Origin: a virus
Length of the DNA stretch: 64,000 nt
IMG/VR virus record: IMGVR_UViG_3300037420_000429
Direction: 5' to 3' (one strand)
In this document: positions 1 to 64,000 of the stretch, one piece after another
Numbering within the stretch: the stretch's first letter is position 1
Layout of the letters: every line of letters begins with the position of its first letter
Translations under genes and position numbers: made by a program
Notes under the pieces: model-generated
Database searches by the model: none
Told to the model about the DNA's origin: nothing
What the model saw: the letters and a program-made list of their open reading frames with translations, nothing else

Positions 1-106
1 CATCAATAGTTACTCGGTGTACTTGGTTGATTGGTGCAGAGTAGACGGCGAAGGGTTCGCTCTCACTGCGCAGGAGCTTCAGAAGCTCTTTATTGAATTG
101 TTGCAT
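1..106 (-). CDS. hypothetical protein, 5' part only (gene continues past left edge of window)
   Basis: ATG 106..104 preceded by AAGGAGGAAAT, directly downstream of the phoH stop. Frame is open to nt 1 (MQQFNKELLKLLRSESEPF...). Confidence 0.45.
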   Translation of the reverse strand, partial: MQQFNKELLKLLRSESEPFAVYSAPINQVHRVTID

Positions 107-115
107 ATTTCCTCC

Positions 116-895
116 TTAATTATGGTAGTACATAGTAACGAATGCTTTGCAGATACCTGAGCGGACCACATCAGACGGTAAGAAAGTCACAACACCTACG
201 TTGTTCAACATGCACGATAAGTCTTCGTCACTCATGTAATCTGGCTGCTCCTCCAGCATTCGTTCGATAAGATTGATTGTCGAAAGAAGACCGCTGTTTC
301 CTTTAAGGTCGTTTTGTTTCTGATCCCCAGTGAAGCAGAATTGTGAGTTGTCTCCAATACGCGTAAGAATTGCCTCAAGATCGGATGCCATCAGGTTTTG
401 GCATTCTTCCACAATAACAAAAGCATTTTCAATGCTAAGACCACGAATGTATTCCACTGGTTGCATCTCAACAACTTTGTTATTAAGGCAGTATGTCAGA
501 AACCCTTGACCCATGAACTTCGCAAGATGTGCCAACGTTTGCTTAAAATGTGGGAGAAGTTTTTCTTCGATGGTTCCGGGCAAACTTCCTAGAGACTTAC
601 CAGTAGAGACGTTTGCACGTACAAGATAGATTTTCTCAATCTTCTTATCACGCAAAAGTTCTGCTGCCCGATAAGCTGCAATCATTGACTTGCCACTACC
701 TGCACTACCTTGTGCAAATACAGCAGCACGGCCTTCTCGCAACATTGCTAAGAGTGTTTTCTGCCGAGGATTAGCAGGTTCAAATTTGATAACTCTGGTT
801 TGTGTTGGAATGGGCAGAGACTCTGGCGGGAGCACTTCTTCCACTTGCTTCTGACGACGTGACAGACGTTCGTGTCGGCGGGCCTTGTTCGACAT
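116..895 (-). CDS. phoH: PhoH-like ATPase
   Basis: 259-aa ORF with Walker A GSAGSGKS and Walker B-like FVIVEECQN. Overall PhoH-type layout. Confidence 0.85.
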   Translation of the reverse strand: MSNKARRHERLSRRQKQVEEVLPPESLPIPTQTRVIKFEPANPRQKTLLAMLREGRAAVFAQGSAGSGKSMIAAYRAAELLRDKKIEKIYLVRANVSTGKSLGSLPGTIEEKLLPHFKQTLAHLAKFMGQGFLTYCLNNKVVEMQPVEYIRGLSIENAFVIVEECQNLMASDLEAILTRIGDNSQFCFTGDQKQNDLKGNSGLLSTINLIERMLEEQPDYMSDEDLSCMLNNVGVVTFLPSDVVRSGICKAFVTMYYHN

Positions 896-955
896 TATGG
901 CATCCTCAGTAAAATTGTTAAAGGGTATCTTGCAAATTTCTCTGCCCGATACCCA

Positions 956-984
956 ATATTATACTATGTCAACCTTTCTGTCAA
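956..984 (-). promoter_or_regulatory. candidate sigma70 promoter upstream of phoH
   Basis: Minus strand: TTGACA (984..979), 17 nt, TAATAT (961..956). TATAAT also present at 963..958. Confidence 0.3.
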
Positions 985-1199
985 ATCGGCCAAGTCATGT
1001 CGGAAGAGTTCATATTCCACTTACCGTGGGAATCTACCACAACCAAATCTACAGAGTTGTCAACCTCACAGAAGCAATCAAACTTGTGGATGTGATACAC
1101 GTCGGGCGGGTATGAAGCAGTATCGTCCACCAGTAGAACAACCGCACCTTGCACAAGTTTCTTAATAGCTACATCTTTATTCTTGAATTTAACTTTCAT
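981..1199 (-). CDS. hypothetical protein (72 aa)
   Basis: Internal ATG at 1199 with AAAGGCGG upstream. 11-nt overlap with the preceding gene. The longer 981..1280 ORF would overlap the neighbour heavily. Confidence 0.5.
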   Translation of the reverse strand: MKVKFKNKDVAIKKLVQGAVVLLVDDTASYPPDVYHIHKFDCFCEVDNSVDLVVVDSHGKWNMNSSDMTWPI

Positions 1200-1506
1200 C
1201 TTGACCGCCTTTGTTAATCTTCTTAGCAGCACGTGCATTAGCCATGATTTCGCGGCGCTTCTCTGTGGTGATGGGTTCACGTCCGGACTCTACAGTTTCT
1301 TTAATAGCTGTGATAGTGCGTGCATCGCGGATAAGATTAATCTCATACAGGAAGAAGTTGTAGAACGGATGGCGATTCGGATCAAGCTTCCATCCGTATG
1401 CCACATGGCGTGCAATTTCCTCTGCAACTTCGTGGAAGTTTGGCGTCACAATAGTTTTGTACTCAGTAGCACCTTCTTTAACTTCAGTTTCCATGATATC
1501 GCTCAT
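1189..1506 (-). CDS. hypothetical protein (105 aa)
   Basis: AAGGAGAAACA-ATG start. Clean ORF chained to its neighbours. Confidence 0.65.
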   Translation of the reverse strand: MSDIMETEVKEGATEYKTIVTPNFHEVAEEIARHVAYGWKLDPNRHPFYNFFLYEINLIRDARTITAIKETVESGREPITTEKRREIMANARAAKKINKGGQDES

Positions 1507-1661
1507 TGTTTCTCCTTAAAAGAGTTGTTATAAAGTTGATAAAATCTTTGTGTTGTATCGTCGTAAATCTTCTTGGCTTTAGCCATGTCCTTCTCAATTA
1601 GCGCTTCGTACAGTGCGCTTCCTCTTGCTGCGAACGTGTCTTTGTAGGGCAACCCTTTCAC
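1503..1661 (-). CDS. small hypothetical protein (52 aa, GTG start)
   Basis: AAGGAGAATAAAA-GTG start. Stop TGA overlaps the ATG of the 1506 gene (ATGA). Below the 60-aa cutoff of the ORF track. Confidence 0.4.
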   Translation of the reverse strand: MKGLPYKDTFAARGSALYEALIEKDMAKAKKIYDDTTQRFYQLYNNSFKEKQ

Positions 1662-1773
1662 TTTTATTCTCCTTATCTGTCAGAAAAATCTCTGCAAAAC
1701 GCAAGTCTTCAAAGTCTGCAAGATTCTGCTCGTGCCGCTCTACTTCTTCAATGTAGTGGTTGAGGTCGTTCAT
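1594..1773 (-). CDS. small hypothetical protein (59 aa)
   Basis: ATG 1773 overlaps the stop of the upstream gene (ATGA). The C-terminal third overlaps the 1503..1661 ORF in another frame, so its true extent is uncertain. Confidence 0.4.
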   Translation of the reverse strand: MNDLNHYIEEVERHEQNLADFEDLRFAEIFLTDKENKSERVALQRHVRSKRKRTVRSAN

Positions 1774-1943
1774 TTGTTCACCAGAGCGAGTACGACAGGG
1801 ATAAAACGCTTCTGGCTTACTTTACGCTCCATCCAGAGTGCATCCTTGACAGTCCAGATAGCAAGGTCATAGTTAGGGTGGCAGTCTACGTCTACAACGT
1901 TAAGTTTGCCTTCTAGTTTATAGAAGCAACGGATAGGCTTCAT
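1770..1943 (-). CDS. small hypothetical protein (57 aa)
   Basis: Internal ATG 1943 preceded by GGAGGAAAC. First gene of the leftward operon. Confidence 0.55.
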   Translation of the reverse strand: MKPIRCFYKLEGKLNVVDVDCHPNYDLAIWTVKDALWMERKVSQKRFIPVVLALVNK

Positions 1944-1973
1944 GTTTCCTCCTTGAAAGTGGTTAGTGACTGA

Positions 1974-2002
1974 ATTGTAGAGCCTGTTCTGGATGCTGTC
2001 AA
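1974..2002 (-). promoter_or_regulatory. sigma70-type promoter of the leftward phoH operon
   Basis: Minus strand: TTGACA (2002..1997), 17 nt, TACAAT (1979..1974). Back-to-back with the rightward promoter. Confidence 0.55.
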
Positions 2003-2011
2003 GTCCTAAAA

Positions 2012-2040
2012 TTGACAAGATAGGGCACAAATGCTATCCT
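2012..2040 (+). promoter_or_regulatory. sigma70-type promoter (late block, copy 1 of the TTGACAAGAT family)
   Basis: TTGACA 2012..2017, 17 nt, TATCCT 2035..2040. The 32-mer is about 85% identical to the promoter at 17045. Confidence 0.5.
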
Positions 2041-2072
2041 TCACTTGTTAAGAATTTTAAGGAGGCGTTCAC

Positions 2073-2447
2073 ATGAGTGAACTTGTACCAACAAAAGAAC
2101 AACCCGTGTTCAAAAAGACACATGAGCTTGCCAAGCTTGTTCGTGATCTTAAGAAGATTAGTAAGAAAGCTATTGAAGTGCTGGAGAAGGGCCTTGATAG
2201 CCAAGATGAGCGTGTACGTATGCTAGCTGCTGAAAAGCTGCTGAAATTCTACACAGATTCGGCTAAGGACGTGAATGAGGATGAGTTGAAGCGACTCCTG
2301 TTGGAAGTAAAGCTGAGGGGTATGGTGGGTGCGGGAAGCACTGCGCAGGATGACGAAGATACGCCAGCGTTGGATTTTGACAACATTTCTCCCGAATTTG
2401 CTCAAGATGTACAAGTCGTAGACATGGGTAACATAAATAAGATTTGA
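2073..2447 (+). CDS. hypothetical protein (124 aa); small-terminase candidate by position only
   Basis: TAAGGAGG RBS. Helical, charged protein and first gene of the late block. No diagnostic motif recognised. Confidence 0.6.
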   Translation: MSELVPTKEQPVFKKTHELAKLVRDLKKISKKAIEVLEKGLDSQDERVRMLAAEKLLKFYTDSAKDVNEDELKRLLLEVKLRGMVGAGSTAQDDEDTPALDFDNISPEFAQDVQVVDMGNINKI

Positions 2448-2472
2448 CAAGATTGCTTCAGTGTGCGATAAT
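2444..2472 (+). promoter_or_regulatory. sigma70-type promoter driving the non-coding island
   Basis: TTGACA 2444..2449, 17 nt, GATAAT 2467..2472. Overlaps the stop of the 2073 gene. Confidence 0.6.
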
Positions 2473-2478
2473 TCTTTT

Positions 2479-2637
2479 TGTTGAGGAAATCACGCAACGG
2501 CCCACGACTTAACCGGGTGCAGATTGTCAACAAATTGATCCGCCAGATAGCGTGCTATTGGCTCAGCCTTATGGTTGCATAGAGTATGCACTTAACTCTT
2601 ACAAGAATGTGCACTCGGCTTCGTAAGAAGCCGTTTT
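2479..2637 (+). ncRNA. candidate small structured RNA of about 155 nt (promoter to hairpin plus U-run)
   Basis: No ORF. Several local hairpins, e.g. TGCATA-gag-TATGCA at 2576..2590. Bounded by the promoter at 2444 and the terminator-like hairpin at 2616..2637. Confidence 0.3.
2616..2637 (+). terminator. terminator-like hairpin
   Basis: CGGCTTC-gtaa-GAAGCCG (7-bp stem, GNRA-type loop) followed by TTTT. Confidence 0.4.
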
Positions 2638-2716
2638 AGAAGGCATTCTTCTGCAATGACGCTGCCCCTCCTCGGAAGATTTGTGGGATTGAGTGCCTCC
2701 TAAAATAAAAGTTTCC

Positions 2717-2800
2717 GCCCCTTTCCCATAGTGGTTGATTGGAGCTGACCTGTAATCAGCCTGCGAAAGCACACCGTCCGTTCGAATCGGACAGGGGGCA
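2717..2800 (+). tRNA. type-II (long variable arm) tRNA-like gene with a Tyr-like scaffold and a non-canonical anticodon loop CCUGUAA
   Basis: Hand-folded cloverleaf of 84 nt, no encoded CCA. Acceptor GCCCCTT/AGGGGGC with one G-U pair, and U8. D stem is 3 bp (CCA/TGG) with an 11-nt loop containing GG. Anticodon stem is GCTGA/TCAGC. Variable arm is 15 nt with a TGC-GAAA-GCA hairpin. T arm is GTCCG-TTCGAAT-CGGAC. Discriminator is A. Confidence 0.6.
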
Positions 2801-2956
2801 TAAGAATCTGAAGGTCGCTACCTGAAGATCAAATCCTGCTTGCACAGGTTGACAGCCGGAAAGACGGCACTCAATGTAGAGCGAACCGTGTTGCAACACC
2901 TTCCACTGCTGTCTCAGTGGATAGCCTACACCAATAATATTCAGACAGGAATAAAA

Positions 2957-3523
2957 ATGGTAGATGATTTTAAAAATAGTGATGGCGAATGGGTACGCTC
3001 TTGCACTGTAGGTGGTAAGTCACACGCAACAAGGGCTTATATGTTGTACATGAGCTTGCTTGACCGTTGCAAACCCGGTGGAAAGTATCAATGTCGCAAT
3101 CCGAGTTATGTAGGTTGTAAATCAGAGTTTAGTGACTTTCAGCATTTTGCGGAGTGGTGTCATTCTCAGATTGGCTACTGCGTTGAAGACTTTCAGTTAG
3201 ATAAGGACTTACTCGGGGACGGTAAAACATATTCTTCCGAGTGCTGCGTATTTTTACCTAGAAAAATTAATTTGCTGTTGCAAAAGAAAACAAGGTTGGT
3301 GAACCTTCCGCAAGGTGTCTCCAAGAAATACAATAAATTCACAGCAGCTATCACTATCGATGGAAGAGTAAATTACCTTGGACTTTTTGATACGCAAGAA
3401 CAGGCGTTCTTAGCTTACAAAATCACTAAGGAGTCGGAAATAGGCAAAATAGCTGGTGCCTACGTGGACTATATCCCTGAACACTGTATGCTGAAATTAC
3501 TTACATACAGTGTGGAGCCTTGA
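2957..3523 (+). CDS. AP2-domain homing-endonuclease-like protein with a degenerate HNH_3-type core (LDKD); paralog of 51819..52619
   Basis: ATG 2957 after AGGAATAAAA. Motifs FAEWC, LDKDLL...CCVFLPRKIN and an AP2-like GVSKKYNKFTAAITIDGRVNYLGLFDTQEQAFLAY. AT-richer than its flanks. Confidence 0.65.
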   Translation: MVDDFKNSDGEWVRSCTVGGKSHATRAYMLYMSLLDRCKPGGKYQCRNPSYVGCKSEFSDFQHFAEWCHSQIGYCVEDFQLDKDLLGDGKTYSSECCVFLPRKINLLLQKKTRLVNLPQGVSKKYNKFTAAITIDGRVNYLGLFDTQEQAFLAYKITKESEIGKIAGAYVDYIPEHCMLKLLTYSVEP

Positions 3524-3747
3524 AAAGGTGGGAAGAAGATCACGGTGGAATTCCGTGCCACATGAATATAAAACGAAAGGCCACCTATTACAGTGGCCCT
3601 CGGGAACTTTCCTCATATGGCAGAGGTTATCGAACAGCAATCCCTAGTTAGTCTAGTCAGATTTGTTGGTGCATAGCGGAGCCAAACACGCTAAGCAAGT
3701 TCCAACAACATACTAGCACAGTTGGATAGAGACATCAAGGAGAAAAT

Positions 3748-3930
3748 ATGTCTGATGACAATAAGAAAACATTCTACGCCGATGCGGGCAAGGGTTCGCG
3801 CCCTGTTGGTACTGGTTGGAAGAATTACTACGATAATTTCGATGCAATCTTCGGTAAGAAAGATGAGTCGGTGAAAGAAGAAGCTGGTTGCAACACTGAA
3901 GTCGAGGTCACGAAAGCCGACGAGGGCTGA
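3748..3930 (+). CDS. small hypothetical protein (60 aa)
   Basis: Strong AAGGAGAAAAT-ATG start. Hydrophilic sequence (…GWKNYYDNFDAIFGKK…). Isolated in non-coding surroundings. Confidence 0.55.
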   Translation: MSDDNKKTFYADAGKGSRPVGTGWKNYYDNFDAIFGKKDESVKEEAGCNTEVEVTKADEG

Positions 3931-4074
3931 CACTAATTCTCGTAACAAATTTGCTCAAGGGACTAGCTCCGACGAGCATACTCCGCGAAAGCGGACTAGT
4001 GGAGAGGGGTGCGTACTGGCATCTGAAGATCACAGGCGGGTAGGGTAGCGCTGTGGCACCGAATTCTAAAGGAG

Positions 4075-4105
4075 GCTGCACGGCAGGTATGCTGTGTGGC
4101 TTTTT
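4075..4105 (+). terminator. terminator/attenuator-like hairpin 22 nt upstream of the terL start
   Basis: GCTGCAC (4075..4081) pairs with GTGTGGC (4094..4100) over 7 bp, two of them G-U, followed by TTTTTGTTGTTT. Confidence 0.35.
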
Positions 4106-4126
4106 GTTGTTTCTATTAAGGGCACT

Positions 4127-5563
4127 ATGACTAATAAAAAACAAAAAATAGTGCTTGGTCCAGATTCACCTACACACAAGCGCTTCCTAGACTGTAAGTC
4201 TAATTACATCATTTTTGGCGGAGGCGCTGGTTGTGGGAAATCCCACCAAGCGCTTTTGTTGGTACTCAAGTACAAGGACGACCCAAACTTCCGTGCGGTT
4301 TTTATCCGCGAAACTTCTACACAGCTTTCTCAAGCAGGCGGATTGTACCAAGAAGCTGAGAAGATGTGGAAACAATTTGGTGCAAAATTCAAGACACACC
4401 CGCAGATGACTGCTGTGTTTCCTAGCGGAGCGCAGGTCCAGTTCAAAGTTTGCGGTGCAGACCGCGACATCTCCAACTACGATGGTGGTCAGTTTTCCCT
4501 TGTTGTATTTGACGAAGCACAAAATCATACCGACGTACAGATTCGCTATCTTGAGTCTCGTATCCGTTCTCAGGCTAAAGGGCCGCATCAGCTTATATGT
4601 ACTTGTAATCCCCGCAGGGATAGTCACTTGATGCCTTTTGTCTCGTGGTATCTTGACCAAGACACAGGCATTCCGATTCCTGAGCGCTCTGGTGTAGAAC
4701 GTTATTATGCTTCGTACAACGGCACGATGGTATTTGCTGACACCAAAGAAGAACTTATCGAAACCTATCCGGGCGTGCGCCCACAAAGCTACACGTTTAT
4801 TAGTGCTACGATTCGTGACAATCCGCGTATGAAGGTGTTGAACCCCGGCTACGTCGCCCGTCTGGAAAACCTTAAGCGTGTTGAGCGTGAGCGCCTTCTG
4901 CTCGGCTCGTGGTTTGCTAAAGAAGAGTCTTCAGGATATTTTAAACGAGATTGGTGCGAAATTGTTGATAAAGTTCCTGCTCAAGTGGTTAATCGCGCTC
5001 GTGGCATGGACTTGGCAAGCACGCTTAAGTCCGAGAGCAATCCTAATCCAGACTGGACGGCCTCTACAAGAATTTCCAAAGGGAAAGATGGATTCTACTA
5101 TGTGGAGCACGTTGAGCGGTATAGAAAGCTGACACACGGCGTTCTTGAAGAGATTGCTAAGTGTGCTATCAAGGATCGGGATGAATTAGGACAGCAAGTC
5201 CCTGTGTTTATTCCTAAAGACCCCGGCGCAGGTGGTGCAGCAGCAAACATGTTCTTCATTAAGACTCTTGTAGAGAACGGCGTCGATGCTCGTACAGAAA
5301 TGGTTTCAGGGCACACTGGTAAGCTGTCTCGCATGCAGCCATTCTTGTCACTGGCAGAAGCAGGACTTGTAAGGGTAGTAAGGGGCGAGTGGAACGAGAT
5401 GTGGTTCAATGAGCTTGAGGATTACATTGATGGCAATAGGAACCAGAAGGACGACATGTGGGATAGCACTGCTACAGCGTGTAAGGCTGTTATGAAGCAG
5501 ATTACCATTCCATCGTTTACTCTTTCTGTGAATACTCAGCCGTCACCAATTCCCTCCGTATAA
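4127..5563 (+). CDS. terL: terminase large subunit
   Basis: Start chosen at MTNKKQKIV. Walker A GGGAGCGKS and Walker B LVVFDEAQ. C-terminal nuclease-type half. About 478 aa. Confidence 0.9.
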   Translation: MTNKKQKIVLGPDSPTHKRFLDCKSNYIIFGGGAGCGKSHQALLLVLKYKDDPNFRAVFIRETSTQLSQAGGLYQEAEKMWKQFGAKFKTHPQMTAVFPSGAQVQFKVCGADRDISNYDGGQFSLVVFDEAQNHTDVQIRYLESRIRSQAKGPHQLICTCNPRRDSHLMPFVSWYLDQDTGIPIPERSGVERYYASYNGTMVFADTKEELIETYPGVRPQSYTFISATIRDNPRMKVLNPGYVARLENLKRVERERLLLGSWFAKEESSGYFKRDWCEIVDKVPAQVVNRARGMDLASTLKSESNPNPDWTASTRISKGKDGFYYVEHVERYRKLTHGVLEEIAKCAIKDRDELGQQVPVFIPKDPGAGGAAANMFFIKTLVENGVDARTEMVSGHTGKLSRMQPFLSLAEAGLVRVVRGEWNEMWFNELEDYIDGNRNQKDDMWDSTATACKAVMKQITIPSFTLSVNTQPSPIPSV

Positions 5564-5583
5564 TAGCATAGAATTGCACAATG

Positions 5584-5612
5584 TTGACAAGATTTAGTTG
5601 CGGTGGTACAAT
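5584..5612 (+). promoter_or_regulatory. sigma70-type promoter (TTGACAAGAT family)
   Basis: TTGACA 5584..5589, 17 nt, TACAAT 5607..5612. Lies between terL and the portal gene. Confidence 0.6.
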
Positions 5613-5639
5613 TCGTTTCAGTAAAGAAAAGGAGCAATA

Positions 5640-7124
5640 ATGGCCGCTAAAAAGAAGCCACAAGATAATACGGCTGCTCTGGCGGCTGACGATGGTGTTG
5701 CAGTCCCTCGTATTCAGTTGGGTGAAACAGGCTTTATCGGCCTTCGCACAATTTTTGGAAAAGTTATTGACGATCCGAACAGGGCATTTCATCTTGACAA
5801 TTTTATTGTAACAGTCAAGGAAATGCTCAATGACGCGGTTATTGCGTCTGCGATGAACACTTATCGGATGCTGCTGTCCCGTGTTAATTGGACCGTAGTG
5901 CCCCCTGTAGACGCCACAGAAGAAGAAAAAGAGCGTGCTAAATTTGTTCAGTCGTGCATGGATGACATGGAAGGATCGTGGGCAGAGTTCATGTCCGATG
6001 TGGTTACTTATCTTCCATACGGGTTCTCTGTGCAAGAGAAGGTCTACCGGCGCCGACTGTATAAGAATGGTAGCAAATTTAACGATGGTAGGGTAGGAAT
6101 CCGTAAGCTAACTCCACGCTCGCAAGACACTATTGCCCGTTGGACGTTCTCAGAAGATGGTCGTGACCTCTTAGGGTGTGAGCAATCTATTTACAAGCTT
6201 GAGCATGCTGCAATGTTCATGGATCAAGTCAACGAACACGGGCTTATTCCCATTAAGCGAGATAAATTCTTGCTTTTCCGTGCGGACCCTACTAAAGGTG
6301 ATCCCACGGGCAATTCTATTCTTAAAGGTGTGTACAAAGCTTATAAACAGCTTGACATGCTTCGTTCGCAAGAGCTTCTTGGTATTGCAAAAGAGTCCGC
6401 TGGTTTGCCGTTGATTCAGTTACCTCCCGAGTACATGGCAGCAGATGCGCCCGATGATATGAAGGCCGTCTACCAAGCATGTCAAAAACTGCTCGATACA
6501 ATGCAGGCGGGCACAAACCGAGGGATTATTTTTCCTAAACTTGTAGACGAGCTAACTAAGCAAGACCGCTTCGGAATTTCTCTTATGGAGAAAAAAGGTA
6601 TTCCTGGGGCGAACATCGATCAAGCGATTCGTCGCTATGCCGATGAAGTCTATTCTGCACTAGGGATTGATATTCTTAAAGGTGGTAGTGAAGTTGGAAG
6701 TTTCAGTCTTGCTGACTCGGATACAAATGTTGTGTCTCTTGCTATGGGGCACAGGCTCAACGAGATTGCTGACGTTTTGAATAACGATCTAGTAAAACAA
6801 ATTTACGCCTTGAATGGTTGGCAACAAGATAGACTTCCACGTTTTGTACCGGGAGATATCTCTGAAATGTCCGCAGATGAGCTTGGAAAACTTGTCCAGA
6901 GAACAGGCTCCATCGGCCTGATTCCGAAAAATATCGATGTTGTCAATCGCCTTCTCAGGGCTTTGGGTGTTAATACCCTTCCTCCTGATACAAACATTGA
7001 AGATGTAGAGTTCACCATGGAGTCTAGCAATTCAGGTGAGGGGATGTCAACGCCATTTGAGGGGACTGCTAAAAAACCCAGCGGAAAGGACAATAGTGCT
7101 GGAAATAATGAGAATGCGGCATAA
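5640..7124 (+). CDS. portal protein
   Basis: 494-aa ORF immediately after terL and before the protease/scaffold/capsid genes. AAGGAGCAATA-ATG start. Assigned by position and size. Confidence 0.75.
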   Translation: MAAKKKPQDNTAALAADDGVAVPRIQLGETGFIGLRTIFGKVIDDPNRAFHLDNFIVTVKEMLNDAVIASAMNTYRMLLSRVNWTVVPPVDATEEEKERAKFVQSCMDDMEGSWAEFMSDVVTYLPYGFSVQEKVYRRRLYKNGSKFNDGRVGIRKLTPRSQDTIARWTFSEDGRDLLGCEQSIYKLEHAAMFMDQVNEHGLIPIKRDKFLLFRADPTKGDPTGNSILKGVYKAYKQLDMLRSQELLGIAKESAGLPLIQLPPEYMAADAPDDMKAVYQACQKLLDTMQAGTNRGIIFPKLVDELTKQDRFGISLMEKKGIPGANIDQAIRRYADEVYSALGIDILKGGSEVGSFSLADSDTNVVSLAMGHRLNEIADVLNNDLVKQIYALNGWQQDRLPRFVPGDISEMSADELGKLVQRTGSIGLIPKNIDVVNRLLRALGVNTLPPDTNIEDVEFTMESSNSGEGMSTPFEGTAKKPSGKDNSAGNNENAA

Positions 7125-7132
7125 GGGGGTTT

Positions 7133-7888
7133 ATGGCTTACGTTTATTGGTTGCATCTGCCTGAACATTCTGATCCTAAATCAGAGGGTTATATTGGAAT
7201 TACTGGCGGAACAGTAGAGGACAGATTTGCTGAGCATGTCAGAAAAGCTAAAGGTAAAGGAAATCTGCACGTACATAACGCTATCAGGAAGTATGGGGAT
7301 CAGATAAAGGTGTCTGTACTTCACGAAGACTCAATTGAGTTCTGCGAATTACTTGAATGGGCCTACAGACCTCACCGTCAAATCGCATGGAATATTATGC
7401 CGGGTGGAAGCCCTTCTAGTATCGGTGTAGAAAAAGCAGAGGGTGCCAAGCTAAATATGCGGGATAAGGCGCGCAGAGGTGAGAGGCATCATTACTATGG
7501 TAAGAAGCTGTCTAAAGATCACGTCCAAAGAATGATCGAAAGCCGCAGAGGTCAAGTCAGGAGTGTTGAGCACTGTAAAAGCCTGTCTTCCGCCCTAACA
7601 GGTAGGGAATTTTCAGAGACTCACAAGGCTGCTATCAGTAAAGCCGCCAAAGCCAAACATCCGTGGCAAAACCCAACTTGTAATAAGCAGATTTGGGTAA
7701 AAGCAGATGAGATTTTTAATAAATACTCAGAAGGGCTGCGCGACTCTGCGTTGGCAAAAGCTTTTTCGGTGAACCACAACAAGATCGCCGCCTTGTCTAG
7801 AAAATTCAAGTCTGGTTGGATTCCGCAAGAAGACCCTGCATGGCTCCAGTTCAAGGAGCAATACTTAACGGAGCAAATGCATGAATAA
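7133..7888 (+). CDS. GIY-YIG homing endonuclease (free-standing)
   Basis: N-terminal YVYWL…GYIGIT…RFAEH…N motifs. Repeated NUMOD3-like helices (HHYYGKKLSKDH, SETHKAAISKA). Inserted between portal and protease. Confidence 0.8.
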   Translation: MAYVYWLHLPEHSDPKSEGYIGITGGTVEDRFAEHVRKAKGKGNLHVHNAIRKYGDQIKVSVLHEDSIEFCELLEWAYRPHRQIAWNIMPGGSPSSIGVEKAEGAKLNMRDKARRGERHHYYGKKLSKDHVQRMIESRRGQVRSVEHCKSLSSALTGREFSETHKAAISKAAKAKHPWQNPTCNKQIWVKADEIFNKYSEGLRDSALAKAFSVNHNKIAALSRKFKSGWIPQEDPAWLQFKEQYLTEQMHE

Positions 7889-8705
7889 ACACAAACTTTT
7901 GCGGCTTACCGCTTCCCTGCGTAACCGCCCTCACCTCATCTCCAAAGCAGCATTCCAAGAAATTGAGCAATACCTTGACTCTCGTAACGCTGGCATGCTC
8001 GACATTGACGGCAGCAAAAATGCTGCAACTACAAAAACAGTCCCTGTAGCTGGTGACGTTGGTGTTATCACCATTCGCGGCCCTCTTACCTATCGTACAT
8101 CTGGTTGGGAGGGCATGTGTGGCGGATTCTCTTACGAAATGATGCTTGACCAAGCTGAAGAACTTGTTGCCTCTAAAGTTAAGACTATTGTGCTTGATAT
8201 TGACTCTGGTGGTGGAGAAGCTTACGGCTGCTTTGAAAGTGTAAATGAATTGCGTGCGATGTGCGATGCAGCAGGTGTGAGGTTGATGGGGTATATCGAC
8301 GGCTCCGCGTGTTCCGCTGCTTATGCTATTGCATGTGCTTGTGACGAAGTGATTGCCAACCCTTATGCTGACGTAGGTTCGATTGGTGTTCTTATTTGCC
8401 TGTACAACGACAGTAAGAAGCTTGAACAAGCTGGCATCCAACGCACTTTCGTAACAGACGGCAATGACAAAGTTCCTTTCGCAGACGATGGTTCGTGGCG
8501 AGACGGTTTCCTTGAAGACATGCAGAATCGTGTTGCCGAGCTTGGCGATGCTTTCCGTGCTCACGTTTCCAAGTACACGGGCCTGTCCACAAAAGACCTC
8601 AAGGACACACAAGCACGAGTGTACTCCGCTCAAGATGCTCTGTCAATTGGTTTGGTCAACAAAATTATGACTCGTTCGGAGTTTGTAGATTACGTGCTCA
8701 GTTAA
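7881..8705 (+). CDS. prohead protease, S49 (SppA/lambda gpC-like) family
   Basis: VLDIDSGGGEAYG and GSACSAAY motifs typical of S49 peptidases. Position between portal and scaffold. Confidence 0.8.
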   Translation: MNKHKLLRLTASLRNRPHLISKAAFQEIEQYLDSRNAGMLDIDGSKNAATTKTVPVAGDVGVITIRGPLTYRTSGWEGMCGGFSYEMMLDQAEELVASKVKTIVLDIDSGGGEAYGCFESVNELRAMCDAAGVRLMGYIDGSACSAAYAIACACDEVIANPYADVGSIGVLICLYNDSKKLEQAGIQRTFVTDGNDKVPFADDGSWRDGFLEDMQNRVAELGDAFRAHVSKYTGLSTKDLKDTQARVYSAQDALSIGLVNKIMTRSEFVDYVLS

Positions 8706-8714
8706 AGGACAACT

Positions 8715-9260
8715 ATGCTGGATTATTTCAAAAAGAAGTTGGGCATTACGCCTGTAACCCCGGAGGCTTCGGAAGAAGTCGTAACTACAGGCGATTTGCC
8801 TGAACAAGAAAAGGAAGAAACGATGAGTGTAGAAGATAAAGCTCAAACTATCGAGCTTGCTGCGCACGAAGCAGTTCTGGCTCAACTGTCTGCCCTGACT
8901 GCCGAAATGGACTCGGTTAAGGCTGCTGCTGAAGCTATGAAAGCTGAGTACGAAGAGAAGCTGTCGGCTTATGCCGCTGCCGAAGAACAAGCTAAAGCTG
9001 ATGCGCTGGCTGCAAAACTGGAAGCCCGCCGTAAAGAAGTTGAAGCAACTATGGGCACTGAAAAAGCTGCTGCTTTTATGGCTGCAACTGAAGGTATGGA
9101 CGACACAAAGGTCGAATCGTTCCTGCAAATTTTCGCTACTAATGCTGCTGCCGAGGCAAAAAGCGAGATGTTCAATGAAGTCGGCGTTGAGACTAAGGCA
9201 GACGCTAAAGAGGAGCCTAAAGTTACTCATTTCAAACAATTTATCAAAGGAAATAAATAA
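8715..9260 (+). CDS. scaffolding protein
   Basis: 181 aa, Ala/Glu/Lys-rich and coiled-coil-like. Lies directly upstream of the decoration and capsid genes. Confidence 0.6.
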   Translation: MLDYFKKKLGITPVTPEASEEVVTTGDLPEQEKEETMSVEDKAQTIELAAHEAVLAQLSALTAEMDSVKAAAEAMKAEYEEKLSAYAAAEEQAKADALAAKLEARRKEVEATMGTEKAAAFMAATEGMDDTKVESFLQIFATNAAAEAKSEMFNEVGVETKADAKEEPKVTHFKQFIKGNK

Positions 9261-9262
9261 TT

Positions 9263-9658
9263 ATGGCAAAGCTTGCTTCGCGTAGTAATAAGCTGTCGGG
9301 CGTACTGGCATTTGAAGAAATGCCGGAATATGGCGTCTGCCGCAAAGTTGTCACGGTCACTGTGGCTGCTGGCATGGATGTCGGCGCTGTCCTGCAATTT
9401 GATGGCACTAGCAAATACAAATGGGTTGCTAACGCTGACGTTGCAACTCTGAATGCTGATGTTGCTGTTCTGATCGAATCGACTCTGGACGTGCCGTCGC
9501 TGGCTGCTGGCGATTATCAACTGGTGGTTCTGTACAAAGGCCATGCAGGTGTTACCGACAAAGGTCTGCTGTACAAAGATACCGTCACGTCGGGTAACCA
9601 AACCATCGTTCAAAATGCTCTGCGCGCTAAGAACATCCACGTCCGTACCCAAGTTTAA
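9263..9658 (+). CDS. head decoration protein (lambda gpD-like)
   Basis: 131 aa immediately upstream of the gpE-like capsid gene. Sequence pattern is compatible with the HDPD family. Confidence 0.55.
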   Translation: MAKLASRSNKLSGVLAFEEMPEYGVCRKVVTVTVAAGMDVGAVLQFDGTSKYKWVANADVATLNADVAVLIESTLDVPSLAAGDYQLVVLYKGHAGVTDKGLLYKDTVTSGNQTIVQNALRAKNIHVRTQV

Positions 9659-9677
9659 TAATTAAAGGAACCTTGCA

Positions 9678-10730
9678 ATGAGCATGACTATTCGCGACTA
9701 TTTCAATAGTTTCAAAAATGCCGATTTCGTTGACGGCATTACCCAAACCCCCCTGCAATACGGCTACATCAACAGCCAAAACCTGTTCAGCACACGGTCC
9801 ACCCCGCAAACGGCCATTATCTTCGATAAGGACTACCAGACCGTCACGCTGATGCCTCAAGTGAATCGTGGCGCACACGCTGCTGTTCAAGGTCATGAGC
9901 GCAAGGTTGATACTTTCTCGCTGCCGCTGGCTTATTTCAAAGCCGCTGATCGAATCACCAACGAGGATATCCAAGGTTGGCGTCAACCGGGTTCGACCGA
10001 TAACGAAACGTATGGTCGTGTTACGGCTGAAAAGATGGCTGACCTGCGTCTTGCATGGGACCAGACGATGGAATACATGCGTCTGCAAGCTCTGAAGGGC
10101 GTCACCAAGTCGCCGGATGGTACTGTGATGGCAGACATGTTCTCGCTGTTCAGCATCACCCAAAGCTCGGTGGATTTTGTTCTCGGCACGAATACTACCA
10201 ACGTTGACCAGAAGATTCGTCAACTGAAATCGGGTATCGCTAAGAGCGTTATGAATGGTGGTGCAATCGGCGGTGTTAAAGTTCTGGTTGATCCGGTGTT
10301 CTTCGACAAGCTGATTTCGCATCCGAACATGAAAGCTGCTTACCAGTTTTACATGGCTAACGGTGCTGGCAACCAAGCGCTGCGTGATGACACCACAGAG
10401 TACATGAAGTGGGGCATCATGGATCACTTCACGCACCGTGGCATCACGTTCGTGTCGTATGACGCAACGTTCAATCTGCCGAACGGCACTACCGAAGTTG
10501 CTTTTGCTGATTCGACTGGTATCGCTTACGCTGACGGTGTTAAAGACCTGTTCCGTGGCTTCAATGGCCCCTCGGCTAAGCTGTCGGAAGCCAATCAGCC
10601 GGGCCAAGAACTGTTTGTCCGTTCGTACGTTGATCCGCGTGATGAGTACGTTGAATTTGAACTGGAAGCTGCTCCTCTTATGTTCTGCACACGCCCTGCT
10701 TCGCTGTGGTCTGTGACTTCCAGCAACTAA
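9678..10730 (+). CDS. major capsid protein, lambda gpE-like family
   Basis: 350 aa. C-terminal EFELEAAPLMF resembles the lambda gpE EFTMIQSAPLML. Very strong codon bias, followed by a terminator. Confidence 0.85.
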   Translation: MSMTIRDYFNSFKNADFVDGITQTPLQYGYINSQNLFSTRSTPQTAIIFDKDYQTVTLMPQVNRGAHAAVQGHERKVDTFSLPLAYFKAADRITNEDIQGWRQPGSTDNETYGRVTAEKMADLRLAWDQTMEYMRLQALKGVTKSPDGTVMADMFSLFSITQSSVDFVLGTNTTNVDQKIRQLKSGIAKSVMNGGAIGGVKVLVDPVFFDKLISHPNMKAAYQFYMANGAGNQALRDDTTEYMKWGIMDHFTHRGITFVSYDATFNLPNGTTEVAFADSTGIAYADGVKDLFRGFNGPSAKLSEANQPGQELFVRSYVDPRDEYVEFELEAAPLMFCTRPASLWSVTSSN

Positions 10731-10745
10731 TAGTAGTATAGCTGA

Positions 10746-10770
10746 AACGCCTTCTTAGGAGGGCGTTTTT
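10746..10770 (+). terminator. rho-independent terminator after the capsid gene
   Basis: AACGCCT…GGGCGTT stem followed by TTTTT. Confidence 0.7.
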
Positions 10771-10791
10771 ACAATTCTACTAGGAGAGAAG

Positions 10792-11253
10792 ATGCCCATT
10801 ATTGATCTTGACTCCAACGTCGGTAAGCTGCGCTACCGCCTTGGTGACTATTACGACATTCCACGACTTCCTGATGAAGTCTACGAAAGTGCCTTATCGG
10901 ACACTAACGGGAATCTTCGCGCAGCTACAATCTTGTGTGGACAATATATCCTATCAGGTTTGGCTTTTGATACACAACAGAAGATGGGCATTGTCGAAGT
11001 GTACGGACAGCAAGCATTTAATCAATATTTGCAATTTTTGAAGCTTGTTATTAAAGACCCCGCTTTCAACGGTGTTTGCCCATTGCCGTATGTTGCAGGC
11101 GCTGACGAAGTTCATCCTATCTTGCAGTTCAAGGAAGACTTCACTAACGCACAGAATCGCCCAACATCTGATGAACGTCTTCATCAAATTGCTGCTGGTC
11201 CTTTTGATCCTTATAGTGGCCCTGTTGCGAATGGCGGCGTGGAGCCTCAATAA
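10792..11253 (+). CDS. head completion / connector protein (putative)
   Basis: 153-aa ORF, first after the capsid terminator. Function assigned by position only. Confidence 0.45.
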   Translation: MPIIDLDSNVGKLRYRLGDYYDIPRLPDEVYESALSDTNGNLRAATILCGQYILSGLAFDTQQKMGIVEVYGQQAFNQYLQFLKLVIKDPAFNGVCPLPYVAGADEVHPILQFKEDFTNAQNRPTSDERLHQIAAGPFDPYSGPVANGGVEPQ

Positions 11254-11648
11254 TGAACGCCCTAGACCGCACCGTAGCATCCATGATGTCTAAGTTTGGC
11301 ACAACAGCTTATGTCAGTGTTGCCGTCAGCGAAGAGTATGACCCTGCCACATCAGAGAACACTGTGTCTTACCAAGACTATCTTGTAAATATTATGGTGT
11401 TTGACTATGTGCGTAAGAGCGAGGGAGAAGGCACTGAACAAAACACCCTCATCAAAACAGGTGATAAGCAAGTTTACGTACGGCCTCCACAAAAAACCGA
11501 AGTTGGACTATCCCTGCCCCATTTGAACGCCAACAAAGATTTGCTTAAGATTGGCGATAAGCTGTACAAGATTGTCACGGTAAAGCAGCTTAATCCGTCG
11601 TTGGCACAAGACTCTTGCGTTCTGTACGAACTGTACGTGCGCGAATAA
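11253..11648 (+). CDS. head-tail joining protein (putative)
   Basis: 131 aa with a TAATG overlap to the upstream gene. Size and position match head-closure proteins. Confidence 0.45.
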   Translation: MNALDRTVASMMSKFGTTAYVSVAVSEEYDPATSENTVSYQDYLVNIMVFDYVRKSEGEGTEQNTLIKTGDKQVYVRPPQKTEVGLSLPHLNANKDLLKIGDKLYKIVTVKQLNPSLAQDSCVLYELYVRE

Positions 11649-11672
11649 CACAATAACTTAAAGGAAAATGAT

Positions 11673-12116
11673 ATGAGCGCAATGAGCGACTACTTGGAAA
11701 ACAAACTGATTGACTTCGTGTTCCGAGGTCAAACTTTCACGCCACCGGCAACGCTGTACATTGCCCTTTTTACCACTTCTGACAACGATGCTGGTGGCAC
11801 CCGTGTTGAAGTTAGCGGTGGTTCGTATGCTCGTGTTGCTGTTACGTCGTCGCTGGCTAACTGGGCTGGTACACAAGGTGCTGGAACGACTGTGGCGTCG
11901 AGCGGTACGTCTGGAACTACGTCCAACAACAATGCTATCACCTTCCCTGCACCTACGGCAAACTGGGGTACGGTTGTGGGCCTTGGTGTTTTTGATGCTG
12001 CAAGCGGGGGAAATGAACTCTGGTACGGCAGTCTCACTACCAATAAAACTGTTAATAGTGGAGATAGCGCACCCGCTTTCTCGGCAGCAGCGCTGTCGAT
12101 CCAAATTGACAACTAA
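11673..12116 (+). CDS. virion-associated hypothetical protein (147 aa, Gly/Ser/Thr-rich beta protein)
   Basis: AAAGGAAAATGAT-ATG start. The two alternative-frame ORFs over the same DNA have no RBS. Confidence 0.6.
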   Translation: MSAMSDYLENKLIDFVFRGQTFTPPATLYIALFTTSDNDAGGTRVEVSGGSYARVAVTSSLANWAGTQGAGTTVASSGTSGTTSNNNAITFPAPTANWGTVVGLGVFDAASGGNELWYGSLTTNKTVNSGDSAPAFSAAALSIQIDN

Positions 12117-12127
12117 GAGGTGCAATC

Positions 12128-13519
12128 TTGACTACTTACCACGTACGTTCTACGGACGGAAATAACACGAATAGTGGGGCAACCTGGGCACTTTCCAAGG
12201 CCGATATCCACTCGATTACATACGCCGCTGGGGATGTAGTCTATGTTTCGCAAGTTCACGCACAAAGTTCTGCTGCAAGTATTACGGTTGCTATGAACGG
12301 CTCGTTTGCAAATCCTAGCAGCATTATCTGCGGCAACGATGCTGCCGATCCACCAACTGCTACATCTGCTGCTGCAAGTGTAACCACTAGCGGCAGTGCA
12401 TATTCCATCACTGTGACAGGTATTGGGTATATTGAGGGCATTACTTTCAATATTGCTAATAGCAGCAGTTCTAGTGCGAATATGGTCCAAGCATCTAACA
12501 GCGGAGATTTTCAGAGTTATAAAAATTGTAATTTCGTGATTGGATCGACAGGCGGGCTCTCTAAAATTGTTCCCTGCAACGGTGACAAGACGAAAACTGT
12601 GTGGACCAATTGCAGTGTGAAATTTGCGTCGTCATCGCAGCGTATTGCTCCGATCTCGGGATTTTGGTATTGGCGCGGCGGTTCCATCCTTGCAGGTGGT
12701 ACTCAACCAAGCACGCTTATTTCGTTGACGGGCGGCTCTGTACGCGGAGGGGATTGCGTGATTGCAGATGTGGATTTGTCTAATGGGGCTGCATCTATGC
12801 ACCTTGTTGAATCCACTGCCAACGGCGCGTATCGCGTTCGTTTTAACAATATTAAACTCCCGTCTGCATGGACTGGAGATTTGATTGCTCCAACAACCGC
12901 TGAGGCAGCTACTCGGGTTGAGATGTACAACGCGATTGTTGACACTAGCAAGATTTATTTGTGGGCAAAAGATACGTTTGGATCGGTTAAATCTGACACC
13001 ACTATCTACAGGTCAGGTGGCGCCGCTGTCGGTACTGACGCTGTCTCCATGAAACTCACCACAAGTGCAAGTGTCAAGTATCCCGCTATTGGTTTTGAAT
13101 CCACTGCTATCGAACGTGCTTATCCGGGTACGTCGGCAGAAGACAGCGCGTTCACGCCGGGAGTCCAAAAGACCGTTTCCGTTGATTTTGTGCACGACTC
13201 GTCGGTGGTGGCTGGACAAGGCGCAGGTGCCTCTTATGCCTTTCAAAATAATGAGTTTGTCTTAGAAGTTATTACTCTCGATTCTAGCGGAAATGTTGTG
13301 GGCACTGTCCACTCGTCCGCACCTGCTAACGTACTGACGGCAGCAACCGATATCGGGTCTAGTACGCAAACCTTTACGACAACAGGTATGACTACTCCAG
13401 TCAAACAACGGCTTTCTGTACCTATTACCCCTTACGAAAAAGGAACCATTCGGGCACGAATCATTGGCTACGCGCCAAATAAGACAATCTACTATTGCCC
13501 AAAATTGACGGTGGCTTGA
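12128..13519 (+). CDS. fibre/spike protein, probable right-handed beta-helix (depolymerase-like)
   Basis: TTG start 5 nt after AAGAGGTG. The N-terminus YHVRSTDGNNTNSGATWALSKADIHSITYAAGDVVYV resembles the start of pectate-lyase-fold spikes. Rich in Ser/Thr/Gly/Asn. Confidence 0.45.
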   Translation: MTTYHVRSTDGNNTNSGATWALSKADIHSITYAAGDVVYVSQVHAQSSAASITVAMNGSFANPSSIICGNDAADPPTATSAAASVTTSGSAYSITVTGIGYIEGITFNIANSSSSSANMVQASNSGDFQSYKNCNFVIGSTGGLSKIVPCNGDKTKTVWTNCSVKFASSSQRIAPISGFWYWRGGSILAGGTQPSTLISLTGGSVRGGDCVIADVDLSNGAASMHLVESTANGAYRVRFNNIKLPSAWTGDLIAPTTAEAATRVEMYNAIVDTSKIYLWAKDTFGSVKSDTTIYRSGGAAVGTDAVSMKLTTSASVKYPAIGFESTAIERAYPGTSAEDSAFTPGVQKTVSVDFVHDSSVVAGQGAGASYAFQNNEFVLEVITLDSSGNVVGTVHSSAPANVLTAATDIGSSTQTFTTTGMTTPVKQRLSVPITPYEKGTIRARIIGYAPNKTIYYCPKLTVA

Positions 13520-13520
13520 C

Positions 13521-15932
13521 ATGACTCGTGAATATATTACTAGTCATGGCACATTTGTTAACGAGACAAATGTAAGACAAGAGGTCTTATCTGGTGGAGT
13601 ATTTGTTAACGAGACGAGCGATAGTGCAGGTGCCCCTGCTTCGATTAATCTGGCAGCGTCTCTTACCGCAACATCTGTATTGTCCGCTGCGTTCCCCGGC
13701 CCAACCACAGTAACACTAAACTACGTTACTGATACATTCACAGGCACTGCTGGTGCATTGGTTACAGCAAGGTCTGGCGAGGTTGGCGCAACTTGGAACA
13801 AGATGTCCGCATTTTTGGGCTCCACGCCGCATATTGATGCGACAGGTGGGCGCTCCTACTCCGTAGACACCTCAGAATCGCTGTTGTTTGCTTCTGCCCC
13901 GACACCTGTAGACGGTGAAACTGTCGAACTGCTGTTTGATACACTTACGGATATTGGTGAAGTTGGTGTGGGTTTGCGTGTAACTCCTACGAGTGGCTAT
14001 TTTGCCCGCCTGAACGGGGGTACTCTTGCCATTGTGAGGATAACAGGTGGAACGCAGACGATGACTGCACTCACTCTGGACCAAGGCGGGACAAGCGTTG
14101 CTAAGACAAATTCAGTTGGCCCTCACTCCCTCAAATTCTCTGCTTCGGGTACAGGGGCCAGTGTTGCTCTGAGCGCGTACTACGACAACGTATTATTGGC
14201 AAGTGCTACAGATACGTCAGCAAGCCGCTTAACAGCTTTGGGCACAATTGGCCTATTGCAAGGTGGGGCGATTGGAACAGACACAACCGGACATCACGTT
14301 AGCTCTGTAAATGCCTCTGTCACAGTGGGCGCATCTGCAACTGTTTTCACGGCTGGCCTTTTCACTGATGGGCAAATTGTCCAAAGACAAAGCGGTGTAG
14401 GAACTATTACGGCACAAGTATTTTACGCCAATGTTGCACCAACAGGAATTGACGCACGTCTTGTCACATACGGAACAAACACAGCCCTGACAGGTTTTGA
14501 CTGGTCCACTAAGGTTGCATCCCCTACAGGCGGTTCCGCAACAATCTCGTTTGCGAACGTACCGCAGGGTGGTATGTATGATATTCAGGTACGAAACACA
14601 GGAAATACTTCTGTTGTTACAACACTCGGTAAGAGGGGTGTTGGTGACATTGTTCCTATCATTGGTCAATCCAACGGCTATAGGCAGTTCCGTACGGGAG
14701 ATTCTACATTGACTCCTGACAGCAGGCTTTCTATCTACGGTAACGTAGCAAGCGGTTTTTGGATGCCTCCCGACTCATCTTCGATGAACGGTGCTATTGC
14801 CACAGGTAACGCGATTATTGCAGCAACAGGCGTCCCTGTTGCTATGCTGGATTATGCGTGGGATGGTTCTGGTCTGCTGATTAGCAATTTGGGTGGACAA
14901 TGGTTGTCTTCTGCTACTAGTGCAAGCAACAACGCTTACACCGCTTTCAAATCCGCCGTGACGGCAATTGGCGGCAAGATTGCCGCAGCTATTTGGCATC
15001 AGGGTAGCACAGAAGCTAAGCTGCAATCAAGTTTGGCAACAGTAGATCAAGGACAGACGGGCTATTATAACGGCCTGACTTCATTGTTCAACATGATTCG
15101 CTCGGACTTTGGCAACCCCAATTTACCTATTATTATTGGTCTTGAGGGAAATAGGACAGTAACACCTCCTACTGACGCTCAGGTTGAGATGATCCGTCGT
15201 GCACAAGCACAAAAGGCTGCTGAGACTAATTTCTACAGAGTTGAACGTCAAGACTTGCCCCTTGTTGACGGTGCGCACCATACAGCAGGTGGTTTCACTT
15301 CGTTAGGACAACGTCAAGCTAATGCGGTTAAGTTTGCTTTTGGTTTGACTACGAAGTATCGCGGACCAAGAATTGTATCGGCAGCAGGCGTCTCGTCAAC
15401 TGTGTATGATCTGACTCTTGTTCATGATAGCGGGACAGACTTCACACCCACGAGCGGTATTACAGGGCTCCGCGCTGTAGATGGAACAACGGATGTTGCT
15501 ATTTCCTCTGCTGTGCACAACTCTGCGACAACAATACGGGTAACACTGGCTAGCGCCCCTGCTAATCAGCCGACATTCTATTCGTTGTACGGCACCGCAC
15601 CAGATGTGTCCAATGTTGCAAAAGACAACTCTACACTGTCACTTCCTCTGGAATACAACGGTGCAGGCATCACGGCATCTGCGGGACGTGTTTTCTCTGT
15701 CACATTAGGTGACGCGAGCGGGCCTGCTGCCAACCTAAGTAATCTCTCCATTAGGTGCTATGACCGTCCGGGCGGGGCATTGGTGTACACAACAGATGTC
15801 GGCACGACTGATGCATCTGGAACTGTTTCTGTGACCGCGTCGTCCTCTACAATGTCCGCTGGGGATACAGGTGATATGAGTGTTAGGGGGGCTGACGGAA
15901 GGCATTGGAATGGCCCTGTACAGGTGACGTAA
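13521..15932 (+). CDS. fibre protein with a sialate-O-acetylesterase-like (SASA/SGNH-type) carbohydrate esterase domain
   Basis: 803 aa. Motifs IIGQSNGY and AIWHQGSTEA match the GQSN / WxQGE signature of SASA esterases. Duplicated G-x-F-V-N-E-T motif at the N-terminus. Confidence 0.55.
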   Translation: MTREYITSHGTFVNETNVRQEVLSGGVFVNETSDSAGAPASINLAASLTATSVLSAAFPGPTTVTLNYVTDTFTGTAGALVTARSGEVGATWNKMSAFLGSTPHIDATGGRSYSVDTSESLLFASAPTPVDGETVELLFDTLTDIGEVGVGLRVTPTSGYFARLNGGTLAIVRITGGTQTMTALTLDQGGTSVAKTNSVGPHSLKFSASGTGASVALSAYYDNVLLASATDTSASRLTALGTIGLLQGGAIGTDTTGHHVSSVNASVTVGASATVFTAGLFTDGQIVQRQSGVGTITAQVFYANVAPTGIDARLVTYGTNTALTGFDWSTKVASPTGGSATISFANVPQGGMYDIQVRNTGNTSVVTTLGKRGVGDIVPIIGQSNGYRQFRTGDSTLTPDSRLSIYGNVASGFWMPPDSSSMNGAIATGNAIIAATGVPVAMLDYAWDGSGLLISNLGGQWLSSATSASNNAYTAFKSAVTAIGGKIAAAIWHQGSTEAKLQSSLATVDQGQTGYYNGLTSLFNMIRSDFGNPNLPIIIGLEGNRTVTPPTDAQVEMIRRAQAQKAAETNFYRVERQDLPLVDGAHHTAGGFTSLGQRQANAVKFAFGLTTKYRGPRIVSAAGVSSTVYDLTLVHDSGTDFTPTSGITGLRAVDGTTDVAISSAVHNSATTIRVTLASAPANQPTFYSLYGTAPDVSNVAKDNSTLSLPLEYNGAGITASAGRVFSVTLGDASGPAANLSNLSIRCYDRPGGALVYTTDVGTTDASGTVSVTASSSTMSAGDTGDMSVRGADGRHWNGPVQVT

Positions 15933-16642
15933 TGAAATATTTTGCGCCATCTACTAATAACGGGTATGCGTATTTTGCACCTGATGTCCCGGTGCAAAAC
16001 GTACTTTCAGGTTTGACATCAGCCGCCAGTTCTGTAACAGCGGGTCTTACGACATCAATCAGATTGTCTGCTGCTGCTGTCTCTACGGCAGCAATTACGG
16101 CGGCATTGGTATCGTCGTCTGCGACACTATCAGCATCTATCTCTGCATCCACATCCACTTCTGGAACACTTTCGTTATCTTCTATTGCGCTTAGTGCAGG
16201 TATTTATTCGCATGGAGTGGTGTCAGGCGATCTAACATCAGTACAGGTAATCCCAATGTTTACTCCAAGCCAAGCAAGAACGATCAACGTACAAGCCACG
16301 TCGCCAGTCTTTACAGGTGGGAAGTGGTGGACTTTAACAGACCCCAAGAAACCTCGCGGACTTAAAGACCCTGACGCAGTTATTGACATTACGTTTGACT
16401 GGTCTGTTTGGCTGGATGACATTAGCGCAGACCCAAACAACTCTGTCACTATTTCCGATGTGACTTTCACCTTAAATGGTGTGAGCAGTGTCGGCAGTTT
16501 TTCTGACGGAACAAAAGTGACAGTGTTTATTTCTGGCGGAACACCCGGCAGTGCTGCCACAGTAGCGTGTTTGATTAAAACTCTTACAACGCCACAACGG
16601 ACAGATGAACGTACTGTTTACATTGATATTGCGGAGGAATGA
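15932..16642 (+). CDS. structural protein with a Ser/Ala/Thr low-complexity N-terminal half
   Basis: ATG 15932 overlaps the upstream stop (TAATG). C-terminal globular domain (…DPDAVIDITFDWSVWL…). Confidence 0.55.
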   Translation: MKYFAPSTNNGYAYFAPDVPVQNVLSGLTSAASSVTAGLTTSIRLSAAAVSTAAITAALVSSSATLSASISASTSTSGTLSLSSIALSAGIYSHGVVSGDLTSVQVIPMFTPSQARTINVQATSPVFTGGKWWTLTDPKKPRGLKDPDAVIDITFDWSVWLDDISADPNNSVTISDVTFTLNGVSSVGSFSDGTKVTVFISGGTPGSAATVACLIKTLTTPQRTDERTVYIDIAEE

Positions 16643-17043
16643 TGCACTCGTGCAAAGTGTTGGTTATCAATGAAACGCTCAGCCGGGACGATGTGACCTT
16701 TGCAGCCAAGCCTAAAGCACAGCTTCGTGCTGTGCCATATGGCGCCACTACAAAGCAAATTGTCAGAATTAACGATAATGTAGAACAGGACATCTTTTCT
16801 GTTTTTGATACAGGGACAAGTATTTTAGCAGACATTACGGGGATGGCTTTGTTCCTCACTATTTCCAAAACCGACGGGATTGTTGCAGAGGTTAAGGGCA
16901 AGGTGAATTCGGATCTCAAGGGTGTTGTATCGTTCCGGCTTGGTGAATTAACAGCGGGTTTCTACTCTTATGAAATTACTGTCCGGGCCAACAACTATTC
17001 ACAAAGCTTGCTCTCCGGTTCTTATGTTGTTAAGAACTCGTAA
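16639..17043 (+). CDS. hypothetical structural protein (134 aa, Ig-like beta-rich)
   Basis: ATGA overlap with the upstream gene. Last gene before the promoter at 17046. Confidence 0.5.
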   Translation: MMHSCKVLVINETLSRDDVTFAAKPKAQLRAVPYGATTKQIVRINDNVEQDIFSVFDTGTSILADITGMALFLTISKTDGIVAEVKGKVNSDLKGVVSFRLGELTAGFYSYEITVRANNYSQSLLSGSYVVKNS

Positions 17044-17045
17044 AA

Positions 17046-17074
17046 TTGACAAGATAGTGCACCAATGCTATAAT
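17046..17074 (+). promoter_or_regulatory. sigma70-type promoter (TTGACAAGAT family, consensus -10)
   Basis: TTGACA 17046..17051, 17 nt, TATAAT 17069..17074. Confidence 0.65.
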
Positions 17075-17095
17075 TCTTTTCTGTAAGGGAGGTAT

Positions 17096-17539
17096 ATGGG
17101 AAGTTTCGCAGACTCTCTCAGACAAAATATAACAAGAGTGCAGACGGAAGTTAACTTCAAGATTAACGCTGTCGCCTACAACCTCTTCACCCGCATTGTC
17201 AACAATTCCCCTCACGTCGGCGATGGCCCTTATGTAGCAGGCCATTTCGTTGCCAACTGGTTCCCTTCTGTTAATAGCTTCGACACATCTATTACAGGCG
17301 CTACAAGCAATGGCAGCGATAGCCTAGCGAGAATTGAAAGTATTATCAAGCCTAGTACAGCGTTCTTTCAGAAGGATGGGTTTGTGAGCTTGTCTAACAA
17401 TCTTAATTACGCACAGCGTGTTGAGTACCTTGGATGGCCTGCTGGCAAAGACCCAATCAGTGGATGGACTTGGACGGGTATGCGTAAATTCTATGCTCCT
17501 GTAGATACATCCTTCAAGTGGTCAAAAGGCGAATGGTAA
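17096..17539 (+). CDS. tail completion / neck protein (HK97 gp10-like, putative)
   Basis: 147 aa with GGGAGGTAT-ATG start. Size and position immediately upstream of the tail-terminator-like gene. Confidence 0.45.
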   Translation: MGSFADSLRQNITRVQTEVNFKINAVAYNLFTRIVNNSPHVGDGPYVAGHFVANWFPSVNSFDTSITGATSNGSDSLARIESIIKPSTAFFQKDGFVSLSNNLNYAQRVEYLGWPAGKDPISGWTWTGMRKFYAPVDTSFKWSKGEW

Positions 17540-17548
17540 AGGAGAGTT

Positions 17549-17947
17549 ATGAATATTAGACAAGAAGTAGAGTCGGCTATCGCCTCCTTCGCTGCTGCAC
17601 AAAATCCTGTGATTCCTGTTGCGTATGAAGGTGTCGCGTTCAATAAGCCGGTGAGTTCGCCTTGGCTTGAAGTTGTGTTCCTCAACAGTACTACTAAGAA
17701 TGCCACGTTGGACGCAACACATACAAGAACGTACGGTACAGTACAAGTCAACGTGTATGTGCCCGATGGTAAGGGGATGAAGCAACTTGACACGCTTACG
17801 TCAGCAGTTGCTGCGCTGTTCCCTGTAGCGAATAAAGCATTGTACAGCACCTTCTCGGTTGAGCAACCACCTAATGTTAGCTCTGCCATGATCGATACGC
17901 AGTTCAGGGTGGCTGCTGTACGAGTTCAATATAGGCAAGAAGCCTAG
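17549..17947 (+). CDS. tail terminator protein (gpU/DUF4128-like, putative)
   Basis: 132 aa. The pattern …VAYEGVAFNKP…PWLEVVFL…GTVQVNVYVP… resembles the tail terminator family. Lies directly before the tube gene. Confidence 0.5.
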   Translation: MNIRQEVESAIASFAAAQNPVIPVAYEGVAFNKPVSSPWLEVVFLNSTTKNATLDATHTRTYGTVQVNVYVPDGKGMKQLDTLTSAVAALFPVANKALYSTFSVEQPPNVSSAMIDTQFRVAAVRVQYRQEA

Positions 17948-18017
17948 AACAACAAGATATGGCTTACGCCGTATAACAAGCATCTTTGCAAAGATAACTT
18001 AATTTAAAGGAAATACA

Positions 18018-18470
18018 ATGACTTCTCCTACAATCGTAACTAGCGCAACTACACAGATTTCGATTTCTACTACGCTGCCTGCTACCTACACTGCAACTGA
18101 TTTCGCATCGCTTACGTGGGTGCCTATTGCAGCAGTCACATCACTCGGTACTTTCGGCGGTAAAACAAGTGTGCAGAAGTTTGTCGTTCTTGACACCGGT
18201 ACAGTTATTAAGCGGGCAGGCTCGGTGGATTATGGCACGATTAACGCCGTTCTTTCCAAGCATACCGGCGCTGATATGACGGCTCTGCAAACCGCTTTTA
18301 CGTCGCGCGCTTCGACGGCCTTCAAGATCACGTACCCCACAGCATTGGGCGGCAGTGCCTTCTTCACAGGCATCGTTACTGGCATTCAAACCAACGTTGG
18401 TAATGCTGATGCGATCATGCAGACCAACCTCGACATCGAATTGGATAACGCTGTTATCGAAGGCACCTAA
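18018..18470 (+). CDS. major tail tube protein (TP901-1/GTA-like small tube protein)
   Basis: 150 aa with AAAGGAAATACA-ATG start. Followed by a hairpin and, beyond the HE insertion, the G/GT chaperone and tape measure. Confidence 0.6.
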   Translation: MTSPTIVTSATTQISISTTLPATYTATDFASLTWVPIAAVTSLGTFGGKTSVQKFVVLDTGTVIKRAGSVDYGTINAVLSKHTGADMTALQTAFTSRASTAFKITYPTALGGSAFFTGIVTGIQTNVGNADAIMQTNLDIELDNAVIEGT

Positions 18471-18477
18471 GTAATAA

Positions 18478-18493
18478 GAGGGCTTCGGCCCTC
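18478..18493 (+). terminator. stable hairpin after the tube gene (partial terminator?)
   Basis: GAGGGC-ttcg-GCCCTC. No clear U-run follows. Confidence 0.35.
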
Positions 18494-18616
18494 CGTTGTA
18501 AGAGTAACGTTGTGAACGGCTCTATACAAATGTTTCAAGAGGTACGGGAAATGTAAATCCCTCTCTTAAGCATTCTTAAGACTTTAACATTTTGAGAATA
18601 TTTAAGAAAGGGAATT

Positions 18617-19570
18617 ATGCCAAGGCTTAGCATTGATACCGTTATACGCCAGATTGAAGAGAAACAACCCGGAAAATACGGGTTTGACAAACTTGTCTAC
18701 AAAAGTTATAGGGGTAAGATAACCTTGTTTTGTAATGTGCACAAGGAGTACTTTGAGACTACTTTTGTGTCAGCTATAACTACAAGTTCTTGTAAAAAGT
18801 GCATAAAAGAAGAGATTCCTACTAGGCTTAGTCATACAAAAGATCAGTTTGTGTCGCGCGCAATAGAAGTGCACGGAGATAAGTACAGTTACGAAGAAGT
18901 AGAGTACGTAAATTCCCAAACAAAGATTAAAATCTGGTGCAAAAACCACAAAACATTTTTCTCTCAGATACCCAACAGCCATTTGCGCGGAAACGGGTGC
19001 CCTCTTTGCAGTGCAACTAATGTGGCGGAAAAGATTAATAACGCAGCACGAGAGCGCTTCGTGACTGAGGCTAAGAAAGTTAATCCTGATTATGATTACT
19101 CCAAAGCTCTCTACATCTCGGCACATAGAAAAGTTGAAGTAGTTTGCCATAAACACGAAAGCTTTTGGATCAGGCCAACTAATATTTTAGCAGGGATTGG
19201 TTGCCCATCTTGCTCTAAAAATGGATACAACATCGACAGGTCTGGACATTTATATGTTTTGACTTGCGGAGATATAACAAAGATAGGCATCACAAACCGA
19301 CTTGTCTCGCGTAGACAACGGGAAATCTCAAAATCTTTTGGACACAAATTTGACCTGTTTCGCAAATACTTCTTTGAAGATGGTAGACACCCTTACGAAC
19401 TTGAGAGAATTCTATTGCAAGAACTGCGGGAGCAACACCTTCAACCGTCTAAGATATTCGATGGACGAACAGAGTCATTTTTGTCAGTAAATAACGAAAT
19501 TTTAATTGCACGTATCGAGCAACTAATCAAAGAGCAATATAGCTCTAAACCAGCTTCGCAAGAAGCATAA
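18617..19570 (+). CDS. free-standing homing endonuclease, GIY-YIG superfamily (T5orf172-like) with triplicated zinc-ribbon DNA-binding repeats
   Basis: Three repeats of C-x-x-H…F…C-P-x-C (FCNVHKEYF…CKKC, WCKNHKTFF…CPLC, VCHKHESFW…CPSC), then GHLYVLTCGDITKIGITNRLVSRRQRE. AT-rich insertion between the tube and chaperone genes. Confidence 0.7.
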   Translation: MPRLSIDTVIRQIEEKQPGKYGFDKLVYKSYRGKITLFCNVHKEYFETTFVSAITTSSCKKCIKEEIPTRLSHTKDQFVSRAIEVHGDKYSYEEVEYVNSQTKIKIWCKNHKTFFSQIPNSHLRGNGCPLCSATNVAEKINNAARERFVTEAKKVNPDYDYSKALYISAHRKVEVVCHKHESFWIRPTNILAGIGCPSCSKNGYNIDRSGHLYVLTCGDITKIGITNRLVSRRQREISKSFGHKFDLFRKYFFEDGRHPYELERILLQELREQHLQPSKIFDGRTESFLSVNNEILIARIEQLIKEQYSSKPASQEA

Positions 19571-19591
19571 CATAACTAAAGGAACTCTACC

Positions 19592-20008
19592 ATGACTTTT
19601 GAACTTAACACCCTTGCACTTAACGACGAAGCAACTGTACAACTGCGCCACCCTGTCACGGATGTGCCGCTGTTTGCACCAGTCGGTAAGAAGGAAGACC
19701 CTGAATCGAAACCTGTGCAGATTATTGTGAAAGGCTCTGCATCGCAAGCTTATCGCCGTGCTGTCGATGCGATGATGAAGAAGGCTGCAAAACGCGGAAA
19801 GCGAGAGGCGACACCCGAAGAAATGCGAGAGCAGAGTGTGGAATTTCTGACCGCATTGTCTGTGAAGATTGAGAATCTCACGCTTGATGGTGAGCCGGTG
19901 GACAATGCTGACGCTTTCCGCAAACTGTACGCAGACGCTCGTTACGAGTGGATTCGCTCGCAAATTAACGATGCCGTGGGCGACCCCGCTTTTTTCTTGA
20001 AAGCCTAA
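19592..20008 (+). CDS. tail assembly chaperone (gpG analogue)
   Basis: 138 aa directly upstream of the tape measure. Contains a slippery heptamer 12 nt before its stop. Confidence 0.75.
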   Translation: MTFELNTLALNDEATVQLRHPVTDVPLFAPVGKKEDPESKPVQIIVKGSASQAYRRAVDAMMKKAAKRGKREATPEEMREQSVEFLTALSVKIENLTLDGEPVDNADAFRKLYADARYEWIRSQINDAVGDPAFFLKA

Positions 20009-20487
20009 CTACTCTCCTAGTTACATATTCTAAACAACTGGCTTGGCTGGGCGCTACGCCCGAGAAAGCCAAGTACAGTCGTCTAGAACAAATACAAGGT
20101 AACGTTCTTAAAGAGCGTGACGAAGATGGCTCTGCCATTGCATGTCCAGCAGAGGTGTATTTGCCTGAGATTCCCAAGGCATTTACAAACCTGCTGGACT
20201 TTTTCTTTGCGTCAGGACAAGCTATGCAATCGGGTGTGGGTTTGCACGGCTTGACGTGGCAAGAAATTCGCGCATTTAGGGAAGAGAATGAGCTAGATAT
20301 GACGCTCTACGAGCGAGAGATTCTTAAGAAGATGTCGGACGCTTATTGCTCAGAGTATGTTAAGGCTTCAGACCCGAAACGTCCTGCACCGTACACTCCG
20401 GAAGTGGAAGAAAATGAAGTTGACCAGATTGCTCTAGGTTTGCAATTCATTGAACAGTTGAAACTCTTAAGACAGAAAAAGGATTGA
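19592..20487 (+). CDS. tail assembly chaperone frameshift product (gpGT analogue), join 19592..19996 and 19996..20487
   Basis: The -1 frame read from 19981 has no stop across the otherwise unexplained 20008..20155 gap and runs into ORF 20155..20487, which ends 1 nt before the tape measure ATG. Confidence 0.7.
19990..19996 (+). other. -1 programmed ribosomal frameshift slippery site T_TTT_TTC
   Basis: X_XXY_YYZ heptamer in the zero frame (GCT TTT TTC). The -1 frame is open from here to 20487 with no stop. Confidence 0.75.
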
Positions 20488-20488
20488 A

Positions 20489-23400
20489 ATGGCTCTAGAA
20501 GCATCTGTACTTACAGTACGTGTGCAATCTGACGGGATTGAAAACACAACAAAGGCTCTCGAAGCACTCGCTGCTGCTGGCGAGAAAGCTGAGAAGAAGA
20601 CATCTAACATCGGTAGTGGTGCACAAGCCTCTGCCAAAGCACAGGTGGATGCTGCTCAACAGGCGGCATCTGCATACAATGCCATCATCGACATGATGAC
20701 GGAGAAGGCTAATACGTTCTACTCTGACAAAGCCACGAAGGCTGCAATGGCCGCTCAGCAAGAGCTTTTCGATGGTATGTCGATGATGGACAAGTTGTGG
20801 GCGCATGCTGAAGAAACACGACAAAAAGAAGCTGCTGCTCGTGCAAAAGAAGCTGAAGACATCCGTACTAGGCAGGCACAACAATTAGCAGATGCAACCG
20901 CTGCGAGTGAAAAAGCACTTGCTATCCAATTCGACGCTTATCAAAAACAGAAGCAGATGGAAGCCAATGCACAAGCCAAAGGCGATGCGCTTAATCAAGC
21001 AGGGCAACGTGCTGCTGAATACGCAAAGCTGCAAGCTGACATTAAAGCTCTCAAAGAAGAAACTGACAAGTTACGGGCTGCTGAGAAAGCAGAACAAGAG
21101 CAACGCGAGAAGATTGATTATGCTGCTTGGATTGCCCGTGGTAAAGCTGCCGCACAGGCTACACGAGAGCAAGAGGCTGCACTTCAAGCTAAACAAAAAG
21201 CTGAACAACAATCTGCTGTGCAAGCTGAGGCTTTTGTAGCTGCTTTGAAGCGTCAAGCAGATACTGTGGGGATGACCACAAAAGAATTGCGAGACTACAA
21301 TGCTGAAGTGCTCCGTAAACGTGCTGCCGAGCTTGGTGTTTCTGCACAAACCGACGAGTATATCAACAAGCTGAAGAGTGCTAAAGGTGCCCATGAAGGG
21401 TTGAGCCTTGCTACGGCAGGTACATCGCGTGAGTTGTTGGTTCTTACACACGAACTTGCCACAGGCCAGCTTAACCGTTTCTACGGCTCCTTGCTGGTAT
21501 TGGGCGAGCGCGTCAACGTAATGCCTGCCATTTGGAAAGCGCTAGGTAGTGCTGCGAGCGCGCTTGGTGTGTCGTTCGGTGTGCTGCTAGGTGGTATCGT
21601 CGCTGTAGGTGTTGCGCTAGTTGCCGGGATTATGACGTACATGCACAGTGCTTCCGCCCTCAAAGACCTGAACAAAGAAGTTGTTCTGACAGGTAATTCT
21701 GCTGGAGCTACAGGTGATGCACTCTACACGATGGCAAACCGCATCGGCTCTGCCTACGGCGAATTCGGCAAGGCTCGTGAGGCTGTTATTGCCGTTGCTT
21801 CCACAGGTAAATTCACTGCGGATCAAATTAACCTGATCGCAGAAGCAGCAGTCGGAATGGAAAAGTACGCTGGAGTGTCTGTTGAGAAGACAGCAGCAGC
21901 TTTTGAGAAACTGGCTGGCAATCCTTTGAAGATCACTGACAAAGGCTTCAAAGACGTATCGAATGCCGCGATGCAGCTTGACGAACAAATGCACTTCCTT
22001 GAGCCCACAGTGCTTGCACATATTATTCAGCTTGAACGCGAGGGTGAACACGCAGCAGCATCGCGTATCGCCATCAAGGCGCTTGCGGACGAGGAAAAAG
22101 CTCGTGCGGAAGAACTCAAGGCTCAACTTACACCTTTCGGGCAATTGCTGGATACACTGGCTGAGAAGGCTTCTAATTTCTGGAACAAACTCCTGCACAA
22201 AGGCAGTAAGGACGACCAACTACAAGCCCTGCAAGAAAAACTTCAGAAAATGCAGAATGACCCGTACAATATCGAGTCTGGTGGTTATTCCAAAGAAGAT
22301 ATCGATAATGTGAAGGCGGCTATCAAAAATCTTCAGAATGAAATTCTGCAAGGTGAATATGATGCTGCTGAAAAGGGGCACAAGAAAACAATGGACCGCC
22401 TTGCCAATGAGCAACAGGTTTATTTGCGAAACTTGATGGAGCGTTCCAAAGGTGAGGAAAATCTTCAGCAGCGCCTTGCCCGGTTTGACAACATCATTGC
22501 ACAACAACGTGAGCGTGCAAAGAATGACCCTGCTTACGCTGCACAAATGCAGGGTGCGCTGTCTGATGCCAGTGTTGAAATGATGCGCAAGCAAGTTGAG
22601 CGAGATAGTATCAAAGCGGGACCGAAGCCTCATACAGAAGGTATGTCTGGTTTAGATAAGATCATCAACCAAATTAACGAAGAGTACGAAGTTCAGAAGC
22701 GTGCAATGGACAACAAAATCAAGCTTATTGATTTTCAGAATAAGTATGGCTTGATGGAAGATGAAAAGGCCCAATCCGAGAAAGAAGACATCCTCGACCA
22801 AGAGCTTGAACTTGAAAAAGACCATCTTCAAAAAGCATTGGATGCAATCAAAGCTTTCCATACTGAAGATGTCCGCTTGAAGAACGATGCTGCGAGCAAA
22901 AAAGCAAACATTCAGAAACAGCTTGACAAGGTGATGAGCGATATCGCCCTCAAGCAAAAAGAGAATGATCTTGTCCCTGACGTGAACTTGGCAGCAGAGC
23001 AAGTGAAACAACAAAAAGAGCAAGACAACATCCTCAAGCAGATTGAAAAACAGACGGCATCAGTCCAAGCACAAGTGGATGCCTACAATAATCTGCCAGA
23101 CGCCGTTAAAGCTGTTGGTGTGCGGCAGAAGGAAATGGCAAGTGAAGTTGAACAAGCAAAAATTGATTCGCTGGAAGTTGAAAAAGAAAAGCTCCTCAAC
23201 ATGGATGCAATGTACACTATTGTCAATCAACGGCGAATCGACCAGATCGACAAAGAGAGTGCTGCACGGCAGAAGTTGAAAGGTGTGTTTGTTGAAAAAG
23301 AGGCAAACGACGCTCAGAACAACGCTGCCCTTAATCGATCCTCGGCGCTGACTAAAATCGCAACAGAGCAAGTTAAAATCTGGAAAGATGTTGGTAACGA

Positions 23401-26074
23401 GATTGGTAAAACCCTGAAAGTAGCATTTGGAAGTGGTGGCGAAGCAGCCGGACGTATGTTTAAAGAGTTTGCCGAGAATCAGGCAGATCAAATTGACTTA
23501 ATTAACAAAGCACGCCTTGTTCGCGAGAATGCTTCTCTCAGTGCGTCTGAAAAAGAAAAGCAGCTCAGTGATATCCAGTTGCAAAGCACTGAAGTTCAAA
23601 TGAACACGTTTGGAAATATGGCAGCAGCGTCTGCTGACTTCTTCCAAAAAGGTTCCACAGGCTATCAAGCAATGGCTAAAGCTGCAATGGTGTTGCACAC
23701 TGCCGAAGTTGCTCTGTCCTTGATTAAAGGTGTCAACGCGATCCTGACGCAAGGTGAAGGCGATCCGTACACAGCGTTTGCCCGTATGGCTGCGATGACT
23801 GCATTGGTTGCTGGCCTTGGTGTTGCTGTTTCTGGTGGTGGTAGTGGTCCTATATCTTCAGGAGAGCAACAGCGGAGGCAGGGCACTGGAACAGTGTTGG
23901 GTTCTCCGACAATCACTGACGGTGTTGATGTCAGGCTAGTGGGTCAGAAATCTGATTCGATTGCAAATTCGCTGAAAATCGCTGAGAAGAATTCTGGACT
24001 TGGACTTGTTGTGCAAAATGACATGCTTGACGCTCTGCGAAAGCTTAACGACAACATCTCAAAGTTTGCAATTCTGGCTGTTCAGAATAGTGGCTTGACT
24101 GGGTACACAGCAAACAATTCGCAATCGTTTGGTGGTAAGGGGTTATCGTCAGCCGGAAGTCTTCTCGGAGCGGGTGTCGGTTATGCGGCAGGGGCAGGTT
24201 TTACAGCCTTTACTGCGATGGCTTCCCTTGGAGGACCAATCGGACTTGCTGTTGGCGCTGTGCTCGGCCACGTGCTGCCCAGAGCACTCAGTTCCGTGTT
24301 CGGTGGATCTAAAACAGTTGACGACACTGGCCTGGCAATCGGCAAGACAACTCTTGGCCAAGTAGACGTATCTGGCCTGATGGGCAGTCAGTACACCAAT
24401 ACAACAACTTCAGGTGGTTGGTTCCGTAGCGACAAGCACTCTACAGACACGCAATCCCTTGGCACTGAGTTCAACGACCAAATCACTAAAGTTGTTACGA
24501 GCATGGAAGACACGCTTAAAACAGCAGCAGTTGGGTTAGATATGGGCGGTGATGCATTCAATGAGAAACTGAAAAGCTTCGTCGTTGACATTGGTAACAT
24601 CAGCCTGAAAGGTATGACCGGCGACGAGATTCAAAGCACATTGATGAACGTGTTCTCCAAGCTTGGAGACCAAATGGCTCAATTCGCATTCTCCGACCTT
24701 CAGAAGTATCAGAAGATTGGTGAAGGGTTGATGGAAACTGTTGTGCGTGTTGCTAATGATCTGCAACAAGTGAAAGACGTGTTTGATTCGCTCAGCAAGA
24801 CAATTCCAAAAGCCGTAGACGCAATTGCAACATCGGAAGCGTTGATTGCGCAATTCGGGTCCGTTGACAATCTGACGAAAGGTGTTAAGGGCTACATCAA
24901 CGCAATCTACACAGACCAAGAAAAGCTTATGCCGATCATCAAGTCTGTGTCTACTGCAATGGATGGCCTTGGCTTGTCTTACGTTAAAACTAAAGAGCAA
25001 TTCAAGCAAGTGGTGGATAGCCTTGATTTGACAACAGAGGCAGGCGCTAAAATGTTTGCTACGCTGATGAACATTGCTCCTGCATTTGCGCAGACGATTG
25101 ACGACACTGAGAAGCTTGCAAACGATGCTCGTAGTGCTTTGACTGATGCATATAAGCGCGAGTCCGATGCGATTAAAGATACGCAAGACAAGATGAAGAA
25201 TCTTGTCACCACTTTGAAGCAGTTGTCTTCTTCTAGTCTGCTTGGTGATCTTTCTCCGCTTACTCCGCAACAGAAATATCTTGAAGCTAAATCCCAGTTT
25301 GAGACTGTTGCTGAAAAGGCGCAGAACGGTGATAAAGATGCACAAGGGCAGTTTGAGGCAGCTTACACAGCCTTCCTTGAGGCTTCTAAAGTAGCTAATG
25401 CATCAGGTGCGCAATACCAGAAAGACTTCGTGTACGCACAGAAAGTGACGCAGCAAGCAACTGAATGGGCTCAGAAACAAGTGAATGTTGCGCAAGCTAC
25501 GTTGGATGCTTTGAACAAACAAGTGGAAGGTTTGATTGATGTTAATGACAGCTTGCTTACTGTTTCTCAAGCTATCGCCAATCTCATCACTGCGTTGAAA
25601 GGCACTCCGCAAGGAGACAAAGTAGCGAATCAAGCAGCAAGCAATGCGCAGTCAGCAATTGAAAAACTGTATGGAGATATTCTTCACCGCGCCTCGGATG
25701 CAGCAGGTATGCAATTCTGGTTGGATAAGGTGAAAGACGGTGTTTCGATGACGGACATTGCTAATGCAATTGCCAACAGCCCTGAAGCTAAAGGTGAAAT
25801 TAAGCCGATTGGAAGCACTGGTAGTACTCAGGCAGTGACGCCTGTGACAGCAACAGTTTCAACAGGTACACAGTCTGCTGTGCATGCCGAAGTTGTCGCA
25901 GCTATTAACGACTTGAAGGTAACCATCGAGGAGTCTAACCAATCCACGACTAACAAGCTTGTGGGTGCAGTGTACGATTCTCAAGACAATGCTGCTAACA
26001 AGATTGTGAGCGGGACTACTGGTGCAATTGCATCAACTAAAGTTGGAAGCACTTATAAAATTGTAGAGAGGTAA
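20489..26074 (+). CDS. tape measure protein (1861 aa)
   Basis: Huge Ala/Gln/Lys/Glu-rich coiled-coil ORF with central hydrophobic segments, downstream of G/GT. Has a DUF4214-like segment near its C-terminus. Confidence 0.9.
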   Translation: MALEASVLTVRVQSDGIENTTKALEALAAAGEKAEKKTSNIGSGAQASAKAQVDAAQQAASAYNAIIDMMTEKANTFYSDKATKAAMAAQQELFDGMSMMDKLWAHAEETRQKEAAARAKEAEDIRTRQAQQLADATAASEKALAIQFDAYQKQKQMEANAQAKGDALNQAGQRAAEYAKLQADIKALKEETDKLRAAEKAEQEQREKIDYAAWIARGKAAAQATREQEAALQAKQKAEQQSAVQAEAFVAALKRQADTVGMTTKELRDYNAEVLRKRAAELGVSAQTDEYINKLKSAKGAHEGLSLATAGTSRELLVLTHELATGQLNRFYGSLLVLGERVNVMPAIWKALGSAASALGVSFGVLLGGIVAVGVALVAGIMTYMHSASALKDLNKEVVLTGNSAGATGDALYTMANRIGSAYGEFGKAREAVIAVASTGKFTADQINLIAEAAVGMEKYAGVSVEKTAAAFEKLAGNPLKITDKGFKDVSNAAMQLDEQMHFLEPTVLAHIIQLEREGEHAAASRIAIKALADEEKARAEELKAQLTPFGQLLDTLAEKASNFWNKLLHKGSKDDQLQALQEKLQKMQNDPYNIESGGYSKEDIDNVKAAIKNLQNEILQGEYDAAEKGHKKTMDRLANEQQVYLRNLMERSKGEENLQQRLARFDNIIAQQRERAKNDPAYAAQMQGALSDASVEMMRKQVERDSIKAGPKPHTEGMSGLDKIINQINEEYEVQKRAMDNKIKLIDFQNKYGLMEDEKAQSEKEDILDQELELEKDHLQKALDAIKAFHTEDVRLKNDAASKKANIQKQLDKVMSDIALKQKENDLVPDVNLAAEQVKQQKEQDNILKQIEKQTASVQAQVDAYNNLPDAVKAVGVRQKEMASEVEQAKIDSLEVEKEKLLNMDAMYTIVNQRRIDQIDKESAARQKLKGVFVEKEANDAQNNAALNRSSALTKIATEQVKIWKDVGNEIGKTLKVAFGSGGEAAGRMFKEFAENQADQIDLINKARLVRENASLSASEKEKQLSDIQLQSTEVQMNTFGNMAAASADFFQKGSTGYQAMAKAAMVLHTAEVALSLIKGVNAILTQGEGDPYTAFARMAAMTALVAGLGVAVSGGGSGPISSGEQQRRQGTGTVLGSPTITDGVDVRLVGQKSDSIANSLKIAEKNSGLGLVVQNDMLDALRKLNDNISKFAILAVQNSGLTGYTANNSQSFGGKGLSSAGSLLGAGVGYAAGAGFTAFTAMASLGGPIGLAVGAVLGHVLPRALSSVFGGSKTVDDTGLAIGKTTLGQVDVSGLMGSQYTNTTTSGGWFRSDKHSTDTQSLGTEFNDQITKVVTSMEDTLKTAAVGLDMGGDAFNEKLKSFVVDIGNISLKGMTGDEIQSTLMNVFSKLGDQMAQFAFSDLQKYQKIGEGLMETVVRVANDLQQVKDVFDSLSKTIPKAVDAIATSEALIAQFGSVDNLTKGVKGYINAIYTDQEKLMPIIKSVSTAMDGLGLSYVKTKEQFKQVVDSLDLTTEAGAKMFATLMNIAPAFAQTIDDTEKLANDARSALTDAYKRESDAIKDTQDKMKNLVTTLKQLSSSSLLGDLSPLTPQQKYLEAKSQFETVAEKAQNGDKDAQGQFEAAYTAFLEASKVANASGAQYQKDFVYAQKVTQQATEWAQKQVNVAQATLDALNKQVEGLIDVNDSLLTVSQAIANLITALKGTPQGDKVANQAASNAQSAIEKLYGDILHRASDAAGMQFWLDKVKDGVSMTDIANAIANSPEAKGEIKPIGSTGSTQAVTPVTATVSTGTQSAVHAEVVAAINDLKVTIEESNQSTTNKLVGAVYDSQDNAANKIVSGTTGAIASTKVGSTYKIVER

Positions 26075-26075
26075 T

Positions 26076-27560
26076 ATGATTGATTTTGCGGCATGGCTTA
26101 AAAATCCTGCCGCTCCTCGTATTGTGTTGGTTGAGGTGAATGTGAAGAGTGGCGGGGTGGAAACAACCCGTTACCTTTCCACAGGGGTTTATGTGACGGC
26201 CCCTACAGACACCCCAGCGAACCAGCAATATCTTCCTGTACTAACATCCGGTTTGCAATACACAGAAAAGCTGGATGTTGAAGGTACAGGCGGGTTGTCT
26301 GGTGGCGATCTTGAGATTGCTAACAATAACGGCGAGCGAGATAGTTGGCTTAATGATGTGTGGGATAATCGATCCATTGTGGCATGGATTGGTGATCCTA
26401 GTTGGCAGCGGTCTGATTTTCAGATGATCTTCAATGGCATTGTTGCCACTATTGATAGCAAGGATGAGAAAACTCTTACGCTTACGATTCTTGACAAGCT
26501 TCAGAGGTTGAACACCCCGGCTACAGAACAGAAGATTGGAGATGTCAACACAACCGTACCTGCACCGACGAACAAGGATAACTTATTCAAACTTGCATTC
26601 GGCGAGGTGCACAACGTCACTCCTGAACTTCTGGATGCAACACAGCTTAAGTATCAAGTGCACAATGGCCCAATCGAAGATATCATCGAAGTGCGGGACA
26701 ATGGTATTCCTGTAGCTATTACGAAAAGTTTGTCTGATGGCACGTTCACCTTGTCTCATTCGTCGGCTGGCACGATTACAGCTTCTGTGCAAGGCGATAA
26801 GAACACAACATATGTAAATACTATTGCTGGTGTTATCCGTCGAATGGCAACCAAGTTCGGCACAGCCACGTCGCGGTACACAGATGCAGATATTGATCTT
26901 ACTAACTTCTCTGCATTTGATACAACGTGTCCACAACCAGTTGGGGTGTTTTTGGAGAGTGGAGATAACGTTCTAACCACTTGTCAGGAATTGGCCAAGA
27001 GTGTTGATGCACGTTTGGTGACATCTCGTTCGGGTTTGCTTCGTCTTATTCAAGTAAATATTGCAGGTACTGGAACTCCTGTAAGAATTGACACAACTCA
27101 GATTATTGTTGGCAGTCTTAAAATCAGCAGCAGGCCACTTGTACAAGCATCGATTAAGCTAGGATTTGACAAAAACTACACTGTGCAGGATAATCTACTT
27201 ACGAGCATTCCGGATGAACACAAGAAGCTTTTTGCACAAGAGTGGTTGACAACAACATCAACAAATGCAACAGCCAAGACAGACTACAAGCTTAACGCAG
27301 CCCCACCCAGAACTGACACAATGTTCTTACGTAGAGTAGATGCGGCAGCGGAGGCTGACAGGCGTGTTGCTTTGTGGAGCACTCCACGGAATGTGTTCCA
27401 ATTCACAGGAACGTCTGATCTGATCAACTCCCTGACGCTGGGTTGCGCAGTCACTTTGGTGCATCCTCGTTATGGTCTGTCGAACGGTAAAAATGGCGTG
27501 GTGGTGTCCCTGAGCCCTAATTGGTTCAATGGCACTATCATGGTGGAAGTTTTAATTTAA
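26076..27560 (+). CDS. tail tip / distal tail protein (putative)
   Basis: 494-aa ORF starting 1 nt after the tape measure stop. Function assigned by position only. Confidence 0.45.
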   Translation: MIDFAAWLKNPAAPRIVLVEVNVKSGGVETTRYLSTGVYVTAPTDTPANQQYLPVLTSGLQYTEKLDVEGTGGLSGGDLEIANNNGERDSWLNDVWDNRSIVAWIGDPSWQRSDFQMIFNGIVATIDSKDEKTLTLTILDKLQRLNTPATEQKIGDVNTTVPAPTNKDNLFKLAFGEVHNVTPELLDATQLKYQVHNGPIEDIIEVRDNGIPVAITKSLSDGTFTLSHSSAGTITASVQGDKNTTYVNTIAGVIRRMATKFGTATSRYTDADIDLTNFSAFDTTCPQPVGVFLESGDNVLTTCQELAKSVDARLVTSRSGLLRLIQVNIAGTGTPVRIDTTQIIVGSLKISSRPLVQASIKLGFDKNYTVQDNLLTSIPDEHKKLFAQEWLTTTSTNATAKTDYKLNAAPPRTDTMFLRRVDAAAEADRRVALWSTPRNVFQFTGTSDLINSLTLGCAVTLVHPRYGLSNGKNGVVVSLSPNWFNGTIMVEVLI

Positions 27561-27569
27561 AGGAATACA

Positions 27570-30500
27570 ATGGCAACAGTAATGAATGATAGGGATGTGC
27601 TCTTGCTGGGAATATCTCAGCGAGACGTAAACTCTCAAGATGCAACAATTTTAATTACGAGTGATTCTCCGACATTCCACGTAAGTGCAACTGGGACAAC
27701 CACTCCCTCCTACATTACTGTTACTGCCCACCTCCTCAACATTATTGGTACAGCTTCGTTCACTGCGACCGGAGCAACCATCACTGACAATGGCAATAAC
27801 ACCGCAACAGTGGCTTATAACGGGATGCCGGGAAGCACTGCAACGATTACTGCAAGTGTAACTCGGAACGGGACGACATACACCGCTAGTACCACTTTGT
27901 CTAAGGTTGTAGATGGTTCTGCTGGTCAATCTGGTTCTTCTGCGAGCTGGGTTGAAATTTCTACATTCGGGGGGCAAGTATTTAGTCGCACAACAGCGAC
28001 TAGCGCATTCTCTCCATCGTCTATTATCCTGAATGCCACACCTTACGGAAACAATGCTACCGATTATCAATGGCAGTATTGGACAGGCTCTACGTGGAGC
28101 AACATCAGCGGTGCTACATCAGCCACCTACGAAGTTGCATCTGGAGATTTTAGCTCGTCTCGTAACTTCCGCGTACAGGCTACGATTAATGGCAGTGTCT
28201 ATACGGACGAGATGACGCTTGTGCAAGTGACGGGTGGCACAAATTCTGTCAGCGGTTTCTTGACTAACCAGTCTATCACACTTGCCGCAGCAAACGACGG
28301 TACAGTGGTAAGCTATGCATCTGCCACTGGTACATTCAAAGTGTACGATGGCATCACAGATAAAACGGGTGCGAGCGTAACATATTCCGTTGTTTCTCAG
28401 ACTAATTGCACAGCCACTATTAATTCTTCCGGTGTTTACAGCATCACAGCAATGACGGCAGATACGGCGAGCGCTGTTCTGCAAGCAGTTTATAACGGAG
28501 TTACGATTCCGCTAACAGTGAATCTTGCGAAGTCTAGGACAGGTTCTGCTGGTACACCGGCTAATCAATACGCCACGGCTTATCTTTACCAATGGGCTGC
28601 TTCTGTTCCCGCAAATCCGACAGGCACATCCAATTACAATTGGTCCACTGGTGCCAACACCGGATACGTGACAAATGACGGGTGGAGCACTGCTGTCCCT
28701 ACAAATCCCGGCACTGCAAACCTTAACCTTTTTGTAGCCATCATTCAAATTGTGGCTACATCCGGAACTACGTCAAGCTCTGTGAGCTATACAAATGCAA
28801 CTGTTCAAGCATGGACTAAGAACGGCGCCACTGGCCCCCAAGGTGCTAGCGGAGTTCAGAGTGCCACAGCCACAGTTTATCAATGGGCTGCAAGTATTCC
28901 TGCGAGCCCTTCCGGTACAGCAACATACACTTGGAGTGGCGGGGCAATTAGTTCTATCCCCTCTGGTTGGTCTGCAACAGCAGGAACATCGCCAACACCG
29001 GGCATGACACTTTGGGCTGCTAAAGTTTATCTTACAGATGCTGCCACTGTTACACAAACAAGTTTTACTTGGACATCCTCTTCTGTTTCGTCCGTAGGAT
29101 ATGCTGGCAGCACAGGGCAACAAGGTGCGTCGTATGTTACAGCATACTGCGCTTCGTCCACAGCAACCACTACAACAGCCCCTGCACAGACAACTGGTAA
29201 GACAAGCCTGCCTGCTACAAATGATGGGGGCATCACTGGAACGTGGAGCAGCGCAGTACCATCTCTAACATCTGGACAATATTTGTATCAGTCCGATGGT
29301 ATTTATGATCCCACAACTGACAAAGTAACGTGGTCGATTCCTTATTGGTCTTCGTTGAAAGTGGGGAGCCTCAACGCCATTACAACGAACACTGGCAACT
29401 TGACTGTAAGTGGGACCATTAGCTCTGCGAACGGGAATTTCTCGGTAGACGCTGGTGGTGGTGTTACTATGAAGTCTGCCACAATCCAAGACGGCAGTGG
29501 TAACATCATTTTGCAAGCGGGTGTGGCACTGAGTTCGCAAACTAGTCAGGTTAGCACAGCCATTAACTCCGCTGCCACGACGGCAATTTGGAATAGCGTA
29601 ACCGGCACAGGTAGGCCAGAGGACAACGCCAACTTCACATCGCCCAGCAAGGGTAGTGCCCTGAATGATGACCCAAATCTGGAAAATCCGAACTCGTGGA
29701 ACATCGTCGGACCGAACATCAGCATTGCCGCAACTGGAGGCCTTGGTGGGGGTTCCGGGACGAAGTTCTTCACCTGCTCCTCCGGCACTGACCAGAAGGT
29801 AAGGGCAGTGCGGGCAGTGGCCGTGGACGCAGCCAAGACCTACAACCTGAACGCCCTGTTGTTCGCCGCCACCTCAGCCAACAACCGCAATATCTACCTG
29901 TTCGTAGATTTTTACGACTATCAGGGAACTTGGCTCAGCACTAGCTGGGGAGGTTCACAATCCGGATACACCTTCGGGGGCCTTCCGGCTACGACTTGGA
30001 CCCGTTATGGCGATTACTTTGGGGCAAACACCTCCAAGCCGATCCCATCAGACGCACGAACGATGGTTATCGGGGTGTGGTTTCAGTACGCCTCCGGTAC
30101 GTCTGCTGTCGGGCAAGGCGCGATGGATATCCGATTGGAGGAAGCAACCTCGATCTATAGCATCAGTGCTGACAACGTGCTGTCGAAGGGTGAGAAATCC
30201 GCTCTTATCAAAGAATGGAATACCATCGACGCGGAAAGCTACGATCTGGACGCCAAGGCCGACTCTCTGACTGTATCGCGTACAGATTACGACAATAAAA
30301 AAGCTGCCCTGTCTACGTATTTGCTGGGTTTATCGCCTGCATGGAATAACACAGCCGTGGATACAGCCATCGACGGTCCAACATTCCGCAGTAAGTTTAC
30401 TGATTATTACACCGCTAAACAGGCGCTTGTCAACGCCCTTGCTGCTACAGCAGCTGCTACGGCTACGTGGAGCGGTGTCACCGGTTCCGGCAAGCCGGCA

Positions 30501-31895
30501 GATAACGCCACAGTAGGAGCAACACTTGGTACGAACGTTAACGGCCAGATTACGAGTTTCAACTCTTCTACTCTGATCGCCAACCAAGCCATCAACTCGG
30601 TGCACATTTCCGATCTGCGCACGACCAATTATGCAGAAGATGGTAGTGGTAATCCTACTGCGGGTGCGAAGCTTTCTTCGACTGGAACTGCTTTGAAGGT
30701 TGAGAAGAATTCTTTCCAGATCGGCACTCTTGTCCTCAACGATTATTGGTTCCGACTTGTGCAGGGTATTGATGGCAGTGTCACGTCGAACAGGATCATC
30801 TGGCGAGGCAATAACGACGCTACGACAAGGGGCGGTGCGCCAGATATTAATTGCTTGTCCATCACTCCAAAGATGTCGATTATTGAGTACTACACTTCAG
30901 ATAACACACAAACAAACATCGGAGGTCTCCCGGGAAGTGGTACTGGTATGCACAGTGTTTTCTACGGCTTCGCCTTAACGCCGACATCCTACTCTAGTAA
31001 TACGGACAATTTAGATGCTATGCAACAAATTCATGTTCAATTTTTTGCGAAGCCTAATGACACATCCCCATTTACTGAAATTTATCAATCCTGCCCATCA
31101 AGAACGTATAGCGGATCAACAGGGGCAGATGGTGTCTCCCGAGGATCGTTCACAACGAGTTTCCTATTCGACGGCAATGCGTTATGGTATAGTCCGACAC
31201 CCCCCTCAGCCAATCCGAACCTTTCAGGTCAATCGCCGAACATTTTGCACGGTTCTGTAGGAGCAGGTGGTACTTATGGGGTTTATTGTGGCTACTTACG
31301 GGTCAGGGTGGCTAACACATATGGGTGGTCTGCAAGCAAGGACTTTGGTCCCACTACATCTACTGCTGGCGCTAGTACATCCAGTACTACTACCACATAC
31401 AAGAACAACATCATCTGCCCTGGCGGAACAATCACCGGCGTGGCAGGCTCTTCTGGTGGGGGTTCCGGCGCATCTGGAGGTGCTTGCCCGGCGCCTTGGG
31501 TTAAAGTGAGGCTATTGAATGGTAAAGAAATCAATGCGGCCGATCTCCATAACGGCGCAAGGCTTGCTGCTGTCAATGACAATAATATGCAAGTCCTGCC
31601 ACAAGGCGGCACTGTACGGGATTTGACAACAATTTGGGCACAACGCTATCGCGTCAAACTCACTAACGGCGCGGCTACCGAATGGAGTGAAAATCACCGA
31701 TTCGCAGTAGCGGAACGTGGTTGGGTTACAGTGCAAAATCTTCGTGGGGGTGATCAAATCCTTGGCTTGGAAGAAAGCATTGTAGAGTCTGTCCTTGCTG
31801 TTGGAGAAGGCCAAGTAGTTAGCTTCCGTGTCGAAGGCGCGGGTACGTATTTCGCTGGTGGCCTGTTGTGCCATAACACGAAAGCATCTTTCTAA
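27570..31895 (+). CDS. central tail fibre / host-specificity protein (1441 aa) with a C-terminal Hint module
   Basis: Thr/Ser/Gly/Ala-rich beta protein with internal repeat modules. Has W-x-x-V-T-G-x-G-K/R-P-x-DNA motifs typical of phage fibres. Lies after the tip protein. Confidence 0.75.
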   Translation: MATVMNDRDVLLLGISQRDVNSQDATILITSDSPTFHVSATGTTTPSYITVTAHLLNIIGTASFTATGATITDNGNNTATVAYNGMPGSTATITASVTRNGTTYTASTTLSKVVDGSAGQSGSSASWVEISTFGGQVFSRTTATSAFSPSSIILNATPYGNNATDYQWQYWTGSTWSNISGATSATYEVASGDFSSSRNFRVQATINGSVYTDEMTLVQVTGGTNSVSGFLTNQSITLAAANDGTVVSYASATGTFKVYDGITDKTGASVTYSVVSQTNCTATINSSGVYSITAMTADTASAVLQAVYNGVTIPLTVNLAKSRTGSAGTPANQYATAYLYQWAASVPANPTGTSNYNWSTGANTGYVTNDGWSTAVPTNPGTANLNLFVAIIQIVATSGTTSSSVSYTNATVQAWTKNGATGPQGASGVQSATATVYQWAASIPASPSGTATYTWSGGAISSIPSGWSATAGTSPTPGMTLWAAKVYLTDAATVTQTSFTWTSSSVSSVGYAGSTGQQGASYVTAYCASSTATTTTAPAQTTGKTSLPATNDGGITGTWSSAVPSLTSGQYLYQSDGIYDPTTDKVTWSIPYWSSLKVGSLNAITTNTGNLTVSGTISSANGNFSVDAGGGVTMKSATIQDGSGNIILQAGVALSSQTSQVSTAINSAATTAIWNSVTGTGRPEDNANFTSPSKGSALNDDPNLENPNSWNIVGPNISIAATGGLGGGSGTKFFTCSSGTDQKVRAVRAVAVDAAKTYNLNALLFAATSANNRNIYLFVDFYDYQGTWLSTSWGGSQSGYTFGGLPATTWTRYGDYFGANTSKPIPSDARTMVIGVWFQYASGTSAVGQGAMDIRLEEATSIYSISADNVLSKGEKSALIKEWNTIDAESYDLDAKADSLTVSRTDYDNKKAALSTYLLGLSPAWNNTAVDTAIDGPTFRSKFTDYYTAKQALVNALAATAAATATWSGVTGSGKPADNATVGATLGTNVNGQITSFNSSTLIANQAINSVHISDLRTTNYAEDGSGNPTAGAKLSSTGTALKVEKNSFQIGTLVLNDYWFRLVQGIDGSVTSNRIIWRGNNDATTRGGAPDINCLSITPKMSIIEYYTSDNTQTNIGGLPGSGTGMHSVFYGFALTPTSYSSNTDNLDAMQQIHVQFFAKPNDTSPFTEIYQSCPSRTYSGSTGADGVSRGSFTTSFLFDGNALWYSPTPPSANPNLSGQSPNILHGSVGAGGTYGVYCGYLRVRVANTYGWSASKDFGPTTSTAGASTSSTTTTYKNNIICPGGTITGVAGSSGGGSGASGGACPAPWVKVRLLNGKEINAADLHNGARLAAVNDNNMQVLPQGGTVRDLTTIWAQRYRVKLTNGAATEWSENHRFAVAERGWVTVQNLRGGDQILGLEESIVESVLAVGEGQVVSFRVEGAGTYFAGGLLCHNTKASF
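28560..29040 (+). repeat. intragenic tandem protein-repeat modules (about 65 aa) in the fibre gene
   Basis: YLYQWAASVPANPTGTSNYNWSTGA…DGWSTAVPTNPGT versus TVYQWAASIPASPSGTATYTWSGGA…SGWSATAGTSPTP. Confidence 0.6.
31485..31877 (+). other. Hint (intein/BIL-like) autoprocessing module, 131 aa, no endonuclease domain
   Basis: Cys1 block CPAPWVKVRLLNGKEINAADLHNG, block B WSENHRF, terminal YFAGGLLCHN followed by Thr+1 and KASF-stop. Preceded by a GSSGGGSGASGGA linker. Confidence 0.7.
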
Positions 31896-31907
31896 TAAGG
31901 AATCAAA

Positions 31908-32423
31908 ATGACTAATACCGATGTACAAACTGCACTGGCAAATGAAGCTAGGCGTCAAGAGCTTCGACAGAGAATCGCCGGTTTGCAAGGCTCTATGAAT
32001 GCTACAGCTTCTCTGGTGCAACGCCTCAACAGCGTAAACAGTGATGCTCAAATCTCGCTGGCCTCTGCTCAAGATGAACTGATTGCACTGGAAGCTGGTG
32101 CAGGACCGGGAATCACAGCGGACTACGGCCCTAAATCCATTATCACGCAGTTGGTGGAATCGGAGAGGTTTGCTGCTAAAAGTGCTGCAATAGACTTCAT
32201 CAAAGCTAATCCAGAATGTACAGAAGAAGAGGCCGCACAAGCTTGGAATGATGCTGCAATTGCAAGCCACCCTGACTTCCCCCTTGTAATTCAAGATGCA
32301 ATCACTTTGTCTACGCTTTACAAAGCCAACCTGTTAAAAGCAAATCTTATCACGGACGATACTTGGGAATCTTATCGTGCATTTGTGATTAACACAGCCA
32401 AGAATGTTATCGAAACGATGTAA
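31908..32423 (+). CDS. hypothetical protein (171 aa, helical); fibre-associated by position
   Basis: AAGGAATCAAA-ATG start. Follows the fibre gene. Confidence 0.55.
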   Translation: MTNTDVQTALANEARRQELRQRIAGLQGSMNATASLVQRLNSVNSDAQISLASAQDELIALEAGAGPGITADYGPKSIITQLVESERFAAKSAAIDFIKANPECTEEEAAQAWNDAAIASHPDFPLVIQDAITLSTLYKANLLKANLITDDTWESYRAFVINTAKNVIETM

Positions 32424-32429
32424 GCTGTT

Positions 32430-32458
32430 TTGACAATAAGTGTTTGCCGTGATACAAT
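32430..32458 (+). promoter_or_regulatory. sigma70-type promoter
   Basis: TTGACA 32430..32435, 17 nt, TACAAT 32453..32458. Confidence 0.6.
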
Positions 32459-32497
32459 CTTTTAAGGATTTTATTAGCTCATTTTTGAAAGGGTATC

Positions 32498-33310
32498 ATG
32501 GCAAACCTTAGAGTTATCTATGACAATGCGGCAGATAGGGCAACCCTTTCTTCCACAGCAACAGCTACAGGACTTGATGTAACTAAGCTTACAACAGATT
32601 TAAAGTCGGATATTTGCAGGTCTACCACAACCTCCCTCACGATCACAGCCTCTTGGCCTTCTCAGGAACTCGTAGGTGGGGTTATGTTTGCATTCACTAA
32701 CTGTACAGACAACGGCACTATCTCAGTGGATGCTTACACAAATAGTGGAGACACAACACCAGTGTACTCTACATCTATAACGGCGTCAAACGGCGGAGTG
32801 GCAACTAATAGAGGTGTCAATTATTTTGCGTATGGCGGTGGGATTTATGCCCGCTGCTGGTTTGCTCAGCGCGTAACAGCGCAAAAGATTGTTATCACTA
32901 TTTCTGACGCAGGCAATGCTCAAGGGTATGTAGAAGCTGCACGACTTATCATCGGAAACTATTGGGAATCTGTAGTTGGGGCGGAGCAGGGTAACACAAC
33001 AATGACAATGAATGACATGAGCGAGCAGTCCCGCACATACAGTGGGGATATGCGTGTTACGGTGAAGCCAAGATTCCGCAAGCAATCTATTTCTATGCCA
33101 TCTTTGGATGCTAATGATAGGGCAGCTTTGTGGTCTATCTTGTACAACAATGGCATGGTTAAGCCTGTGTTCCTGAGTCTCTTCCCAAACAGCCCAGATG
33201 CCAAGAAAGAGCAGGCTCACATGTTGTACGGGAGGTTGTCTACGAACACTGCGATGCTGACGCCGTACTTCAATTTTATGGCTGCTAAGCTAGATGTGGA
33301 AGAAATCTAA
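32498..33310 (+). CDS. hypothetical virion/tail-associated protein (270 aa)
   Basis: Clean ORF after the promoter. Beta-rich with a Thr/Ser-rich N-terminus. No motif recognised. Confidence 0.55.
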   Translation: MANLRVIYDNAADRATLSSTATATGLDVTKLTTDLKSDICRSTTTSLTITASWPSQELVGGVMFAFTNCTDNGTISVDAYTNSGDTTPVYSTSITASNGGVATNRGVNYFAYGGGIYARCWFAQRVTAQKIVITISDAGNAQGYVEAARLIIGNYWESVVGAEQGNTTMTMNDMSEQSRTYSGDMRVTVKPRFRKQSISMPSLDANDRAALWSILYNNGMVKPVFLSLFPNSPDAKKEQAHMLYGRLSTNTAMLTPYFNFMAAKLDVEEI

Positions 33311-33322
33311 TAAGGGTGCCCT

Positions 33323-33829
33323 ATGAAATATTCTGAGTTTAAAGAGGTCTGTCGAAGTGGTGATTTGATTTTTGTTTCGCATCGAGAGTGGAATACGCTA
33401 TCTGATATCGAAAGTCAGGTCGTTCGTATAGCCACAGAATCGGAATTTAGTCATGTGTGTGTTGCCTACCTCCACAACGGAGAGCCGTGCACAATCGAGT
33501 CTGTTGTACCTGCTGTCACGGTTAGCAGTCTTGAGAAGTATGCCACACAAGGGTTTTACTGGGTGTCTGTGGCAGATAAGCCTATGACTCCACTAGAAGA
33601 AGAGTACGGACTTTCTCAAATCGGAAAGCCTTATTCTAAGCTAGAGGCTGTTGAAGGCTACTTCGACCTTATAGAAATAGGCGGGTCGGAAAACTGGTTT
33701 TGTGCAGAGATCACCATTGCAATGCGTCGTCTTTCGGGACTTGATCTTGGAGGGCATTGTACGCCATCGGCAGTGGCTAAGAATGCTCTTGCAAAAGGTT
33801 ACTCCTTACAATTTGTAGAAAGAGATTAA
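33323..33829 (+). CDS. permuted papain-like (YiiX/C92, NlpC/P60-related) amidase-like protein
   Basis: 168 aa with the His motif first (EFSHVCVAY) and the Cys motif later (ENWFCAEITI), the order expected for the permuted C92 family. Confidence 0.5.
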   Translation: MKYSEFKEVCRSGDLIFVSHREWNTLSDIESQVVRIATESEFSHVCVAYLHNGEPCTIESVVPAVTVSSLEKYATQGFYWVSVADKPMTPLEEEYGLSQIGKPYSKLEAVEGYFDLIEIGGSENWFCAEITIAMRRLSGLDLGGHCTPSAVAKNALAKGYSLQFVERD

Positions 33830-33830
33830 T

Positions 33831-34115
33831 ATGGATTTTAACATGTTGTTGGGGCCAGTGCAAGCGCTACTGGGTGCTCTGTGCGCCGTGCTGTGGGCAA
33901 ATCTTACAGAGACAAAAAAGAAAGCGGAGAAGGTGGAGAACGACCTTGCCACGTACAAAGTACATGTGGCCGAAACCTATGCATCTAGTACAGAACTGAA
34001 AGAAGCTCTGCGAGACATCAATAAAGCTTTTGAGGCGTATGGCACCAAGCTTGACATGCGACTTGATCGGCTAGAGGAACGTCTTAATAAGATGATCGAC
34101 CAGAAGGAGCACTAA
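33831..34115 (+). CDS. membrane-anchored coiled-coil protein (holin or i-spanin-like lysis accessory)
   Basis: 94 aa. One N-terminal TM helix (LLGPVQALLGALCAVLWANL) followed by a charged coiled coil. Adjacent to the endolysin. Confidence 0.45.
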   Translation: MDFNMLLGPVQALLGALCAVLWANLTETKKKAEKVENDLATYKVHVAETYASSTELKEALRDINKAFEAYGTKLDMRLDRLEERLNKMIDQKEH

Positions 34116-34526
34116 ATGATAAACAGCAGATCATTGGATGACCTCACACCAGCTATGAAAGTTAAGTGTGAACAGTTCATTCAAAAATGTAAAGAGCACG
34201 GCATTGATGTGATCATTACATCGACGTACAGGGATTTTGAGAGTCAGAACGCTTTGTACGCGCAAGGACGGACAACGAAGGGTCCGATTGTGACGAATGC
34301 AAAAGCTGGCTATTCATACCACAACTATCGCATTGCGTTCGACTTCTGCCCGATTGTAGGCGGCAAAGCTGTGTGGAATGACATCAAGACGTTCGTAAAG
34401 TGTGGGGAGATTGGGAAGAGTTTGGGACTGGAATACGCCGGAGACTGGGCTTCTTTCAAAGAGTACGCCCATCTGCAAGAAGCGGGGCACACTCTAGAAG
34501 AGTTGAGGAAAAATCATGTGGGATAA
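34116..34526 (+). CDS. endolysin, M15 (VanY / L-alanyl-D-glutamate peptidase-like) family
   Basis: 136 aa. SGYSYHNYRIAFDF and the later EYAH provide Zn-ligand-type H…D…H spacing. AAGGAGCACTAA-ATG start. Confidence 0.75.
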   Translation: MINSRSLDDLTPAMKVKCEQFIQKCKEHGIDVIITSTYRDFESQNALYAQGRTTKGPIVTNAKAGYSYHNYRIAFDFCPIVGGKAVWNDIKTFVKCGEIGKSLGLEYAGDWASFKEYAHLQEAGHTLEELRKNHVG

Positions 34527-34974
34527 ATTGAAAGCGTTGTATTCAGTCTTTGAAGCAGGTAAGTCCGTTGCAGACCCTGCGAAGTGGAAGCTACATCAAA
34601 TCTCGGCAAATGCCATTGCAGCATTGCTGTTCGCTATTGTGCAGTTGGGAAAGGCATTCGGCTATGACTTCGGGATTGATATGCAAACTTGTGCTGATAT
34701 TGCAATTGGCATTCTGGCCATTGCAAACGTTGGCCTCACCGTCGCAACAACCAAGCACATCGGACTGCCACCGGGAGCCGTACGAGAAACCGAACCGACT
34801 GTGCCAAGCGATGAGCAACCTGCCGAAGAAAAGCCCACCAGCGTGCAAACTGAAATCGCGCCTGATGCTGGACGAGGAATTGTTAATGCATCAATTGATG
34901 ACGATGTACGTGCTCGCGCCCTTGAATGGGCAAGACGACATTCCGCAACAAACGGCCTATCGAATGATGCTTGA
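34516..34974 (+). CDS. putative holin (two TM helices, acidic/Pro-rich tail)
   Basis: 152 aa. TM segments AIAALLFAIVQLG and IAIGILAIANVGLTVA. Overlaps the endolysin end. Last gene of the late block. Confidence 0.5.
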   Translation: MWDKLKALYSVFEAGKSVADPAKWKLHQISANAIAALLFAIVQLGKAFGYDFGIDMQTCADIAIGILAIANVGLTVATTKHIGLPPGAVRETEPTVPSDEQPAEEKPTSVQTEIAPDAGRGIVNASIDDDVRARALEWARRHSATNGLSNDA

Positions 34975-35022
34975 TAGCGTCAAAGGCATTGACATCTCTT
35001 TGAAATGTCGACTATACTAAAA

Positions 35023-35055
35023 AGCGTGAGACAACCTTAGCTCGGTCCTCACGCT
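35023..35055 (-). terminator. rho-independent terminator of the leftward block
   Basis: AGCGTGAG…CTCACGCT 8-bp stem. A T-run (TTTT) follows on the minus strand. Confidence 0.55.
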
Positions 35056-35087
35056 TTCCTTAGCAACTCTTGGTAGAGAGTTCGTTC

Positions 35088-35124
35088 GCCCCTTCACGAA
35101 AGTGTTGGGGCATTTTTATTTATT
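35088..35124 (+). terminator. rho-independent terminator of the rightward late block
   Basis: GCCCC…GGGGC stem with an inner CAC/GTG helix and GAAA loop, followed by ATTTTTATTTATT. Abuts the stop of the convergent gene. Confidence 0.6.
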
Positions 35125-35395
35125 ATGCTGCAACTTGATGTGCACTCTTGCTAAATGCCTTGATAGCGTTATAGAACACAACCACTTCGTTAATCAGTTG
35201 TGTGATTTGTGCGGCGATCTGGTCAAACGAAATTGGAGGGGAGGATGCCTCGTACAGCGACTTGATGATGCCGAGTGCTGCCTGTTGTTTAGCAGCGCCG
35301 TTGCCAGCACCTGCGAATGCTTCAACGTTCTTAACAGTGTCACTCACGACGGGCAGGAGGGTCAGGATGATGTTAGCCGTTGCAATGATGTTCAT
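35123..35395 (-). CDS. small protein with an N-terminal hydrophobic helix (90 aa)
   Basis: MNIIATANIILTLLPVV… followed by a helical Ala-rich region. Last gene of the leftward block. Confidence 0.55.
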   Translation of the reverse strand: MNIIATANIILTLLPVVSDTVKNVEAFAGAGNGAAKQQAALGIIKSLYEASSPPISFDQIAAQITQLINEVVVFYNAIKAFSKSAHQVAA

Positions 35396-35521
35396 GATGT
35401 TTAGCTTTCCTTAAGTTAGCTTGGTAGATTGACTGTTTGTATAAATGCACTTCACGGCCTTACGGCTCTTGTTGTTGGCAGATTCGGAGGGAACAACATG
35501 TTCCGAATCAGCATGTTTGTA

Positions 35522-35551
35522 AGTGTATGCCTACGTGTTAGTTTGCGTCAA
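35522..35551 (-). promoter_or_regulatory. candidate sigma70 promoter in the 258-nt intergenic region
   Basis: Minus strand: TTGACG (35551..35546), 18 nt, TACACT (35527..35522). The downstream leader contains a GATTCGGA…TCCGAATC hairpin. Confidence 0.4.
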
Positions 35552-35653
35552 GCAATATCTGTGAGAAATCTCACGCAATAACAACAGCGTATACATTATC
35601 TTTGTTACATTGTCGATGCAACAATGTATCTTGTCACTCGTCAATTGATGATA

Positions 35654-35917
35654 TTATTCATCCACAGCTTTGCTCAGAGCGTCGAGAGTTTCCGCTTCGG
35701 CAACAATTTCCTTCGTGGTGGCTTTATATCGCGCCTTGAAGAACTTGCGAACAATCTTCTTGTCCAGCTTGGTTGCGTCAGCAGCTTCTTGCACAAGCGA
35801 CTTGAAGTCTTCTTTGTTAGCTTCTTCTTCAGCTTGCACATTGATGGCTCGGCGCAGGAAGCCAGTCAGGTCGTCAGAGTTGAAGGTTGCGTTATCGATG
35901 GTAATTGTCTTGCTCAT
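35654..35917 (-). CDS. small DNA-binding-like protein, possible GapR/DUF2312-like
   Basis: 87 aa. The pattern …LTGFLRRAINVQAEEEANKEDFKSLVQEAAD…DKKIVRKFFKARYK… resembles DUF2312 helices. Confidence 0.35.
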   Translation of the reverse strand: MSKTITIDNATFNSDDLTGFLRRAINVQAEEEANKEDFKSLVQEAADATKLDKKIVRKFFKARYKATTKEIVAEAETLDALSKAVDE

Positions 35918-35919
35918 TG

Positions 35920-36168
35920 TTATGCTCCTTGGGTTTGTTGTGCTACTTGTTTCAATTGTTTGTTGGTTTGACGGATAATGGCCTTACGAGCAGCACGTCG
36001 TGCTTTCAGTGCACGCTTTTCAGGATTGGTGTACGTACCTTCGTAACGGCTGTCATGAAACACCGCACCACGCTTAAGCGCTTTAACAACTTTGTTAGCT
36101 GCTGCACGACGGATTTTGTAGTCTTCAAACGATTCGCCATCACCACGAGCCAGAGTATTGTAAGTCAT
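35920..36168 (-). CDS. small basic hypothetical protein (82 aa)
   Basis: AAGGAGAAATTGA-ATG start. Lys/Arg-rich. Confidence 0.6.
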   Translation of the reverse strand: MTYNTLARGDGESFEDYKIRRAAANKVVKALKRGAVFHDSRYEGTYTNPEKRALKARRAARKAIIRQTNKQLKQVAQQTQGA

Positions 36169-36201
36169 TCAATTTCTCCTTAAGATTCATGTTCGTCTAA
36201 A

Positions 36202-36242
36202 TTGACAAGAGCTATTCTACTGATGAGCTTGGCTCTTGTCAA
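36202..36242. repeat. perfect 11-bp inverted repeat TTGACAAGAGC / GCTCTTGTCAA with a 19-nt spacer
   Basis: Arms at 36202..36212 and 36232..36242. Each arm carries a TTGACA hexamer. Confidence 0.8.
36214..36242 (-). promoter_or_regulatory. sigma70-type promoter embedded in the inverted repeat
   Basis: Minus strand: TTGACA (36242..36237), 17 nt, TAGAAT (36219..36214). Confidence 0.5.
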
Positions 36243-36258
36243 CAAGAACTTTAAAAAT

Positions 36259-36501
36259 TTATTTCAAAGTAGCCCACTGTTCGTCGGTAAGCTTGATAAG
36301 AGCTCTGTAGTCTCCAAGATATTGCTCGTGCCCAGACGTGTAAACTTGAGGAACCGAGCGATGACCCCATTCCATGAGTTGCGCTCGCACATGGGGATTC
36401 TCGTCAGCCTTAACAACGTAGTATTGCACACCTTTCGTATCCAGCAATGCAGCAGCCTTGGCACACTCAGGACAATTATTCTTACTATATACAACTAGCA
36501 T
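36259..36501 (-). CDS. glutaredoxin/NrdH-like redoxin
   Basis: MLVVYSKNNCPECAKAAALL… (CPxC active site). ATG 36501 overlaps the nrdB stop (TAATG). Confidence 0.8.
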   Translation of the reverse strand: MLVVYSKNNCPECAKAAALLDTKGVQYYVVKADENPHVRAQLMEWGHRSVPQVYTSGHEQYLGDYRALIKLTDEQWATLK

Positions 36502-37592
36502 TATCGATAGCTCCATTCAATGATCTTGTCACCAAGATCGTCAATAATAATATTCAGGCGATAGTTTGCTTGGTCGCCCTCTTGATTGGCATTCTGAGTT
36601 TTGTTCAGATCAAGCCAATTCTCCATGTACTTCAATGGATTCTTTTCAATCTTCCGAGGCGGCTCAAAGCCAAACACTTCGTACACTTCTTGCGCGTTGT
36701 AGTCAATCCAGTCTACACCGCCTTGGTGAGAGAATCCAATCACCTTGCGCCCGTTGCTGTGCAAGTGGTCATTCCATTCGTACTCTGAACGAACAACCTC
36801 ATCAATCATCTCGCGAACAGTTGTGCTGTTCTCTCGGAACCAGTTTTGACCGTGCTCAGTTGCAAGCTCAACAGTGATGACTCGCTTGCCAAGCTCCGCG
36901 TGGATGTACCTTTCATCCTGCATAATCTTCTGCACAAGCTTGCCGATACCTTGAAACACTCCAGTCTCAACAACACCAAATGTCGCAGCAAATGAGTCAA
37001 CAAACTGAAGGCGCTCAAGGCAGTACAGAGCTACAACAGCATTCATAACTACGGGATAAGCCTGCTGCTCCGTAATCATGCCGAGAACATACTTGGCCCC
37101 TGCAATACGAAGTTCGTTAAACGCTTTAGCGATAACATTCATTCGACTGATGATGGCATCGTTCTTCATGATGCGCTCAAAGATTTCCTTCGGATTGTCC
37201 ATACAGACACGAACAATTTCCGAGTACGTCAATGCGTGCAACACTTCAATTTCACTCACCTTCAGCAATGCAGCCCAGTACTCGCTGTTGGTGACAAACG
37301 GCGCGAATAACGGAGCAATGCTGCGTGCAGCAATCGAATCAGCCTCCCATTGCAGTGCAAGGTTCTCAAGCATCAGCTCTCGACTCTCAGCGGGGCAGGT
37401 CAACATGTCGATACGAGATTGCTCAAGGTCAACTTCGTCTTCGCTCCAGTCTGCCGACTTCTGGTCTTTGTACAGCTTAAAAATCTTAGGGTGCGTTACG
37501 TTAATACTGTCGTACAGTCCGGGGGCTTGCCCAAGGAACAGACTGTATATGCCCGCCTTCCACTCATCATTATCTTGGTTAAATACAGTCAT
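36501..37592 (-). CDS. nrdB: ribonucleotide reductase class Ia small subunit
   Basis: Start chosen at ATG 37592 (MTVFNQ…), 5 nt after AAGGA. Ferritin-like di-iron motifs (…EVLHALTYSEI…, …MQDERYIHAE…). Confidence 0.85.
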   Translation of the reverse strand: MTVFNQDNDEWKAGIYSLFLGQAPGLYDSINVTHPKIFKLYKDQKSADWSEDEVDLEQSRIDMLTCPAESRELMLENLALQWEADSIAARSIAPLFAPFVTNSEYWAALLKVSEIEVLHALTYSEIVRVCMDNPKEIFERIMKNDAIISRMNVIAKAFNELRIAGAKYVLGMITEQQAYPVVMNAVVALYCLERLQFVDSFAATFGVVETGVFQGIGKLVQKIMQDERYIHAELGKRVITVELATEHGQNWFRENSTTVREMIDEVVRSEYEWNDHLHSNGRKVIGFSHQGGVDWIDYNAQEVYEVFGFEPPRKIEKNPLKYMENWLDLNKTQNANQEGDQANYRLNIIIDDLGDKIIEWSYR

Positions 37593-37600
37593 GTTCATCC

Positions 37601-40600
37601 TTACAATTTGCAGCTTTCGCAATCTGCTTCATCTTCTTCTAGCGTGAGGCCAGCTTTGCTATTGCTGTAGTAGCACGATTTATGGCCACACGTGATGCGA
37701 TAAAGCCAGTCTTCAAACATCTCCGTTGCACGAATCTTAGGTGTCACACCCGCAGGGAATGTACGGTACTTGTCTGCACTAATAGCTTGTCCACAAAACT
37801 TCTGGAAGATGCCGTACATTTCAGTAATATCTTTAGCAGGGACAGTCCATGCCAATTGATACGCATCTTCCAGTTCTTCCAAGTCTGGTGCAAGAAACAC
37901 GTTCTTGTTTGTACCGCTTGTCTTAACAACCACAAGCTCACGAACAGGGTATATGCTATTCGTAGTGTTGCCAGCAATGCTGCTCGACTCTACAGGCATG
38001 TATGCTTCAAGAACGCTGTTGCGCATGCCATGCTTTGCAATCTCCTTACGAAGCCCCTCCCAGTCGCACAGCAAAGGTTGATCCGTCACATTATCGATGT
38101 GTTTGCAGTACGTGTCAATAGGCAACCAACCATCTGCATACTTCGTCTTGTGGAACCAGTCGCATTTGCCACGCTCCTTAGCAAGACGCACACTAGCCTT
38201 GTGGAGCCAGTAAGAATGCATCTCAGCCAGTCGGTGCATGTAAGCTTTGCCCTCTGCCGTATCATATCGAAGCCCCTTAACAGCCATATCGTGTGCAAGG
38301 TTGGTAATACCAATACCAGCAGAACGTCGGGCTTGCGCAGTGTACTTCAAGTGTGGGAACGGATAGTCCATGATCGAAATCACGTTGTCAACCATCTTAA
38401 GTGTACGGTACGCCACTTCCTCATACATTTCAGGTATCACACGCCCTGCAACAATTGCACCTAGATTGCACAGACCAATCTCACCCTGCACATCGTCATC
38501 CATACGGTAAAGCTCTGTGACATCCTTGTAACCTTGAGTCGGCAATCCGATTTCTTGGCACTGTCCTGTCAAGATGCCATTGAACATCCCCATGTGACGC
38601 TTCGGTTCAGTGAAACAGTACGTGTCATCGTAACGACCTTCATCAACAACCTCAGTCACTTTGGTAAAGCGAGTACCATCTTGCCTTTCAGTTACACCAC
38701 TTACATCCAATCGCTTCGGACTAAACCCCAACGAAATCAATGTGTGAAGTCCACTGTTCCCGATATATAACGAGTAAGCGTCTTTGCAACTGTATCCGTG
38801 CTTTGCACCTGTCCCGTCATTCTTCGGCAACAGGATAACCCCTGCTTGTTTAGACAAACCAACACGCGACGGAACCCCTGTAGTTTGCAGCATAAGCTGG
38901 ATTTGCAGCAAAAACTTTTTGTTTACCGAAGTAAGATTCAATGCTTTTGCACCGTTATTTTCAGACACACAGCCGTCTGCATCCATGATGCCCTCCAGCC
39001 AAGAAATCCTAGACTGCACTGAAAAGGTTGCATCGGGCACAAAGAACTTTTGACGAAGCTTTTTTGTATAGCCGTAAGCCCTGTTTAGATCGGGCTGCAC
39101 CTTGACATTCTCTAGCAAATCGCCAAAAAGACTCATCAACGCCTGCTTTGCGCCGTAAAAATAAATCTTTTGCCGCCCGTCTTCAACAGAGCCATCACCA
39201 GAGAAAAACCCGTTTGCGTACGAGTTTTCAAGACTCTCACTACCATTCACGACGGGTAGTGATGCAGGCTTCACAAGACGGATTCCTGCTTTCAAGTCCT
39301 TGGCAGCAATCGGAGTCTTGATCCCCGGCAGGTAAAACTTATGCTCAGGTGTGCAGTGAATCGTTTGGCCTGCATCCGTCACAACCTTAATTAGTTTTAC
39401 ATTGTGCCCAGTTTGCTTAATCTGCACGTTAGACCACTCGGAGCCGTTCCAAACGTCAACAAACTTGTCAGTAACACTCACAATTGGTACATACCCTTTA
39501 GATGTCAGGATCAACGTTTCAGGTGCAACACACAGGTTGCTACTGTAGATTACGTCCTTGAAAGGGGTGTGCCTATTCATTTCGTAAGTGTTATGCTCGT
39601 ACATGCGCCCGGTTTCCTCTTGAATCCGCAGAAACTCTAATGCTAGCTTACGTGCCGGAATAAACTTCTTACGCTTACTACTCTTTTCATGCTCAGCATA
39701 CAGACGTTCAAAGCTTCCATCATCACGGTACATTGCCTCCCACAGATTAGGATTCACCTTATAGCTGATGTTCATCCACTGTTCATTCTTAGCAGCCTTC
39801 TCCGCAAGCAGAGGGTGGAAGCCAAAACTATAGTCAAGACGACGCTCTGCTTTCGATGCAACCGTTGTTGGGTGACGAAGGCGCAGCAACGTCTCAATCT
39901 CAGGATCAAGAGCGTTGATGTGCATCGTCTCTGCGCCGCCCCTACCGCCTTGCAAGTTGGCATTCACAGCACTTGCTTGTGCATTGTAGTACGGCAGCTT
40001 ACCGCCGTGGCGAATAGTATTCTTACGAACACCATCACCTTTACTGCGAGTCATCAACATGCCGCCAATGCCTGCACTGGAAGCCGTCATGATTGTGGCA
40101 ATGTGATCGCCAGCAGCCAAGCTTCCAAGCTCATCGTTGCTCTTGTAGACGCAGCAAGAGGCATACGTGCGTTTGGGGGTGCCAAGATTGTTAATGTTCG
40201 GCGTTGGTGCATTGATGCGCCCAGTTGCGAAATCTTCATAGAACTCTTGCACAGATTTCATGCGAGTTTCTTTAGGCTCATCCTTGCATACACCAAGAGC
40301 CATCCGCATCCACACAAATGCGGGCGACTCCAACACAATGTTCTTCTCGATGTCCTTGATAGCGTATTTGGTCGTGATCTGATTGACGACAGAGTAAACG
40401 CTATTCAGGTCACGCTCGTGGTTGATAAAGTCTTCAGCGAGACGAAGTTCTCCCCAAGAGTACTCCATTTCCTCCCACAAACCATCAGCCACCATCTTTG
40501 CGTACATGATGTGCACACTAGGAATCTTATCATGCCCACCAAACGCTTGCTTATACACATCGCCAATCAACAGACGACCTGCCATCAGCATATGCGGCGT

Positions 40601-40810
40601 ATCTTCATAATCCATGCAAGCTTGAATCATAGCCTGCTGCAAATCTTTCGTAGTGCAAGTGTCAGGTAGCTTCTTGTACGTGTCAGCAACAATGCCGAAC
40701 CAATCTACACCAATGTTACCTGCCCATTTAGCCCAACGAGTAAGCTTCTCAGGATCAAACGGGACAACAGAACCATCCCGCTTAGTAACCATAATATGCT
40801 TCTCAGTCAT
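37601..40810 (-). CDS. nrdA: ribonucleotide reductase class Ia large subunit, intein-containing precursor (1069 aa)
   Basis: N-terminal ATP-cone-like MVTKRDGSVVPFD. Catalytic motif SSNL|C…|CQEIGLPT is split by 324 aa. The conserved C-terminal half is present. Confidence 0.9.
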   Translation of the reverse strand: MTEKHIMVTKRDGSVVPFDPEKLTRWAKWAGNIGVDWFGIVADTYKKLPDTCTTKDLQQAMIQACMDYEDTPHMLMAGRLLIGDVYKQAFGGHDKIPSVHIMYAKMVADGLWEEMEYSWGELRLAEDFINHERDLNSVYSVVNQITTKYAIKDIEKNIVLESPAFVWMRMALGVCKDEPKETRMKSVQEFYEDFATGRINAPTPNINNLGTPKRTYASCCVYKSNDELGSLAAGDHIATIMTASSAGIGGMLMTRSKGDGVRKNTIRHGGKLPYYNAQASAVNANLQGGRGGAETMHINALDPEIETLLRLRHPTTVASKAERRLDYSFGFHPLLAEKAAKNEQWMNISYKVNPNLWEAMYRDDGSFERLYAEHEKSSKRKKFIPARKLALEFLRIQEETGRMYEHNTYEMNRHTPFKDVIYSSNLCVAPETLILTSKGYVPIVSVTDKFVDVWNGSEWSNVQIKQTGHNVKLIKVVTDAGQTIHCTPEHKFYLPGIKTPIAAKDLKAGIRLVKPASLPVVNGSESLENSYANGFFSGDGSVEDGRQKIYFYGAKQALMSLFGDLLENVKVQPDLNRAYGYTKKLRQKFFVPDATFSVQSRISWLEGIMDADGCVSENNGAKALNLTSVNKKFLLQIQLMLQTTGVPSRVGLSKQAGVILLPKNDGTGAKHGYSCKDAYSLYIGNSGLHTLISLGFSPKRLDVSGVTERQDGTRFTKVTEVVDEGRYDDTYCFTEPKRHMGMFNGILTGQCQEIGLPTQGYKDVTELYRMDDDVQGEIGLCNLGAIVAGRVIPEMYEEVAYRTLKMVDNVISIMDYPFPHLKYTAQARRSAGIGITNLAHDMAVKGLRYDTAEGKAYMHRLAEMHSYWLHKASVRLAKERGKCDWFHKTKYADGWLPIDTYCKHIDNVTDQPLLCDWEGLRKEIAKHGMRNSVLEAYMPVESSSIAGNTTNSIYPVRELVVVKTSGTNKNVFLAPDLEELEDAYQLAWTVPAKDITEMYGIFQKFCGQAISADKYRTFPAGVTPKIRATEMFEDWLYRITCGHKSCYYSNSKAGLTLEEDEADCESCKL
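38561..39532 (-). mobile_element. intein with a LAGLIDADG homing endonuclease domain, inserted at the catalytic-Cys motif of NrdA
   Basis: aa 427-750. Starts CVAPETLILT. LAGLIDADG motifs NGFFSGDGSV and LEGIMDADGCV. Ends …FNGILTGQ, followed by Cys+1. The spliced sequence restores SNLCQEIGLPT. Confidence 0.85.
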
Positions 40811-41383
40811 TTAAACTCCTTCTACATTCTTACGTTTATGCTTCTTACGCTTTTTATCTACAGGACGAGGGCAGCGGTAGTCTTCTAGCGTTTTGTATGA
40901 CCCGTCGGGGTTAACCTGACTGCCTCTGATATGAAACAGAATCTCTTCAAGTTGATTAATTTGTTCAACAATCTTAATCTCTTCCTCACGATACTCGTCT
41001 GCTTCCTTAGTAGGAATGTTATCGTCAAGAGCGTTAATTCCACCGTATTGTGGAGATGTATGCCCCATCGCGTGGAGTTCTGCGAACAAGCTTTGATCTT
41101 GTAGACTTGCCGCGATTAAAACATCATCTGGCATACTATACTTACCTTTCAGGTGCTGACGCTTTAGCGAAAGCTCCCCTGCGAACAAGTATCCGATTTT
41201 AACATCTCCTGAGAGTGTCCGGTGATTTGCGGCATAAATATGTACCGCTTTAGATACATCCATACCTAAAGTTTCTAGGACATCATACACCACTTCCGCA
41301 TTGTCCAGATGGCACAAATCAAAAATAGTCATACCCTTCAACGGGTCTGCCAACAAAAGATCGTAGCAGCTTAGAACTTTCAT
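40811..41383 (-). CDS. hypothetical protein (190 aa) with a basic C-terminal tail
   Basis: ATGA overlap with the upstream gene. Ends KKRKKHKRKNVEGV. Confidence 0.6.
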   Translation of the reverse strand: MKVLSCYDLLLADPLKGMTIFDLCHLDNAEVVYDVLETLGMDVSKAVHIYAANHRTLSGDVKIGYLFAGELSLKRQHLKGKYSMPDDVLIAASLQDQSLFAELHAMGHTSPQYGGINALDDNIPTKEADEYREEEIKIVEQINQLEEILFHIRGSQVNPDGSYKTLEDYRCPRPVDKKRKKHKRKNVEGV

Positions 41384-41847
41384 ACATCACCTCCGAAGAA
41401 ATTATCAGGGACCAGATCGGAGATTTCTACAGGAACAAAGTTGATTGGCTTCCTAACCTTGTTATTACCGTCTTTGAAAACGTAGCACGAATACTTTATG
41501 TTAGGTACGATCTTCCATTCATTATCGCAAGCATACACCACATCAAGGTTTGTAATCTCACTAGGGAATTTAGTTACATTATTATCACAAACCCGCTGCA
41601 AAGCCTCATCCACTTTAAACCCAGCCTTCTCCATCTGCTGAATCAGCCCCACCAGCGTAACAAAGCCATCACAAGCACCGTCCAGCAGTTCTACAGCATC
41701 TCTGTTGTCGAAGGCGTCTTGAAGCTCGCCAATTTCCTCCACAACCACTTTCATTTGTGCGCTAAGTTCAGCCACAGAGACATTCGTAAGATTACCTGCA
41801 ATGTCGTTAAACTTGTAAACGCTGTCGTAATGTTTCTGAAAATTCAT
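41380..41847 (-). CDS. MazG-like all-alpha NTP pyrophosphohydrolase
   Basis: EExxE…E…D…D pattern (VVEEIGELQDAFDNRDAVELLDGACDGFVTLVG). Confidence 0.55.
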   Translation of the reverse strand: MNFQKHYDSVYKFNDIAGNLTNVSVAELSAQMKVVVEEIGELQDAFDNRDAVELLDGACDGFVTLVGLIQQMEKAGFKVDEALQRVCDNNVTKFPSEITNLDVVYACDNEWKIVPNIKYSCYVFKDGNNKVRKPINFVPVEISDLVPDNFFGGDV

Positions 41848-42068
41848 TATTTATCCTCACTAATCTTTGAATCAAATCTTTGATTTCCGTCCTGAGAAAC
41901 GCAAGAAACTTGACCGACCTCACCTTTGACGCCAAGCACAGGCCTGACGGTGTACGCTGTTAACCCTAAACTCTGGCAGTATTTTACACGTGCTGAATAC
42001 TCTTCGTACTCCATCTTTCCGCAAGACGCAAGAAGTGTGCAGGAAAGTATTAACAACAAGGTTTTCAT
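41847..42068 (-). CDS. small lipoprotein (73 aa)
   Basis: MKTLLLILSCTLLASC with lipobox LLASC. ATG 42068 overlaps the upstream stop (ATGA). Confidence 0.6.
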   Translation of the reverse strand: MKTLLLILSCTLLASCGKMEYEEYSARVKYCQSLGLTAYTVRPVLGVKGEVGQVSCVSQDGNQRFDSKISEDK

Positions 42069-42313
42069 TTCGTCCATCCAAGCTCAACAGCTTTCTGCAA
42101 AGCTTTGATGAGGTTTTCTACGTCAGCGCGGCGAAGACCCACACTGTTGTTATCCGCCTCTGCGCTGATACGGATATAGCCCCTGAAGTGGTTATCACCT
42201 TCGATTAGTGACAAATTTACTGCCCAGTTTGACTCACTCAGTCCGCTGTCGTTAGCAAACACGATTTTATCTATTTTACCAAGTTGCTCGTTCCGAATAT
42301 CAATCGTTGCCAT
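42065..42313 (-). CDS. hypothetical protein (82 aa)
   Basis: Start at ATG 42313 after GGAGATAAGA. 14-nt overlap with the phosphoesterase gene. Confidence 0.5.
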   Translation of the reverse strand: MATIDIRNEQLGKIDKIVFANDSGLSESNWAVNLSLIEGDNHFRGYIRISAEADNNSVGLRRADVENLIKALQKAVELGWTK

Positions 42314-43271
42314 TCTTATCTCCATATTCCTGTTCAAGCCACTGCATACTAACAAACAGTGGGTCATAGCTACCATTCTTAACCCGATGTTTCACGACCA
42401 CACCTCGCCAATGGTGATTACCTTGCTTACCTTTGTAGTGTTCTTCGTGGACATACGCTGCACCGCACACCAAACCCCACTGCTGAGCGCCGCTCGATGG
42501 CAAGAAGCGGGTAGTGACATCAAGCGTTTGTCGGTGGCCCATTGTGAAACTTTCACCAATCACCTTAAGCATGTTTTGTGCCGTGCCGGTAAGTGCACGA
42601 CCAGTCATTACGTTAGGAAAGTAGTGGCAATAATTGATGCCATCAATATTAATAGGTGTCAAGAAGGGTACGACCTCCCAACCAAACTCTTCATACTTCA
42701 AATCAGACAGGCTTAAGAAACCTTCAAGTTTAGAGTTAGAATTAACATACCTAGTAAGCCTGTCTTCATGATTACCTAACGTAAGAACCATACGTGGCTT
42801 ATAGACTTTATCGCCATTTTCTTTCTGCTTTGCTTGCAAATCGAAAAGAGGTTGCAGCAGAGTTCGCATACCTTCAATGGAGACGTTGATATCTTCGATA
42901 ACACGCTTACCTTCCGCAGAGAGCTTACCTTCATCCCATTGCGACAATGCTTCAAAATCGCAAAAGTCTCCTAGATGAACGATAACCTCTGGCTGCTTTT
43001 TTACGATGTACTCTCCGATCCAGCGAAGGTAATCCAGAGGGATTCCGGGACGCACTTGGCTGTCAGGGATGACAAGATGCGTTACACCTTCCTCGTTCTT
43101 CTGTTCCATTGAGTCGTCCAGTTCGGCCATCGCTTTATAATACGCACGAAGATAATCCAGACAAGTACTACGAGGAACACCCAAGAACTCTGCAATTTCA
43201 CGACGTGACATCACGCCAGTGTTAGCGAGCTTAACAGCTTGTTCACGCCAATCTTTATCTGCAATATTCAT
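42300..43271 (-). CDS. metallophosphoesterase (lambda-phosphatase-like) with an N-terminal HTH domain
   Basis: HTH-like SRREIAEFLGVPRSTCLDYL, then VHLGDFCDF and TLGNHEDR phosphoesterase motifs. Confidence 0.65.
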   Translation of the reverse strand: MNIADKDWREQAVKLANTGVMSRREIAEFLGVPRSTCLDYLRAYYKAMAELDDSMEQKNEEGVTHLVIPDSQVRPGIPLDYLRWIGEYIVKKQPEVIVHLGDFCDFEALSQWDEGKLSAEGKRVIEDINVSIEGMRTLLQPLFDLQAKQKENGDKVYKPRMVLTLGNHEDRLTRYVNSNSKLEGFLSLSDLKYEEFGWEVVPFLTPINIDGINYCHYFPNVMTGRALTGTAQNMLKVIGESFTMGHRQTLDVTTRFLPSSGAQQWGLVCGAAYVHEEHYKGKQGNHHWRGVVVKHRVKNGSYDPLFVSMQWLEQEYGDKNGND

Positions 43272-43480
43272 TTATTATCCTCAACATCGTGCAACTTATA
43301 ATTAACTTGAAAGCTATCGTAGGACTTAGGGAAACTGTCGGGAGGCCAACCAGCAAAAGTTCCAACGGTTTTGGTGACGACACTACGACGAAGTTGCGAA
43401 ATCTCCTCTTCAAGCTTAGATACACGCTTCTTAAGGTTGATAATCTCATCAACAGGAACAAACACTTTACAGTGGCTCAC
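43268..43480 (-). CDS. small hypothetical protein (70 aa, GTG start)
   Basis: GAGGAG RBS 8 nt upstream of the GTG. GTGA overlap with the upstream stop. Confidence 0.5.
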   Translation of the reverse strand: MSHCKVFVPVDEIINLKKRVSKLEEEISQLRRSVVTKTVGTFAGWPPDSFPKSYDSFQVNYKLHDVEDNK

Positions 43481-44067
43481 GATTCAATCTCCTCAATCTT
43501 CTTACGCAAATCATCTTGCCGAGCTTTGTAATTAGCAATCAATCGATTCCTGTGCTCAATGTCTTGTTCGTTCAACTTAATGCTGCTGTCAAGCTGCTGC
43601 ACTTGCTCTTTGAACTCTTTCAGAGTGCGTTGCTGTTCAGGTGTGAGAGGTTTCTTGTCGATTATTTTCCAAGTGCGAGAGGCAAGATACTTGTTAATTT
43701 GGTCCGATGTGTACGGGTAATTCGGATTAGCTTCAGTTGCACCATCAGGATCGTAGATGTTCCAAACATTATAGGACTTCTTCTTCAAGACATACTTATG
43801 ACCGCTGTCCCGGTGTTGAACACAGAAATCATCAGGCAGGGATGCTTCCTCTTGTTTCGGAGTGTCCTCTACAACAACCCACGCACCGTACTCCACCATC
43901 TGCGTAACATCACATTCCTCAAAAGTCTTACGTGGCAGTGAACCAATCTTGTCAGGATAACCACGGGCCCAATTCACTTCGTAGTCGCCGTAACCATTTT
44001 TGGTGACAGTATGTGTGAAACCGGGGATGCGACTGACACGCATCTGAAAATTGTCTGGAAGCTTCAT
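43477..44067 (-). CDS. hypothetical protein (196 aa) with a C-terminal coiled coil
   Basis: AAGGAGAAGAA-ATG start. Follows the promoter at 44098..44126. Confidence 0.6.
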   Translation of the reverse strand: MKLPDNFQMRVSRIPGFTHTVTKNGYGDYEVNWARGYPDKIGSLPRKTFEECDVTQMVEYGAWVVVEDTPKQEEASLPDDFCVQHRDSGHKYVLKKKSYNVWNIYDPDGATEANPNYPYTSDQINKYLASRTWKIIDKKPLTPEQQRTLKEFKEQVQQLDSSIKLNEQDIEHRNRLIANYKARQDDLRKKIEEIES

Positions 44068-44097
44068 TTCTTCTCCTTAAGAATATATATAACAGTG

Positions 44098-44126
44098 ATT
44101 ATACTCCGATTTGTTGCCCTCTGCAA
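44098..44126 (-). promoter_or_regulatory. sigma70-type promoter
   Basis: Minus strand: TTGCAG (44126..44121), 17 nt, TATAAT (44103..44098). Confidence 0.5.
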
Positions 44127-44131
44127 CAACT

Positions 44132-44746
44132 TCATGTAATTTTTTCGACGCCATGATGATCGGTATACCCCGCACCTTGCTCTTGTAATCTTTTTATGGC
44201 ATCTGTTCTCCACTCTACAGCCCTACGGAAAGCCTCATCTCTACCGAGAACGTCTATGGAAAATTGTTTTCTTACTTGTTTTCCACCGGGGATGGTGTAG
44301 TATGCGCACCAAACTTCGTGAACCTTCGTCGGCCAATCGAATCTCCTATATGTAACACCAGTGACGCCTGAAGAGTTTTGTGGACGAAGTTTTACATTTC
44401 TAGAATTGACAGCTTTTGTGACTATACGTAAGTTTGATAATTGGTTATCCGCAGTATCCCAATTAATATGGTCTACAAGTTCGTCTTTTGCAAGAGGTCT
44501 TCCTAGTTGCATTTCTAGTACGATTCTGTGCACTTTAAAACTTCTACTTCTAACAAACACTACCCAGTAACCTTTTGTGTCGATATGGCCTGCAACATCT
44601 CCTTCTTTTCTCTCCACTGCACGCCCACTTTTAGATGGTTTGGGCCTATAATGCCACCTCAACCCGGAAGGGCTGGCTGGGTCAAGATAAAACTCAGGCC
44701 AACCTTTGTAGGATTCGCAGCACTGCTTCTCTTCTTCCTTTTGCAT
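44132..44746 (-). CDS. HNH_3 plus AP2-domain homing endonuclease (free-standing)
   Basis: DELVDHINWDTADNQLSNLRIVT (HNH_3), then SGVTGVTYRR…WCAYY…LGRDEAFRRAVEWR (AP2-like). Start set at ATG 44746 after AGGAAGGG. Overlaps the upstream gene by 53 nt. Confidence 0.8.
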   Translation of the reverse strand: MQKEEEKQCCESYKGWPEFYLDPASPSGLRWHYRPKPSKSGRAVERKEGDVAGHIDTKGYWVVFVRSRSFKVHRIVLEMQLGRPLAKDELVDHINWDTADNQLSNLRIVTKAVNSRNVKLRPQNSSGVTGVTYRRFDWPTKVHEVWCAYYTIPGGKQVRKQFSIDVLGRDEAFRRAVEWRTDAIKRLQEQGAGYTDHHGVEKIT

Positions 44747-45254
44747 TTTGTAACCCTTCCTCATTCTCTCCACGCTCTAGGCAATACCTTTTCACCTCCG
44801 GTATTGGTAATTTGCAGATATTGATAACTTGTTTGTCAATCTTAGCCTCTTCAAAAGACATGCCCGTGTTTTGTGCGTGGCTGACAACAGAGTGACATGC
44901 AGTACAGAGCGGACGAATTGAGTCATAGTCAATCAGGAACAAGTGCTTCATGTACTCTTCGGCATCAGAGAATTTAGTGAACGTTCCGCTGTCGCCTTTA
45001 TGGTCGATCTGGATGTCAGCTTGTACAGTGTCAACTTTGCAGATATCGCAAGTCATACCCCAACACTCGGGAAAACGTTTAGCACTCTTTGCATTAGGAT
45101 TCTTAATGCGCTTACGAAACCTATTGATAAACTCAATTTTGATGGGGTGAACTTTCCAACCCTTACGAAGCACACCACGAATCCAGTTCATAAAAGCTGC
45201 CTCAGTCTTCCACGGGCTTCCTTCGCACAGCCACGGTTTACGGCTTGTAGACAT
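44694..45254 (-). CDS. HNH-type (CxxC…H…CxxCH) endonuclease-domain protein
   Basis: Start at ATG 45254 (MSTSRKPW…), overlapping the upstream stop region. Motifs CDIC…IQIDHKGD…LCTACH. Confidence 0.6.
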   Translation of the reverse strand: MSTSRKPWLCEGSPWKTEAAFMNWIRGVLRKGWKVHPIKIEFINRFRKRIKNPNAKSAKRFPECWGMTCDICKVDTVQADIQIDHKGDSGTFTKFSDAEEYMKHLFLIDYDSIRPLCTACHSVVSHAQNTGMSFEEAKIDKQVINICKLPIPEVKRYCLERGENEEGLQNAKGRREAVLRILQRLA

Positions 45255-45435
45255 ATCCCTCCGCTTCGTTCTTGTTGCGGACATAGTTGAACACGTCAAG
45301 AACAACAAAGTCGTTAAACCAGCCAATGAACCTTTTCTTAACACGCAAGCTTGAAGACTTTGTGTCCAATACGGCCCATCCATACCAAGTTTTTACAGGC
45401 ATGTAGCGTACAGGGTGAGAGGTTTGTTCAATCAT
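45238..45435 (-). CDS. small hypothetical protein (65 aa)
   Basis: ATGA overlap with the upstream small ORF. Confidence 0.5.
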   Translation of the reverse strand: MIEQTSHPVRYMPVKTWYGWAVLDTKSSSLRVKKRFIGWFNDFVVLDVFNYVRNKNEAEGYVYKP

Positions 45436-45602
45436 TTACACAACTCCAAGGCTTGCTGCTCAGTAAAACCCTCCTTGATAAGCGCCTCGTACTTGGCCCT
45501 CTGCACTTTGGCATTAAGCTGCACGTACTCGATATGTGCGAGTAGATTATCTGCCAATTGCTTTACAAGCATCGGGAAGGTTGCTTCGTTTTGGTTGTTC
45601 AT
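45432..45602 (-). CDS. small hypothetical protein (56 aa)
   Basis: ATG 45602 overlaps the exonuclease stop (ATGA). Sequence MNNQNEATFPMLVKQLADNLL…. Below the ORF-track cutoff. Confidence 0.5.
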   Translation of the reverse strand: MNNQNEATFPMLVKQLADNLLAHIEYVQLNAKVQRAKYEALIKEGFTEQQALELCK

Positions 45603-46684
45603 AACTTCACTCCTAGCTTCTCTAGTGTGGATTTAACATCAATCTTATCTCCGGGTTTTCGTAACATCATCGCCATAGTGAAACACTCCTGCATCACGTA
45701 CAACCAATCTATCTCGACTGGACCCTTACAACCATCTACGACCTTTTTCTCAGGGTACAACTTCTTAAAGATTCTTACAAGTGCCTCAAACGCATCTTTA
45801 TCATTCTTGGCGTCTTTAAGTTCTTCATAAGCAGACTTCGGACCCCATTTTAAATCAGAGAAACAATTTGCAGCGTAGTTGTCTGCGCTGTCAGATGAGC
45901 CTACTTGAAAATAAAGCCACATCCGACCCTCGCCATCAACGTCTTTGCCGTTAATAAACAGTTTGCCAAATCCTTCAATCAATCTTGGAGACGTGTCCTT
46001 GTTCGGGTTATAGTGCCAACCAGAACACTGTTTAGCATCCTTGTCCTCCGCCACTCCGCAAACACGATCTTCAGGCTTCCTACCACCCTTAACCCAATTG
46101 TTGTACCCTTCCAGCACTGCCATATTAAACGCGTCGTCTGCCTCGATTCCCTCTACGCAAACTGTAGAATGGCGGTCGCACACATATTGCTTCATCTTGT
46201 CTAACAGCAATGGACGCATCAAGTCATCGCGGTCTTTGTAGTATAACAGTGTGCAGATTTCGTGACGGAAAACATTACCCTTTCCAGTGAAACCGATGTA
46301 ATTGCCTGTCCCTAAAGTCTTACAGATGCTACGAATCTTATCATCGATAATCTTCTTGGCGCCGTCCCACGGCGAGATAAAGTAATCAAAACGTTCGTCA
46401 GGCTCTCCGGTGAACTCATCAACACCTTTAATTTTGAATGGCCGTGGGCGCTGACACTCTACAACTTCAAAATCTTCAGGCTTCCAGTAATTGTTGCCAA
46501 GCTTTTCGTTCTCTTCTGCGATCCAACCACCTTCTTTTTTCTTGTGATGGCCCCATAGTGCAGTTTTGTTGGCGAACTCCATCTTACGGCCTGTTGGCTT
46601 GTGTGTAGCAACAATGAATCGTTCTTCTGCCACACTGACTGCCTCAAATATGAGAAAGTCCATGTCAAAAACAATTTGTTTCAT
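45599..46684 (-). CDS. 5'-3' exonuclease, T7 gp6-like
   Basis: The N-terminus IVFDMDFLIFEAVSVAEE resembles the T7 gp6 VMDGDWLVFQAMSAAE. A later EGIEADDAFN acidic motif is present. Sits in a T7-like replication neighbourhood. Confidence 0.6.
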   Translation of the reverse strand: MKQIVFDMDFLIFEAVSVAEERFIVATHKPTGRKMEFANKTALWGHHKKKEGGWIAEENEKLGNNYWKPEDFEVVECQRPRPFKIKGVDEFTGEPDERFDYFISPWDGAKKIIDDKIRSICKTLGTGNYIGFTGKGNVFRHEICTLLYYKDRDDLMRPLLLDKMKQYVCDRHSTVCVEGIEADDAFNMAVLEGYNNWVKGGRKPEDRVCGVAEDKDAKQCSGWHYNPNKDTSPRLIEGFGKLFINGKDVDGEGRMWLYFQVGSSDSADNYAANCFSDLKWGPKSAYEELKDAKNDKDAFEALVRIFKKLYPEKKVVDGCKGPVEIDWLYVMQECFTMAMMLRKPGDKIDVKSTLEKLGVKL

Positions 46685-46693
46685 AAGCCTCCT

Positions 46694-46729
46694 AACAAAT
46701 AAAGCCCTGCACCTTTTCAGATACAGGGC
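46694..46729 (-). terminator. rho-independent terminator between the SSB and exonuclease genes
   Basis: Minus strand: GCCCTG…CAGGGC stem followed by TTTATTTGTT, then the exonuclease RBS. Confidence 0.55.
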
Positions 46730-46758
46730 ATGTGTTACATTACAACAATGTTGTTAGC

Positions 46759-47400
46759 TCAAAAAGGGGCCGAGTCAAGTTCTTCTTGCGTTGGCTCGTC
46801 GTACTCTTTGGTCTGTTGTTTAGCTTTGTTAGCACGAGCCTTCGTAGCGGACTCTTTAGCTTCCTCAACCTTAACAGGTTTAGCCTCACCAAACTCACTA
46901 CCTGCCGCACCACCACCCGACGACTTGTACTCGATAAAACCTTCTTCATCCATAAGAATGTTATTCAGTTGGCCGAACGTACCGAACGAGTTCTCAGTGA
47001 TGCGGTACGACACTTTAGCTTTCGAGCCGTTGCTAATCAGACGCGATTGCGTGATGTCCACACGCTCACCATCTGCCGTGTCCAACAGAACTTTCGGGCG
47101 ATACTTCTCGTCGTACATCTCACCGTCTTTCGATGCAGGCTTGCGCATTTTGATGACAAACACTTCTTCGCCACCAAATGGAGGTTCCATCTTGAACTTC
47201 TCGGTGAATTCTTCTGCATCAAATTCCTTAGCTTTCTGTTTGGAGAACTGCTTGTTCCAAGCCTTGGCAGTGGTTTTATCAACGATGCAGTCTACTTCGT
47301 ACACGAGGTCTTCAGATTGATACTTCTTAACAGGCTCAGCGATCTTGGCGTATGCCAGCACAACATTGTTCAGAACACCGTATTGATTTTTATCAGCCAT
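46759..47400 (-). CDS. single-stranded DNA-binding protein, T7 gp2.5-like
   Basis: 213 aa, OB-fold-like N-terminal two thirds. Acidic C-terminal tail ending in an aromatic residue (…QEELDSAPF), as in gp2.5. Confidence 0.6.
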   Translation of the reverse strand: MADKNQYGVLNNVVLAYAKIAEPVKKYQSEDLVYEVDCIVDKTTAKAWNKQFSKQKAKEFDAEEFTEKFKMEPPFGGEEVFVIKMRKPASKDGEMYDEKYRPKVLLDTADGERVDITQSRLISNGSKAKVSYRITENSFGTFGQLNNILMDEEGFIEYKSSGGGAAGSEFGEAKPVKVEEAKESATKARANKAKQQTKEYDEPTQEELDSAPF

Positions 47401-47501
47401 TTTGTTTCCTTTTCACTTGAGTTATAAATTTACAGCACTTGCGGAATGTCACTTGACGATTCCTCCTTCATTTATCTCTGATAATGCAGAGATCACATTT
47501 A

Positions 47502-47702
47502 CTACTTCTTTACAGCTTCTTCACTCATCTTGTATGCCACAAAAAGCACTAGAAGAATAAACACAGCATTAAGAAATGGGACCAAACCCCACACAACACT
47601 GAACATTAGTTGACCAGTGCTAAGCTTCTTGTCTCCAAACGTAAGACCACACAGGATAAGCCCCATAGACAAGATGCAGCATATCAGGTAAAACACGATC
47701 AT
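47502..47702 (-). CDS. small membrane protein (66 aa, two TM helices)
   Basis: MIVFYLICCILSMGLILCGL… and …VWGLVPFLNAVFILLVLFVAY. Confidence 0.55.
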   Translation of the reverse strand: MIVFYLICCILSMGLILCGLTFGDKKLSTGQLMFSVVWGLVPFLNAVFILLVLFVAYKMSEEAVKK

Positions 47703-47947
47703 ACATCTTCCCCTTCTTTAAGAATCTTCCAAAGTTCCGACTCTACATCTTCGATAGACGAGTCACCAAACAAGTTAATAACATCAAATTCGTCAATCCA
47801 AATAGAATCGATTTCAATCTCACCTTCAAAGCCGGGTTCGTATTGTGTTGCCTCATACGGAGGATAGTAGTAGAACACCACATCCATCGGAACGCCCTTA
47901 AGCGTAATGTTGCGTGTTAGTGCGAACGAAGAATGGTTATAGCGCAT
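47699..47947 (-). CDS. small acidic hypothetical protein (82 aa)
   Basis: GGAAAGGTATAA-ATG start. ATGA link to the next gene. Confidence 0.55.
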   Translation of the reverse strand: MRYNHSSFALTRNITLKGVPMDVVFYYYPPYEATQYEPGFEGEIEIDSIWIDEFDVINLFGDSSIEDVESELWKILKEGEDV

Positions 47948-48014
47948 TTATACCTTTCCTTAATGTCATAGTACAGCAGAATGAAGCCAATCTTGATGTG
48001 CATCCATTGGTATT

Positions 48015-48197
48015 TTAGCTCTGCCATGACACTTCAACCAATTCGTCAATCTCTACGCCACTGACGGACGCTCCGATTAGGACACCCTTCCAGAAATCGT
48101 CATCGAACTTGGCAGGCTTTTCAATATACGTAAAATTCTTACTGCCCTGCTTGCGCATGCCGATCATGTCTGCGCCTACACGATATTCGACAATCAT
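48015..48197 (-). CDS. small hypothetical protein (60 aa)
   Basis: ATGA overlap with the upstream gene. Confidence 0.5.
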   Translation of the reverse strand: MIVEYRVGADMIGMRKQGSKNFTYIEKPAKFDDDFWKGVLIGASVSGVEIDELVEVSWQS

Positions 48198-48400
48198 TCT
48201 GCCTCCAACTCGTCCATCTTCTCCCGCAGACCGTACAGCACCTCCAGACGTTGATGACGCTCCTCTACATAATCTTCATCACGAGAGATGGCCCATTGGA
48301 GATATGCAATGTCGGCTTCTACTTGTTCTCGCGTCAGGATTTTGGGTTGCTCTGCACTTGGCAACTCATCAACAGTAGCAATTTTAACTCTGTCTTTCAT
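48194..48400 (-). CDS. small hypothetical protein (68 aa)
   Basis: ATGA overlaps on both sides. Confidence 0.5.
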   Translation of the reverse strand: MKDRVKIATVDELPSAEQPKILTREQVEADIAYLQWAISRDEDYVEERHQRLEVLYGLREKMDELEAE

Positions 48401-48531
48401 ACTTCCTCCATCTGAGACATTTGTTCGTATAAGATGTCAATCTCTCGTTGCATCATGCGGTTTTCTTCCTCGTTGGCGTCCATCTCATCCGCAAGAACTT
48501 CGATACGAGCCTCGATTTCGTTTTTAGTCAT
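48397..48531 (-). CDS. small coiled-coil protein (44 aa)
   Basis: ATG 48531 after AAGGAGGGGTAGA. Sequence MTKNEIEARIEVLADEMD…. Confidence 0.45.
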   Translation of the reverse strand: MTKNEIEARIEVLADEMDANEEENRMMQREIDILYEQMSQMEEV

Positions 48532-48532
48532 T

Positions 48533-48922
48533 CTACCCCTCCTTAATAACTGAAACATCATTGTACACTGTTTTCTCAGGATTTGCAAGCATCCTATCAA
48601 TCTCTCCGATAAAATTGTTAACGGAGCGCAGACTTTTTACAACACCTTTAGCGTCTTGAGACATGTGCCCTCTCTCATATAACCAGTCTGCAAGCTTGAA
48701 TGCTTTTGCACGATAGTAGTTATACAGAGCATCTTTTTTGTAGAGAACACCCTTCGGGAACGTTGGGTCTAGCTCTACAAAGTAAGGCAGCTTCAATACA
48801 ACATCTCGGCGTTTATTCACAATTGCCGAGACAACAGCAGCAGCAAGAATCTTATAGTCCTCGTCAGATGCTTCCCTTGTTGTGGCACGAAGCTGGTTAG
48901 AGGGTTTGTGTCGGTTAGACAT
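48533..48922 (-). CDS. hypothetical protein (129 aa)
   Basis: Start set at MSNRHKP, overlapping the stop of the upstream small ORF (ATGTCTAA). Confidence 0.5.
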   Translation of the reverse strand: MSNRHKPSNQLRATTREASDEDYKILAAAVVSAIVNKRRDVVLKLPYFVELDPTFPKGVLYKKDALYNYYRAKAFKLADWLYERGHMSQDAKGVVKSLRSVNNFIGEIDRMLANPEKTVYNDVSVIKEG

Positions 48923-49070
48923 CGGCATCATCTGCGTAGCTCCAGCCCATCTCCCAATATCTGTGGGCCAGTGTGCCGACAACATATGGATTGTCCTCTA
49001 ATGTTTTGTACTCTGGTTCACCTTGAGAATACCAACCTTGATCGAACCAATACTTTTCTTGAAAGGTCAT
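48915..49070 (-). CDS. Rmf/CrpP-fold-like small protein (51 aa), paralog of 49536..49724
   Basis: MTFQEKYWFDQGWYSQGEPEYKTLEDNPYVVGTLAHRYWEMGWSYA… matches the G-x-x-x-G…(N/C)PY…W-x-x-GW-x-x-A pattern of ribosome modulation factor. ATGA overlap upstream. Below the ORF-track cutoff. Confidence 0.45.
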   Translation of the reverse strand: MTFQEKYWFDQGWYSQGEPEYKTLEDNPYVVGTLAHRYWEMGWSYADDADV

Positions 49071-49279
49071 AACATCACCGCCTTGGCTGTGTACCCGAAA
49101 TCAACTGCATCTTCTGAATCCGAAGTCCACTCGTCATACAGATTGTGATCCAACCCTTCTACATAGATTTCTGATGGAGGGCTTACCTTCTCAGGGCTTT
49201 GCCCATGATCACAATATGCGTACACTTCAAGATTGCCGTCGAATTGCTTCAGATGTGCAATAAGCTCAGAAACTTTCAT
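49067..49279 (-). CDS. small hypothetical protein (70 aa)
   Basis: Start at ATG 49279 after AAAAAGGAGGGATC. Confidence 0.55.
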   Translation of the reverse strand: MKVSELIAHLKQFDGNLEVYAYCDHGQSPEKVSPPSEIYVEGLDHNLYDEWTSDSEDAVDFGYTAKAVML

Positions 49280-49292
49280 GATCCCTCCTTTT

Positions 49293-49472
49293 TTAAGCCA
49301 CAGCATCAGAACCGCTAATCAAAACGCCGTAGCGATCCTCAGTATTCGCAAGAGCAACCTCAACACCCGTCATGAACGGATAACCTCGTGCAAACACTTT
49401 GATGTCAAGCTTGTCAACAATGGCTTGCAGTACAGCGTTTTCAAAATCTTGTTGCGTTTCAAAAGTAATCAT
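49293..49472 (-). CDS. small hypothetical protein (59 aa)
   Basis: Sequence MITFETQQDFENAVLQAIVDKL…. Fills an otherwise empty gap. Below the ORF-track cutoff. Confidence 0.45.
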   Translation of the reverse strand: MITFETQQDFENAVLQAIVDKLDIKVFARGYPFMTGVEVALANTEDRYGVLISGSDAVA

Positions 49473-49535
49473 TATTGCTCCGTGTAGAATCTATTAGGAA
49501 TCGCTTGCCATCCGTGGCCGTTCCAAGCGTAATCC

Positions 49536-49724
49536 CTATTCGTAAAATTGTTGCGCATTCCTGCTCCGTACGTTTGTGACGTACTCTTTGTCGATGTCGG
49601 CCTGTTGAGCGTGGTCGAAGCCGTCTTGCCAGTATTCGTGCTCATCTGTGCCCTCTTCGTAGGGGTTGATGGTTTTACCTTTTGCATATGCCGCTTGCCC
49701 TTCGTAGTACGATTTAAAACGCAT
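49536..49724 (-). CDS. Rmf/CrpP-fold-like small protein (62 aa)
   Basis: …YYEGQAAYAKGKTINPYEEGTDEHEYWQDGFDHA… Same pattern as RMF. Lies directly downstream of the DNA polymerase. Confidence 0.5.
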   Translation of the reverse strand: MRFKSYYEGQAAYAKGKTINPYEEGTDEHEYWQDGFDHAQQADIDKEYVTNVRSRNAQQFYE

Positions 49725-49736
49725 TTCTGTGTTGTC

Positions 49737-51809
49737 CTATGGTTTAATAACAAGTTTCTCTGCTTCTGCAACGTAGTAATCATAATCGATATCTCCGTTA
49801 AAGTCATCCATATTGTTGCAAGGACGTACTTTCCACTCTGAGTCAATCGACAACCTACGTTCTTCACCACCGGCTTCAAGGGGAGGCATTATCTTTACAA
49901 GCTTACCACCTGACTTGCTAGGGTAATACCTACAAATGTTCTGCTGTTGAACTTCACTTCCATCCTCCATGACAAGAACAAGGCGACTATTGCGAGGAAC
50001 CTTAGTACGAAGCATAAAATCAAATCGCTCCTTGTGGTTCATGACAAATTCACGAATATCTGTTCCGTGAAGCATCGCAGCCTCAGCAGCCATCGGAATC
50101 ACCAGAGACGAGTGGTTCTTATGCCATCCCAAGTCCTTGTACTCATAAGCGCCCTTATTCTTTGTCTTGCCATTCGTGTAGAGGGCGATGTAGTTGTTCA
50201 CGTCACGGATGAACATTTTTTCGTACTCAGCAAACTCTAGTTGCAAACCAACTTGCTTCTGCCATGCTTCACATATTGCATCATACTGAGCACGGGTGTC
50301 TTTGCGAAGTGCCACAGTAACACCATCAGTGTTCACCTGAATCAGCTTCAACCCTTCAATTTCAAGCAGCTTTTCAGCCAACAGGCACAACGAAAGCTGT
50401 CCATTGATCGTAATCTTCATGGTGTATGCTGGATCGTAGAACGGGCTGAATTGATTGTTACTATCGCCATACACACCGTTCAACGCCAACTTCATCATAC
50501 CGTTTTCGGCACTGCCTTTGGGATAAGATTTTCGCTGTTCGTAAACGTCCTCGTAAATGTCGCAGAACTTTACCCCTAAGTGTTGAGGGTACACTTTGTT
50601 CGCAATGGCAATATTAGGATACATGGAACTTACGTCAGCGTCAACAATATCGTACACAGAAGTTCTCTTAGCAATCTTACTACTGAGACTGCCATGAATG
50701 CCACCTGTACCAAAGTCGAACCTGAAGCCTTCGATAACAACGTTAAGAGTTTCAGCCACCTTCCAGCAAGCCCAATAAGAATATTGAATCTCACCTTTTT
50801 TCTTTGCTTTCAACTCAACTTTGTCAACCCATCCACAAGGATGTTCTCTGCGAAATGCGTCATACTCTGACTTAGATGGTTCACCTTTAAGCTTCTTGCG
50901 CTTTACAACCATCTCAGCATACTTCGCTACGTCACCAAGCTTATGTTCTTCGATATCAGTAAACACGCCCTTAGTTTCACGAATGATTTGTTTAGAGAGC
51001 CAATCCATCACTGCAATAAACTCTTGTCGCTTGAAATCGTAGTAGCTGAACAAACAGTCCTTAATACGAATCACATCCCGTTTAGTCTGGTTGATTTGTC
51101 GCTTACCGTTAACGATCTTATACACTGGAATCTTGGACTCTTCAAGACGCATAATGAAGTAATCCTTACCAATCTTAGTATCATTATGGTTCATGAAATC
51201 ACGACCATATTTCGCAGTAAGTGTCTCACGAAGTTCGATGTTAGGAATGCTATGCTTGTAAAAATCCAAAGTCATGCGAACGTCGTGAGCATTATATCGC
51301 TTAAGCTCGTCAATCTGTTCATTGCTAAGTTCCATTCCGACAGGAAAAGGAAGGTCTTCGATGTTGTGAGAACGCATGTTGAATTCCAGCATTTTAAGGC
51401 TGGTCATGCGTGCTTTGTTGTCGAAGTGGTGAACCTTGAACAAGTCGATTTGTTTACAATGGCGTTCTTCAGCCTTCACTGTATTGGCGAACTCACCCTT
51501 CATGCTCTCAATCTGTTCTTGTGCGTAGCCATACACTCTACGAGCAATAGTCTCACCCTTCACAGGCATCTTACCATCTCGCAGCTTCAACAATTTGTGG
51601 ACAACAGGGTAATCAAAATTAAGATTGTTGAATCCTACAAGAAAATCCTGCTGCTCAGCCACGTAGTCAATGCATTTAAGAATTCGATCAACCTCGTTAG
51701 TTCGACCACTCACCTCAAACGTGTTTGCAAACTTACCGTCTTCGCGGATCACGCTAAAGGTGAACACATTTGGGTATGTCTCAATATCGTAAATCCACTT
51801 CTTGTTCAA
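49737..51809 (-). CDS. DNA polymerase with 3'-5' exonuclease domain, family-B-like motifs
   Basis: TTG start 5 nt after AAGGAG. Exo I YDIETYPN, Exo II GFNNLNFDYPVV, Exo III YNAHDVRMT. Pol motif A DADVSSMYPNIAI, motif B KLALNGVYGDS, motif C QVNTDGVTV. Confidence 0.8.
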   Translation of the reverse strand: MNKKWIYDIETYPNVFTFSVIREDGKFANTFEVSGRTNEVDRILKCIDYVAEQQDFLVGFNNLNFDYPVVHKLLKLRDGKMPVKGETIARRVYGYAQEQIESMKGEFANTVKAEERHCKQIDLFKVHHFDNKARMTSLKMLEFNMRSHNIEDLPFPVGMELSNEQIDELKRYNAHDVRMTLDFYKHSIPNIELRETLTAKYGRDFMNHNDTKIGKDYFIMRLEESKIPVYKIVNGKRQINQTKRDVIRIKDCLFSYYDFKRQEFIAVMDWLSKQIIRETKGVFTDIEEHKLGDVAKYAEMVVKRKKLKGEPSKSEYDAFRREHPCGWVDKVELKAKKKGEIQYSYWACWKVAETLNVVIEGFRFDFGTGGIHGSLSSKIAKRTSVYDIVDADVSSMYPNIAIANKVYPQHLGVKFCDIYEDVYEQRKSYPKGSAENGMMKLALNGVYGDSNNQFSPFYDPAYTMKITINGQLSLCLLAEKLLEIEGLKLIQVNTDGVTVALRKDTRAQYDAICEAWQKQVGLQLEFAEYEKMFIRDVNNYIALYTNGKTKNKGAYEYKDLGWHKNHSSLVIPMAAEAAMLHGTDIREFVMNHKERFDFMLRTKVPRNSRLVLVMEDGSEVQQQNICRYYPSKSGGKLVKIMPPLEAGGEERRLSIDSEWKVRPCNNMDDFNGDIDYDYYVAEAEKLVIKP

Positions 51810-51818
51810 GATTACTCC

Positions 51819-52619
51819 TTAGTTCGTTGTATTAAAGATGTTACGACAGTCCAAGTCAATATTCTTAAGAGCGTTGAAAGCTTCGTCCGAAATATCGTTC
51901 TTAAACTTGTCAGCAAGTTCGGAAAGATACTGTTTCTTTTCTTTACGGAAGGCAATCTTAGCAGATTCTACGTCTTTGAAGCAGCCAAGATGATACTGAA
52001 AACCTTCTTTGTTGATGGATGCAGTATATCCGTTGCTCGCGTTGTGCCAGTACACCCCTGATGGAAGATCGGTAAGTTTATCTAGCTGACGACCTTTCAT
52101 TGCTACATTAATCTGATTTGGAAGGAAACAACAAGTATCTGGACCGTACGTATCATTGTTAGGTACAAGCAAATCTTTGTCAAGAGCCATTGCGCGACCA
52201 TTATCCTCTTTAACCTTGAAACCTTTCTGAGTCTGACACCATTTGGCGAAGTTCTGAAAATTCAACCATTCGTCACAGACTTTAACGTTTTCGTAAGTTG
52301 GATGCTTTTTAAGTTCACCTTCATTATAAACGCGAGTCATCATACCTATCCAAATTTGATACTCAGGAGTAAACTTGTTATTTACCTTGGCACGATACTC
52401 ACCAACACCGAAACAACCTACTCCATATACGGAAATCTGAAGAGGATTTTTGACGGAACCATTCTTAACTTCCTTAGCAGAACAGACTTGACTATTACCT
52501 GTACTTAGAAACTTAATCGTAACACCGCCAACAGACTTGGTATAATTCGTAACAACATACAGTTCGCCGCTTTTGCTTAGATAGACCTCCCCGACTTTTA
52601 CACTAGGTTTAATCCCCAC
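51819..52619 (-). CDS. AP2-domain homing-endonuclease-like protein (paralog of 2957..3523)
   Basis: GTG start after GGAGG. Motifs FAKWC, LDKDLL…CCFLPNQIN and an AP2-like PSGVYWHNASNGYTASINKEGFQYHLGCFKDVESAKIAF. Confidence 0.65.
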   Translation of the reverse strand: MGIKPSVKVGEVYLSKSGELYVVTNYTKSVGGVTIKFLSTGNSQVCSAKEVKNGSVKNPLQISVYGVGCFGVGEYRAKVNNKFTPEYQIWIGMMTRVYNEGELKKHPTYENVKVCDEWLNFQNFAKWCQTQKGFKVKEDNGRAMALDKDLLVPNNDTYGPDTCCFLPNQINVAMKGRQLDKLTDLPSGVYWHNASNGYTASINKEGFQYHLGCFKDVESAKIAFRKEKKQYLSELADKFKNDISDEAFNALKNIDLDCRNIFNTTN

Positions 52620-52628
52620 ACAACCTCC

Positions 52629-52868
52629 TCAATCAATAATCTTAGCCAAATGCTCACCAAGCTTCGTCAGCAACTCTTGTGATACGCCCTCTAAAGCTTC
52701 TCTCTCGCTGTCATACACATACTCGTTAACTTCGACAGTCTTCCCGTGAAACCGAAAGACATGGCCGTAAGAAGTGTCTCCATATTTGTCTGTGTACTCC
52801 TTGAAGCCGCCATACCGAAGTCCTAGCAACTCCGCAACATCCCACGCTGTCACTTGTACGCTGGCCAT
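52629..52868 (-). CDS. small hypothetical protein (79 aa)
   Basis: Start at ATG 52868 (MASVQVTAW…) after AAGGGGGTAAA. Confidence 0.5.
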   Translation of the reverse strand: MASVQVTAWDVAELLGLRYGGFKEYTDKYGDTSYGHVFRFHGKTVEVNEYVYDSEREALEGVSQELLTKLGEHLAKIID

Positions 52869-52869
52869 T

Positions 52870-52971
52870 TTACCCCCTTGAGTCTGACAATAAACACAAA
52901 AATCCAATTACAAAATACCACCAAGGCAAGTTTAAAATACACCCAGCAAAGAAAGCGAATAATGCAACCAT
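52870..52971 (-). CDS. possible 33-aa membrane peptide
   Basis: MVALFAFFAGCILNLPWWYFVIGFLCLLSDSRG. Fills the gap between neighbouring genes. No good RBS. Confidence 0.3.
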   Translation of the reverse strand: MVALFAFFAGCILNLPWWYFVIGFLCLLSDSRG

Positions 52972-52972
52972 A

Positions 52973-53407
52973 TCATTCTCCACCAAAAACCTTAGCGGCC
53001 TCGTCAAAGCTATACGTCACACTATACCCTTCTTGTCGTGCAACATAAGCCTGCTGAATCCAGAATGCATCATCTTCAACAATCCAAGCTTCCAGAGATT
53101 GTTGTCCCTTCAGTTCATCCTTGAGGCACCGTTGAATTTGCTCCACAGCAGCGATCTTCTTCTTGAACTTGCGAATGTAGGGCGTGAACACCTCCGCTTG
53201 ACCGCGATTTGCTTCACCAAGCTTATTCCACTCGGAAGCGTTGTCAAAATCAAGCTGCTCGTCACATTCCATCATCTTAGTGAATGCAACGTCTGCGTAG
53301 TCGTTATACATCTTACGAGACGAACGAAGATTCTTATATTCCTCGTGCAAGCCAGTCAAGATTTGCTCGTTCAGTTTGATTTGTCGTTGAATCAGTGATG
53401 CTTTCAT
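52973..53407 (-). CDS. hypothetical protein (144 aa, helical)
   Basis: Clean ORF. ATG follows the stop of the upstream mini-ORF directly. Confidence 0.6.
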   Translation of the reverse strand: MKASLIQRQIKLNEQILTGLHEEYKNLRSSRKMYNDYADVAFTKMMECDEQLDFDNASEWNKLGEANRGQAEVFTPYIRKFKKKIAAVEQIQRCLKDELKGQQSLEAWIVEDDAFWIQQAYVARQEGYSVTYSFDEAAKVFGGE

Positions 53408-53515
53408 TCACTTACCTCCAAAAATTTTATCAAAAATATTATGTGCCAGATATCCGAGTCCGTATCCTGTGCAAGCACACCCTACGAAGAACATGGTTGC
53501 TACGAAAATGAACAT
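53408..53515 (-). CDS. 35-aa membrane peptide
   Basis: MFIFVATMFFVGCACTGYGLGYLAHNIFDKIFGGK. TAATG overlap upstream, and its TGA is followed directly by the next ATG. Confidence 0.4.
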   Translation of the reverse strand: MFIFVATMFFVGCACTGYGLGYLAHNIFDKIFGGK

Positions 53516-53961
53516 TATTTACCCTCCAGTTGGCCATTCAAATATTGTGCCTCTGCAAACCACTCTGCCGGAATAACATTGTTAGTAGAAACGTAGCGAT
53601 ACATTGCGTCGATGATTTCGATAAGGCGTTCTTGATCGTGCAACTTCTTAGGCTTCAGGCCGAGGGGAGGCGCTTTAGGTTGCGGAGTTTCAGGTTGTTT
53701 GAAATACTCCGAAGCCTTCTTCAGTTCATCTCCGACAAGTACATACTCTTCATTCGGATGACCTTTGAAATATCCCAAACGGTCAGCCTCACCTTTCATT
53801 ACCAAACCACTGTCGTAAGTGTAGAGATAGCCCGCCCTGACAAACACAGGATCATTCCATTGCAATGCTGCAAAGTCATAGCCTTCATCACGAAGCTTTT
53901 CTCGCACTTTGACACTATACTCTGGATTTGTGATAGCAATCTTCATGTTTTTGTAAGTCAT
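53515..53961 (-). CDS. hypothetical protein (148 aa)
   Basis: AAGGAGGGAAG-ATG start. Follows the promoter at 53992..54021. Confidence 0.6.
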   Translation of the reverse strand: MTYKNMKIAITNPEYSVKVREKLRDEGYDFAALQWNDPVFVRAGYLYTYDSGLVMKGEADRLGYFKGHPNEEYVLVGDELKKASEYFKQPETPQPKAPPLGLKPKKLHDQERLIEIIDAMYRYVSTNNVIPAEWFAEAQYLNGQLEGK

Positions 53962-53991
53962 CTTCCCTCCTTAGAATGTTAGAGCGTAAGA

Positions 53992-54021
53992 ATTATAGCA
54001 AACTCCGTACGCTCGTGTCAA
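53992..54021 (-). promoter_or_regulatory. sigma70-type promoter
   Basis: Minus strand: TTGACA (54021..54016), 18 nt, TATAAT (53997..53992). Confidence 0.55.
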
Positions 54022-55674
54022 TTAGAATTCTGCAACCTGTTGTTCTGCAAGCAGCACTTCCCAAGTATCTTCATCAATCGAGAACTCATCAGCGACACCA
54101 AGATAGCTCCACGGACGATTCTTAAGTACTGTAGTGCGAACATTGCCACGGCTACGATCCGGCATAATCTGTGGCTCAAGACCGATGATAATCCAGCTAA
54201 GCTGCTCTAGAGCGGCACTACCGCGCATCATCTCTTTCGTAACCTTAACCCAAAATGGCTGGTCCTCTTCACCCTTGGGAGGTTTGAAGTCTTGGGCAGC
54301 AGATCGATTGATGTGCGACACAGCAATGATGCCGACATCGTTAGCAGCGCAGAACGCAGCAAGCTCAGTCATAACCATGTCAAGCTCCTTGCGCTCATTG
54401 GCAATGTCACTACCACTAATAACAACGCTAAGGTGGTCAAGAATGATGAAGCCACACTTCTCTACAAGGTGCATATGCTTAATCTTAGCCATAAGCTCTG
54501 TAATAGGAAGTGAGCCAAAGTGCCCCAGCATAACAACACTATCATGCTCAACAATCTTATCGTATGCAGCTTTGATTTCTTCGCGACTTGCACAGCTAAG
54601 CGGATCATTCTTGAACTTGTTGTAGTTCACTTTGAGTTCGGCGGCAACCATGCGTTGGAGAGTTTCTTTGTTGTTCTCTTCAAGATAGATCATGCCTACA
54701 CGTTCACCAGCCTTCTGTAGTCCACTGCCAATGATGCTCGTCACAGTACTTTTGCCCACACCAGAGGGTGACGTTACAAGTACAAGTTCACGCTTACGGA
54801 AGCCGTGAATCTTCTTCATCAGGCCGGGGAAGCAGTCGATGTAGATGCCTTCTTCTCGCGCCTCAATAAGTTCGTCAAAGCTGATGTCAGAAGCCTTAAC
54901 AATTTTCTCCGCGCTGTATGCCCGCTTACCAAACTGTACAAGCTTACCAAGTTCGTCAAACTCACCGGCCTGAAGCATATCCGATGCGTCTTTGTGCCCT
55001 CCCGGTGTTGTAAGTGTGAAAAGTTGGATAGCAGCCCCTACAAGCGCATTGCCAACAGCTTCACGGGCCTCGTGACCCTTCATAACACCTTTTTTCTTTT
55101 CAGCAGGAGTACAATAATCGTCGTCAAAGAACATTGTCAGAGATTCGTGTCCCATAACAAATTCGTTGTTATGAAGAATAGCCTCTACAGCATTTGCGGT
55201 CCCAAGCGGAATACTCACCACAAAAGGCTCAAGTCCTGCGTATTTAGTATTCTTAACACTATCTACGCTCGCCTGATAGACGCTCAAAGCATCCCAGCCA
55301 CCCTCAGTCACAATCAAATTGGTTTTCTTACGTTTGACTGCCTCAGCAACATCTTGAAACAGTAACTTATTGCCAATAGAAACAGAACCGACCGCTGTCC
55401 AATGTCCTTTCTCGCTCTTGTCCACGGTCCAATCTTGACGCATAAATCCTGTGATCTTACCCTTCTGGTTGTATGAAGGGAAGTACACAGCTTCGATAGT
55501 CTTGCCATCTTTTTGTGACAACGCTGCGCGTACGCCAAATTTCTCGCAAGTTTCCTTGCGAATTCCTCGTGCCGGAATGTCCACAAACGGATACTCAAGC
55601 ACATCTTGCACTTTTTCTTTTGGTACGAATTCAGTCATATCTTTGTAATCCTTCACCTTTCGTTCGTAACCCAT
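54022..55674 (-). CDS. bifunctional primase-helicase, T7 gp4-like
   Basis: TOPRIM LIVTEGGWDALS. DnaB/RecA-type Walker A SPSGVGKST and Walker B FIILDHLS. ATG 55674 after AAGGAGGG. Confidence 0.85.
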   Translation of the reverse strand: MGYERKVKDYKDMTEFVPKEKVQDVLEYPFVDIPARGIRKETCEKFGVRAALSQKDGKTIEAVYFPSYNQKGKITGFMRQDWTVDKSEKGHWTAVGSVSIGNKLLFQDVAEAVKRKKTNLIVTEGGWDALSVYQASVDSVKNTKYAGLEPFVVSIPLGTANAVEAILHNNEFVMGHESLTMFFDDDYCTPAEKKKGVMKGHEAREAVGNALVGAAIQLFTLTTPGGHKDASDMLQAGEFDELGKLVQFGKRAYSAEKIVKASDISFDELIEAREEGIYIDCFPGLMKKIHGFRKRELVLVTSPSGVGKSTVTSIIGSGLQKAGERVGMIYLEENNKETLQRMVAAELKVNYNKFKNDPLSCASREEIKAAYDKIVEHDSVVMLGHFGSLPITELMAKIKHMHLVEKCGFIILDHLSVVISGSDIANERKELDMVMTELAAFCAANDVGIIAVSHINRSAAQDFKPPKGEEDQPFWVKVTKEMMRGSAALEQLSWIIIGLEPQIMPDRSRGNVRTTVLKNRPWSYLGVADEFSIDEDTWEVLLAEQQVAEF

Positions 55675-55856
55675 CAACCCTCCTTAAACTTCACCTCATG
55701 TCCACTCATTGCCAACAAGTCATAAATTTCTTGTGCAATCTCATGGAATGTTTGGGACTTGTAGAATTCCGAGGCTAGTCCAGCCCCACCTTTCCAGTTG
55801 ATAGCCCACACTTGAACGCCGTCGTCGTGTACTTCAATCTCATAAGAATCTTGCAT
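55674..55856 (-). CDS. small hypothetical protein (60 aa), paralog of 55856..56029
   Basis: Start at ATG 55856 (MQDSYEIEVHDDGVQVW…AQEIYDLL…), overlapping the upstream stop by 1 nt. Confidence 0.5.
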   Translation of the reverse strand: MQDSYEIEVHDDGVQVWAINWKGGAGLASEFYKSQTFHEIAQEIYDLLAMSGHEVKFKEG

Positions 55857-56029
55857 CAACCCTCCCACTCATCCACATCTGCACCCGTACTCAAAAGCAA
55901 ATCGTACATCTCTTGTGCAGTACCTTCCTCATCACCACCTGCATCGAAGTAGAATGCACGAATAGATTCTTCTTTAATCAGGCATACAGTGATAACACCA
56001 TCTTCGATATGAATCTTATATTTGTTCAT
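55856..56029 (-). CDS. small hypothetical protein (57 aa)
   Basis: MNKYKIHIEDGVITVCL…AQEMYDLLL…. Below the ORF-track cutoff. Shares its pattern with the downstream neighbour. Confidence 0.45.
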   Translation of the reverse strand: MNKYKIHIEDGVITVCLIKEESIRAFYFDAGGDEEGTAQEMYDLLLSTGADVDEWEG

Positions 56030-56037
56030 AAGGCCCC

Positions 56038-56208
56038 CTAAGCCATTTGATACAAGTCACCAATTTTGTTCACAAGAGCGTCATATTTCTTTTGCAGGCT
56101 AGCTTTATCCCTCAACAGATCGTCATAATCCTCTGAACGAACATAACTGCCCCAAGAGCCCACCTCTTCCATGCCAGCATCGTCCCACTCGTAATGTTGA
56201 ACCATCAT
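56038..56208 (-). CDS. small hypothetical protein (56 aa)
   Basis: ATG 56208 overlaps the upstream stop (ATGA), with GGAGG upstream. Confidence 0.45.
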   Translation of the reverse strand: MMVQHYEWDDAGMEEVGSWGSYVRSEDYDDLLRDKASLQKKYDALVNKIGDLYQMA

Positions 56209-56414
56209 ACCTCCTGATATTTGTTTCCACAAGAGACATGGCTTTCTCGCTCAACGCCGACAACATCCATACCTTTGAAACGGAAAGTAACCATGCCAAG
56301 CTTCTTATCCAACTCAGTCATCTCTTTGTACCCAAGAAACAGGTAAAGGGGGGAGCGGCCTGTTTCTCCAACGTACGAAAGCCATTGTTGCTCAATTTTG
56401 TCAATGATATTCAT
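56205..56414 (-). CDS. small hypothetical protein (69 aa)
   Basis: ATG 56414 after GGAGGAAGAATC. ATGA overlap. Confidence 0.5.
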   Translation of the reverse strand: MNIIDKIEQQWLSYVGETGRSPLYLFLGYKEMTELDKKLGMVTFRFKGMDVVGVERESHVSCGNKYQEV

Positions 56415-56611
56415 GATTCTTCCTCCAACAAGCCCCAATCGCCGTTGCAGAACCACTCAATGTTATCTAGAGTAGCCTCCACGCTTTCAAAGTCGTCTGC
56501 ACAACAATTGTATTCATCCCAACAACTTTTCCAGCATTTACCCCAAGTCCAAGCGCGGTATGTCACACAACCACCTAACTCAAGAATTTGCCTAGCTTCG
56601 TCGCGTGTCAT
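56411..56611 (-). CDS. small Cys/Trp-rich protein (66 aa)
   Basis: …GGCVTYRAWTWGKCWKSCWDEYNCCADD…WFCNGDWG… with 6 Cys and 7 Trp. Confidence 0.5.
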   Translation of the reverse strand: MTRDEARQILELGGCVTYRAWTWGKCWKSCWDEYNCCADDFESVEATLDNIEWFCNGDWGLLEEES

Positions 56612-56763
56612 TGAATCCTCTTCTGAAATTCAGCGCTGAAAGCACGTATTTCCGAATAGAGTGCTGTAGGGTCGAACACATCAGAACCATCCTCAGCTTC
56701 GTAGAAATAGTGATCGCTGTGAAGCTTGAGTAGCAAAATCAAATCTTCAAAGACTTCTTTCAT
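56608..56763 (-). CDS. small hypothetical protein (51 aa)
   Basis: ATG 56763 after GGAGGAAGA. ATGA overlap. Confidence 0.45.
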   Translation of the reverse strand: MKEVFEDLILLLKLHSDHYFYEAEDGSDVFDPTALYSEIRAFSAEFQKRIQ

Positions 56764-56963
56764 TCTTCCTCCACAATTGTTCCCCAGTGGACAGTGCAAA
56801 AGTCATCAATTGCCTGTTGGTCCGATTCGTACTGAAAATCTGGCCTGTACTGGGCAACTCTCGCCCTCTGACATTTGATTACATCCTCAACGGTCATACG
56901 CAAGTCAACACAACCATTTGCTTCGGCATCGTACGGCTCGATCCACTTGACGTATCTTGTCAT
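56760..56963 (-). CDS. small hypothetical protein (67 aa)
   Basis: ATGA overlaps on both sides. Confidence 0.5.
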   Translation of the reverse strand: MTRYVKWIEPYDAEANGCVDLRMTVEDVIKCQRARVAQYRPDFQYESDQQAIDDFCTVHWGTIVEEE

Positions 56964-57124
56964 ACCACCTCCTCAATTTCACTGCGATGTAAAATCTGCC
57001 AAGTACCCTCGTCATCTACGTACCAGCAGTACTCGACAGGGCCGTAAGAATAAGCCACTTTAACAATTGTACCAATCTTGTACAAGTGGTCATCGTGTTC
57101 TACCACCACTCTGTAGGATTTCAT
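56960..57124 (-). CDS. small hypothetical protein (54 aa)
   Basis: MKSYRVVVEHDDHLYKIGTIVKV…. ATGA overlaps on both sides. Below the ORF-track cutoff. Confidence 0.45.
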   Translation of the reverse strand: MKSYRVVVEHDDHLYKIGTIVKVAYSYGPVEYCWYVDDEGTWQILHRSEIEEVV

Positions 57125-57480
57125 TTGTTAACGCGCACATCTGTCACTTCATAAGATGTGTCCTGTGCGAAAAGATTTTTGATAAAGGATTGGCAGTATT
57201 TCACCGTCACTTCACCGCCGTTGAACATGGCGTCATTGATCTTCTGCGCCACATCTGCCTTCAGAACAGAAAATTTCCAAATGTTTGTGACACCAGCGCC
57301 CTGCCCTTTGGCCTTAACTCGCACACCCTCCTGCACCATCTCACCTTCCCACGATTTGCTGATAAGGCCTTTGTTGGAGAATTTCTGAATTACACCAGAA
57401 CGAACACCTTCCGAGTAGCAATCGGCATTTGCAGAAAATGCTGCGAACATCATAACGATGGCGATAATAAATTTCTTCAT
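57121..57480 (-). CDS. secreted (signal-peptide) protein, 119 aa
   Basis: MKKFIIAIVMMFAAFSANA|DCYSEG… AAGGAGAAATC-ATG start. Confidence 0.65.
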   Translation of the reverse strand: MKKFIIAIVMMFAAFSANADCYSEGVRSGVIQKFSNKGLISKSWEGEMVQEGVRVKAKGQGAGVTNIWKFSVLKADVAQKINDAMFNGGEVTVKYCQSFIKNLFAQDTSYEVTDVRVNK

Positions 57481-57503
57481 GATTTCTCCTTAAGTTGAAT
57501 GAA

Positions 57504-57519
57504 AGGGCCTTTCGGCCCT
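57504..57519 (-). terminator. hairpin between the two secreted-protein genes (terminator/attenuator)
   Basis: Minus strand: AGGGCC-gaaa-GGCCCT followed by TTCATTC. Confidence 0.4.
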
Positions 57520-57547
57520 CTTCCTACATTACATGCTCGTCAGAGCA

Positions 57548-57877
57548 TTACTTCTGATTCTTCCGACGAGCCAGCTTGCTCACGCCCACCAGACTCACCA
57601 AGCCGAAACCAAGACCCGCCATTGCCAGCGAATCCGAGTCGTCCTCTTCCTTATTAGCATATTGCGGAGCCGAGACAGGGACGCCACAGCAATCGCTCAG
57701 CGACGGGGCAGGACGACGGCCATCTTTTGCATCAGATGCCAGTGCAGGTGCCGAAACGTCGTCTGCTACAGCGGAAGCAGACACGGGAGCTTCGTAAGAG
57801 GCGGAAACAGGAATGCCTTGTGCGAATGCCGAAGCAGCGGCGAACGACATGAACATAGCGGCGATGGTATTTTTCAT
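57548..57877 (-). CDS. secreted protein with a C-terminal TM-plus-basic sorting-signal-like tail (109 aa)
   Basis: Start at ATG 57877. Signal peptide MKNTIAAMFMSFAAASAFA|QG. Ala/Ser/Pro/Val-rich low-complexity middle. Ends DSDSLAMAGLGFGLVSLVGVSKLARRKNQK. Confidence 0.6.
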   Translation of the reverse strand: MKNTIAAMFMSFAAASAFAQGIPVSASYEAPVSASAVADDVSAPALASDAKDGRRPAPSLSDCCGVPVSAPQYANKEEDDSDSLAMAGLGFGLVSLVGVSKLARRKNQK

Positions 57878-57932
57878 AGTATTACCTTTCTTAGTTGTTG
57901 TAGAAACGTGTGCTTTGTAGAGCACAGGAAGC

Positions 57933-57961
57933 AGTATGGCAGAGCTTGAGGGGCTTGTCAA
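57933..57961 (-). promoter_or_regulatory. sigma70-type promoter of the secreted-protein moron
   Basis: Minus strand: TTGACA (57961..57956), 17 nt, CATACT (57938..57933). Followed by the leader hairpin TGTGCT…AGCACA. Confidence 0.55.
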
Positions 57962-57965
57962 CAGC

Positions 57966-59051
57966 TTATTTTGGCGCTTTGTAATTCTCGCCGGGGATAA
58001 GCTTACGATTCATGACAAAACCTTTAAACTGAGCACTCCACAGATTGCCATCACGGTCTGCGTGGCTGATGCCGGGTTCCCATGTACTGTAGTATCGCGG
58101 GTCGTTCACCTCTTCATACACACCGTACCCCTCTCGTATCGCTGCTTTCATCGGAGTGGCTTGATGCTGCATAGCAGAAGCATGCTTTCGATCATCCCCA
58201 ACAAGCTTGTCGTACACCCGCAAACATTGTTCAAGGCCGTAGTCTACTGCACGGAACGAGACGGCGCCTGTGCGAGCAGAGCTTACTTTGATGGCTTCTT
58301 CAAGAGAAAGGATCACATAATCCTCCCAACCGTCATCTTGTTTGGTAGGTATATAGAACAACTGCTTGCCGTTCTTACCACGGAATTCATCCACGTACGG
58401 CAAATGCCATTCGCCCGGTTGCAGCAGTTGCGGGACACTTTGCTCATGAGCTTTACGCATTGTACTAGCAAGATCGTGCAGAGTTGGGTCTGCTGCAACA
58501 TCATCACGAAGCCAGTAGTAGTTGTCCCACTCTGTAGCAGACACAACGGCCTTAATCATCTGGTGTGCTTCTGTGATACGGTTGTACACCTGCTTGTGGT
58601 AGCCCGCATCGTAGAGTGCACGTGAGATAGATACCGACAAGTATTTGTGCAAGTTCCACGCACCCAACGCAGTAAGCTCAAGCTCTCCATTTTCGTTCAA
58701 CAGGTCTTCGTAGCAGATGATAATGCCAATGTCATCATGGATCATCTGTTCTACAGCAGAATATAGGTCAGGCGGGATGATAACACAAGCATCAAATTTT
58801 TCACCCTTATCCTGCATACCTTTGTTGGCTTCGCCAAATCGCACAGGTTTGCCAGTAAGCTGCTCAACCATCTTGTTGAACGGAATAGCTCGGCTGCTAT
58901 GGGCGTTGCGGGCAAGCATCCCGTGGGTTAAAAATTCGCACCACACAATGCGTGGCACTTCAATTTCCATCGTCGTGAGGCGATGTCCTGCCGGACTGGT
59001 GCTGTCCTTAAGGATTCGTGCGACGCTACCTTTACCTTTTACTTCAATCAT
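57966..59051 (-). CDS. ThyX-like (flavin-dependent thymidylate synthase fold) protein with a degenerate RHR signature
   Basis: The segment MEIEVPRIVWCEFLTHGMLARNAHSSRAIP aligns by eye to the ThyX [33 protein letters not shown], N, S and R are kept but both RHR arginines are lost. ATG 59051 overlaps the upstream stop. Confidence 0.4.
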   Translation of the reverse strand: MIEVKGKGSVARILKDSTSPAGHRLTTMEIEVPRIVWCEFLTHGMLARNAHSSRAIPFNKMVEQLTGKPVRFGEANKGMQDKGEKFDACVIIPPDLYSAVEQMIHDDIGIIICYEDLLNENGELELTALGAWNLHKYLSVSISRALYDAGYHKQVYNRITEAHQMIKAVVSATEWDNYYWLRDDVAADPTLHDLASTMRKAHEQSVPQLLQPGEWHLPYVDEFRGKNGKQLFYIPTKQDDGWEDYVILSLEEAIKVSSARTGAVSFRAVDYGLEQCLRVYDKLVGDDRKHASAMQHQATPMKAAIREGYGVYEEVNDPRYYSTWEPGISHADRDGNLWSAQFKGFVMNRKLIPGENYKAPK

Positions 59052-59289
59052 TCGCTTCCTTTCCAATTACACGGCCTTCATAATGTTGGTCATCACCCTC
59101 TCCCTTTTTCCACCAAGGATTTTCAGGGCTTGTCCAAAACAGATTCCCGTTCAGATAAACATATCCCGCTTCAGGCACAAGTTCTTCTTTATCAGGATAC
59201 CAAAGATTAGTGCTAACACAGAGGGAATACTTGCGGGACAGTGCTTCAAGTTCAATGATGAAATTACGTTCGTTATCAGTCACGATCAT
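59044..59289 (-). CDS. small hypothetical protein (81 aa)
   Basis: 14-nt overlap with the upstream gene. Trp-rich (…LFWTSPENPWWKKGEG…). Confidence 0.5.
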   Translation of the reverse strand: MIVTDNERNFIIELEALSRKYSLCVSTNLWYPDKEELVPEAGYVYLNGNLFWTSPENPWWKKGEGDDQHYEGRVIGKEAND

Positions 59290-59578
59290 TTTCCTTCACC
59301 AAATCTTCAACTTCATCCGCATACCAACGTTGCAGTTGAATCTGCACATAATCTCCCCGTTCCTTAACAACACCGCCACGCAACACCTCTGTCATAAGCT
59401 TAATAGCGCCTTCAAGATTGTTCTTGCGGAAGAATCCGATGTTCATCCATTCGTCGGACACAACATAATATTCTTCTTTTTCAGCCTCTTGCAACACCTT
59501 AAGCTTTTTATTTGCAAGCTCGATAACATTTGTAAGGTCATAGCTGTCAAGCCCTGCTAGGCGTTCTTCGTGTGTCAT
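59276..59578 (-). CDS. hypothetical protein (100 aa)
   Basis: Clean ORF in the chained array. Confidence 0.55.
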   Translation of the reverse strand: MTHEERLAGLDSYDLTNVIELANKKLKVLQEAEKEEYYVVSDEWMNIGFFRKNNLEGAIKLMTEVLRGGVVKERGDYVQIQLQRWYADEVEDLVKENDRD

Positions 59579-59581
59579 ATC

Positions 59582-59959
59582 TCACCAATCATATTTAAAA
59601 GAATATAAATTTCGACTGAGCACATCTTTCTTGAACGCTGTAATATCAATCTTATCCAAGTCTTCAGGGTCGACATCAGACTCTTCAATTTCGGATAAGA
59701 CATCCATAATGTAACTTACATCCACCGTCTGATGTCGTTCAGCCCAAACAGGGCCAGCGTACCCTACGAAATTCTCTGGCAGACCTTTGAATCGCACGAT
59801 CCAAGAGCTACATCCTCGCAGATTGGCAGGGGCATCCATGAACACTTGCCAGCGTGTGTCGAGGTCAACAGATTGGTCAGCAATATATTGTGCGAACTCG
59901 TCGCGAATCGCTTCGATTTGTTTGTTGAGATTTTCTACTCGTCGTTTAAAGTCGCTCAT
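59582..59959 (-). CDS. hypothetical protein (125 aa)
   Basis: ATGA overlap with the upstream mini-ORF. Confidence 0.55.
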   Translation of the reverse strand: MSDFKRRVENLNKQIEAIRDEFAQYIADQSVDLDTRWQVFMDAPANLRGCSSWIVRFKGLPENFVGYAGPVWAERHQTVDVSYIMDVLSEIEESDVDPEDLDKIDITAFKKDVLSRNLYSFKYDW

Positions 59960-60126
59960 TTCAGCTTCCCCAACTTCTTATTAATCACGTCATTCACTTC
60001 GTCCATAATCTCATATCCTGCATAAGCATAGCGAATCGGGAAGTATGCCAACAGCCCCAACACAACAAATGGAAAGTGAATAATCAGCATAGGGATACCA
60101 ACAACAATACGTTTGTCAATTTTCAT
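59956..60126 (-). CDS. small membrane protein (56 aa)
   Basis: MKIDKRIVVGIPMLIIHFPFVVLGLLAYFPI…. ATGA overlaps on both sides. Below the ORF-track cutoff. Confidence 0.45.
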   Translation of the reverse strand: MKIDKRIVVGIPMLIIHFPFVVLGLLAYFPIRYAYAGYEIMDEVNDVINKKLGKLK

Positions 60127-60299
60127 TCTTCCTCCACATATTCTTCATCAGAGCACTCGACATCGATAATTCCTGTATCCTCGATACTCACTTCACCGTT
60201 GTGCTGCAAAGCAGTTTCGATTTGGTCAGCTTTTAGATAAGCATTTTTCCAGCTATCGGCTTCAAAAGTGGCCCACAGTGATACGCTAAATGTTGGCAT
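60123..60299 (-). CDS. small acidic protein (58 aa)
   Basis: MPTFSVSLWATFEADSWKNAY…ECSDEEYVEEE. Below the ORF-track cutoff. Confidence 0.45.
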   Translation of the reverse strand: MPTFSVSLWATFEADSWKNAYLKADQIETALQHNGEVSIEDTGIIDVECSDEEYVEEE

Positions 60300-60302
60300 G
60301 TC

Positions 60303-61202
60303 TTACCCTTTCTTATGCGGCTTAACAACACCTGTTGCAAGCCCTTGTTCAAATTTAGTTACAAACTCGTCGCTGTACATTGCTTGAATGGTGTAGTAGT
60401 TCTCCCACACAAATTCCCTAAACCATCCTGACGAGATTGACGATGCAAGCTTCGCATGTGCCAAGTCGAACGCTTCCTTGTACGTCTTCTTACCCGGAAA
60501 CGGGATGATGCTTCGTTCAAGAGCAAGCACACAGATTTCTTCGTATGCCGCATTCAGCTTGATCTGCAAAGGTAGCTCATCCCACATAGCTTTGCTAACC
60601 ATCACTTCGCTGTCTGTTGGCTTAAACTCAAGATATGCAGGACGTTCACCAATCGCTACAGCCATATGAATACTGTCGTGATCGTACGTATAAATGTCGT
60701 CACGGAAAAATCCCTCTTTGCTTTGGTTCAGCTTCGGCAGACTGTTCGTGTACGTCTCCTTCTCTCGCTGCTTGAAGAACTCTTCGTGCTCAGGGCGAAT
60801 CTTAGCACCAAGCTTGCGCATGAACAAGATGTCGTCAAGAGTTTTCTTGAAATGCGGCGAATCCTTTTTGTAACGATGAGACATCTTCAGCAAGTACAGC
60901 ACGTCCAGCGAAGGCACAAGCGTACCATTCGCCATAACGATGTTATCACTTTGCGACTCCACGAATTTGATTAGTCGCTCAGCCATGCTGTCAGGCCACG
61001 CCACTTCGGCCTCCACAATGGCCCCGCCAACACGACGCATGTAGATGGATTTTCCTCCGTTGATAGGATAACACACCTTGGCGTCAATGTTCTTACGATA
61101 TACCATAATCTCGTCGTAATTTCCAACTAAATCTACGTCAACAGTTGGGCGTACAAGATGTGCAATGTGAGTCTGAAGGGCTAAGCTACCAATCAAAATC
61201 AT
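60303..61202 (-). CDS. hypothetical protein (299 aa), possible minimal nucleotidyltransferase fold
   Basis: The N-terminus MILIGSLALQ…RPTVDVDLVG fits the G-S…D-x-D pattern of pol-beta-type NTases. Long helical C-terminal region. Confidence 0.35.
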   Translation of the reverse strand: MILIGSLALQTHIAHLVRPTVDVDLVGNYDEIMVYRKNIDAKVCYPINGGKSIYMRRVGGAIVEAEVAWPDSMAERLIKFVESQSDNIVMANGTLVPSLDVLYLLKMSHRYKKDSPHFKKTLDDILFMRKLGAKIRPEHEEFFKQREKETYTNSLPKLNQSKEGFFRDDIYTYDHDSIHMAVAIGERPAYLEFKPTDSEVMVSKAMWDELPLQIKLNAAYEEICVLALERSIIPFPGKKTYKEAFDLAHAKLASSISSGWFREFVWENYYTIQAMYSDEFVTKFEQGLATGVVKPHKKG

Positions 61203-61219
61203 GTCAAGGTTCCTTTAAA

Positions 61220-61645
61220 TTAGCAAGTGCTTGCGTTCCAACCTTCAGTATCACTCTCCATCGACTCAAGCTTGTTATACAGCTTATAAAGAGCATTCTT
61301 GTCCGAATAGCTAAATTCTACGTTTGGATTAACTTCATCTTCATCCAAATCTTCTTGCGAAAGCAGAGTGCTCAGTACATCGTCGTGGTAGCCATCATTG
61401 TAATCGAGGTAGTACTGAACACCAGATACGCCACTTACAATCTCAGCCGTGTCTAGATGTTCGTAAGCTTCTTCTGCCAGCTTCAGCGCATCTTCTTTCG
61501 ACTCAGCTTTCATAATTTTATGCAAAAGCTTCGTAGCAGCTTCGATGCTGTCAGAAATGATCTTGCTTGCACCTTGTTGGATGGCCTTACGTTGCTTCTT
61601 CAGTTCTTCAATCGAAACGCCGTTGATGATAATGTCTTTAGTCAT
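61220..61645 (-). CDS. acidic protein (141 aa), member 1 of the C-terminal W…S…C paralog family
   Basis: AAGGAGAACAAGA-ATG start. Ends …VEFSYSDKNALYKLYNKLESMESDTEGWNASTC. Confidence 0.6.
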   Translation of the reverse strand: MTKDIIINGVSIEELKKQRKAIQQGASKIISDSIEAATKLLHKIMKAESKEDALKLAEEAYEHLDTAEIVSGVSGVQYYLDYNDGYHDDVLSTLLSQEDLDEDEVNPNVEFSYSDKNALYKLYNKLESMESDTEGWNASTC

Positions 61646-61660
61646 TCTTGTTCTCCTTAA

Positions 61661-62248
61661 TTAAGTTCCGTGCCGGTCTGTAAAACCTGCATCAAGTGTT
61701 GTTAAGTAGTTCATATGTTGATTCCTGCGCTCGCACGCCTGTTTAAAAGCATTATCATAACCTAATTTAGATATCGAAAAATGCTCTCGCCTAGTCTTCT
61801 GTGCGTCATGGTCGTAGATAAGAGCAACGAAATATTCAAAAACTTTGCCTTTTATTACTTTTACGTCCTTAACAACACCAGTTACGCCTGTTTTGTTATT
61901 GGATTGTTTAGCTTTGTTTTTCTGGTTCGTACTGCCTGTGACAAGTCGTAGATTGCTAATGCGATTATCTGTTTTATCCCCATTTATATGATCAATCTGC
62001 AAACCATCTTCTTTAATAAGGCCATTAAACAGTTGATAAACAATACGATGAATAGAGTACAACCTCCCCCTCATATTCACATAGTAATATCCAGTAGACT
62101 TTACAAGACCACCAGCCGGTTCGTCTTTGCACCTCGATCTTACAGACATGTTCCAACCCGTCCAACAGTCATCTTTCCACCGAATAAAAGTTGGGCATGT
62201 TTCGTCGTAGTAAACCTCAGATAAGACTGGACTATAATCGACCGGCAT
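61661..62248 (-). CDS. HNH_3 plus AP2-domain homing endonuclease (free-standing)
   Basis: GLQIDHINGDKTDNRISNLRLVT, then KTGVTGVVKD…ALIYD…LGYDNAFKQACERR. Splits the paralog trio. Confidence 0.8.
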   Translation of the reverse strand: MPVDYSPVLSEVYYDETCPTFIRWKDDCWTGWNMSVRSRCKDEPAGGLVKSTGYYYVNMRGRLYSIHRIVYQLFNGLIKEDGLQIDHINGDKTDNRISNLRLVTGSTNQKNKAKQSNNKTGVTGVVKDVKVIKGKVFEYFVALIYDHDAQKTRREHFSISKLGYDNAFKQACERRNQHMNYLTTLDAGFTDRHGT

Positions 62249-62250
62249 AT

Positions 62251-62505
62251 TCAGCAGGAATAACTGGAACTAGCCCAATCCGAATTCAGCATACCAATTT
62301 CATCAAACAGGTCCGAGAATTCATACTCCAGCTTGACAGTGGCGCCACTACGTTCACTAACATCCTTAATCTCACGCAGAATGTTTTTAATCTGCTCCAC
62401 TTTCTCCGCAATCATCTTGTTGCCATCGCGAACAGAAATCACTTCTTCACCAGCTTTAGCCAGCAGTTCATCCAGACGTTTCTTGCTAATCGTTACCGTG
62501 CTCAT
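62251..62505 (-). CDS. small protein (84 aa), member 2 of the W…S…C family
   Basis: Ends …LEYEFSDLFDEIGMLNSDWASSSYSC. AAGGAGAAGACAT-ATG start. Confidence 0.6.
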   Translation of the reverse strand: MSTVTISKKRLDELLAKAGEEVISVRDGNKMIAEKVEQIKNILREIKDVSERSGATVKLEYEFSDLFDEIGMLNSDWASSSYSC

Positions 62506-62535
62506 ATGTCTTCTCCTTAAATGAAATTGAAATTG

Positions 62536-62745
62536 TTAGCAACCTTGGCTCGACGGTTGCCAGCCGTCATCATTCTCAGACCAACGTTTGTCTGGATTAC
62601 CTTGATAGTAACCACCCATGCCGTACGTAGGGCAGAAGCTAAAGCCGAGTTTGTGCTCATCAGCAACACCTTCAGCTTCGTTCAGTGCATCATAAGCCTG
62701 CTGGACCAGTTGTGCAATCTTTGCCACTGCTTCTTCTTTCGTCAT
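62536..62745 (-). CDS. small protein (69 aa), member 3 of the W…S…C family
   Basis: Ends …HKLGFSFCPTYGMGGYYQGNPDKRWSENDDGWQPSSQGC. AAGGAGAAGAAA-ATG start. Confidence 0.6.
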   Translation of the reverse strand: MTKEEAVAKIAQLVQQAYDALNEAEGVADEHKLGFSFCPTYGMGGYYQGNPDKRWSENDDGWQPSSQGC

Positions 62746-62761
62746 TTTCTTCTCCTTAAAA

Positions 62762-63082
62762 TCAGCTATAAACTACAGTCAAAACAACTCGGCACTCTGT
62801 CTGAGGAAACAAGGTATCCCAAATTTCAGCAGATGACGCAACATCATCAGAAAGAACATCCGGCGCATCACAATCTGCTGGGAATCCTACAAACCAGTCA
62901 TCACCGTTATAGTGGTCTAAGCATTTCACTTGCAGGAATGTAGGCAATGCATAACCCCCATCCAGCATATCTTCAATTTGACCGTCATCCAGCTTTGCAA
63001 ACTCCTGAAGAAACTCTACCGCCTTTTGTTTGCTGTTAAACCTCTTACCAATTCCCAAAAACGCATTGTAGTCGACACCCAT
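62762..63082 (-). CDS. acidic hypothetical protein (106 aa)
   Basis: GAGGAGGATTT-ATG start. Confidence 0.6.
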   Translation of the reverse strand: MGVDYNAFLGIGKRFNSKQKAVEFLQEFAKLDDGQIEDMLDGGYALPTFLQVKCLDHYNGDDWFVGFPADCDAPDVLSDDVASSAEIWDTLFPQTECRVVLTVVYS

Positions 63083-63091
63083 AAATCCTCC

Positions 63092-63274
63092 TCAGAACCA
63101 AAACGAGAAAGTTTGCTGCACAATCGCAAGGGTGATTTCATGGCAGATGAGCCACTTCACAAGTGCGATAGGGCTGAACAAGAAGTCCACAATCGACCAG
63201 AACAAACTACCATGAATCGTGTAGCCAATCATAGCAGTCATCGTATTAATCACCAACATCATCAAACTGCGCAT
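63092..63274 (-). CDS. small membrane protein (60 aa)
   Basis: Two hydrophobic helices (LMMLVINTMTAMIGYTI, LFWSIVDFLFSPIALV). Confidence 0.5.
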   Translation of the reverse strand: MRSLMMLVINTMTAMIGYTIHGSLFWSIVDFLFSPIALVKWLICHEITLAIVQQTFSFWF

Positions 63275-63289
63275 AATCCACTCCTTTGT

Positions 63290-63697
63290 TTAAACATCAC
63301 AATAATAAACAATCTTACCTAACTTAGCAACTCTTTTCATCTTCCTCGCCCACGACGGCTGCACATCTGTTGAATGAAAGAATTCTGCACAGCGAGGCAA
63401 CACAGGGCGCATCTTACGCGATTCATTGTACCGTGTCAACCACTCTGGCTCAACTTTCATCTTAACATTCTTGCGCCACCAAGAAAACTGCCCTCGTTGA
63501 GACACAACAGCCTTACAACTCTTATGAGCTTTCTTCATCCTGTGTTGTACAACTTCCACAACACCACGTACAGCACGTAACGGTTGATTCTCCGATTCAC
63601 GCTGGGCGGTGTAGGCTAGGCAGTTGTTGTCAGCAGCTTTAACGTTTGCGTTGTGAGACAGTACGAGGACGAGGAGCAAGGCGCCACTTGTGCTCAA
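63290..63697 (-). CDS. SleB-type cell wall hydrolase (Hydrolase_2-like) with signal peptide
   Basis: TTG start overlapping the upstream stop. Signal-like STSGALLLVLVLSHNANVKA. Motif CLAYTAQRESENQPLRAVRGVVEVVQHRM…VVSQRGQFSWW. Confidence 0.55.
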   Translation of the reverse strand: MSTSGALLLVLVLSHNANVKAADNNCLAYTAQRESENQPLRAVRGVVEVVQHRMKKAHKSCKAVVSQRGQFSWWRKNVKMKVEPEWLTRYNESRKMRPVLPRCAEFFHSTDVQPSWARKMKRVAKLGKIVYYCDV

Positions 63698-63933
63698 CGT
63701 CCACCTTTCTCAAAAATCATACGACACTCTTCAAATGGAGAATGCTGCCCTAATGAAATTGCAGGGCCAAAAATCTGCATTAGACTCCACAGTTGTTCAC
63801 GAAGAACGTCTCCTTCCATTTTCTTAGCAGGACGATGGAATTTGAATTGCTCATAAAATTTGTTATACACATCTGCACCGTACTCCGTTAGCACAACTTC
63901 TGCCATATCGTTAATGTTGATTTCAAATTTCAT
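63694..63933 (-). CDS. small hypothetical protein (79 aa)
   Basis: ATG 63933 after GGGAGCGGTG. 1-nt overlap with the upstream stop. Confidence 0.5.
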   Translation of the reverse strand: MKFEININDMAEVVLTEYGADVYNKFYEQFKFHRPAKKMEGDVLREQLWSLMQIFGPAISLGQHSPFEECRMIFEKGGR

Positions 63934-64000
63934 CACCGCTCCCTATCATTTCCAAAACCAAGCTCGTCCTTCGCACGTTGCTCTGGTGTGCGTGTGTCTT
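63933..64000 (-). CDS. 3' end of an upstream gene (truncated by the window edge)
   Basis: Frame is open from nt 64000 to the TGA at 63935..63933 (…DELGFGNDRER*). Confidence 0.3.
   Translation of the reverse strand, partial: DTRTPEQRAKDELGFGNDRER

Follow-up and report, generated by a model that had tools for sequence, protein, structure and literature searches.

A phage-encoded tRNA with a long variable arm, a UGU anticodon and C33, and the long-armed Thr-type tRNA family to which it belongs

Introduction

According to textbooks, a long variable arm is carried in bacteria only by the tRNAs for Leu, Ser, Tyr and Sec. Bacterial tRNA-Tyr, as in E. coli, combines this arm, in which several unpaired bases follow a short stem on the 3′ side, with a 3-bp D stem, G1-C72 and A73. 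A class-II shape is also found with anticodons of class-I amino acids, in the nematode nev-tRNAs and the bacterial allo-tRNAs; these are reported to be charged with Leu or Ser whatever the anticodon, and the allo-tRNAs have an 8/4 or 9/3 geometry.

Tyr- and Thr-type tRNAs are also among those with which phages answer host defences. The T5 tRNAs for Lys, Thr and Asn act against PARIS, whose nuclease AriB targets Lys(UUU), Thr(UGU) and Asn(GUU), host tRNA-Thr(UGU) being a prime target, and T5 tRNA-Lys owes its escape to changes at positions 39 and 41 of the anticodon stem (PMC12409363). T5 tRNA-Tyr acts against the retron Ec78 (PMC11555353).

Long-armed genes with the anticodon UGU are present in deposited phages: an 87-nt tRNA-Thr(UGU) in the T5-like phages Lindwurm (OK143207) and HildyBeyeler (Bas33, MZ501074) and in about 100 other Demerecviridae records, and 83–84-nt genes in Sinorhizobium phage phiM12 and Pseudomonas phage vB_PpS_SYP. 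In the databases these genes are labelled plain ‘tRNA-Thr’ or are unannotated. A literature search, which covered mainly open-access papers and did not reach the older T5 tRNA sequencing work, returned no relevant paper on a class-II tRNA-Thr or comment on its long arm. Here we analyse a gene of this shape in a 64,000-nt stretch of viral DNA, referred to below as the window.

Results

A complete class-II-shaped tRNA gene

ARAGORN reports a tRNA-Thr at 2717–2800 (+), with the anticodon tgt at position 35, and found no second tRNA gene within the 64,000-nt window. Both its call and the sequence itself agree with the 84-nt cloverleaf anatomy set out in a preliminary description of this DNA (Table 1). 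The acceptor stem of 7 bp contains a single wobble, U6-G67; its first two pairs are G1-C72 and C2-G71, and pairs 4-69 and 5-68 are both C-G. The D stem has 3 bp (C10-G25, C11-G24 and A12-U23) and an 11-nt loop, UAGUGGUUGAU. The acceptor/T geometry is 7/5, the anticodon stem has 5 bp and its loop 7 nt, and these helices covary in the family described below. U8, A14, G18G19, A21, the T loop UUCGAAU and a purine at 37 are all present, and each is invariant or nearly so in the family alignment.

The fold is more stable than that of shuffled sequences (MFE −34.8 kcal/mol, z = −3.2, with 0 of 200 shuffles equally good); in the single-sequence MFE structure the D and anticodon arms are not folded as in the cloverleaf. 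The Rfam tRNA model RF00005 gave no match on the window copy and 47.6–60.9 bits on homologues, the nearest of which, L006, scored 53.7 bits; we treat this discrepancy as a tool artefact. We conclude that 2717–2800 is a genuine phage tRNA gene.

Table 1. Features in and around the tRNA gene (window coordinates)
Feature	Position	Strand	Evidence
Candidate sigma-70-like promoter, TTGACA-17-(TG)GATAAT	2444..2472	+	consensus scan, 11/12 matches
Conserved leader with invariant UGCCCCUCCUC; possible long hairpin	2545..2716	+	alignment of window, L006, L001 and L002
tRNA gene, class-II-shaped, complete, 84 nt, anticodon UGU	2717..2800	+	ARAGORN; covariance model R1, 90.2 bits; sequence
Acceptor 5′ strand GCCCCUU	2717..2723	+	partner AGGGGGC at 2793–2799; sequence
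D arm: CCA (10–12), loop UAGUGGUUGAU, UGG (23–25)	2726..2742	+	family signature CAUAG..GGU.GAUUG
Anticodon arm GCUGA-CCUGUAA-UCAGC	2744..2760	+	sequence; same 17-mer in 39 viral loci
C33	2750..2750	+	U33 in 79/80 family members
Anticodon UGU (reads ACA), followed by A37 and A38	2751..2753	+	ARAGORN; UGU invariant in long-arm family
Variable arm, 15 nt: C, 3-bp stem UGC/GCA capped by GAAA, CACC	2761..2775	+	stem covariation
T arm GUCCG-UUCGAAU-CGGAC	2776..2792	+	two compensatory pair swaps compared with L006
Discriminator A73	2800	+	sequence; no encoded CCA behind it
Junction region	2801..2860	+	alignment with L002

The window gene belongs to a covarying long-arm family

A structure-aware pattern search of viral contigs returned more than 117 loci, with 73 distinct sequences among the matches listed. 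The family is defined by U8-C9-(G/C)CA-UAG..GGU.GAU-UG(C/G)-A26, a hairpin variable arm of 13–17 nt and the anticodon UGU, a definition that the window gene fits; the family set comprises 80 distinct members, and the tallies of identity elements were made on 84. Only 2 of 81 pattern-defined sites failed the pairing filter. Standard pairs fill 98.7% of the pair cells, compared with 66% after shuffling and at most 45.5% when the partners are slid, and both-sided changes are found in 21 of the 23 pairs, with all five helices covarying, the variable-arm hairpin included. The acceptor covaries at 7 of 7 pairs and is 100% paired (83 sequences), and the T stem is 99.5% paired across the family. The D stem is CCA/TGG, as in the window, in 13/80 members and GCA/TGC in 66/80, its pair 10-25 covarying between GC (69) and CG (13). 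The stem of the variable arm, which was not used to select sequences, covaries at 3 of 3 pairs and is 94% paired, and the arm measures 14–17 nt across the 80-member family. Of the 14 differences between the window gene and L006, eight make up four compensatory pair swaps.

We built a covariance model, R1, from the family without the window and without L006. It scores the window gene at 90.2 bits (E ~2e-24) and L006 at 91.4 bits. The T5-like, phiM12 and SYP genes score 72.5–84.3 bits, Lindwurm (84.3) being among the sequences from which R1 was built; they share with the window gene the class-II shape, the hairpin variable arm, UGU, G1-C72/C2-G71 and the 3-bp D stem, but are only ~70–75% identical to it, have U33 and encode CCA. 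The best scores outside the family were 56.3 bits for Tyr, 55.5 for Leu and 54.4 for Ser, with class-I Thr at 48.6 bits or less. A specific descent from tRNA-Tyr was considered and is unsupported, Tyr, Leu and Ser being near-equal against R1 (54–56 bits).

Two long-arm Gly(UCC) genes have the family D arm but a different position 26, which makes them invisible to the scan with unconstrained anticodon reported below; the exclusivity of the scaffold to UGU needs this caveat and is not strict. The contigs with the long-arm Thr genes also encode long-arm tRNAs for Asn, Lys, Pro and Gly, each of which retains its own cognate discriminator. No copy of the T5-like long-arm gene was found in E. coli complete genomes. 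Overall, the family is apparently an undescribed, large group of long-armed, ACA-reading phage tRNAs of Thr type.

The anticodon is in the standard register and C33 is a single substitution

The preliminary description had correctly read the anticodon conventionally as UGU (Thr), with C33 at a position where U is nearly universal and on a long arm foreign to cellular tRNA-Thr, and had alternatively proposed a Tyr scaffold on which GUA is displaced by one base. Comparison with the tRNAs of related phages, which it had also suggested, places the loop in the Thr register and leaves the shifted Tyr register unsupported. On the same long-arm scaffold, the nearest homologue, L006, shows a normal loop, CUUGUAA, and U33-U34-G35-U36 is in register in all 79 other members of the 80-member set. 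When the anticodon was left unconstrained in a scan for the scaffold, UGU with U33 was found in 46/46 distinct sequences, and UGU occupies the standard register in all of the at least 84 distinct long-arm relatives from viral contigs. Among the long-arm homologues we saw no GUA anticodon and no shifted or intermediate loop. The anticodon arm of the window gene, GCUGA-CCUGUAA-UCAGC, recurs in viral DNA nearly always within class-I tRNA-Thr(UGU) genes; it is shared, C33 included, by about 20 distinct phage tRNA-Thr genes of the ordinary short kind, and such a class-I gene is often the sole UGU Thr gene of the tRNA cluster retrieved around it. Since the homologue loops are in register and the same arm occurs in class-I Thr genes, the window loop is a Thr loop with a single U33-to-C change. 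The acceptor end, considered below, likewise speaks against a Tyr scaffold.

C33 is thus one U-to-C substitution, specific to the window lineage. Within the long-arm family it is found in three independent cases among more than 85 distinct members and is absent from the window's nearest relatives; IMG/VR contains no further C33 long-arm copies, and metagenomes contain two, which are independent. That C33 might be typical of the host was considered and rejected, because only ~17 of the 57 genomic matches to the arm (185,579 species) are tRNA genes. Thirteen of these ~17 belong to a single Acidobacteriaceae clade (13 species), and each of the three loci of that clade that were scanned lies within an array of 20–31 tRNA genes.

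As to the effect of the substitution, yeast tRNA-Leu(GAG) carries a natural C33 in an otherwise normal, functional elongator at minimal functional cost (PMC13492127), although that tRNA is eukaryotic, serves another codon family and has no t6A37 dependence. In bacteria, C33 is a reported anti-determinant for t6A37 synthesis by TsaD-TsaB-TsaE (PMC9654439). Under these published rules C33 would block t6A37 formation in the window tRNA, and loss of t6A37 could weaken the decoding of ANN codons. Cleavage of its substrate by gamma-toxin is unaffected by U33C, so C33 is no general nuclease-escape change, and an eLife paper on anticodon-loop escape mutations mentions neither Thr nor position 33. Judging from its recurrence in class-I phage genes and from the yeast tRNA, C33 is probably tolerated in the window tRNA, and C33 alone is no sign of decay.

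Long-arm and class-I tRNA-Thr genes interchange at the locus

The promoter-like site lies ~245 nt upstream of the tRNA and is a candidate promoter of its transcript. The leader directly upstream of the tRNA is conserved whether the Thr tRNA behind it is of one type or the other; it could possibly form a long hairpin, weakly supported by the four aligned sequences. From ~2804 onward the window matches the sequence that lies behind tRNA-Gly(UCC) in the relative L002, indicating loss of the downstream tRNA(s) from the window. Its relatives carry Thr plus Gly(UCC), and some also Ser; with the neighbouring gene(s) gone from the window, the cluster is eroding.

At this same site, relatives whose TerL proteins are 85–98% identical have either a long-arm Thr(UGU) gene (window, L006 and L001) or a class-I one (L002, L007, L011 and L013), and T5 has a class-I gene at the place of the 87-nt long-arm gene of Lindwurm and HildyBeyeler. 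Class-I phage tRNA-Thr(UGU) genes, including the 75-nt gene of T5 and the ~20 C33 genes, share the anticodon, acceptor signature and genomic slot of the window gene, but have a variable loop of 4–5 nt and a 4-bp D stem. The two types adjoin each other in 11/154 loci. DNA searches for near as well as distant matches to the window region found none among deposited phages, and the best cultured TerL relative of the window phage is only 42% identical. Among 20 window proteins scanned with Pfam, none was assigned to tRNA repair, CCA addition or tRNA modification.

The foremost alternative to a working tRNA is decay, in which a once functional long-arm Thr tRNA has become a pseudogene, or been crippled by the U33-to-C change, while its cluster vanishes. 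The uniqueness of C33 among close relatives and its rarity in the family, the deletion of the adjacent Gly(UCC) and other tRNAs, and the lack of an encoded CCA all point in this direction. However, the stems are all perfect and every stem difference from L006 is compensated; the R1 score is on par with that of the U33 homologue (90.2 versus 91.4 bits); the same C33 arm persists in many diverged class-I phage Thr genes and in the 13 Acidobacteriaceae species; and C33 barely affects the yeast tRNA (PMC13492127). CCA is not encoded in 51/80 family members, so its absence in the window means little. The codon that it would serve is, moreover, the commonest Thr codon of the phage: ACA accounts for 36% of all its Thr codons and for 38% of those in structural genes, at a frequency there of 34.6 per 1000 codons. 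We therefore regard decay as unlikely.

The acceptor end is of the phage tRNA-Thr type

Among the 84 long-arm Thr(UGU) genes, G1-C72 is present in 80 and C2-G71 in 82, with U73 in 77 and A73 in 6. Class-I Thr(UGU) genes of the same contigs show the same signature (G1-C72 in 13/14, C2-G71 in 13/14, U73 in 8 and A73 in 5). By comparison, tRNA-Tyr has A73 (23/23) and G2-C71, tRNA-Ser has G2-C71 (31/31) and tRNA-Leu has A73 (22/22). The acceptor end of the window tRNA matches the phage tRNA-Thr type and not Tyr.

The class-II shape and A73 nevertheless raise the alternative that the tRNA is a substrate of TyrRS, LeuRS or SerRS and that ACA is partly translated as Tyr, Leu or Ser or, in a variant, that a shifted GUA is used. 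The window tRNA combines G1-C72 with A73, a discriminator that it shares with Tyr and Leu; its long arm, with a 3-bp stem and 3–4 unpaired 3′ bases, resembles that of bacterial tRNA-Tyr, and Tyr, Leu and Ser tRNAs are the best non-family matches of R1. LeuRS and SerRS, in addition, ignore the anticodon (PMC9976931). The determinants listed for bacterial tRNA-Thr are G1-C72, C2-G71, G35 and U36, and also G4-C69 and G5-C68, with position 73 no strong determinant (PMC9976931). The window has the first four and lacks the last two (C4-G69 and C5-G68 instead), pairs that vary freely in the family, and it carries a 15-nt hairpin arm in place of the short class-I variable loop that is the norm for Thr.

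Several observations speak against mischarging. Measured by the same compilation (PMC9976931), Tyr requires A73, G34 and U35, and the window tRNA has A73 but the anticodon U34 G35 U36; Ser requires G73, G2-C71 and a large variable region, of which the long arm alone fits, the window having A73 and C2-G71, a SerRS antideterminant; and E. coli Leu requires A73, A15-U48 and a Leu-type D loop, whereas the window has A73 with G15 and C48, and 73/80 family members have U73. The anticodon is invariant in the family, which fits a synthetase that, like ThrRS, reads the anticodon and would not be expected of one that ignores it. GUA or a shifted loop occurs in no homologue, the acceptor signature is that of class-I Thr tRNAs, with which the gene is interchangeable by position, and the long-arm tRNAs for Asn, Lys, Pro and Gly mentioned above have discriminators that fit their own amino acids. 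Bacterial tRNA-Tyr also differs in having GUA, and phage tRNA-Tyr in having G2-C71 and always A73, compared with C2-G71 and mostly U73 in the long-arm family. Unlike nev-tRNAs and allo-tRNAs, the family has a 7/5 geometry and acceptor elements of the cognate, Thr type; in the window, 7/5 is found with covariation, rather than the 8/4, 9/3 or 8/5 of allo-tRNAs and tRNA-Sec. Mischarging of this kind is improbable.

Discussion

As a whole, the observations are best explained by a functional elongator of the long-arm phage UGU family that is most likely charged with threonine and reads ACA, a reading to which we assign a probability of roughly two in three. It is favoured by the family and anticodon data, the Thr-type acceptor and the interchange at the locus. 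Counting against it are the missing G4-C69 and G5-C68, A73 in a family that mostly has U73, the rarity of C33 and its predicted effect on t6A37, the eroding cluster and the missing RF00005 match. Under this reading the gene would be transcribed from the upstream promoter, the transcript processed and CCA added by a host enzyme; host ThrRS would charge the tRNA with threonine through G1-C72, C2-G71, G35 and U36; and it would then decode ACA, the commonest Thr codon of the phage. The long arm is a conserved trait of the family's architecture, not a leftover of a tRNA-Tyr, and it might spare the tRNA from a host inactivator of ordinary tRNA-Thr(UGU), for example AriB, while leaving recognition by ThrRS intact. 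The preliminary description had offered three explanations, namely decay, an unusual isoacceptor and a role other than decoding; the second came closest, being right about the architecture and wrong about the reading register, and the other two are disfavoured.

A non-decoding, tRNA-like role, whether as primer, as regulator or as a decoy or sponge that occupies a host enzyme directed at tRNAs, is very improbable. In its favour, viral tRNAs may in some cases do something besides rescuing translation (PMC12409363), the loci in which long-arm and class-I Thr(UGU) genes adjoin hint at non-redundant roles and the AriB recognition sequence UAAUCA is retained, but features needed only for translation are fully conserved (G18G19, UUCGAAU, A37, the 7/5 geometry, the Thr-type acceptor and the invariant anticodon), and the gene is the sole Thr(UGU) gene found in many phages, the window and Bas33 included.

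Returning to a Thr-charged elongator, since host tRNA-Thr(UGU) is a published PARIS target, the long arm may plausibly serve in counter-defence. The window tRNA resembles the counter-defence tRNAs of other phages in being an isoacceptor that a defence nuclease targets. It differs from T5 tRNA-Lys, which has anticodon-stem escape changes, in that the recognition sequence is unaltered: there are no substitutions at 39–41, and U36-A-A-U39-C40-A41 is kept, so that escape, if any, must come from elsewhere in the molecule. Bas33 is the same phage as HildyBeyeler, and its sole Thr tRNA is long-armed and keeps the site U36AAUC/A41; Bas33 is rescued by T5 tRNA-Lys alone (PMC12409363).

More tentatively, and with the odds in our view against it, phages may repeatedly have grafted a class-II arm onto tRNAs that do not need one, as a response to tRNA-targeting defences, with C33 as a second means of escape. 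The arm would then have been placed on Thr(UGU) above all, and also on Asn(GUU), Lys, Pro and Gly, with the cognate identity elements kept, and the armed phage copies would be poor substrates for defence enzymes such as PARIS AriB. C33 would be an independent escape or bypass change that does away with the pairing problem between U33 and A37 and makes t6A37 dispensable.

The window gene is part of a covarying, widespread phage family that has a long arm on a Thr-type tRNA and includes the sole Thr tRNA of well-studied T5-like phages such as Bas33. For annotation, this means that long-arm genes are being labelled as plain ‘tRNA-Thr’ or missed. For synthetic biology, the family suggests that a class-I identity may tolerate a class-II body; were the tRNA mischarged instead, it would be a natural device for sense-codon recoding. 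If the arm protects from nucleases that cut the anticodon arm, it would constitute a new, structure-based route of counter-defence and could explain why AriB needs contacts outside its cleavage site.

Anatomy and setting of the tRNA gene

ARAGORN called exactly the gene at 2717-2800 as tRNA-Thr(UGU) and found no second tRNA in the 64-kb window. The anatomy of the 84-nt cloverleaf set out in the preliminary description proved right in all details, the sequence reading GCCCCUU-UC-CCA-UAGUGGUUGAU-UGG-A-GCUGA-CCUGUAA-UCAGC-CUGCGAAAGCACACC-GUCCG-UUCGAAU-CGGAC-AGGGGGC-A. No CCA is encoded, as is also the case for 51 of 80 members of the long-arm family, in which the variable arm forms a hairpin. The strand folds better than 200/200 shuffles (z = -3.2), with the D and anticodon arms mispaired in the single-sequence MFE structure. 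Rfam RF00005 gave no match to the window tRNA at any threshold, while homologues scored 47.6-60.9 bits (53.7 for that of L006, a related viral contig); this silence appears to be an artefact of the tool or its filter.

By gene content the window derives from a tailed phage. It has no DNA match to cultured phages, its best TerL identity to any cultured phage is 42%, and no genes for tRNA repair or tRNA modification were found in it. Eighteen related viral contigs, retrieved via the terminase, have a Thr(UGU) gene at the equivalent position upstream of the terminase gene. The conserved leader directly preceding the tRNA contains UGCCCCUCCUC as an invariant element, may include a long hairpin, and is kept across lineages even where the type of Thr tRNA differs. 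Downstream, the tRNA-Gly(UCC) of the relatives, in some Ser(GCU) or another tRNA, has been lost from the window (comparison with L002, L006 and L001), and the sequence 3′ of the window tRNA is that found 3′ of tRNA-Gly in L002. Selfish elements are many in the window, with a LAGLIDADG intein in the ribonucleotide reductase large subunit and four or more genes for HNH or homing endonucleases; the L006 terminase gene harbours a group I intron, scored by Rfam at 78.6 bits.

Locations of the features discussed
Feature	Location	Strand	Remark
tRNA-Thr(UGU)	window 2717-2800	+	acceptor strands 2717-2723 / 2793-2799
Promoter-like site	window 2444-2472		strong, sigma-70-like
Conserved leader	window 2545-2716	+	~170 nt
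Region of lost tRNA-Gly(UCC)	window 2801-2860
PhoH-like gene	window	-	before the + strand block
HNH endonuclease, large terminase, portal, major head protein, 1861-aa tape measure	window	+	after the PhoH-like gene
Replication block (intein-containing ribonucleotide reductase, DnaB-like helicase)	window	-	after the + strand block
Selfish elements	window 2957-3523; 7133-7888	+
Selfish elements	window 37601-40810; 44132-44773; 61661-62248	-
Group I intron	L006:6070-6279		in terminase gene
Long-arm non-Thr tRNAs (examples)	L241:779-866; L253:3070-3168; L297:4218-4304
Long-arm non-Thr tRNAs (examples)	L380:7450-7535; L258:3605-3691	-
Long-arm and class-I Thr(UGU) side by side	L358:4924-5095; L346:4458-4629; L261:1867-2153		8 more; also L390
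Long-arm Asn(GUU) of Bas33	MZ501074 73550-73635 (L392:23550-23635)		86 nt
CUA-anticodon tRNA	L047:1005-1080		viral contig
CUA-anticodon tRNA	L054:6279-6354	-	viral contig
tmRNA	L235:2950-3286	-	viral contig
Cellular C33-arm loci outside the named Acidobacteriaceae set	L178, L194, L210, L219
C33-arm 17-mer outside tRNA	L182, L184, L202, L206, L220, L225		Clostridia, Ruminococcus, Syntrophorhabdus, Treponema MAGs

The anticodon loop is of the threonine type

The preliminary description had proposed a Tyr-like scaffold with a register-shifted anticodon loop. In L006, L012 and L018, an 83-nt homologue shares the D arm, the CUGCGAGAGCACAC variable arm and the acceptor of the window gene and has the loop CUUGUAA; eight of the 14 positions at which the L006-type gene differs fall in the anticodon and T stems as four compensatory pair swaps. 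An identical GCUGA-CCUGUAA-UCAGC arm is present in a further 39 viral contigs (L019-L057), almost always inside an ordinary tRNA-Thr(UGU) gene of 71-76 nt (~20 distinct sequences), and the arm of E. coli thrU is ACUGA-CUUGUAA-UCAGU. On these comparisons the window loop, C32-C33-U34-G35-U36-A37-A38, reads as the canonical Thr(UGU) loop bearing a U33-to-C substitution, and the homologous loops and the ordinary tRNA-Thr(UGU) genes with the same arm leave the shifted Tyr reading unsupported.

A widespread long-arm tRNA-Thr(UGU) family

A pattern built from the positions common to the window, L006 and L001, with long-arm spacing enforced, matched at least 117 loci in IMG/VR (at least 73 distinct sequences), and further scans brought the family to 80 distinct members. 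Selection bias is small, since just 2/81 pattern-defined sites failed a simple pairing filter. In an 83-sequence alignment, 98.7% of pair cells hold standard pairs (shuffles, 66%; partners slid, at most 45.5%), and in 21/23 pairs both sides vary. The variable-arm stem, whose pairs were never filtered on, is 94% paired with covariation at 3/3 pairs. A covariance model of 40 members, from which the window and L006 were excluded, gave 90.2 bits for the window, 91.4 for L006, 79.1 for L001, 73.6 for phiM12 and 72.5 for vB_PpS_SYP; the best outsiders reached 56.3 (Tyr), 55.5 (Leu), 54.4 (Ser) and at most 48.6 bits (class-I Thr, with the ordinary short variable loop).

Cultured carriers comprise ~100 T5-like records, Lindwurm and HildyBeyeler among them, as well as Sinorhizobium phiM12-like phages, Pseudomonas vB_PpS_SYP and Aeromonas Ah1; there the gene is annotated as plain tRNA-Thr or not at all. 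We found no description of a class-II-shaped tRNA-Thr in the literature, as far as this incomplete record could be searched. The window gene thus belongs, with a full score, to a phage family of class-II-shaped tRNA-Thr(UGU) that is widespread and apparently so far undescribed, and it has a rare U33-to-C change.

Amino-acid identity

When the anticodon was left unconstrained, all 46 distinct scaffold sequences had UGU, always with U33. We compared acceptor ends with those of other tRNA groups from the same contigs.

Acceptor-end positions in tRNA groups of the same contigs
Group	G1-C72	Pair 2-71	Position 73
Long-arm Thr(UGU)	80/84	C2-G71 82/84	U73 77, A73 6
Class-I Thr(UGU)	13/14	C2-G71 13/14	U73 8, A73 5
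Tyr(GUA)	22/23	mostly G2-C71	A73 23/23
Ser(UGA)	28/31	G2-C71 31/31	G73 17, U73 13
Leu(UAA)	4/22	mixed	A73 22/22

Bacterial Thr determinants are G1-C72, C2-G71, G4-C69 and G5-C68, plus G34, G35 and U36, with no strong determinant at position 73; C2-G71 is a SerRS antideterminant, Tyr requires A73, G34 and U35, and E. coli Leu requires A73 and A15-U48 (PMC9976931). The window tRNA has the major Thr elements and lacks G4-C69 and G5-C68. It departs from the Tyr requirement in its anticodon, from the Leu requirement by having G15 and C48 in place of A15-U48, and from the Ser requirements. Long-arm and class-I Thr(UGU) genes are swapped at one locus within the window's own lineage, and where T5 has a 75-nt class-I gene, Lindwurm and HildyBeyeler have an 87-nt long-arm gene. 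Not every cluster has one form or the other: at 11/154 loci both are adjacent in the same tRNA cluster. Given the invariant UGU, the Thr-type acceptor end and the locus interchange with class-I Thr(UGU), the window tRNA is most likely charged with threonine.

Among 168 viral loci fetched via terminase similarity or long-arm patterns and scanned with ARAGORN, a biased sample whose majority was picked for having a long-arm Thr, hairpin variable arms were also present in distinct sequences of Asn(GUU) (10/42), Pro(UGG) (9/53), Lys(UUU) (4/46), Lys(CUU) (3/10), Ile(UAU) (3/19) and Gly(UCC) (3/54). In every group the cognate discriminator and acceptor pattern are retained, and two Gly(UCC) genes combine the D arm of the Thr family with the full bacterial Gly identity set. 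Despite the bias, this argues for the long arm as an add-on that does not depend on amino-acid identity.

C33

In the long-arm family C33 is rare: none occurs in IMG/VR beyond the window's own, and two unrelated cases come from metagenomes (L389, L390). It recurs as a minority variant in class-I phage Thr(UGU) genes that have the same stem (39 loci versus >120 with U33). Only ~17 tRNA genes across 185,579 species genomes have the C33 arm, and 13 of them belong to one Acidobacteriaceae clade (including L189, L217 and L228); the three loci scanned there lie within arrays of 20-31 tRNA genes, and an 88-nt Lys(UUU) is also present in two of these arrays. Natural C33 in yeast tRNA-Leu(GAG) has minimal cost (PMC13492127), and this, with its recurrence in other tRNA genes, makes C33 compatible with function. 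The t6A37 modification normally keeps U33 and A37 from pairing across the loop, and C33 is a reported anti-determinant of its synthesis in bacteria (PMC9654439); a tRNA with C33 may neither need t6A37 nor be able to receive it. In the window, C33 may be either adaptive or mildly deleterious.

Some neighbouring observations concern other RNAs. The C33-arm 17-mer recurs in a non-tRNA context, roughly GGGAAgAgtGTaTCaAtgAC(A/G)C-GCTGACCTGTAATCAGC-GG, suggesting a conserved leader or structured RNA of some kind. CUA-anticodon (amber suppressor) tRNAs adjoin C33 Thr genes in L047 and L054, suggesting stop-codon-recoded phages, and the tRNA cluster of L235 includes a full tmRNA (117 bits).

Codon supply and a proposed counter-defence role

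Of the phage's Thr codons, ACA is the commonest (36% overall; 38% in structural genes, at 34.6 per 1000 codons). Since a promoter-like site also lies ~245 nt upstream of the tRNA, codon supply alone is a sufficient role.

The targets of the toxSAS FaRel2 are exactly tRNA-Gly and tRNA-Thr, which it disables via G1-C72, C2-G71, G4-C69 and Pu5-Py68 (PMC11245113). Exactly this Thr and Gly pair is present in the window relatives L002, L006, L007 and L011, and the window Thr, with C4-G69 and C5-G68, would miss two of these determinants.

In E. coli, the PARIS nuclease AriB cuts at U36AAUC|A41 in two main targets, tRNA-Lys(UUU) and tRNA-Thr(UGU), with Asn(GUU) as a secondary one; T5 tRNA-Lys with the site restored is still uncleaved, and therefore AriB also reads distal features (PMC12409363). 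HildyBeyeler is Bas33, whose sole Thr tRNA is the long-arm gene, with UAAUCA intact, and whose Asn(GUU) is also long-armed. The reported rescue of Bas33 from PARIS by T5 tRNA-Lys alone (PMC12409363) fits a long-arm Thr that would both decode and survive AriB, without proving it. We infer that counter-defence may be a further role of the long-arm Thr tRNA.

What the first reader, a model, noticed from the sequence alone, without database searches (positions are those of the whole stretch)
31485..31895. Complete Hint (intein/BIL-like) module at the very C-terminus of the 1441-aa tail fibre, leaving a 5-residue C-extein
After a Gly/Ser linker (GSSGGGSGASGGA), the fibre ORF ends in a 131-aa module with the full set of protein-splicing blocks. 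These are Cys1 (CPAPWVKVRLLNGKEINAADLHNG), block B S-x-x-H (WSENHRF), and a terminal …YFAGGLLCHN followed by Thr+1, then only KASF and the stop. There is no endonuclease domain. Classical splicing would merely re-attach 5 residues to a fibre of about 1300 aa, so a BIL-like outcome is more plausible. That could be self-removal of the module, or a reactive thioester/ester at the distal tip of the receptor-binding protein that allows ligation to another nucleophile. It could also act like the S74 intramolecular-chaperone domains that cleave themselves off other phage fibres. I know of no characterised phage fibre matured this way, but I cannot check the literature here.
Basis: partly seen in the sequence, partly recalled or inferred. 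Interest (0 to 1): 0.78.

Follow-up and report, generated by a model that had tools for sequence, protein, structure and literature searches.

The report
Self-cleaving Hint domain capping phage fibre
The last 131 residues of this phage's 1441-residue tail fibre are an intein-like (Hint) self-processing domain followed by only five residues. It belongs to a large family of such fibre ends that I found described in no paper and in no deposited phage genome, and that most likely cut themselves off the fibre through a thioester.

Summary
ORF 27570-31895 (1441 aa) ends in a Gly/Ser linker, a 131-aa module (Cys1306-Asn1436, nt 31485-31877), the tail TKASF and a double stop.

Single-sequence HMM hits are weak. 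A 25-sequence family profile hits the Clostridium thermocellum bacterial intein-like (BIL) domain 2LWY at E=1e-8, and mini-inteins at 4e-8 and weaker. An AlphaFold model (pLDDT 94.5) superposes on the Ssp DnaB mini-intein (TM 0.84, 2.0 A).

The module is not an oddity of this phage. A profile search found 1167 50%-identity clusters. In 114 of the 149 complete copies analysed the module lies within 12 residues of the C-terminus, of proteins 200-2500 aa long. Those checked are tail proteins or lie in tail gene clusters.

In those 149 copies Cys1, the block-B His and the terminal His-Asn are invariant. The +1 residue is Ser/Thr in only 21 and never Cys. So Thr+1 here is incidental, and the profile matches a type-A BIL rather than a classical intein.

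- Lys at +1 or +2 in 146/149 copies.
- A poly-Gly linker in about 90% of copies.
- A conserved 171-aa gene immediately downstream.

No Hint-less allele was found (36/36 loci). dN/dS is 0.014-0.044. The chemistry and purpose remain untested. The module type is known; the context and the C-terminal signature are new.

The parts
27570..31895 (+). Tail fibre / tail-tip precursor ORF, 1441 aa
   Evidence: It follows the tape measure gene (20489-26074; phrog_24, 4e-47) and a tail protein gene (26076-27560; phrog_8917). Residues about 177-380 resemble tail fibre, straight fibre and pb4 proteins of Klebsiella, Pectobacterium and Enterococcus phages. Homologues lie after gpJ in a Pyxidicoccus prophage and in the fibre block of an SU10-like phage.
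30150..30689 (+). Collar region (residues 861-1040), shared with many fibres that have other distal ends
   Evidence: phrog_31539 matches residues 862-992 at 6e-30. P0029-P0040 match only this part (the GKPADNATVGA motif) and end without a Hint module.
30690..31445 (+). Variable distal ('pre-Hint') domain, residues 1041-1292; presumed receptor-binding part
   Evidence: It has no PDB match and no Pfam match to the fibre. It is always followed by the Hint module: 36/36 IMG/VR loci. It evolves 2-7 times faster than the Hint module by dN.
31446..31484 (+). Gly/Ser linker GSSGGGSGASGGA (residues 1293-1305); Ala1305 is the -1 residue of the scissile bond
   Evidence: Family-wide, the 15 residues before Cys1 average 55% Gly, and 90% of members have at least 5 Gly of 15.
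31485..31877 (+). Hint (type-A BIL-like) autoprocessing module, Cys1306-Asn1436, 131 aa
   Evidence: Profile against PDB: 2LWY BIL at 1e-8. AF2 pLDDT 94.5. Foldseek TM 0.84 to 1MI8. 1167 related 50%-identity clusters. dN/dS 0.014-0.044.
31485..31487 (+). Cys1 codon (predicted thioester nucleophile)
   Evidence: Cys in 149/149 complete family modules.
31686..31697 (+). Block B S-E-N-H (Ser1373...His1376)
   Evidence: His invariant in 149/149; Ser/Thr at position -3 in 138/149.
31872..31877 (+). Terminal His1435-Asn1436 (block G; predicted succinimide-forming Asn)
   Evidence: His-Asn in 149/149.
31878..31892 (+). Five-residue tail TKASF (Thr+1, Lys+2)
   Evidence: Tail length has a mode of 5 and is 3-8 aa in 107/149. 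The +1 residue is variable. Lys+2 is present in 105/107 short-tail members, and Lys at +1 or +2 in 146/149.
31893..31898 (+). Tandem stop codons TAA TAA
   Evidence: This argues against read-through into a longer C-extein.
31908..32423 (+). Conserved 171-aa partner gene immediately downstream (function unknown)
   Evidence: It is 59% identical to the gene after the Hint fibre in L001 and 28% identical to that in L002. In 20/20 IMG/VR partner loci the upstream gene ends in the Hint module. It was found after 19 of 36 Hint fibres. It has no Pfam, PHROG or PDB match.

Best explanation
The fibre is made as a precursor whose C-terminal 131 residues form a type-A BIL-like Hint domain that processes itself.

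Inferred steps:
1. Cys1306, helped by the block-B Ser...His pair, converts the Ala1305-Cys1306 peptide bond into a thioester at the end of a flexible Gly-rich linker.
2. Asn1436, helped by His1435, cyclises and cuts the bond to the TKASF tail.
3. The thioester is then resolved in one of two ways. Hydrolysis would give a fibre of about 1305 residues ending in the Gly-rich linker. Attack by the freed amino group of the pentapeptide would give the fibre plus TKASF; this is the splicing route described for type-A BILs, in which cleavage products dominate.

In either case the roughly 15 kDa module is removed from the fibre tip. It would act as a transient, self-removing cap during folding or assembly of the distal, fast-evolving receptor-binding domain.

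What is shown: the domain identity, the fold, the catalytic residue set, its family-wide conservation, its position and its genomic contexts. What is inferred: the chemistry, its timing and its purpose.
For: Domain identity:
- The fold is Hint.

Catalysis is under selection:
- Cys1, block-B His and terminal His-Asn are invariant in 149/149 representatives, down to about 25-30% identity.
- The module is under strong purifying selection (dN/dS 0.014-0.044) and is much more conserved than the adjacent domain.

Classical splicing is not what is selected:
- +1 is Ser/Thr in only 21/149 and never Cys.
- The review PMC4031507 says type-A BILs keep His-Asn, lack the +1 nucleophile, and cleave more than they splice.
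- The closest solved sequence is a BIL domain, 2LWY.

The module is fixed and widespread in tail proteins:
- No Hint-less allele of the distal domain was found in 36/36 loci.
- Contexts are tail modules of three different architectures.
- 7/8 distant members hit tail PHROGs.

Contrast within the same genome:
- The ribonucleotide reductase carries a canonical intein, with a LAGLIDADG endonuclease, Cys+1 and insertion in the catalytic NLC.E motif.
Against: - No experiment or proteomic datum shows cleavage.
- Simple removal does not explain why a stop codon would not do, why the tail is kept at about 5 residues, or why Lys+2 is nearly invariant.
- A Hint domain has no known chaperone or trimerising role.
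- The profile does not separate BILs from mini-inteins (38.4 vs 36.5 bits).
- This particular protein has Thr+1, so classical splicing is chemically possible here.
Confidence: 0.6

Rival explanations
1. Thioester-driven ligation rather than mere removal. The Gly-linker thioester is attacked by a specific amine or hydroxyl, and the fibre C-terminus becomes covalently joined to it. This would resemble Hedgehog, where cholesterol is the acceptor, or Tetrahymena BIL2, where a lysine is. Candidate acceptors are the epsilon-amine of the near-invariant Lys+2, a neighbouring fibre chain, the 171-aa partner protein, or a host surface molecule.
For: - Lys at +1 or +2 in 146/149 members, against a 4.5% background Lys frequency in the modules.
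- A flexible poly-Gly stretch precedes Cys1 in about 90% of members. From general knowledge, this is reminiscent of the Gly-Gly tail of ubiquitin-like proteins.
- Tetrahymena BIL2 is among the top structural matches (TM 0.85) and makes a Lys isopeptide (PMC8616854).
- A partner gene is tightly linked: 20/20 partner loci have the module upstream.
Against: - The partner is absent after 17 of 36 Hint fibres, so it cannot be a universal acceptor.
- The conserved Lys-containing motif in the distal domain (NPTAGAKL) also occurs in fibres without the Hint module (L070, L071).
- Lys+1/+2 is also kept in relatives with long C-terminal extensions and in tandem arrays. It may therefore simply be a structural or catalytic part of this Hint clade.
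- There is no direct evidence for any adduct.
Confidence: 0.15
2. A classical class-1 mini-intein that splices. Thr1437 acts as the +1 nucleophile, the module excises itself, and the fibre is rejoined to TKASF. The element would be a selfish insertion that lost its endonuclease.
For: - Cys1, S-x-x-H, His-Asn and Thr+1 are all present in this protein.
- Thr+1 is shared by the closest relatives (tails TKASF, TKSV, TKTIT).
- Mini-inteins are top structural matches.
Against: - At about 60-75% module identity, relatives already have Phe, Tyr, Leu or Ile at +1. Family-wide only 21/149 have Ser/Thr.
- No intein-less allele exists in 36/36 loci.
- The site is the end of a hypervariable domain, not a conserved catalytic motif. 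Contrast the true RNR intein in the same window.
- There is no endonuclease.
Confidence: 0.08
3. The module stays on the virion as the actual distal tip. It would be either a binding domain, or a latent device that fires only on host contact, for example to release the fibre from its receptor or to trigger a later step.
For: - It is the most conserved part of the distal fibre.
- Intein-type thioester equilibria can stay latent until a nucleophile arrives (general knowledge, not tested here).
Against: - Absolute conservation of all four catalytic positions argues that catalysis, not just the fold, is selected.
- A conserved tip would be odd for a fibre whose neighbouring domain diversifies quickly, if the tip were the receptor-binding surface.
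Confidence: 0.1
4. A degenerate pretoxin-HINT architecture. The ancestor was a fibre-HINT-toxin protein, as in polymorphic toxins, and the payload has been lost, leaving a vestigial tail.
For: - Distant relatives pass the Pfam PT-HINT threshold.
- UmbC (8W20) is a profile hit at 2e-7.
- Zhang et al. 2012 report HINT peptidases on tail-fibre-like stalks of polymorphic toxins (PMC3482391).
- 35/149 relatives have more than 12 residues after His-Asn.
Against: - The short-tail form is the majority (114/149 have 12 residues or fewer), is tightly length-constrained and is under strong purifying selection. It is therefore not a decaying remnant.
- The five long-tail relatives scanned against Pfam (P0101, P0134, P0141, P0143, P0157) showed no toxin domain after the Hint module.
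Confidence: 0.05

Closest known systems
Type-A bacterial intein-like (BIL) domains, e.g. Clostridium thermocellum BIL (PDB 2LWY)
   Same: - Hint fold, N-terminal Cys, block-B His and C-terminal His-Asn.
- No conserved +1 nucleophile.
- Location in variable parts of non-housekeeping, extracellular-type proteins.
- Best PDB sequence match to the family profile (E=1e-8), with TM 0.80.
   Different: - Here the module is fixed at the extreme C-terminus of phage tail fibre or tip proteins.
- It is preceded by a poly-Gly linker.
- It is followed by a tail of about 5 residues with a near-invariant Lys+2.
- None of these three features appears in the description of BILs I could read (PMC4031507).
Pretoxin HINT (Pfam PF07591) of polymorphic toxins, e.g. 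Streptomyces UmbC (PDB 8W20)
   Same: - An autoproteolytic Hint near the C-terminal end of long filamentous proteins, including tail-fibre-like stalks (PMC3482391).
- Distant relatives of this module pass the PT-HINT threshold.
   Different: - There is no toxin payload, only 5 residues follow.
- The window's module itself gave no PT-HINT hit at E<=0.01; 7 of the 25 A2 members did, all below the gathering score.
- The genes lie in phage tail modules, not toxin-immunity loci.
Class-1 mini-inteins (Ssp/Npu DnaB, Mtu RecA, gp41-1)
   Same: - Best structural matches (TM 0.82-0.84, rmsd about 2 A).
- Same catalytic blocks A, B and G.
   Different: - The +1 nucleophile is not conserved.
- No empty alleles were found.
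- The module is not inserted in a conserved functional motif.
- The C-extein is vestigial.
Hedgehog C-terminal autoprocessing domain and Tetrahymena BUBL BIL2
   Same: - A Hint domain that turns the upstream protein's C-terminal Gly into a thioester.
- The thioester is passed to an external nucleophile: cholesterol in Hedgehog, a lysine in BIL2.
- Structural matches at TM 0.78-0.86.
   Different: - There is no sterol-recognition region.
- His-Asn is retained here, unlike in Hedgehog.
- No acceptor is known.
Peptidase S74 intramolecular chaperone domains of phage fibres and endosialidases
   Same: - A C-terminal, self-removing domain on phage fibres (functional analogy from general knowledge).
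- A related SU10-like phage carries an S74 fibre next to its Hint fibre.
   Different: - Unrelated in sequence and fold.
- S74 uses a Ser-Lys dyad and acts in the trimer.
- There is no Pfam S74 hit in this fibre.

Membership tests
Hint superfamily | Hint fold (horseshoe of beta strands) | tested here: met
   AF2 pLDDT 94.5. Foldseek against the PDB gives 59 matches at E<=1e-3; the 50 listed are all inteins, BIL domains or Hedgehog. Best is 1MI8, TM 0.84, rmsd 2.0 A.
Hint superfamily | Significant sequence-profile relationship to known Hint domains | tested here: met
   Profile A2 against PDB: 2LWY 1e-8, 4O1R 4e-8, 6QAZ 1.5e-7, 8W20 2e-7. The single sequence is only marginal in Pfam (E 0.002-0.007, below the gathering score).
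Hint superfamily | N-terminal Cys/Ser nucleophile and block-B (T/S)-x-x-H | tested here: met
   Cys1 149/149, His 149/149, Ser/Thr 138/149.
Classical (class 1) intein | C-terminal His-Asn | tested here: met
   149/149.
Classical (class 1) intein | Conserved Cys/Ser/Thr at +1 | tested here: not met
   Thr in this protein, but only 21/149 Ser/Thr and 0 Cys family-wide. Relatives at about 60-75% module identity have Phe, Tyr, Leu or Ile.
Classical (class 1) intein | Insertion into a conserved site of a host protein, with intein-free alleles in homologues | tested here: not met
   36/36 loci with the distal domain carry the module. No Hint-less homologue turned up. The site is the end of the most variable domain.
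Classical (class 1) intein | Homing endonuclease or other sign of mobility | tested here: not met
   131 aa with no insert. Contrast the LAGLIDADG intein in the RNR gene of the same window.
Classical (class 1) intein | Demonstrated protein splicing | not testable with these tools
   Needs expression and mass spectrometry.
Type-A BIL domain | Hint domain with N-terminal Cys and C-terminal His-Asn but no conserved +1 nucleophile (definition as in PMC4031507) | tested here: met
Type-A BIL domain | Resides in variable regions of non-conserved, typically extracellular proteins | tested here: met
   Distal end of tail fibre or tip proteins; the adjacent domain has dN 2-7 times higher.
Type-A BIL domain | Closer in sequence to BIL-A than to inteins | tested here: inconclusive
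   2LWY is the top PDB hit, but only 2 bits above an intein (38.4 vs 36.5). No BIL-A reference alignment was available.
Type-A BIL domain | Autocleavage at both ends, minor splicing | not testable with these tools
   Biochemical assay needed.
Pretoxin HINT (PF07591) | Pfam match above the gathering score | tested here: not met
   The window module gave no PT-HINT hit at E<=0.01. Seven of the 25 A2 members matched, best E 1e-4 and below the gathering score. Distant relatives P0134, P0141, P0128, P0122 and P0096 do pass.
Pretoxin HINT (PF07591) | Followed by a C-terminal toxin domain | tested here: not met
   Only TKASF and two stop codons follow.
Peptidase S74 intramolecular chaperone | S74 sequence family or fold | tested here: not met
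   No Pfam hit in the fibre. The fold search returned only Hint proteins.

The most novel reading that the evidence does not exclude
The fibre-terminal Hint domain is not a disposable cap but a conjugation device. It charges the flexible poly-Gly C-terminus of the receptor-binding fibre as a thioester. The thioester is then transferred to an amine, forming a covalent isopeptide bond at the tip of a phage fibre without any enzyme or ATP.

The acceptor would be the near-invariant Lys+2, a neighbouring chain, the linked 171-aa protein or a host envelope component.

This would be a viral counterpart of Hedgehog cholesteroylation and of BIL-mediated ubiquitin-like conjugation.
Probability: 0.15. 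Interest if true: 0.9.

Novelty: new variant of a known kind. Interest (0 to 1): 0.62.

Why it matters
Self-removing C-terminal domains are a known theme in phage fibre maturation through the S74 chaperones. A Hint/BIL module in that role has not been described in anything I could search.

The module is common. It defines at least 1167 clusters at 50% identity, and it occurs in siphophage-like, lambda-like and SU10-like tail modules and in myxobacterial prophages. Three divergent queries found it in none of 50,697 deposited phage genomes, which may explain why it has been overlooked.

If it cleaves as predicted, annotated fibre lengths and tip structures for this whole class are wrong by about 15 kDa. 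The real distal end would be a flexible Gly tail, possibly carrying a short Lys peptide.

It offers three things:
- A natural compact self-cleaving or thioester-generating tag already adapted to fibre ends, of use for engineering receptor-binding proteins.
- A new natural context in which to ask what BIL domains are for, a question open since their discovery.
- A defined signature (poly-Gly / CPAPW ... SHN-x-K / stop) that can be used to annotate such fibres.

Tried and rejected
Searches that gave little:
- Single-sequence searches were too weak to decide anything. Single-sequence AF2 failed (pLDDT 34).
- Megablast of the fibre gene against phage records found no match.
- tblastn of the whole fibre hit only an internal stretch, about residues 177-380.
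- tblastn of three divergent modules against phage records hit mainly terminase inteins, plus a few unannotated or hypothetical regions (Lak phages, a fecal phage, Microcystis phage Mvi-JY20), at 27-37% identity.
The genome-contig scan with A1 found nothing. I therefore have no host assignment beyond an Oxalobacteraceae MAG fragment (P0012) and Myxococcales prophages.
- Profile searches of the distal domain and of the partner protein against PDB found no hit. Pfam and PHROGs gave nothing for the partner.
- A word-index search with the distal domain alone returned only 4 proteins, so it was not informative for Hint-less alleles.

Ideas considered and rejected:
- A universal partner-protein acceptor. 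The partner is missing in 17/36 loci.
- The NPTAGAKL lysine as a universal acceptor. The motif also occurs in Hint-less fibres L070 and L071.
- Read-through or frameshift into a longer C-extein. There are tandem stops, and tail length is conserved in relatives.

Ten literature searches found no paper on a Hint or BIL domain at a phage fibre end. Papers that looked promising concerned terminase or RNR inteins only.
Full report
**1. The observation**

ORF 27570-31895 on the plus strand encodes 1441 residues. Its end reads ...TITGVAGSSGGGSGASGGA | CPAPWVKVRLLNGKEINAADLHNG ... WSENHRF ... GTYFAGGLLCHN | TKASF, followed by TAA TAA.

The module runs from Cys1306 (nt 31485-31487) to Asn1436 (nt 31875-31877) and is 131 residues long. 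That leaves no room for an endonuclease.

**2. Is it really a Hint domain?**

The sequence alone gives only hints:
- Pfam Intein_splicing: E=0.007, 16.6 bits, against a gathering score of 35.8.
- NCBIfam intein-containing radical SAM model: 3e-4.
- PDB phmmer: E>0.2.
- Single-sequence AlphaFold model: unusable, pLDDT 34.

Relatives settle the matter. A search with the last 541 residues found 37 proteins. All those sharing the distal domain end in the same way; one of them, P0028, looks frameshifted within the module.

A 25-sequence alignment of the module (A2) was then used in three ways:
- As a profile against PDB sequences it hits the Clostridium thermocellum bacterial intein-like domain 2LWY (E=1e-8), the NpuDnaB intein (4e-8), the gp41-1 intein (1.5e-7) and the pretoxin Hint of Streptomyces UmbC, 8W20 (2e-7).
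- As the input alignment for AlphaFold2 it gives pLDDT 94.5 and pTM 0.87.
- The resulting model matches the Ssp DnaB mini-intein 1MI8 in Foldseek (E=6e-10, TM 0.84, rmsd 2.0 A). Further matches are Mtu RecA, Tetrahymena BIL2 (TM 0.85), Hedgehog (0.78) and 2LWY (0.80).

The 'would refute' condition of the finding, that there be no Hint-family or structural match, is therefore not met.

**3. A large family with a sharp signature**

An exhaustive profile search over 1.84 billion representatives found 1167 proteins at E<=1e-3, 223 at <=1e-10 and 59 at <=1e-30. I analysed the 149 complete modules among the best 150, plus earlier hits.

Catalytic positions:
- Cys1: 149/149.
- Block-B His: 149/149, with Ser/Thr three residues before it in 138.
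- A Thr-Tyr pair in block F: 146 and 144.
- Terminal His-Asn: 149/149.

Flanking features:
- The module is 124-139 residues long.
- The 15 residues before Cys1 average 55% Gly.
- The protein ends 3-8 residues after the Asn in 107/149 (mode 5).
- The +1 residue is Ala 25, Ile 24, Leu 19, Thr 18, Val 18, Lys 13, Met 8 and so on. It is Ser/Thr in only 21 and never Cys.
- Lys is at +2 in 134/149 (105/107 of the short-tail members), and at +1 or +2 in 146/149. The background Lys frequency in the modules is 4.5%.

Relatives at only about 60-75% module identity already have Phe, Tyr, Leu or Ile at +1.

**4. Context**

In the window, the gene follows the tape measure gene and a tail protein gene. Residues about 177-380 resemble tail fibre, straight fibre and pb4 proteins of known phages.

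Homologues lie in other tail architectures:
- An SU10-like podophage, whose neighbouring fibre carries a Peptidase_S74 domain (L001).
- Directly after gpJ in a lambda-like Pyxidicoccus prophage, where NCBI already names the protein 'Hint domain-containing protein' (L002).
- As the C-terminus of a protein whose N-terminal region resembles gpJ-type central fibres, an assignment made by eye, in IMG/VR contig L059.

Seven of eight distant members with other upstream domains hit tail PHROGs: tail protein, central tail fiber J, straight fibre.

Among 39 IMG/VR loci found with the distal ('pre-Hint') domain, all 36 with a substantial match end in linker + Hint + HN-x-K tail. The other three share only the first roughly 30 residues and end differently. 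I found no Hint-less allele.

The module is the most conserved part of the distal fibre. dN is 0.04-0.33, against 0.09-0.54 for the adjacent domain in the same pairs. dN/dS is 0.014-0.044 where dS is measurable.

The window's own protein is an unnamed JGI metagenome protein. Three divergent module queries found no counterpart in 50,697 deposited phage genomes. The hits were mainly terminase inteins, plus a few unannotated regions.

**5. A linked gene**

The 171-aa ORF at 31908-32423 is 59% identical to the gene immediately after the Hint fibre in L001 and 28% identical to that in L002.

All 20 IMG/VR loci found with this protein have an upstream gene ending in the Hint module. The reverse does not hold: the partner was found after 19 of 36 Hint fibres and is absent in the CVAPWEP...AHNLKPRD group.

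It has no Pfam, PHROG or PDB match. It may be a fibre assembly factor for this type of distal domain. It cannot be a universal reaction partner of the Hint module.

**6. Mechanism**

The conserved residue set is the one needed for an N-S acyl shift at the N-terminal junction and for Asn cyclisation at the C-terminal junction. The nucleophile needed for the branched intermediate of classical splicing is not conserved.

This is how the review PMC4031507 describes type-A BILs. They keep His-Asn, lack the +1 nucleophile, mainly cleave, and can splice when the amino group freed by Asn cyclisation attacks the thioester.

I therefore propose that the module cuts itself out of the fibre precursor. The thioester at Ala1305 would be hydrolysed, or in part captured by the released TKASF peptide. 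This is inferred, not shown.

Three things remain unexplained by plain removal: the near-invariant Lys+2, the constrained tail length and the ubiquitous poly-Gly linker. There is a precedent for a different outcome. Tetrahymena BIL2, one of the best structural matches, transfers the upstream ubiquitin-like domain to a lysine as an isopeptide (PMC8616854). Hedgehog transfers its thioester to cholesterol (general knowledge). A conjugation reading is therefore not excluded, and I give it about 0.15.

**7. Comparison with what is known**

- The fold and chemistry belong to a known kind (Hint/BIL).
- By its defining features the module meets the type-A BIL description. It fails the classical-intein tests on three counts: a conserved +1 nucleophile, empty alleles, and insertion in a conserved motif.
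- The window supplies its own control. The ribonucleotide reductase gene (37601-40810, minus strand) carries a canonical 324-residue intein (nt 38561-39532). It has a LAGLIDADG domain and Cys+1, and it is inserted in the catalytic SNL|C.E motif.
- The module is also related to pretoxin HINT domains. Distant relatives pass that Pfam model, and HINT peptidases on tail-fibre-like stalks of polymorphic toxins have been noted (PMC3482391). Here there is no payload.
- The S74 chaperone comparison is a functional analogy only.
- Ten full-text searches found no paper on a Hint or BIL module at a phage fibre end. The library lacks most subscription journals, so this is not proof of absence.

**8. Verdict**

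- The BIL-like interpretation is supported.
- Thr+1 is incidental.
- The finding is a new variant of a known kind: a widespread, strongly conserved and so far uncharacterised fibre-terminal Hint module. Its signature is poly-Gly / C-P-A-P-W ... S-H-N-x-K / stop.
- Its processing chemistry is readily testable.
- Interest: 0.62.

Noticed in passing
window 38561-39532 (minus strand), within the RNR large-subunit gene 37601-40810: A canonical 324-residue intein. It starts CVAPETLIL, carries a LAGLIDADG_3 domain (Pfam 9e-13), and ends ...NGILTGQ (Gly-Gln, not His-Asn) before Cys+1. It is inserted in the catalytic SNL|C.E motif of ribonucleotide reductase. It serves as an internal contrast to the fibre module.
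   Followed up: partly
window 31908-32423 (+): A 171-aa gene of unknown function, conserved immediately after Hint-terminated fibres in three unrelated tail architectures. In 20/20 IMG/VR loci with this gene the upstream gene ends in the Hint module. It is absent after 17 of 36 Hint fibres.
   Followed up: yes
window 31881-31883 (Lys1438); family-wide in P0003-P0177: Lys at +1 or +2 after the terminal Asn in 146/149 representatives. It is as conserved as the catalytic residues, while +1 is variable. Its role is unknown; it could be structural, catalytic or an acceptor amine.
   Followed up: partly
proteins P0088, P0096, P0122, P0129, P0167 (representative search): Tandem arrays of 3-5 related Hint domains in one protein. 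In P0096 and P0122 consecutive copies are joined by HN-K-GG(G)-C junctions, so that one module's Lys+1 and a Gly-Gly precede the next module's Cys1. P0096 also has a Tim44-like domain.
   Followed up: no
locus L001 13506-14639: The SU10-like phage that carries a Hint-terminated fibre also encodes a second fibre-like protein with a Peptidase_S74 intramolecular chaperone domain. One phage thus uses both kinds of C-terminal self-processing module.
   Followed up: no
window 18617-19570 (+): An HNH/endonuclease-like ORF (phrog_681, 6e-59) sits inside the structural gene block, between head and tail genes.
   Followed up: no
window 13521-15932 (+): An 803-aa protein in the structural block has a SASA (sialate O-acetylesterase-like carbohydrate esterase) domain at residues 451-603. 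It may be a receptor-modifying virion enzyme.
   Followed up: no
window 30150-31877 compared with L004, L005, L009: The distal fibre is mosaic. Against L004 the collar is 90%, the distal domain 59% and the Hint module 91% identical. Against L009 the figures are 62%, 87% and 92%. This suggests that the variable domain is exchanged between conserved flanks.
   Followed up: partly
window 33323-34115 (+): Just downstream of the fibre block lie two ORFs. A 168-aa ORF has a weak Peptidase_C92 (permuted papain-like amidase) match at 4e-4, below the cutoff. A 94-aa ORF has weak matches to phage lipoprotein and Rz-like spanin families (phrog_462 at 6e-6, phrog_739 at 3e-4); its best match (phrog_7885, 8e-12) has no assigned function. 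Together they may mark the start of the lysis cassette.
   Followed up: no
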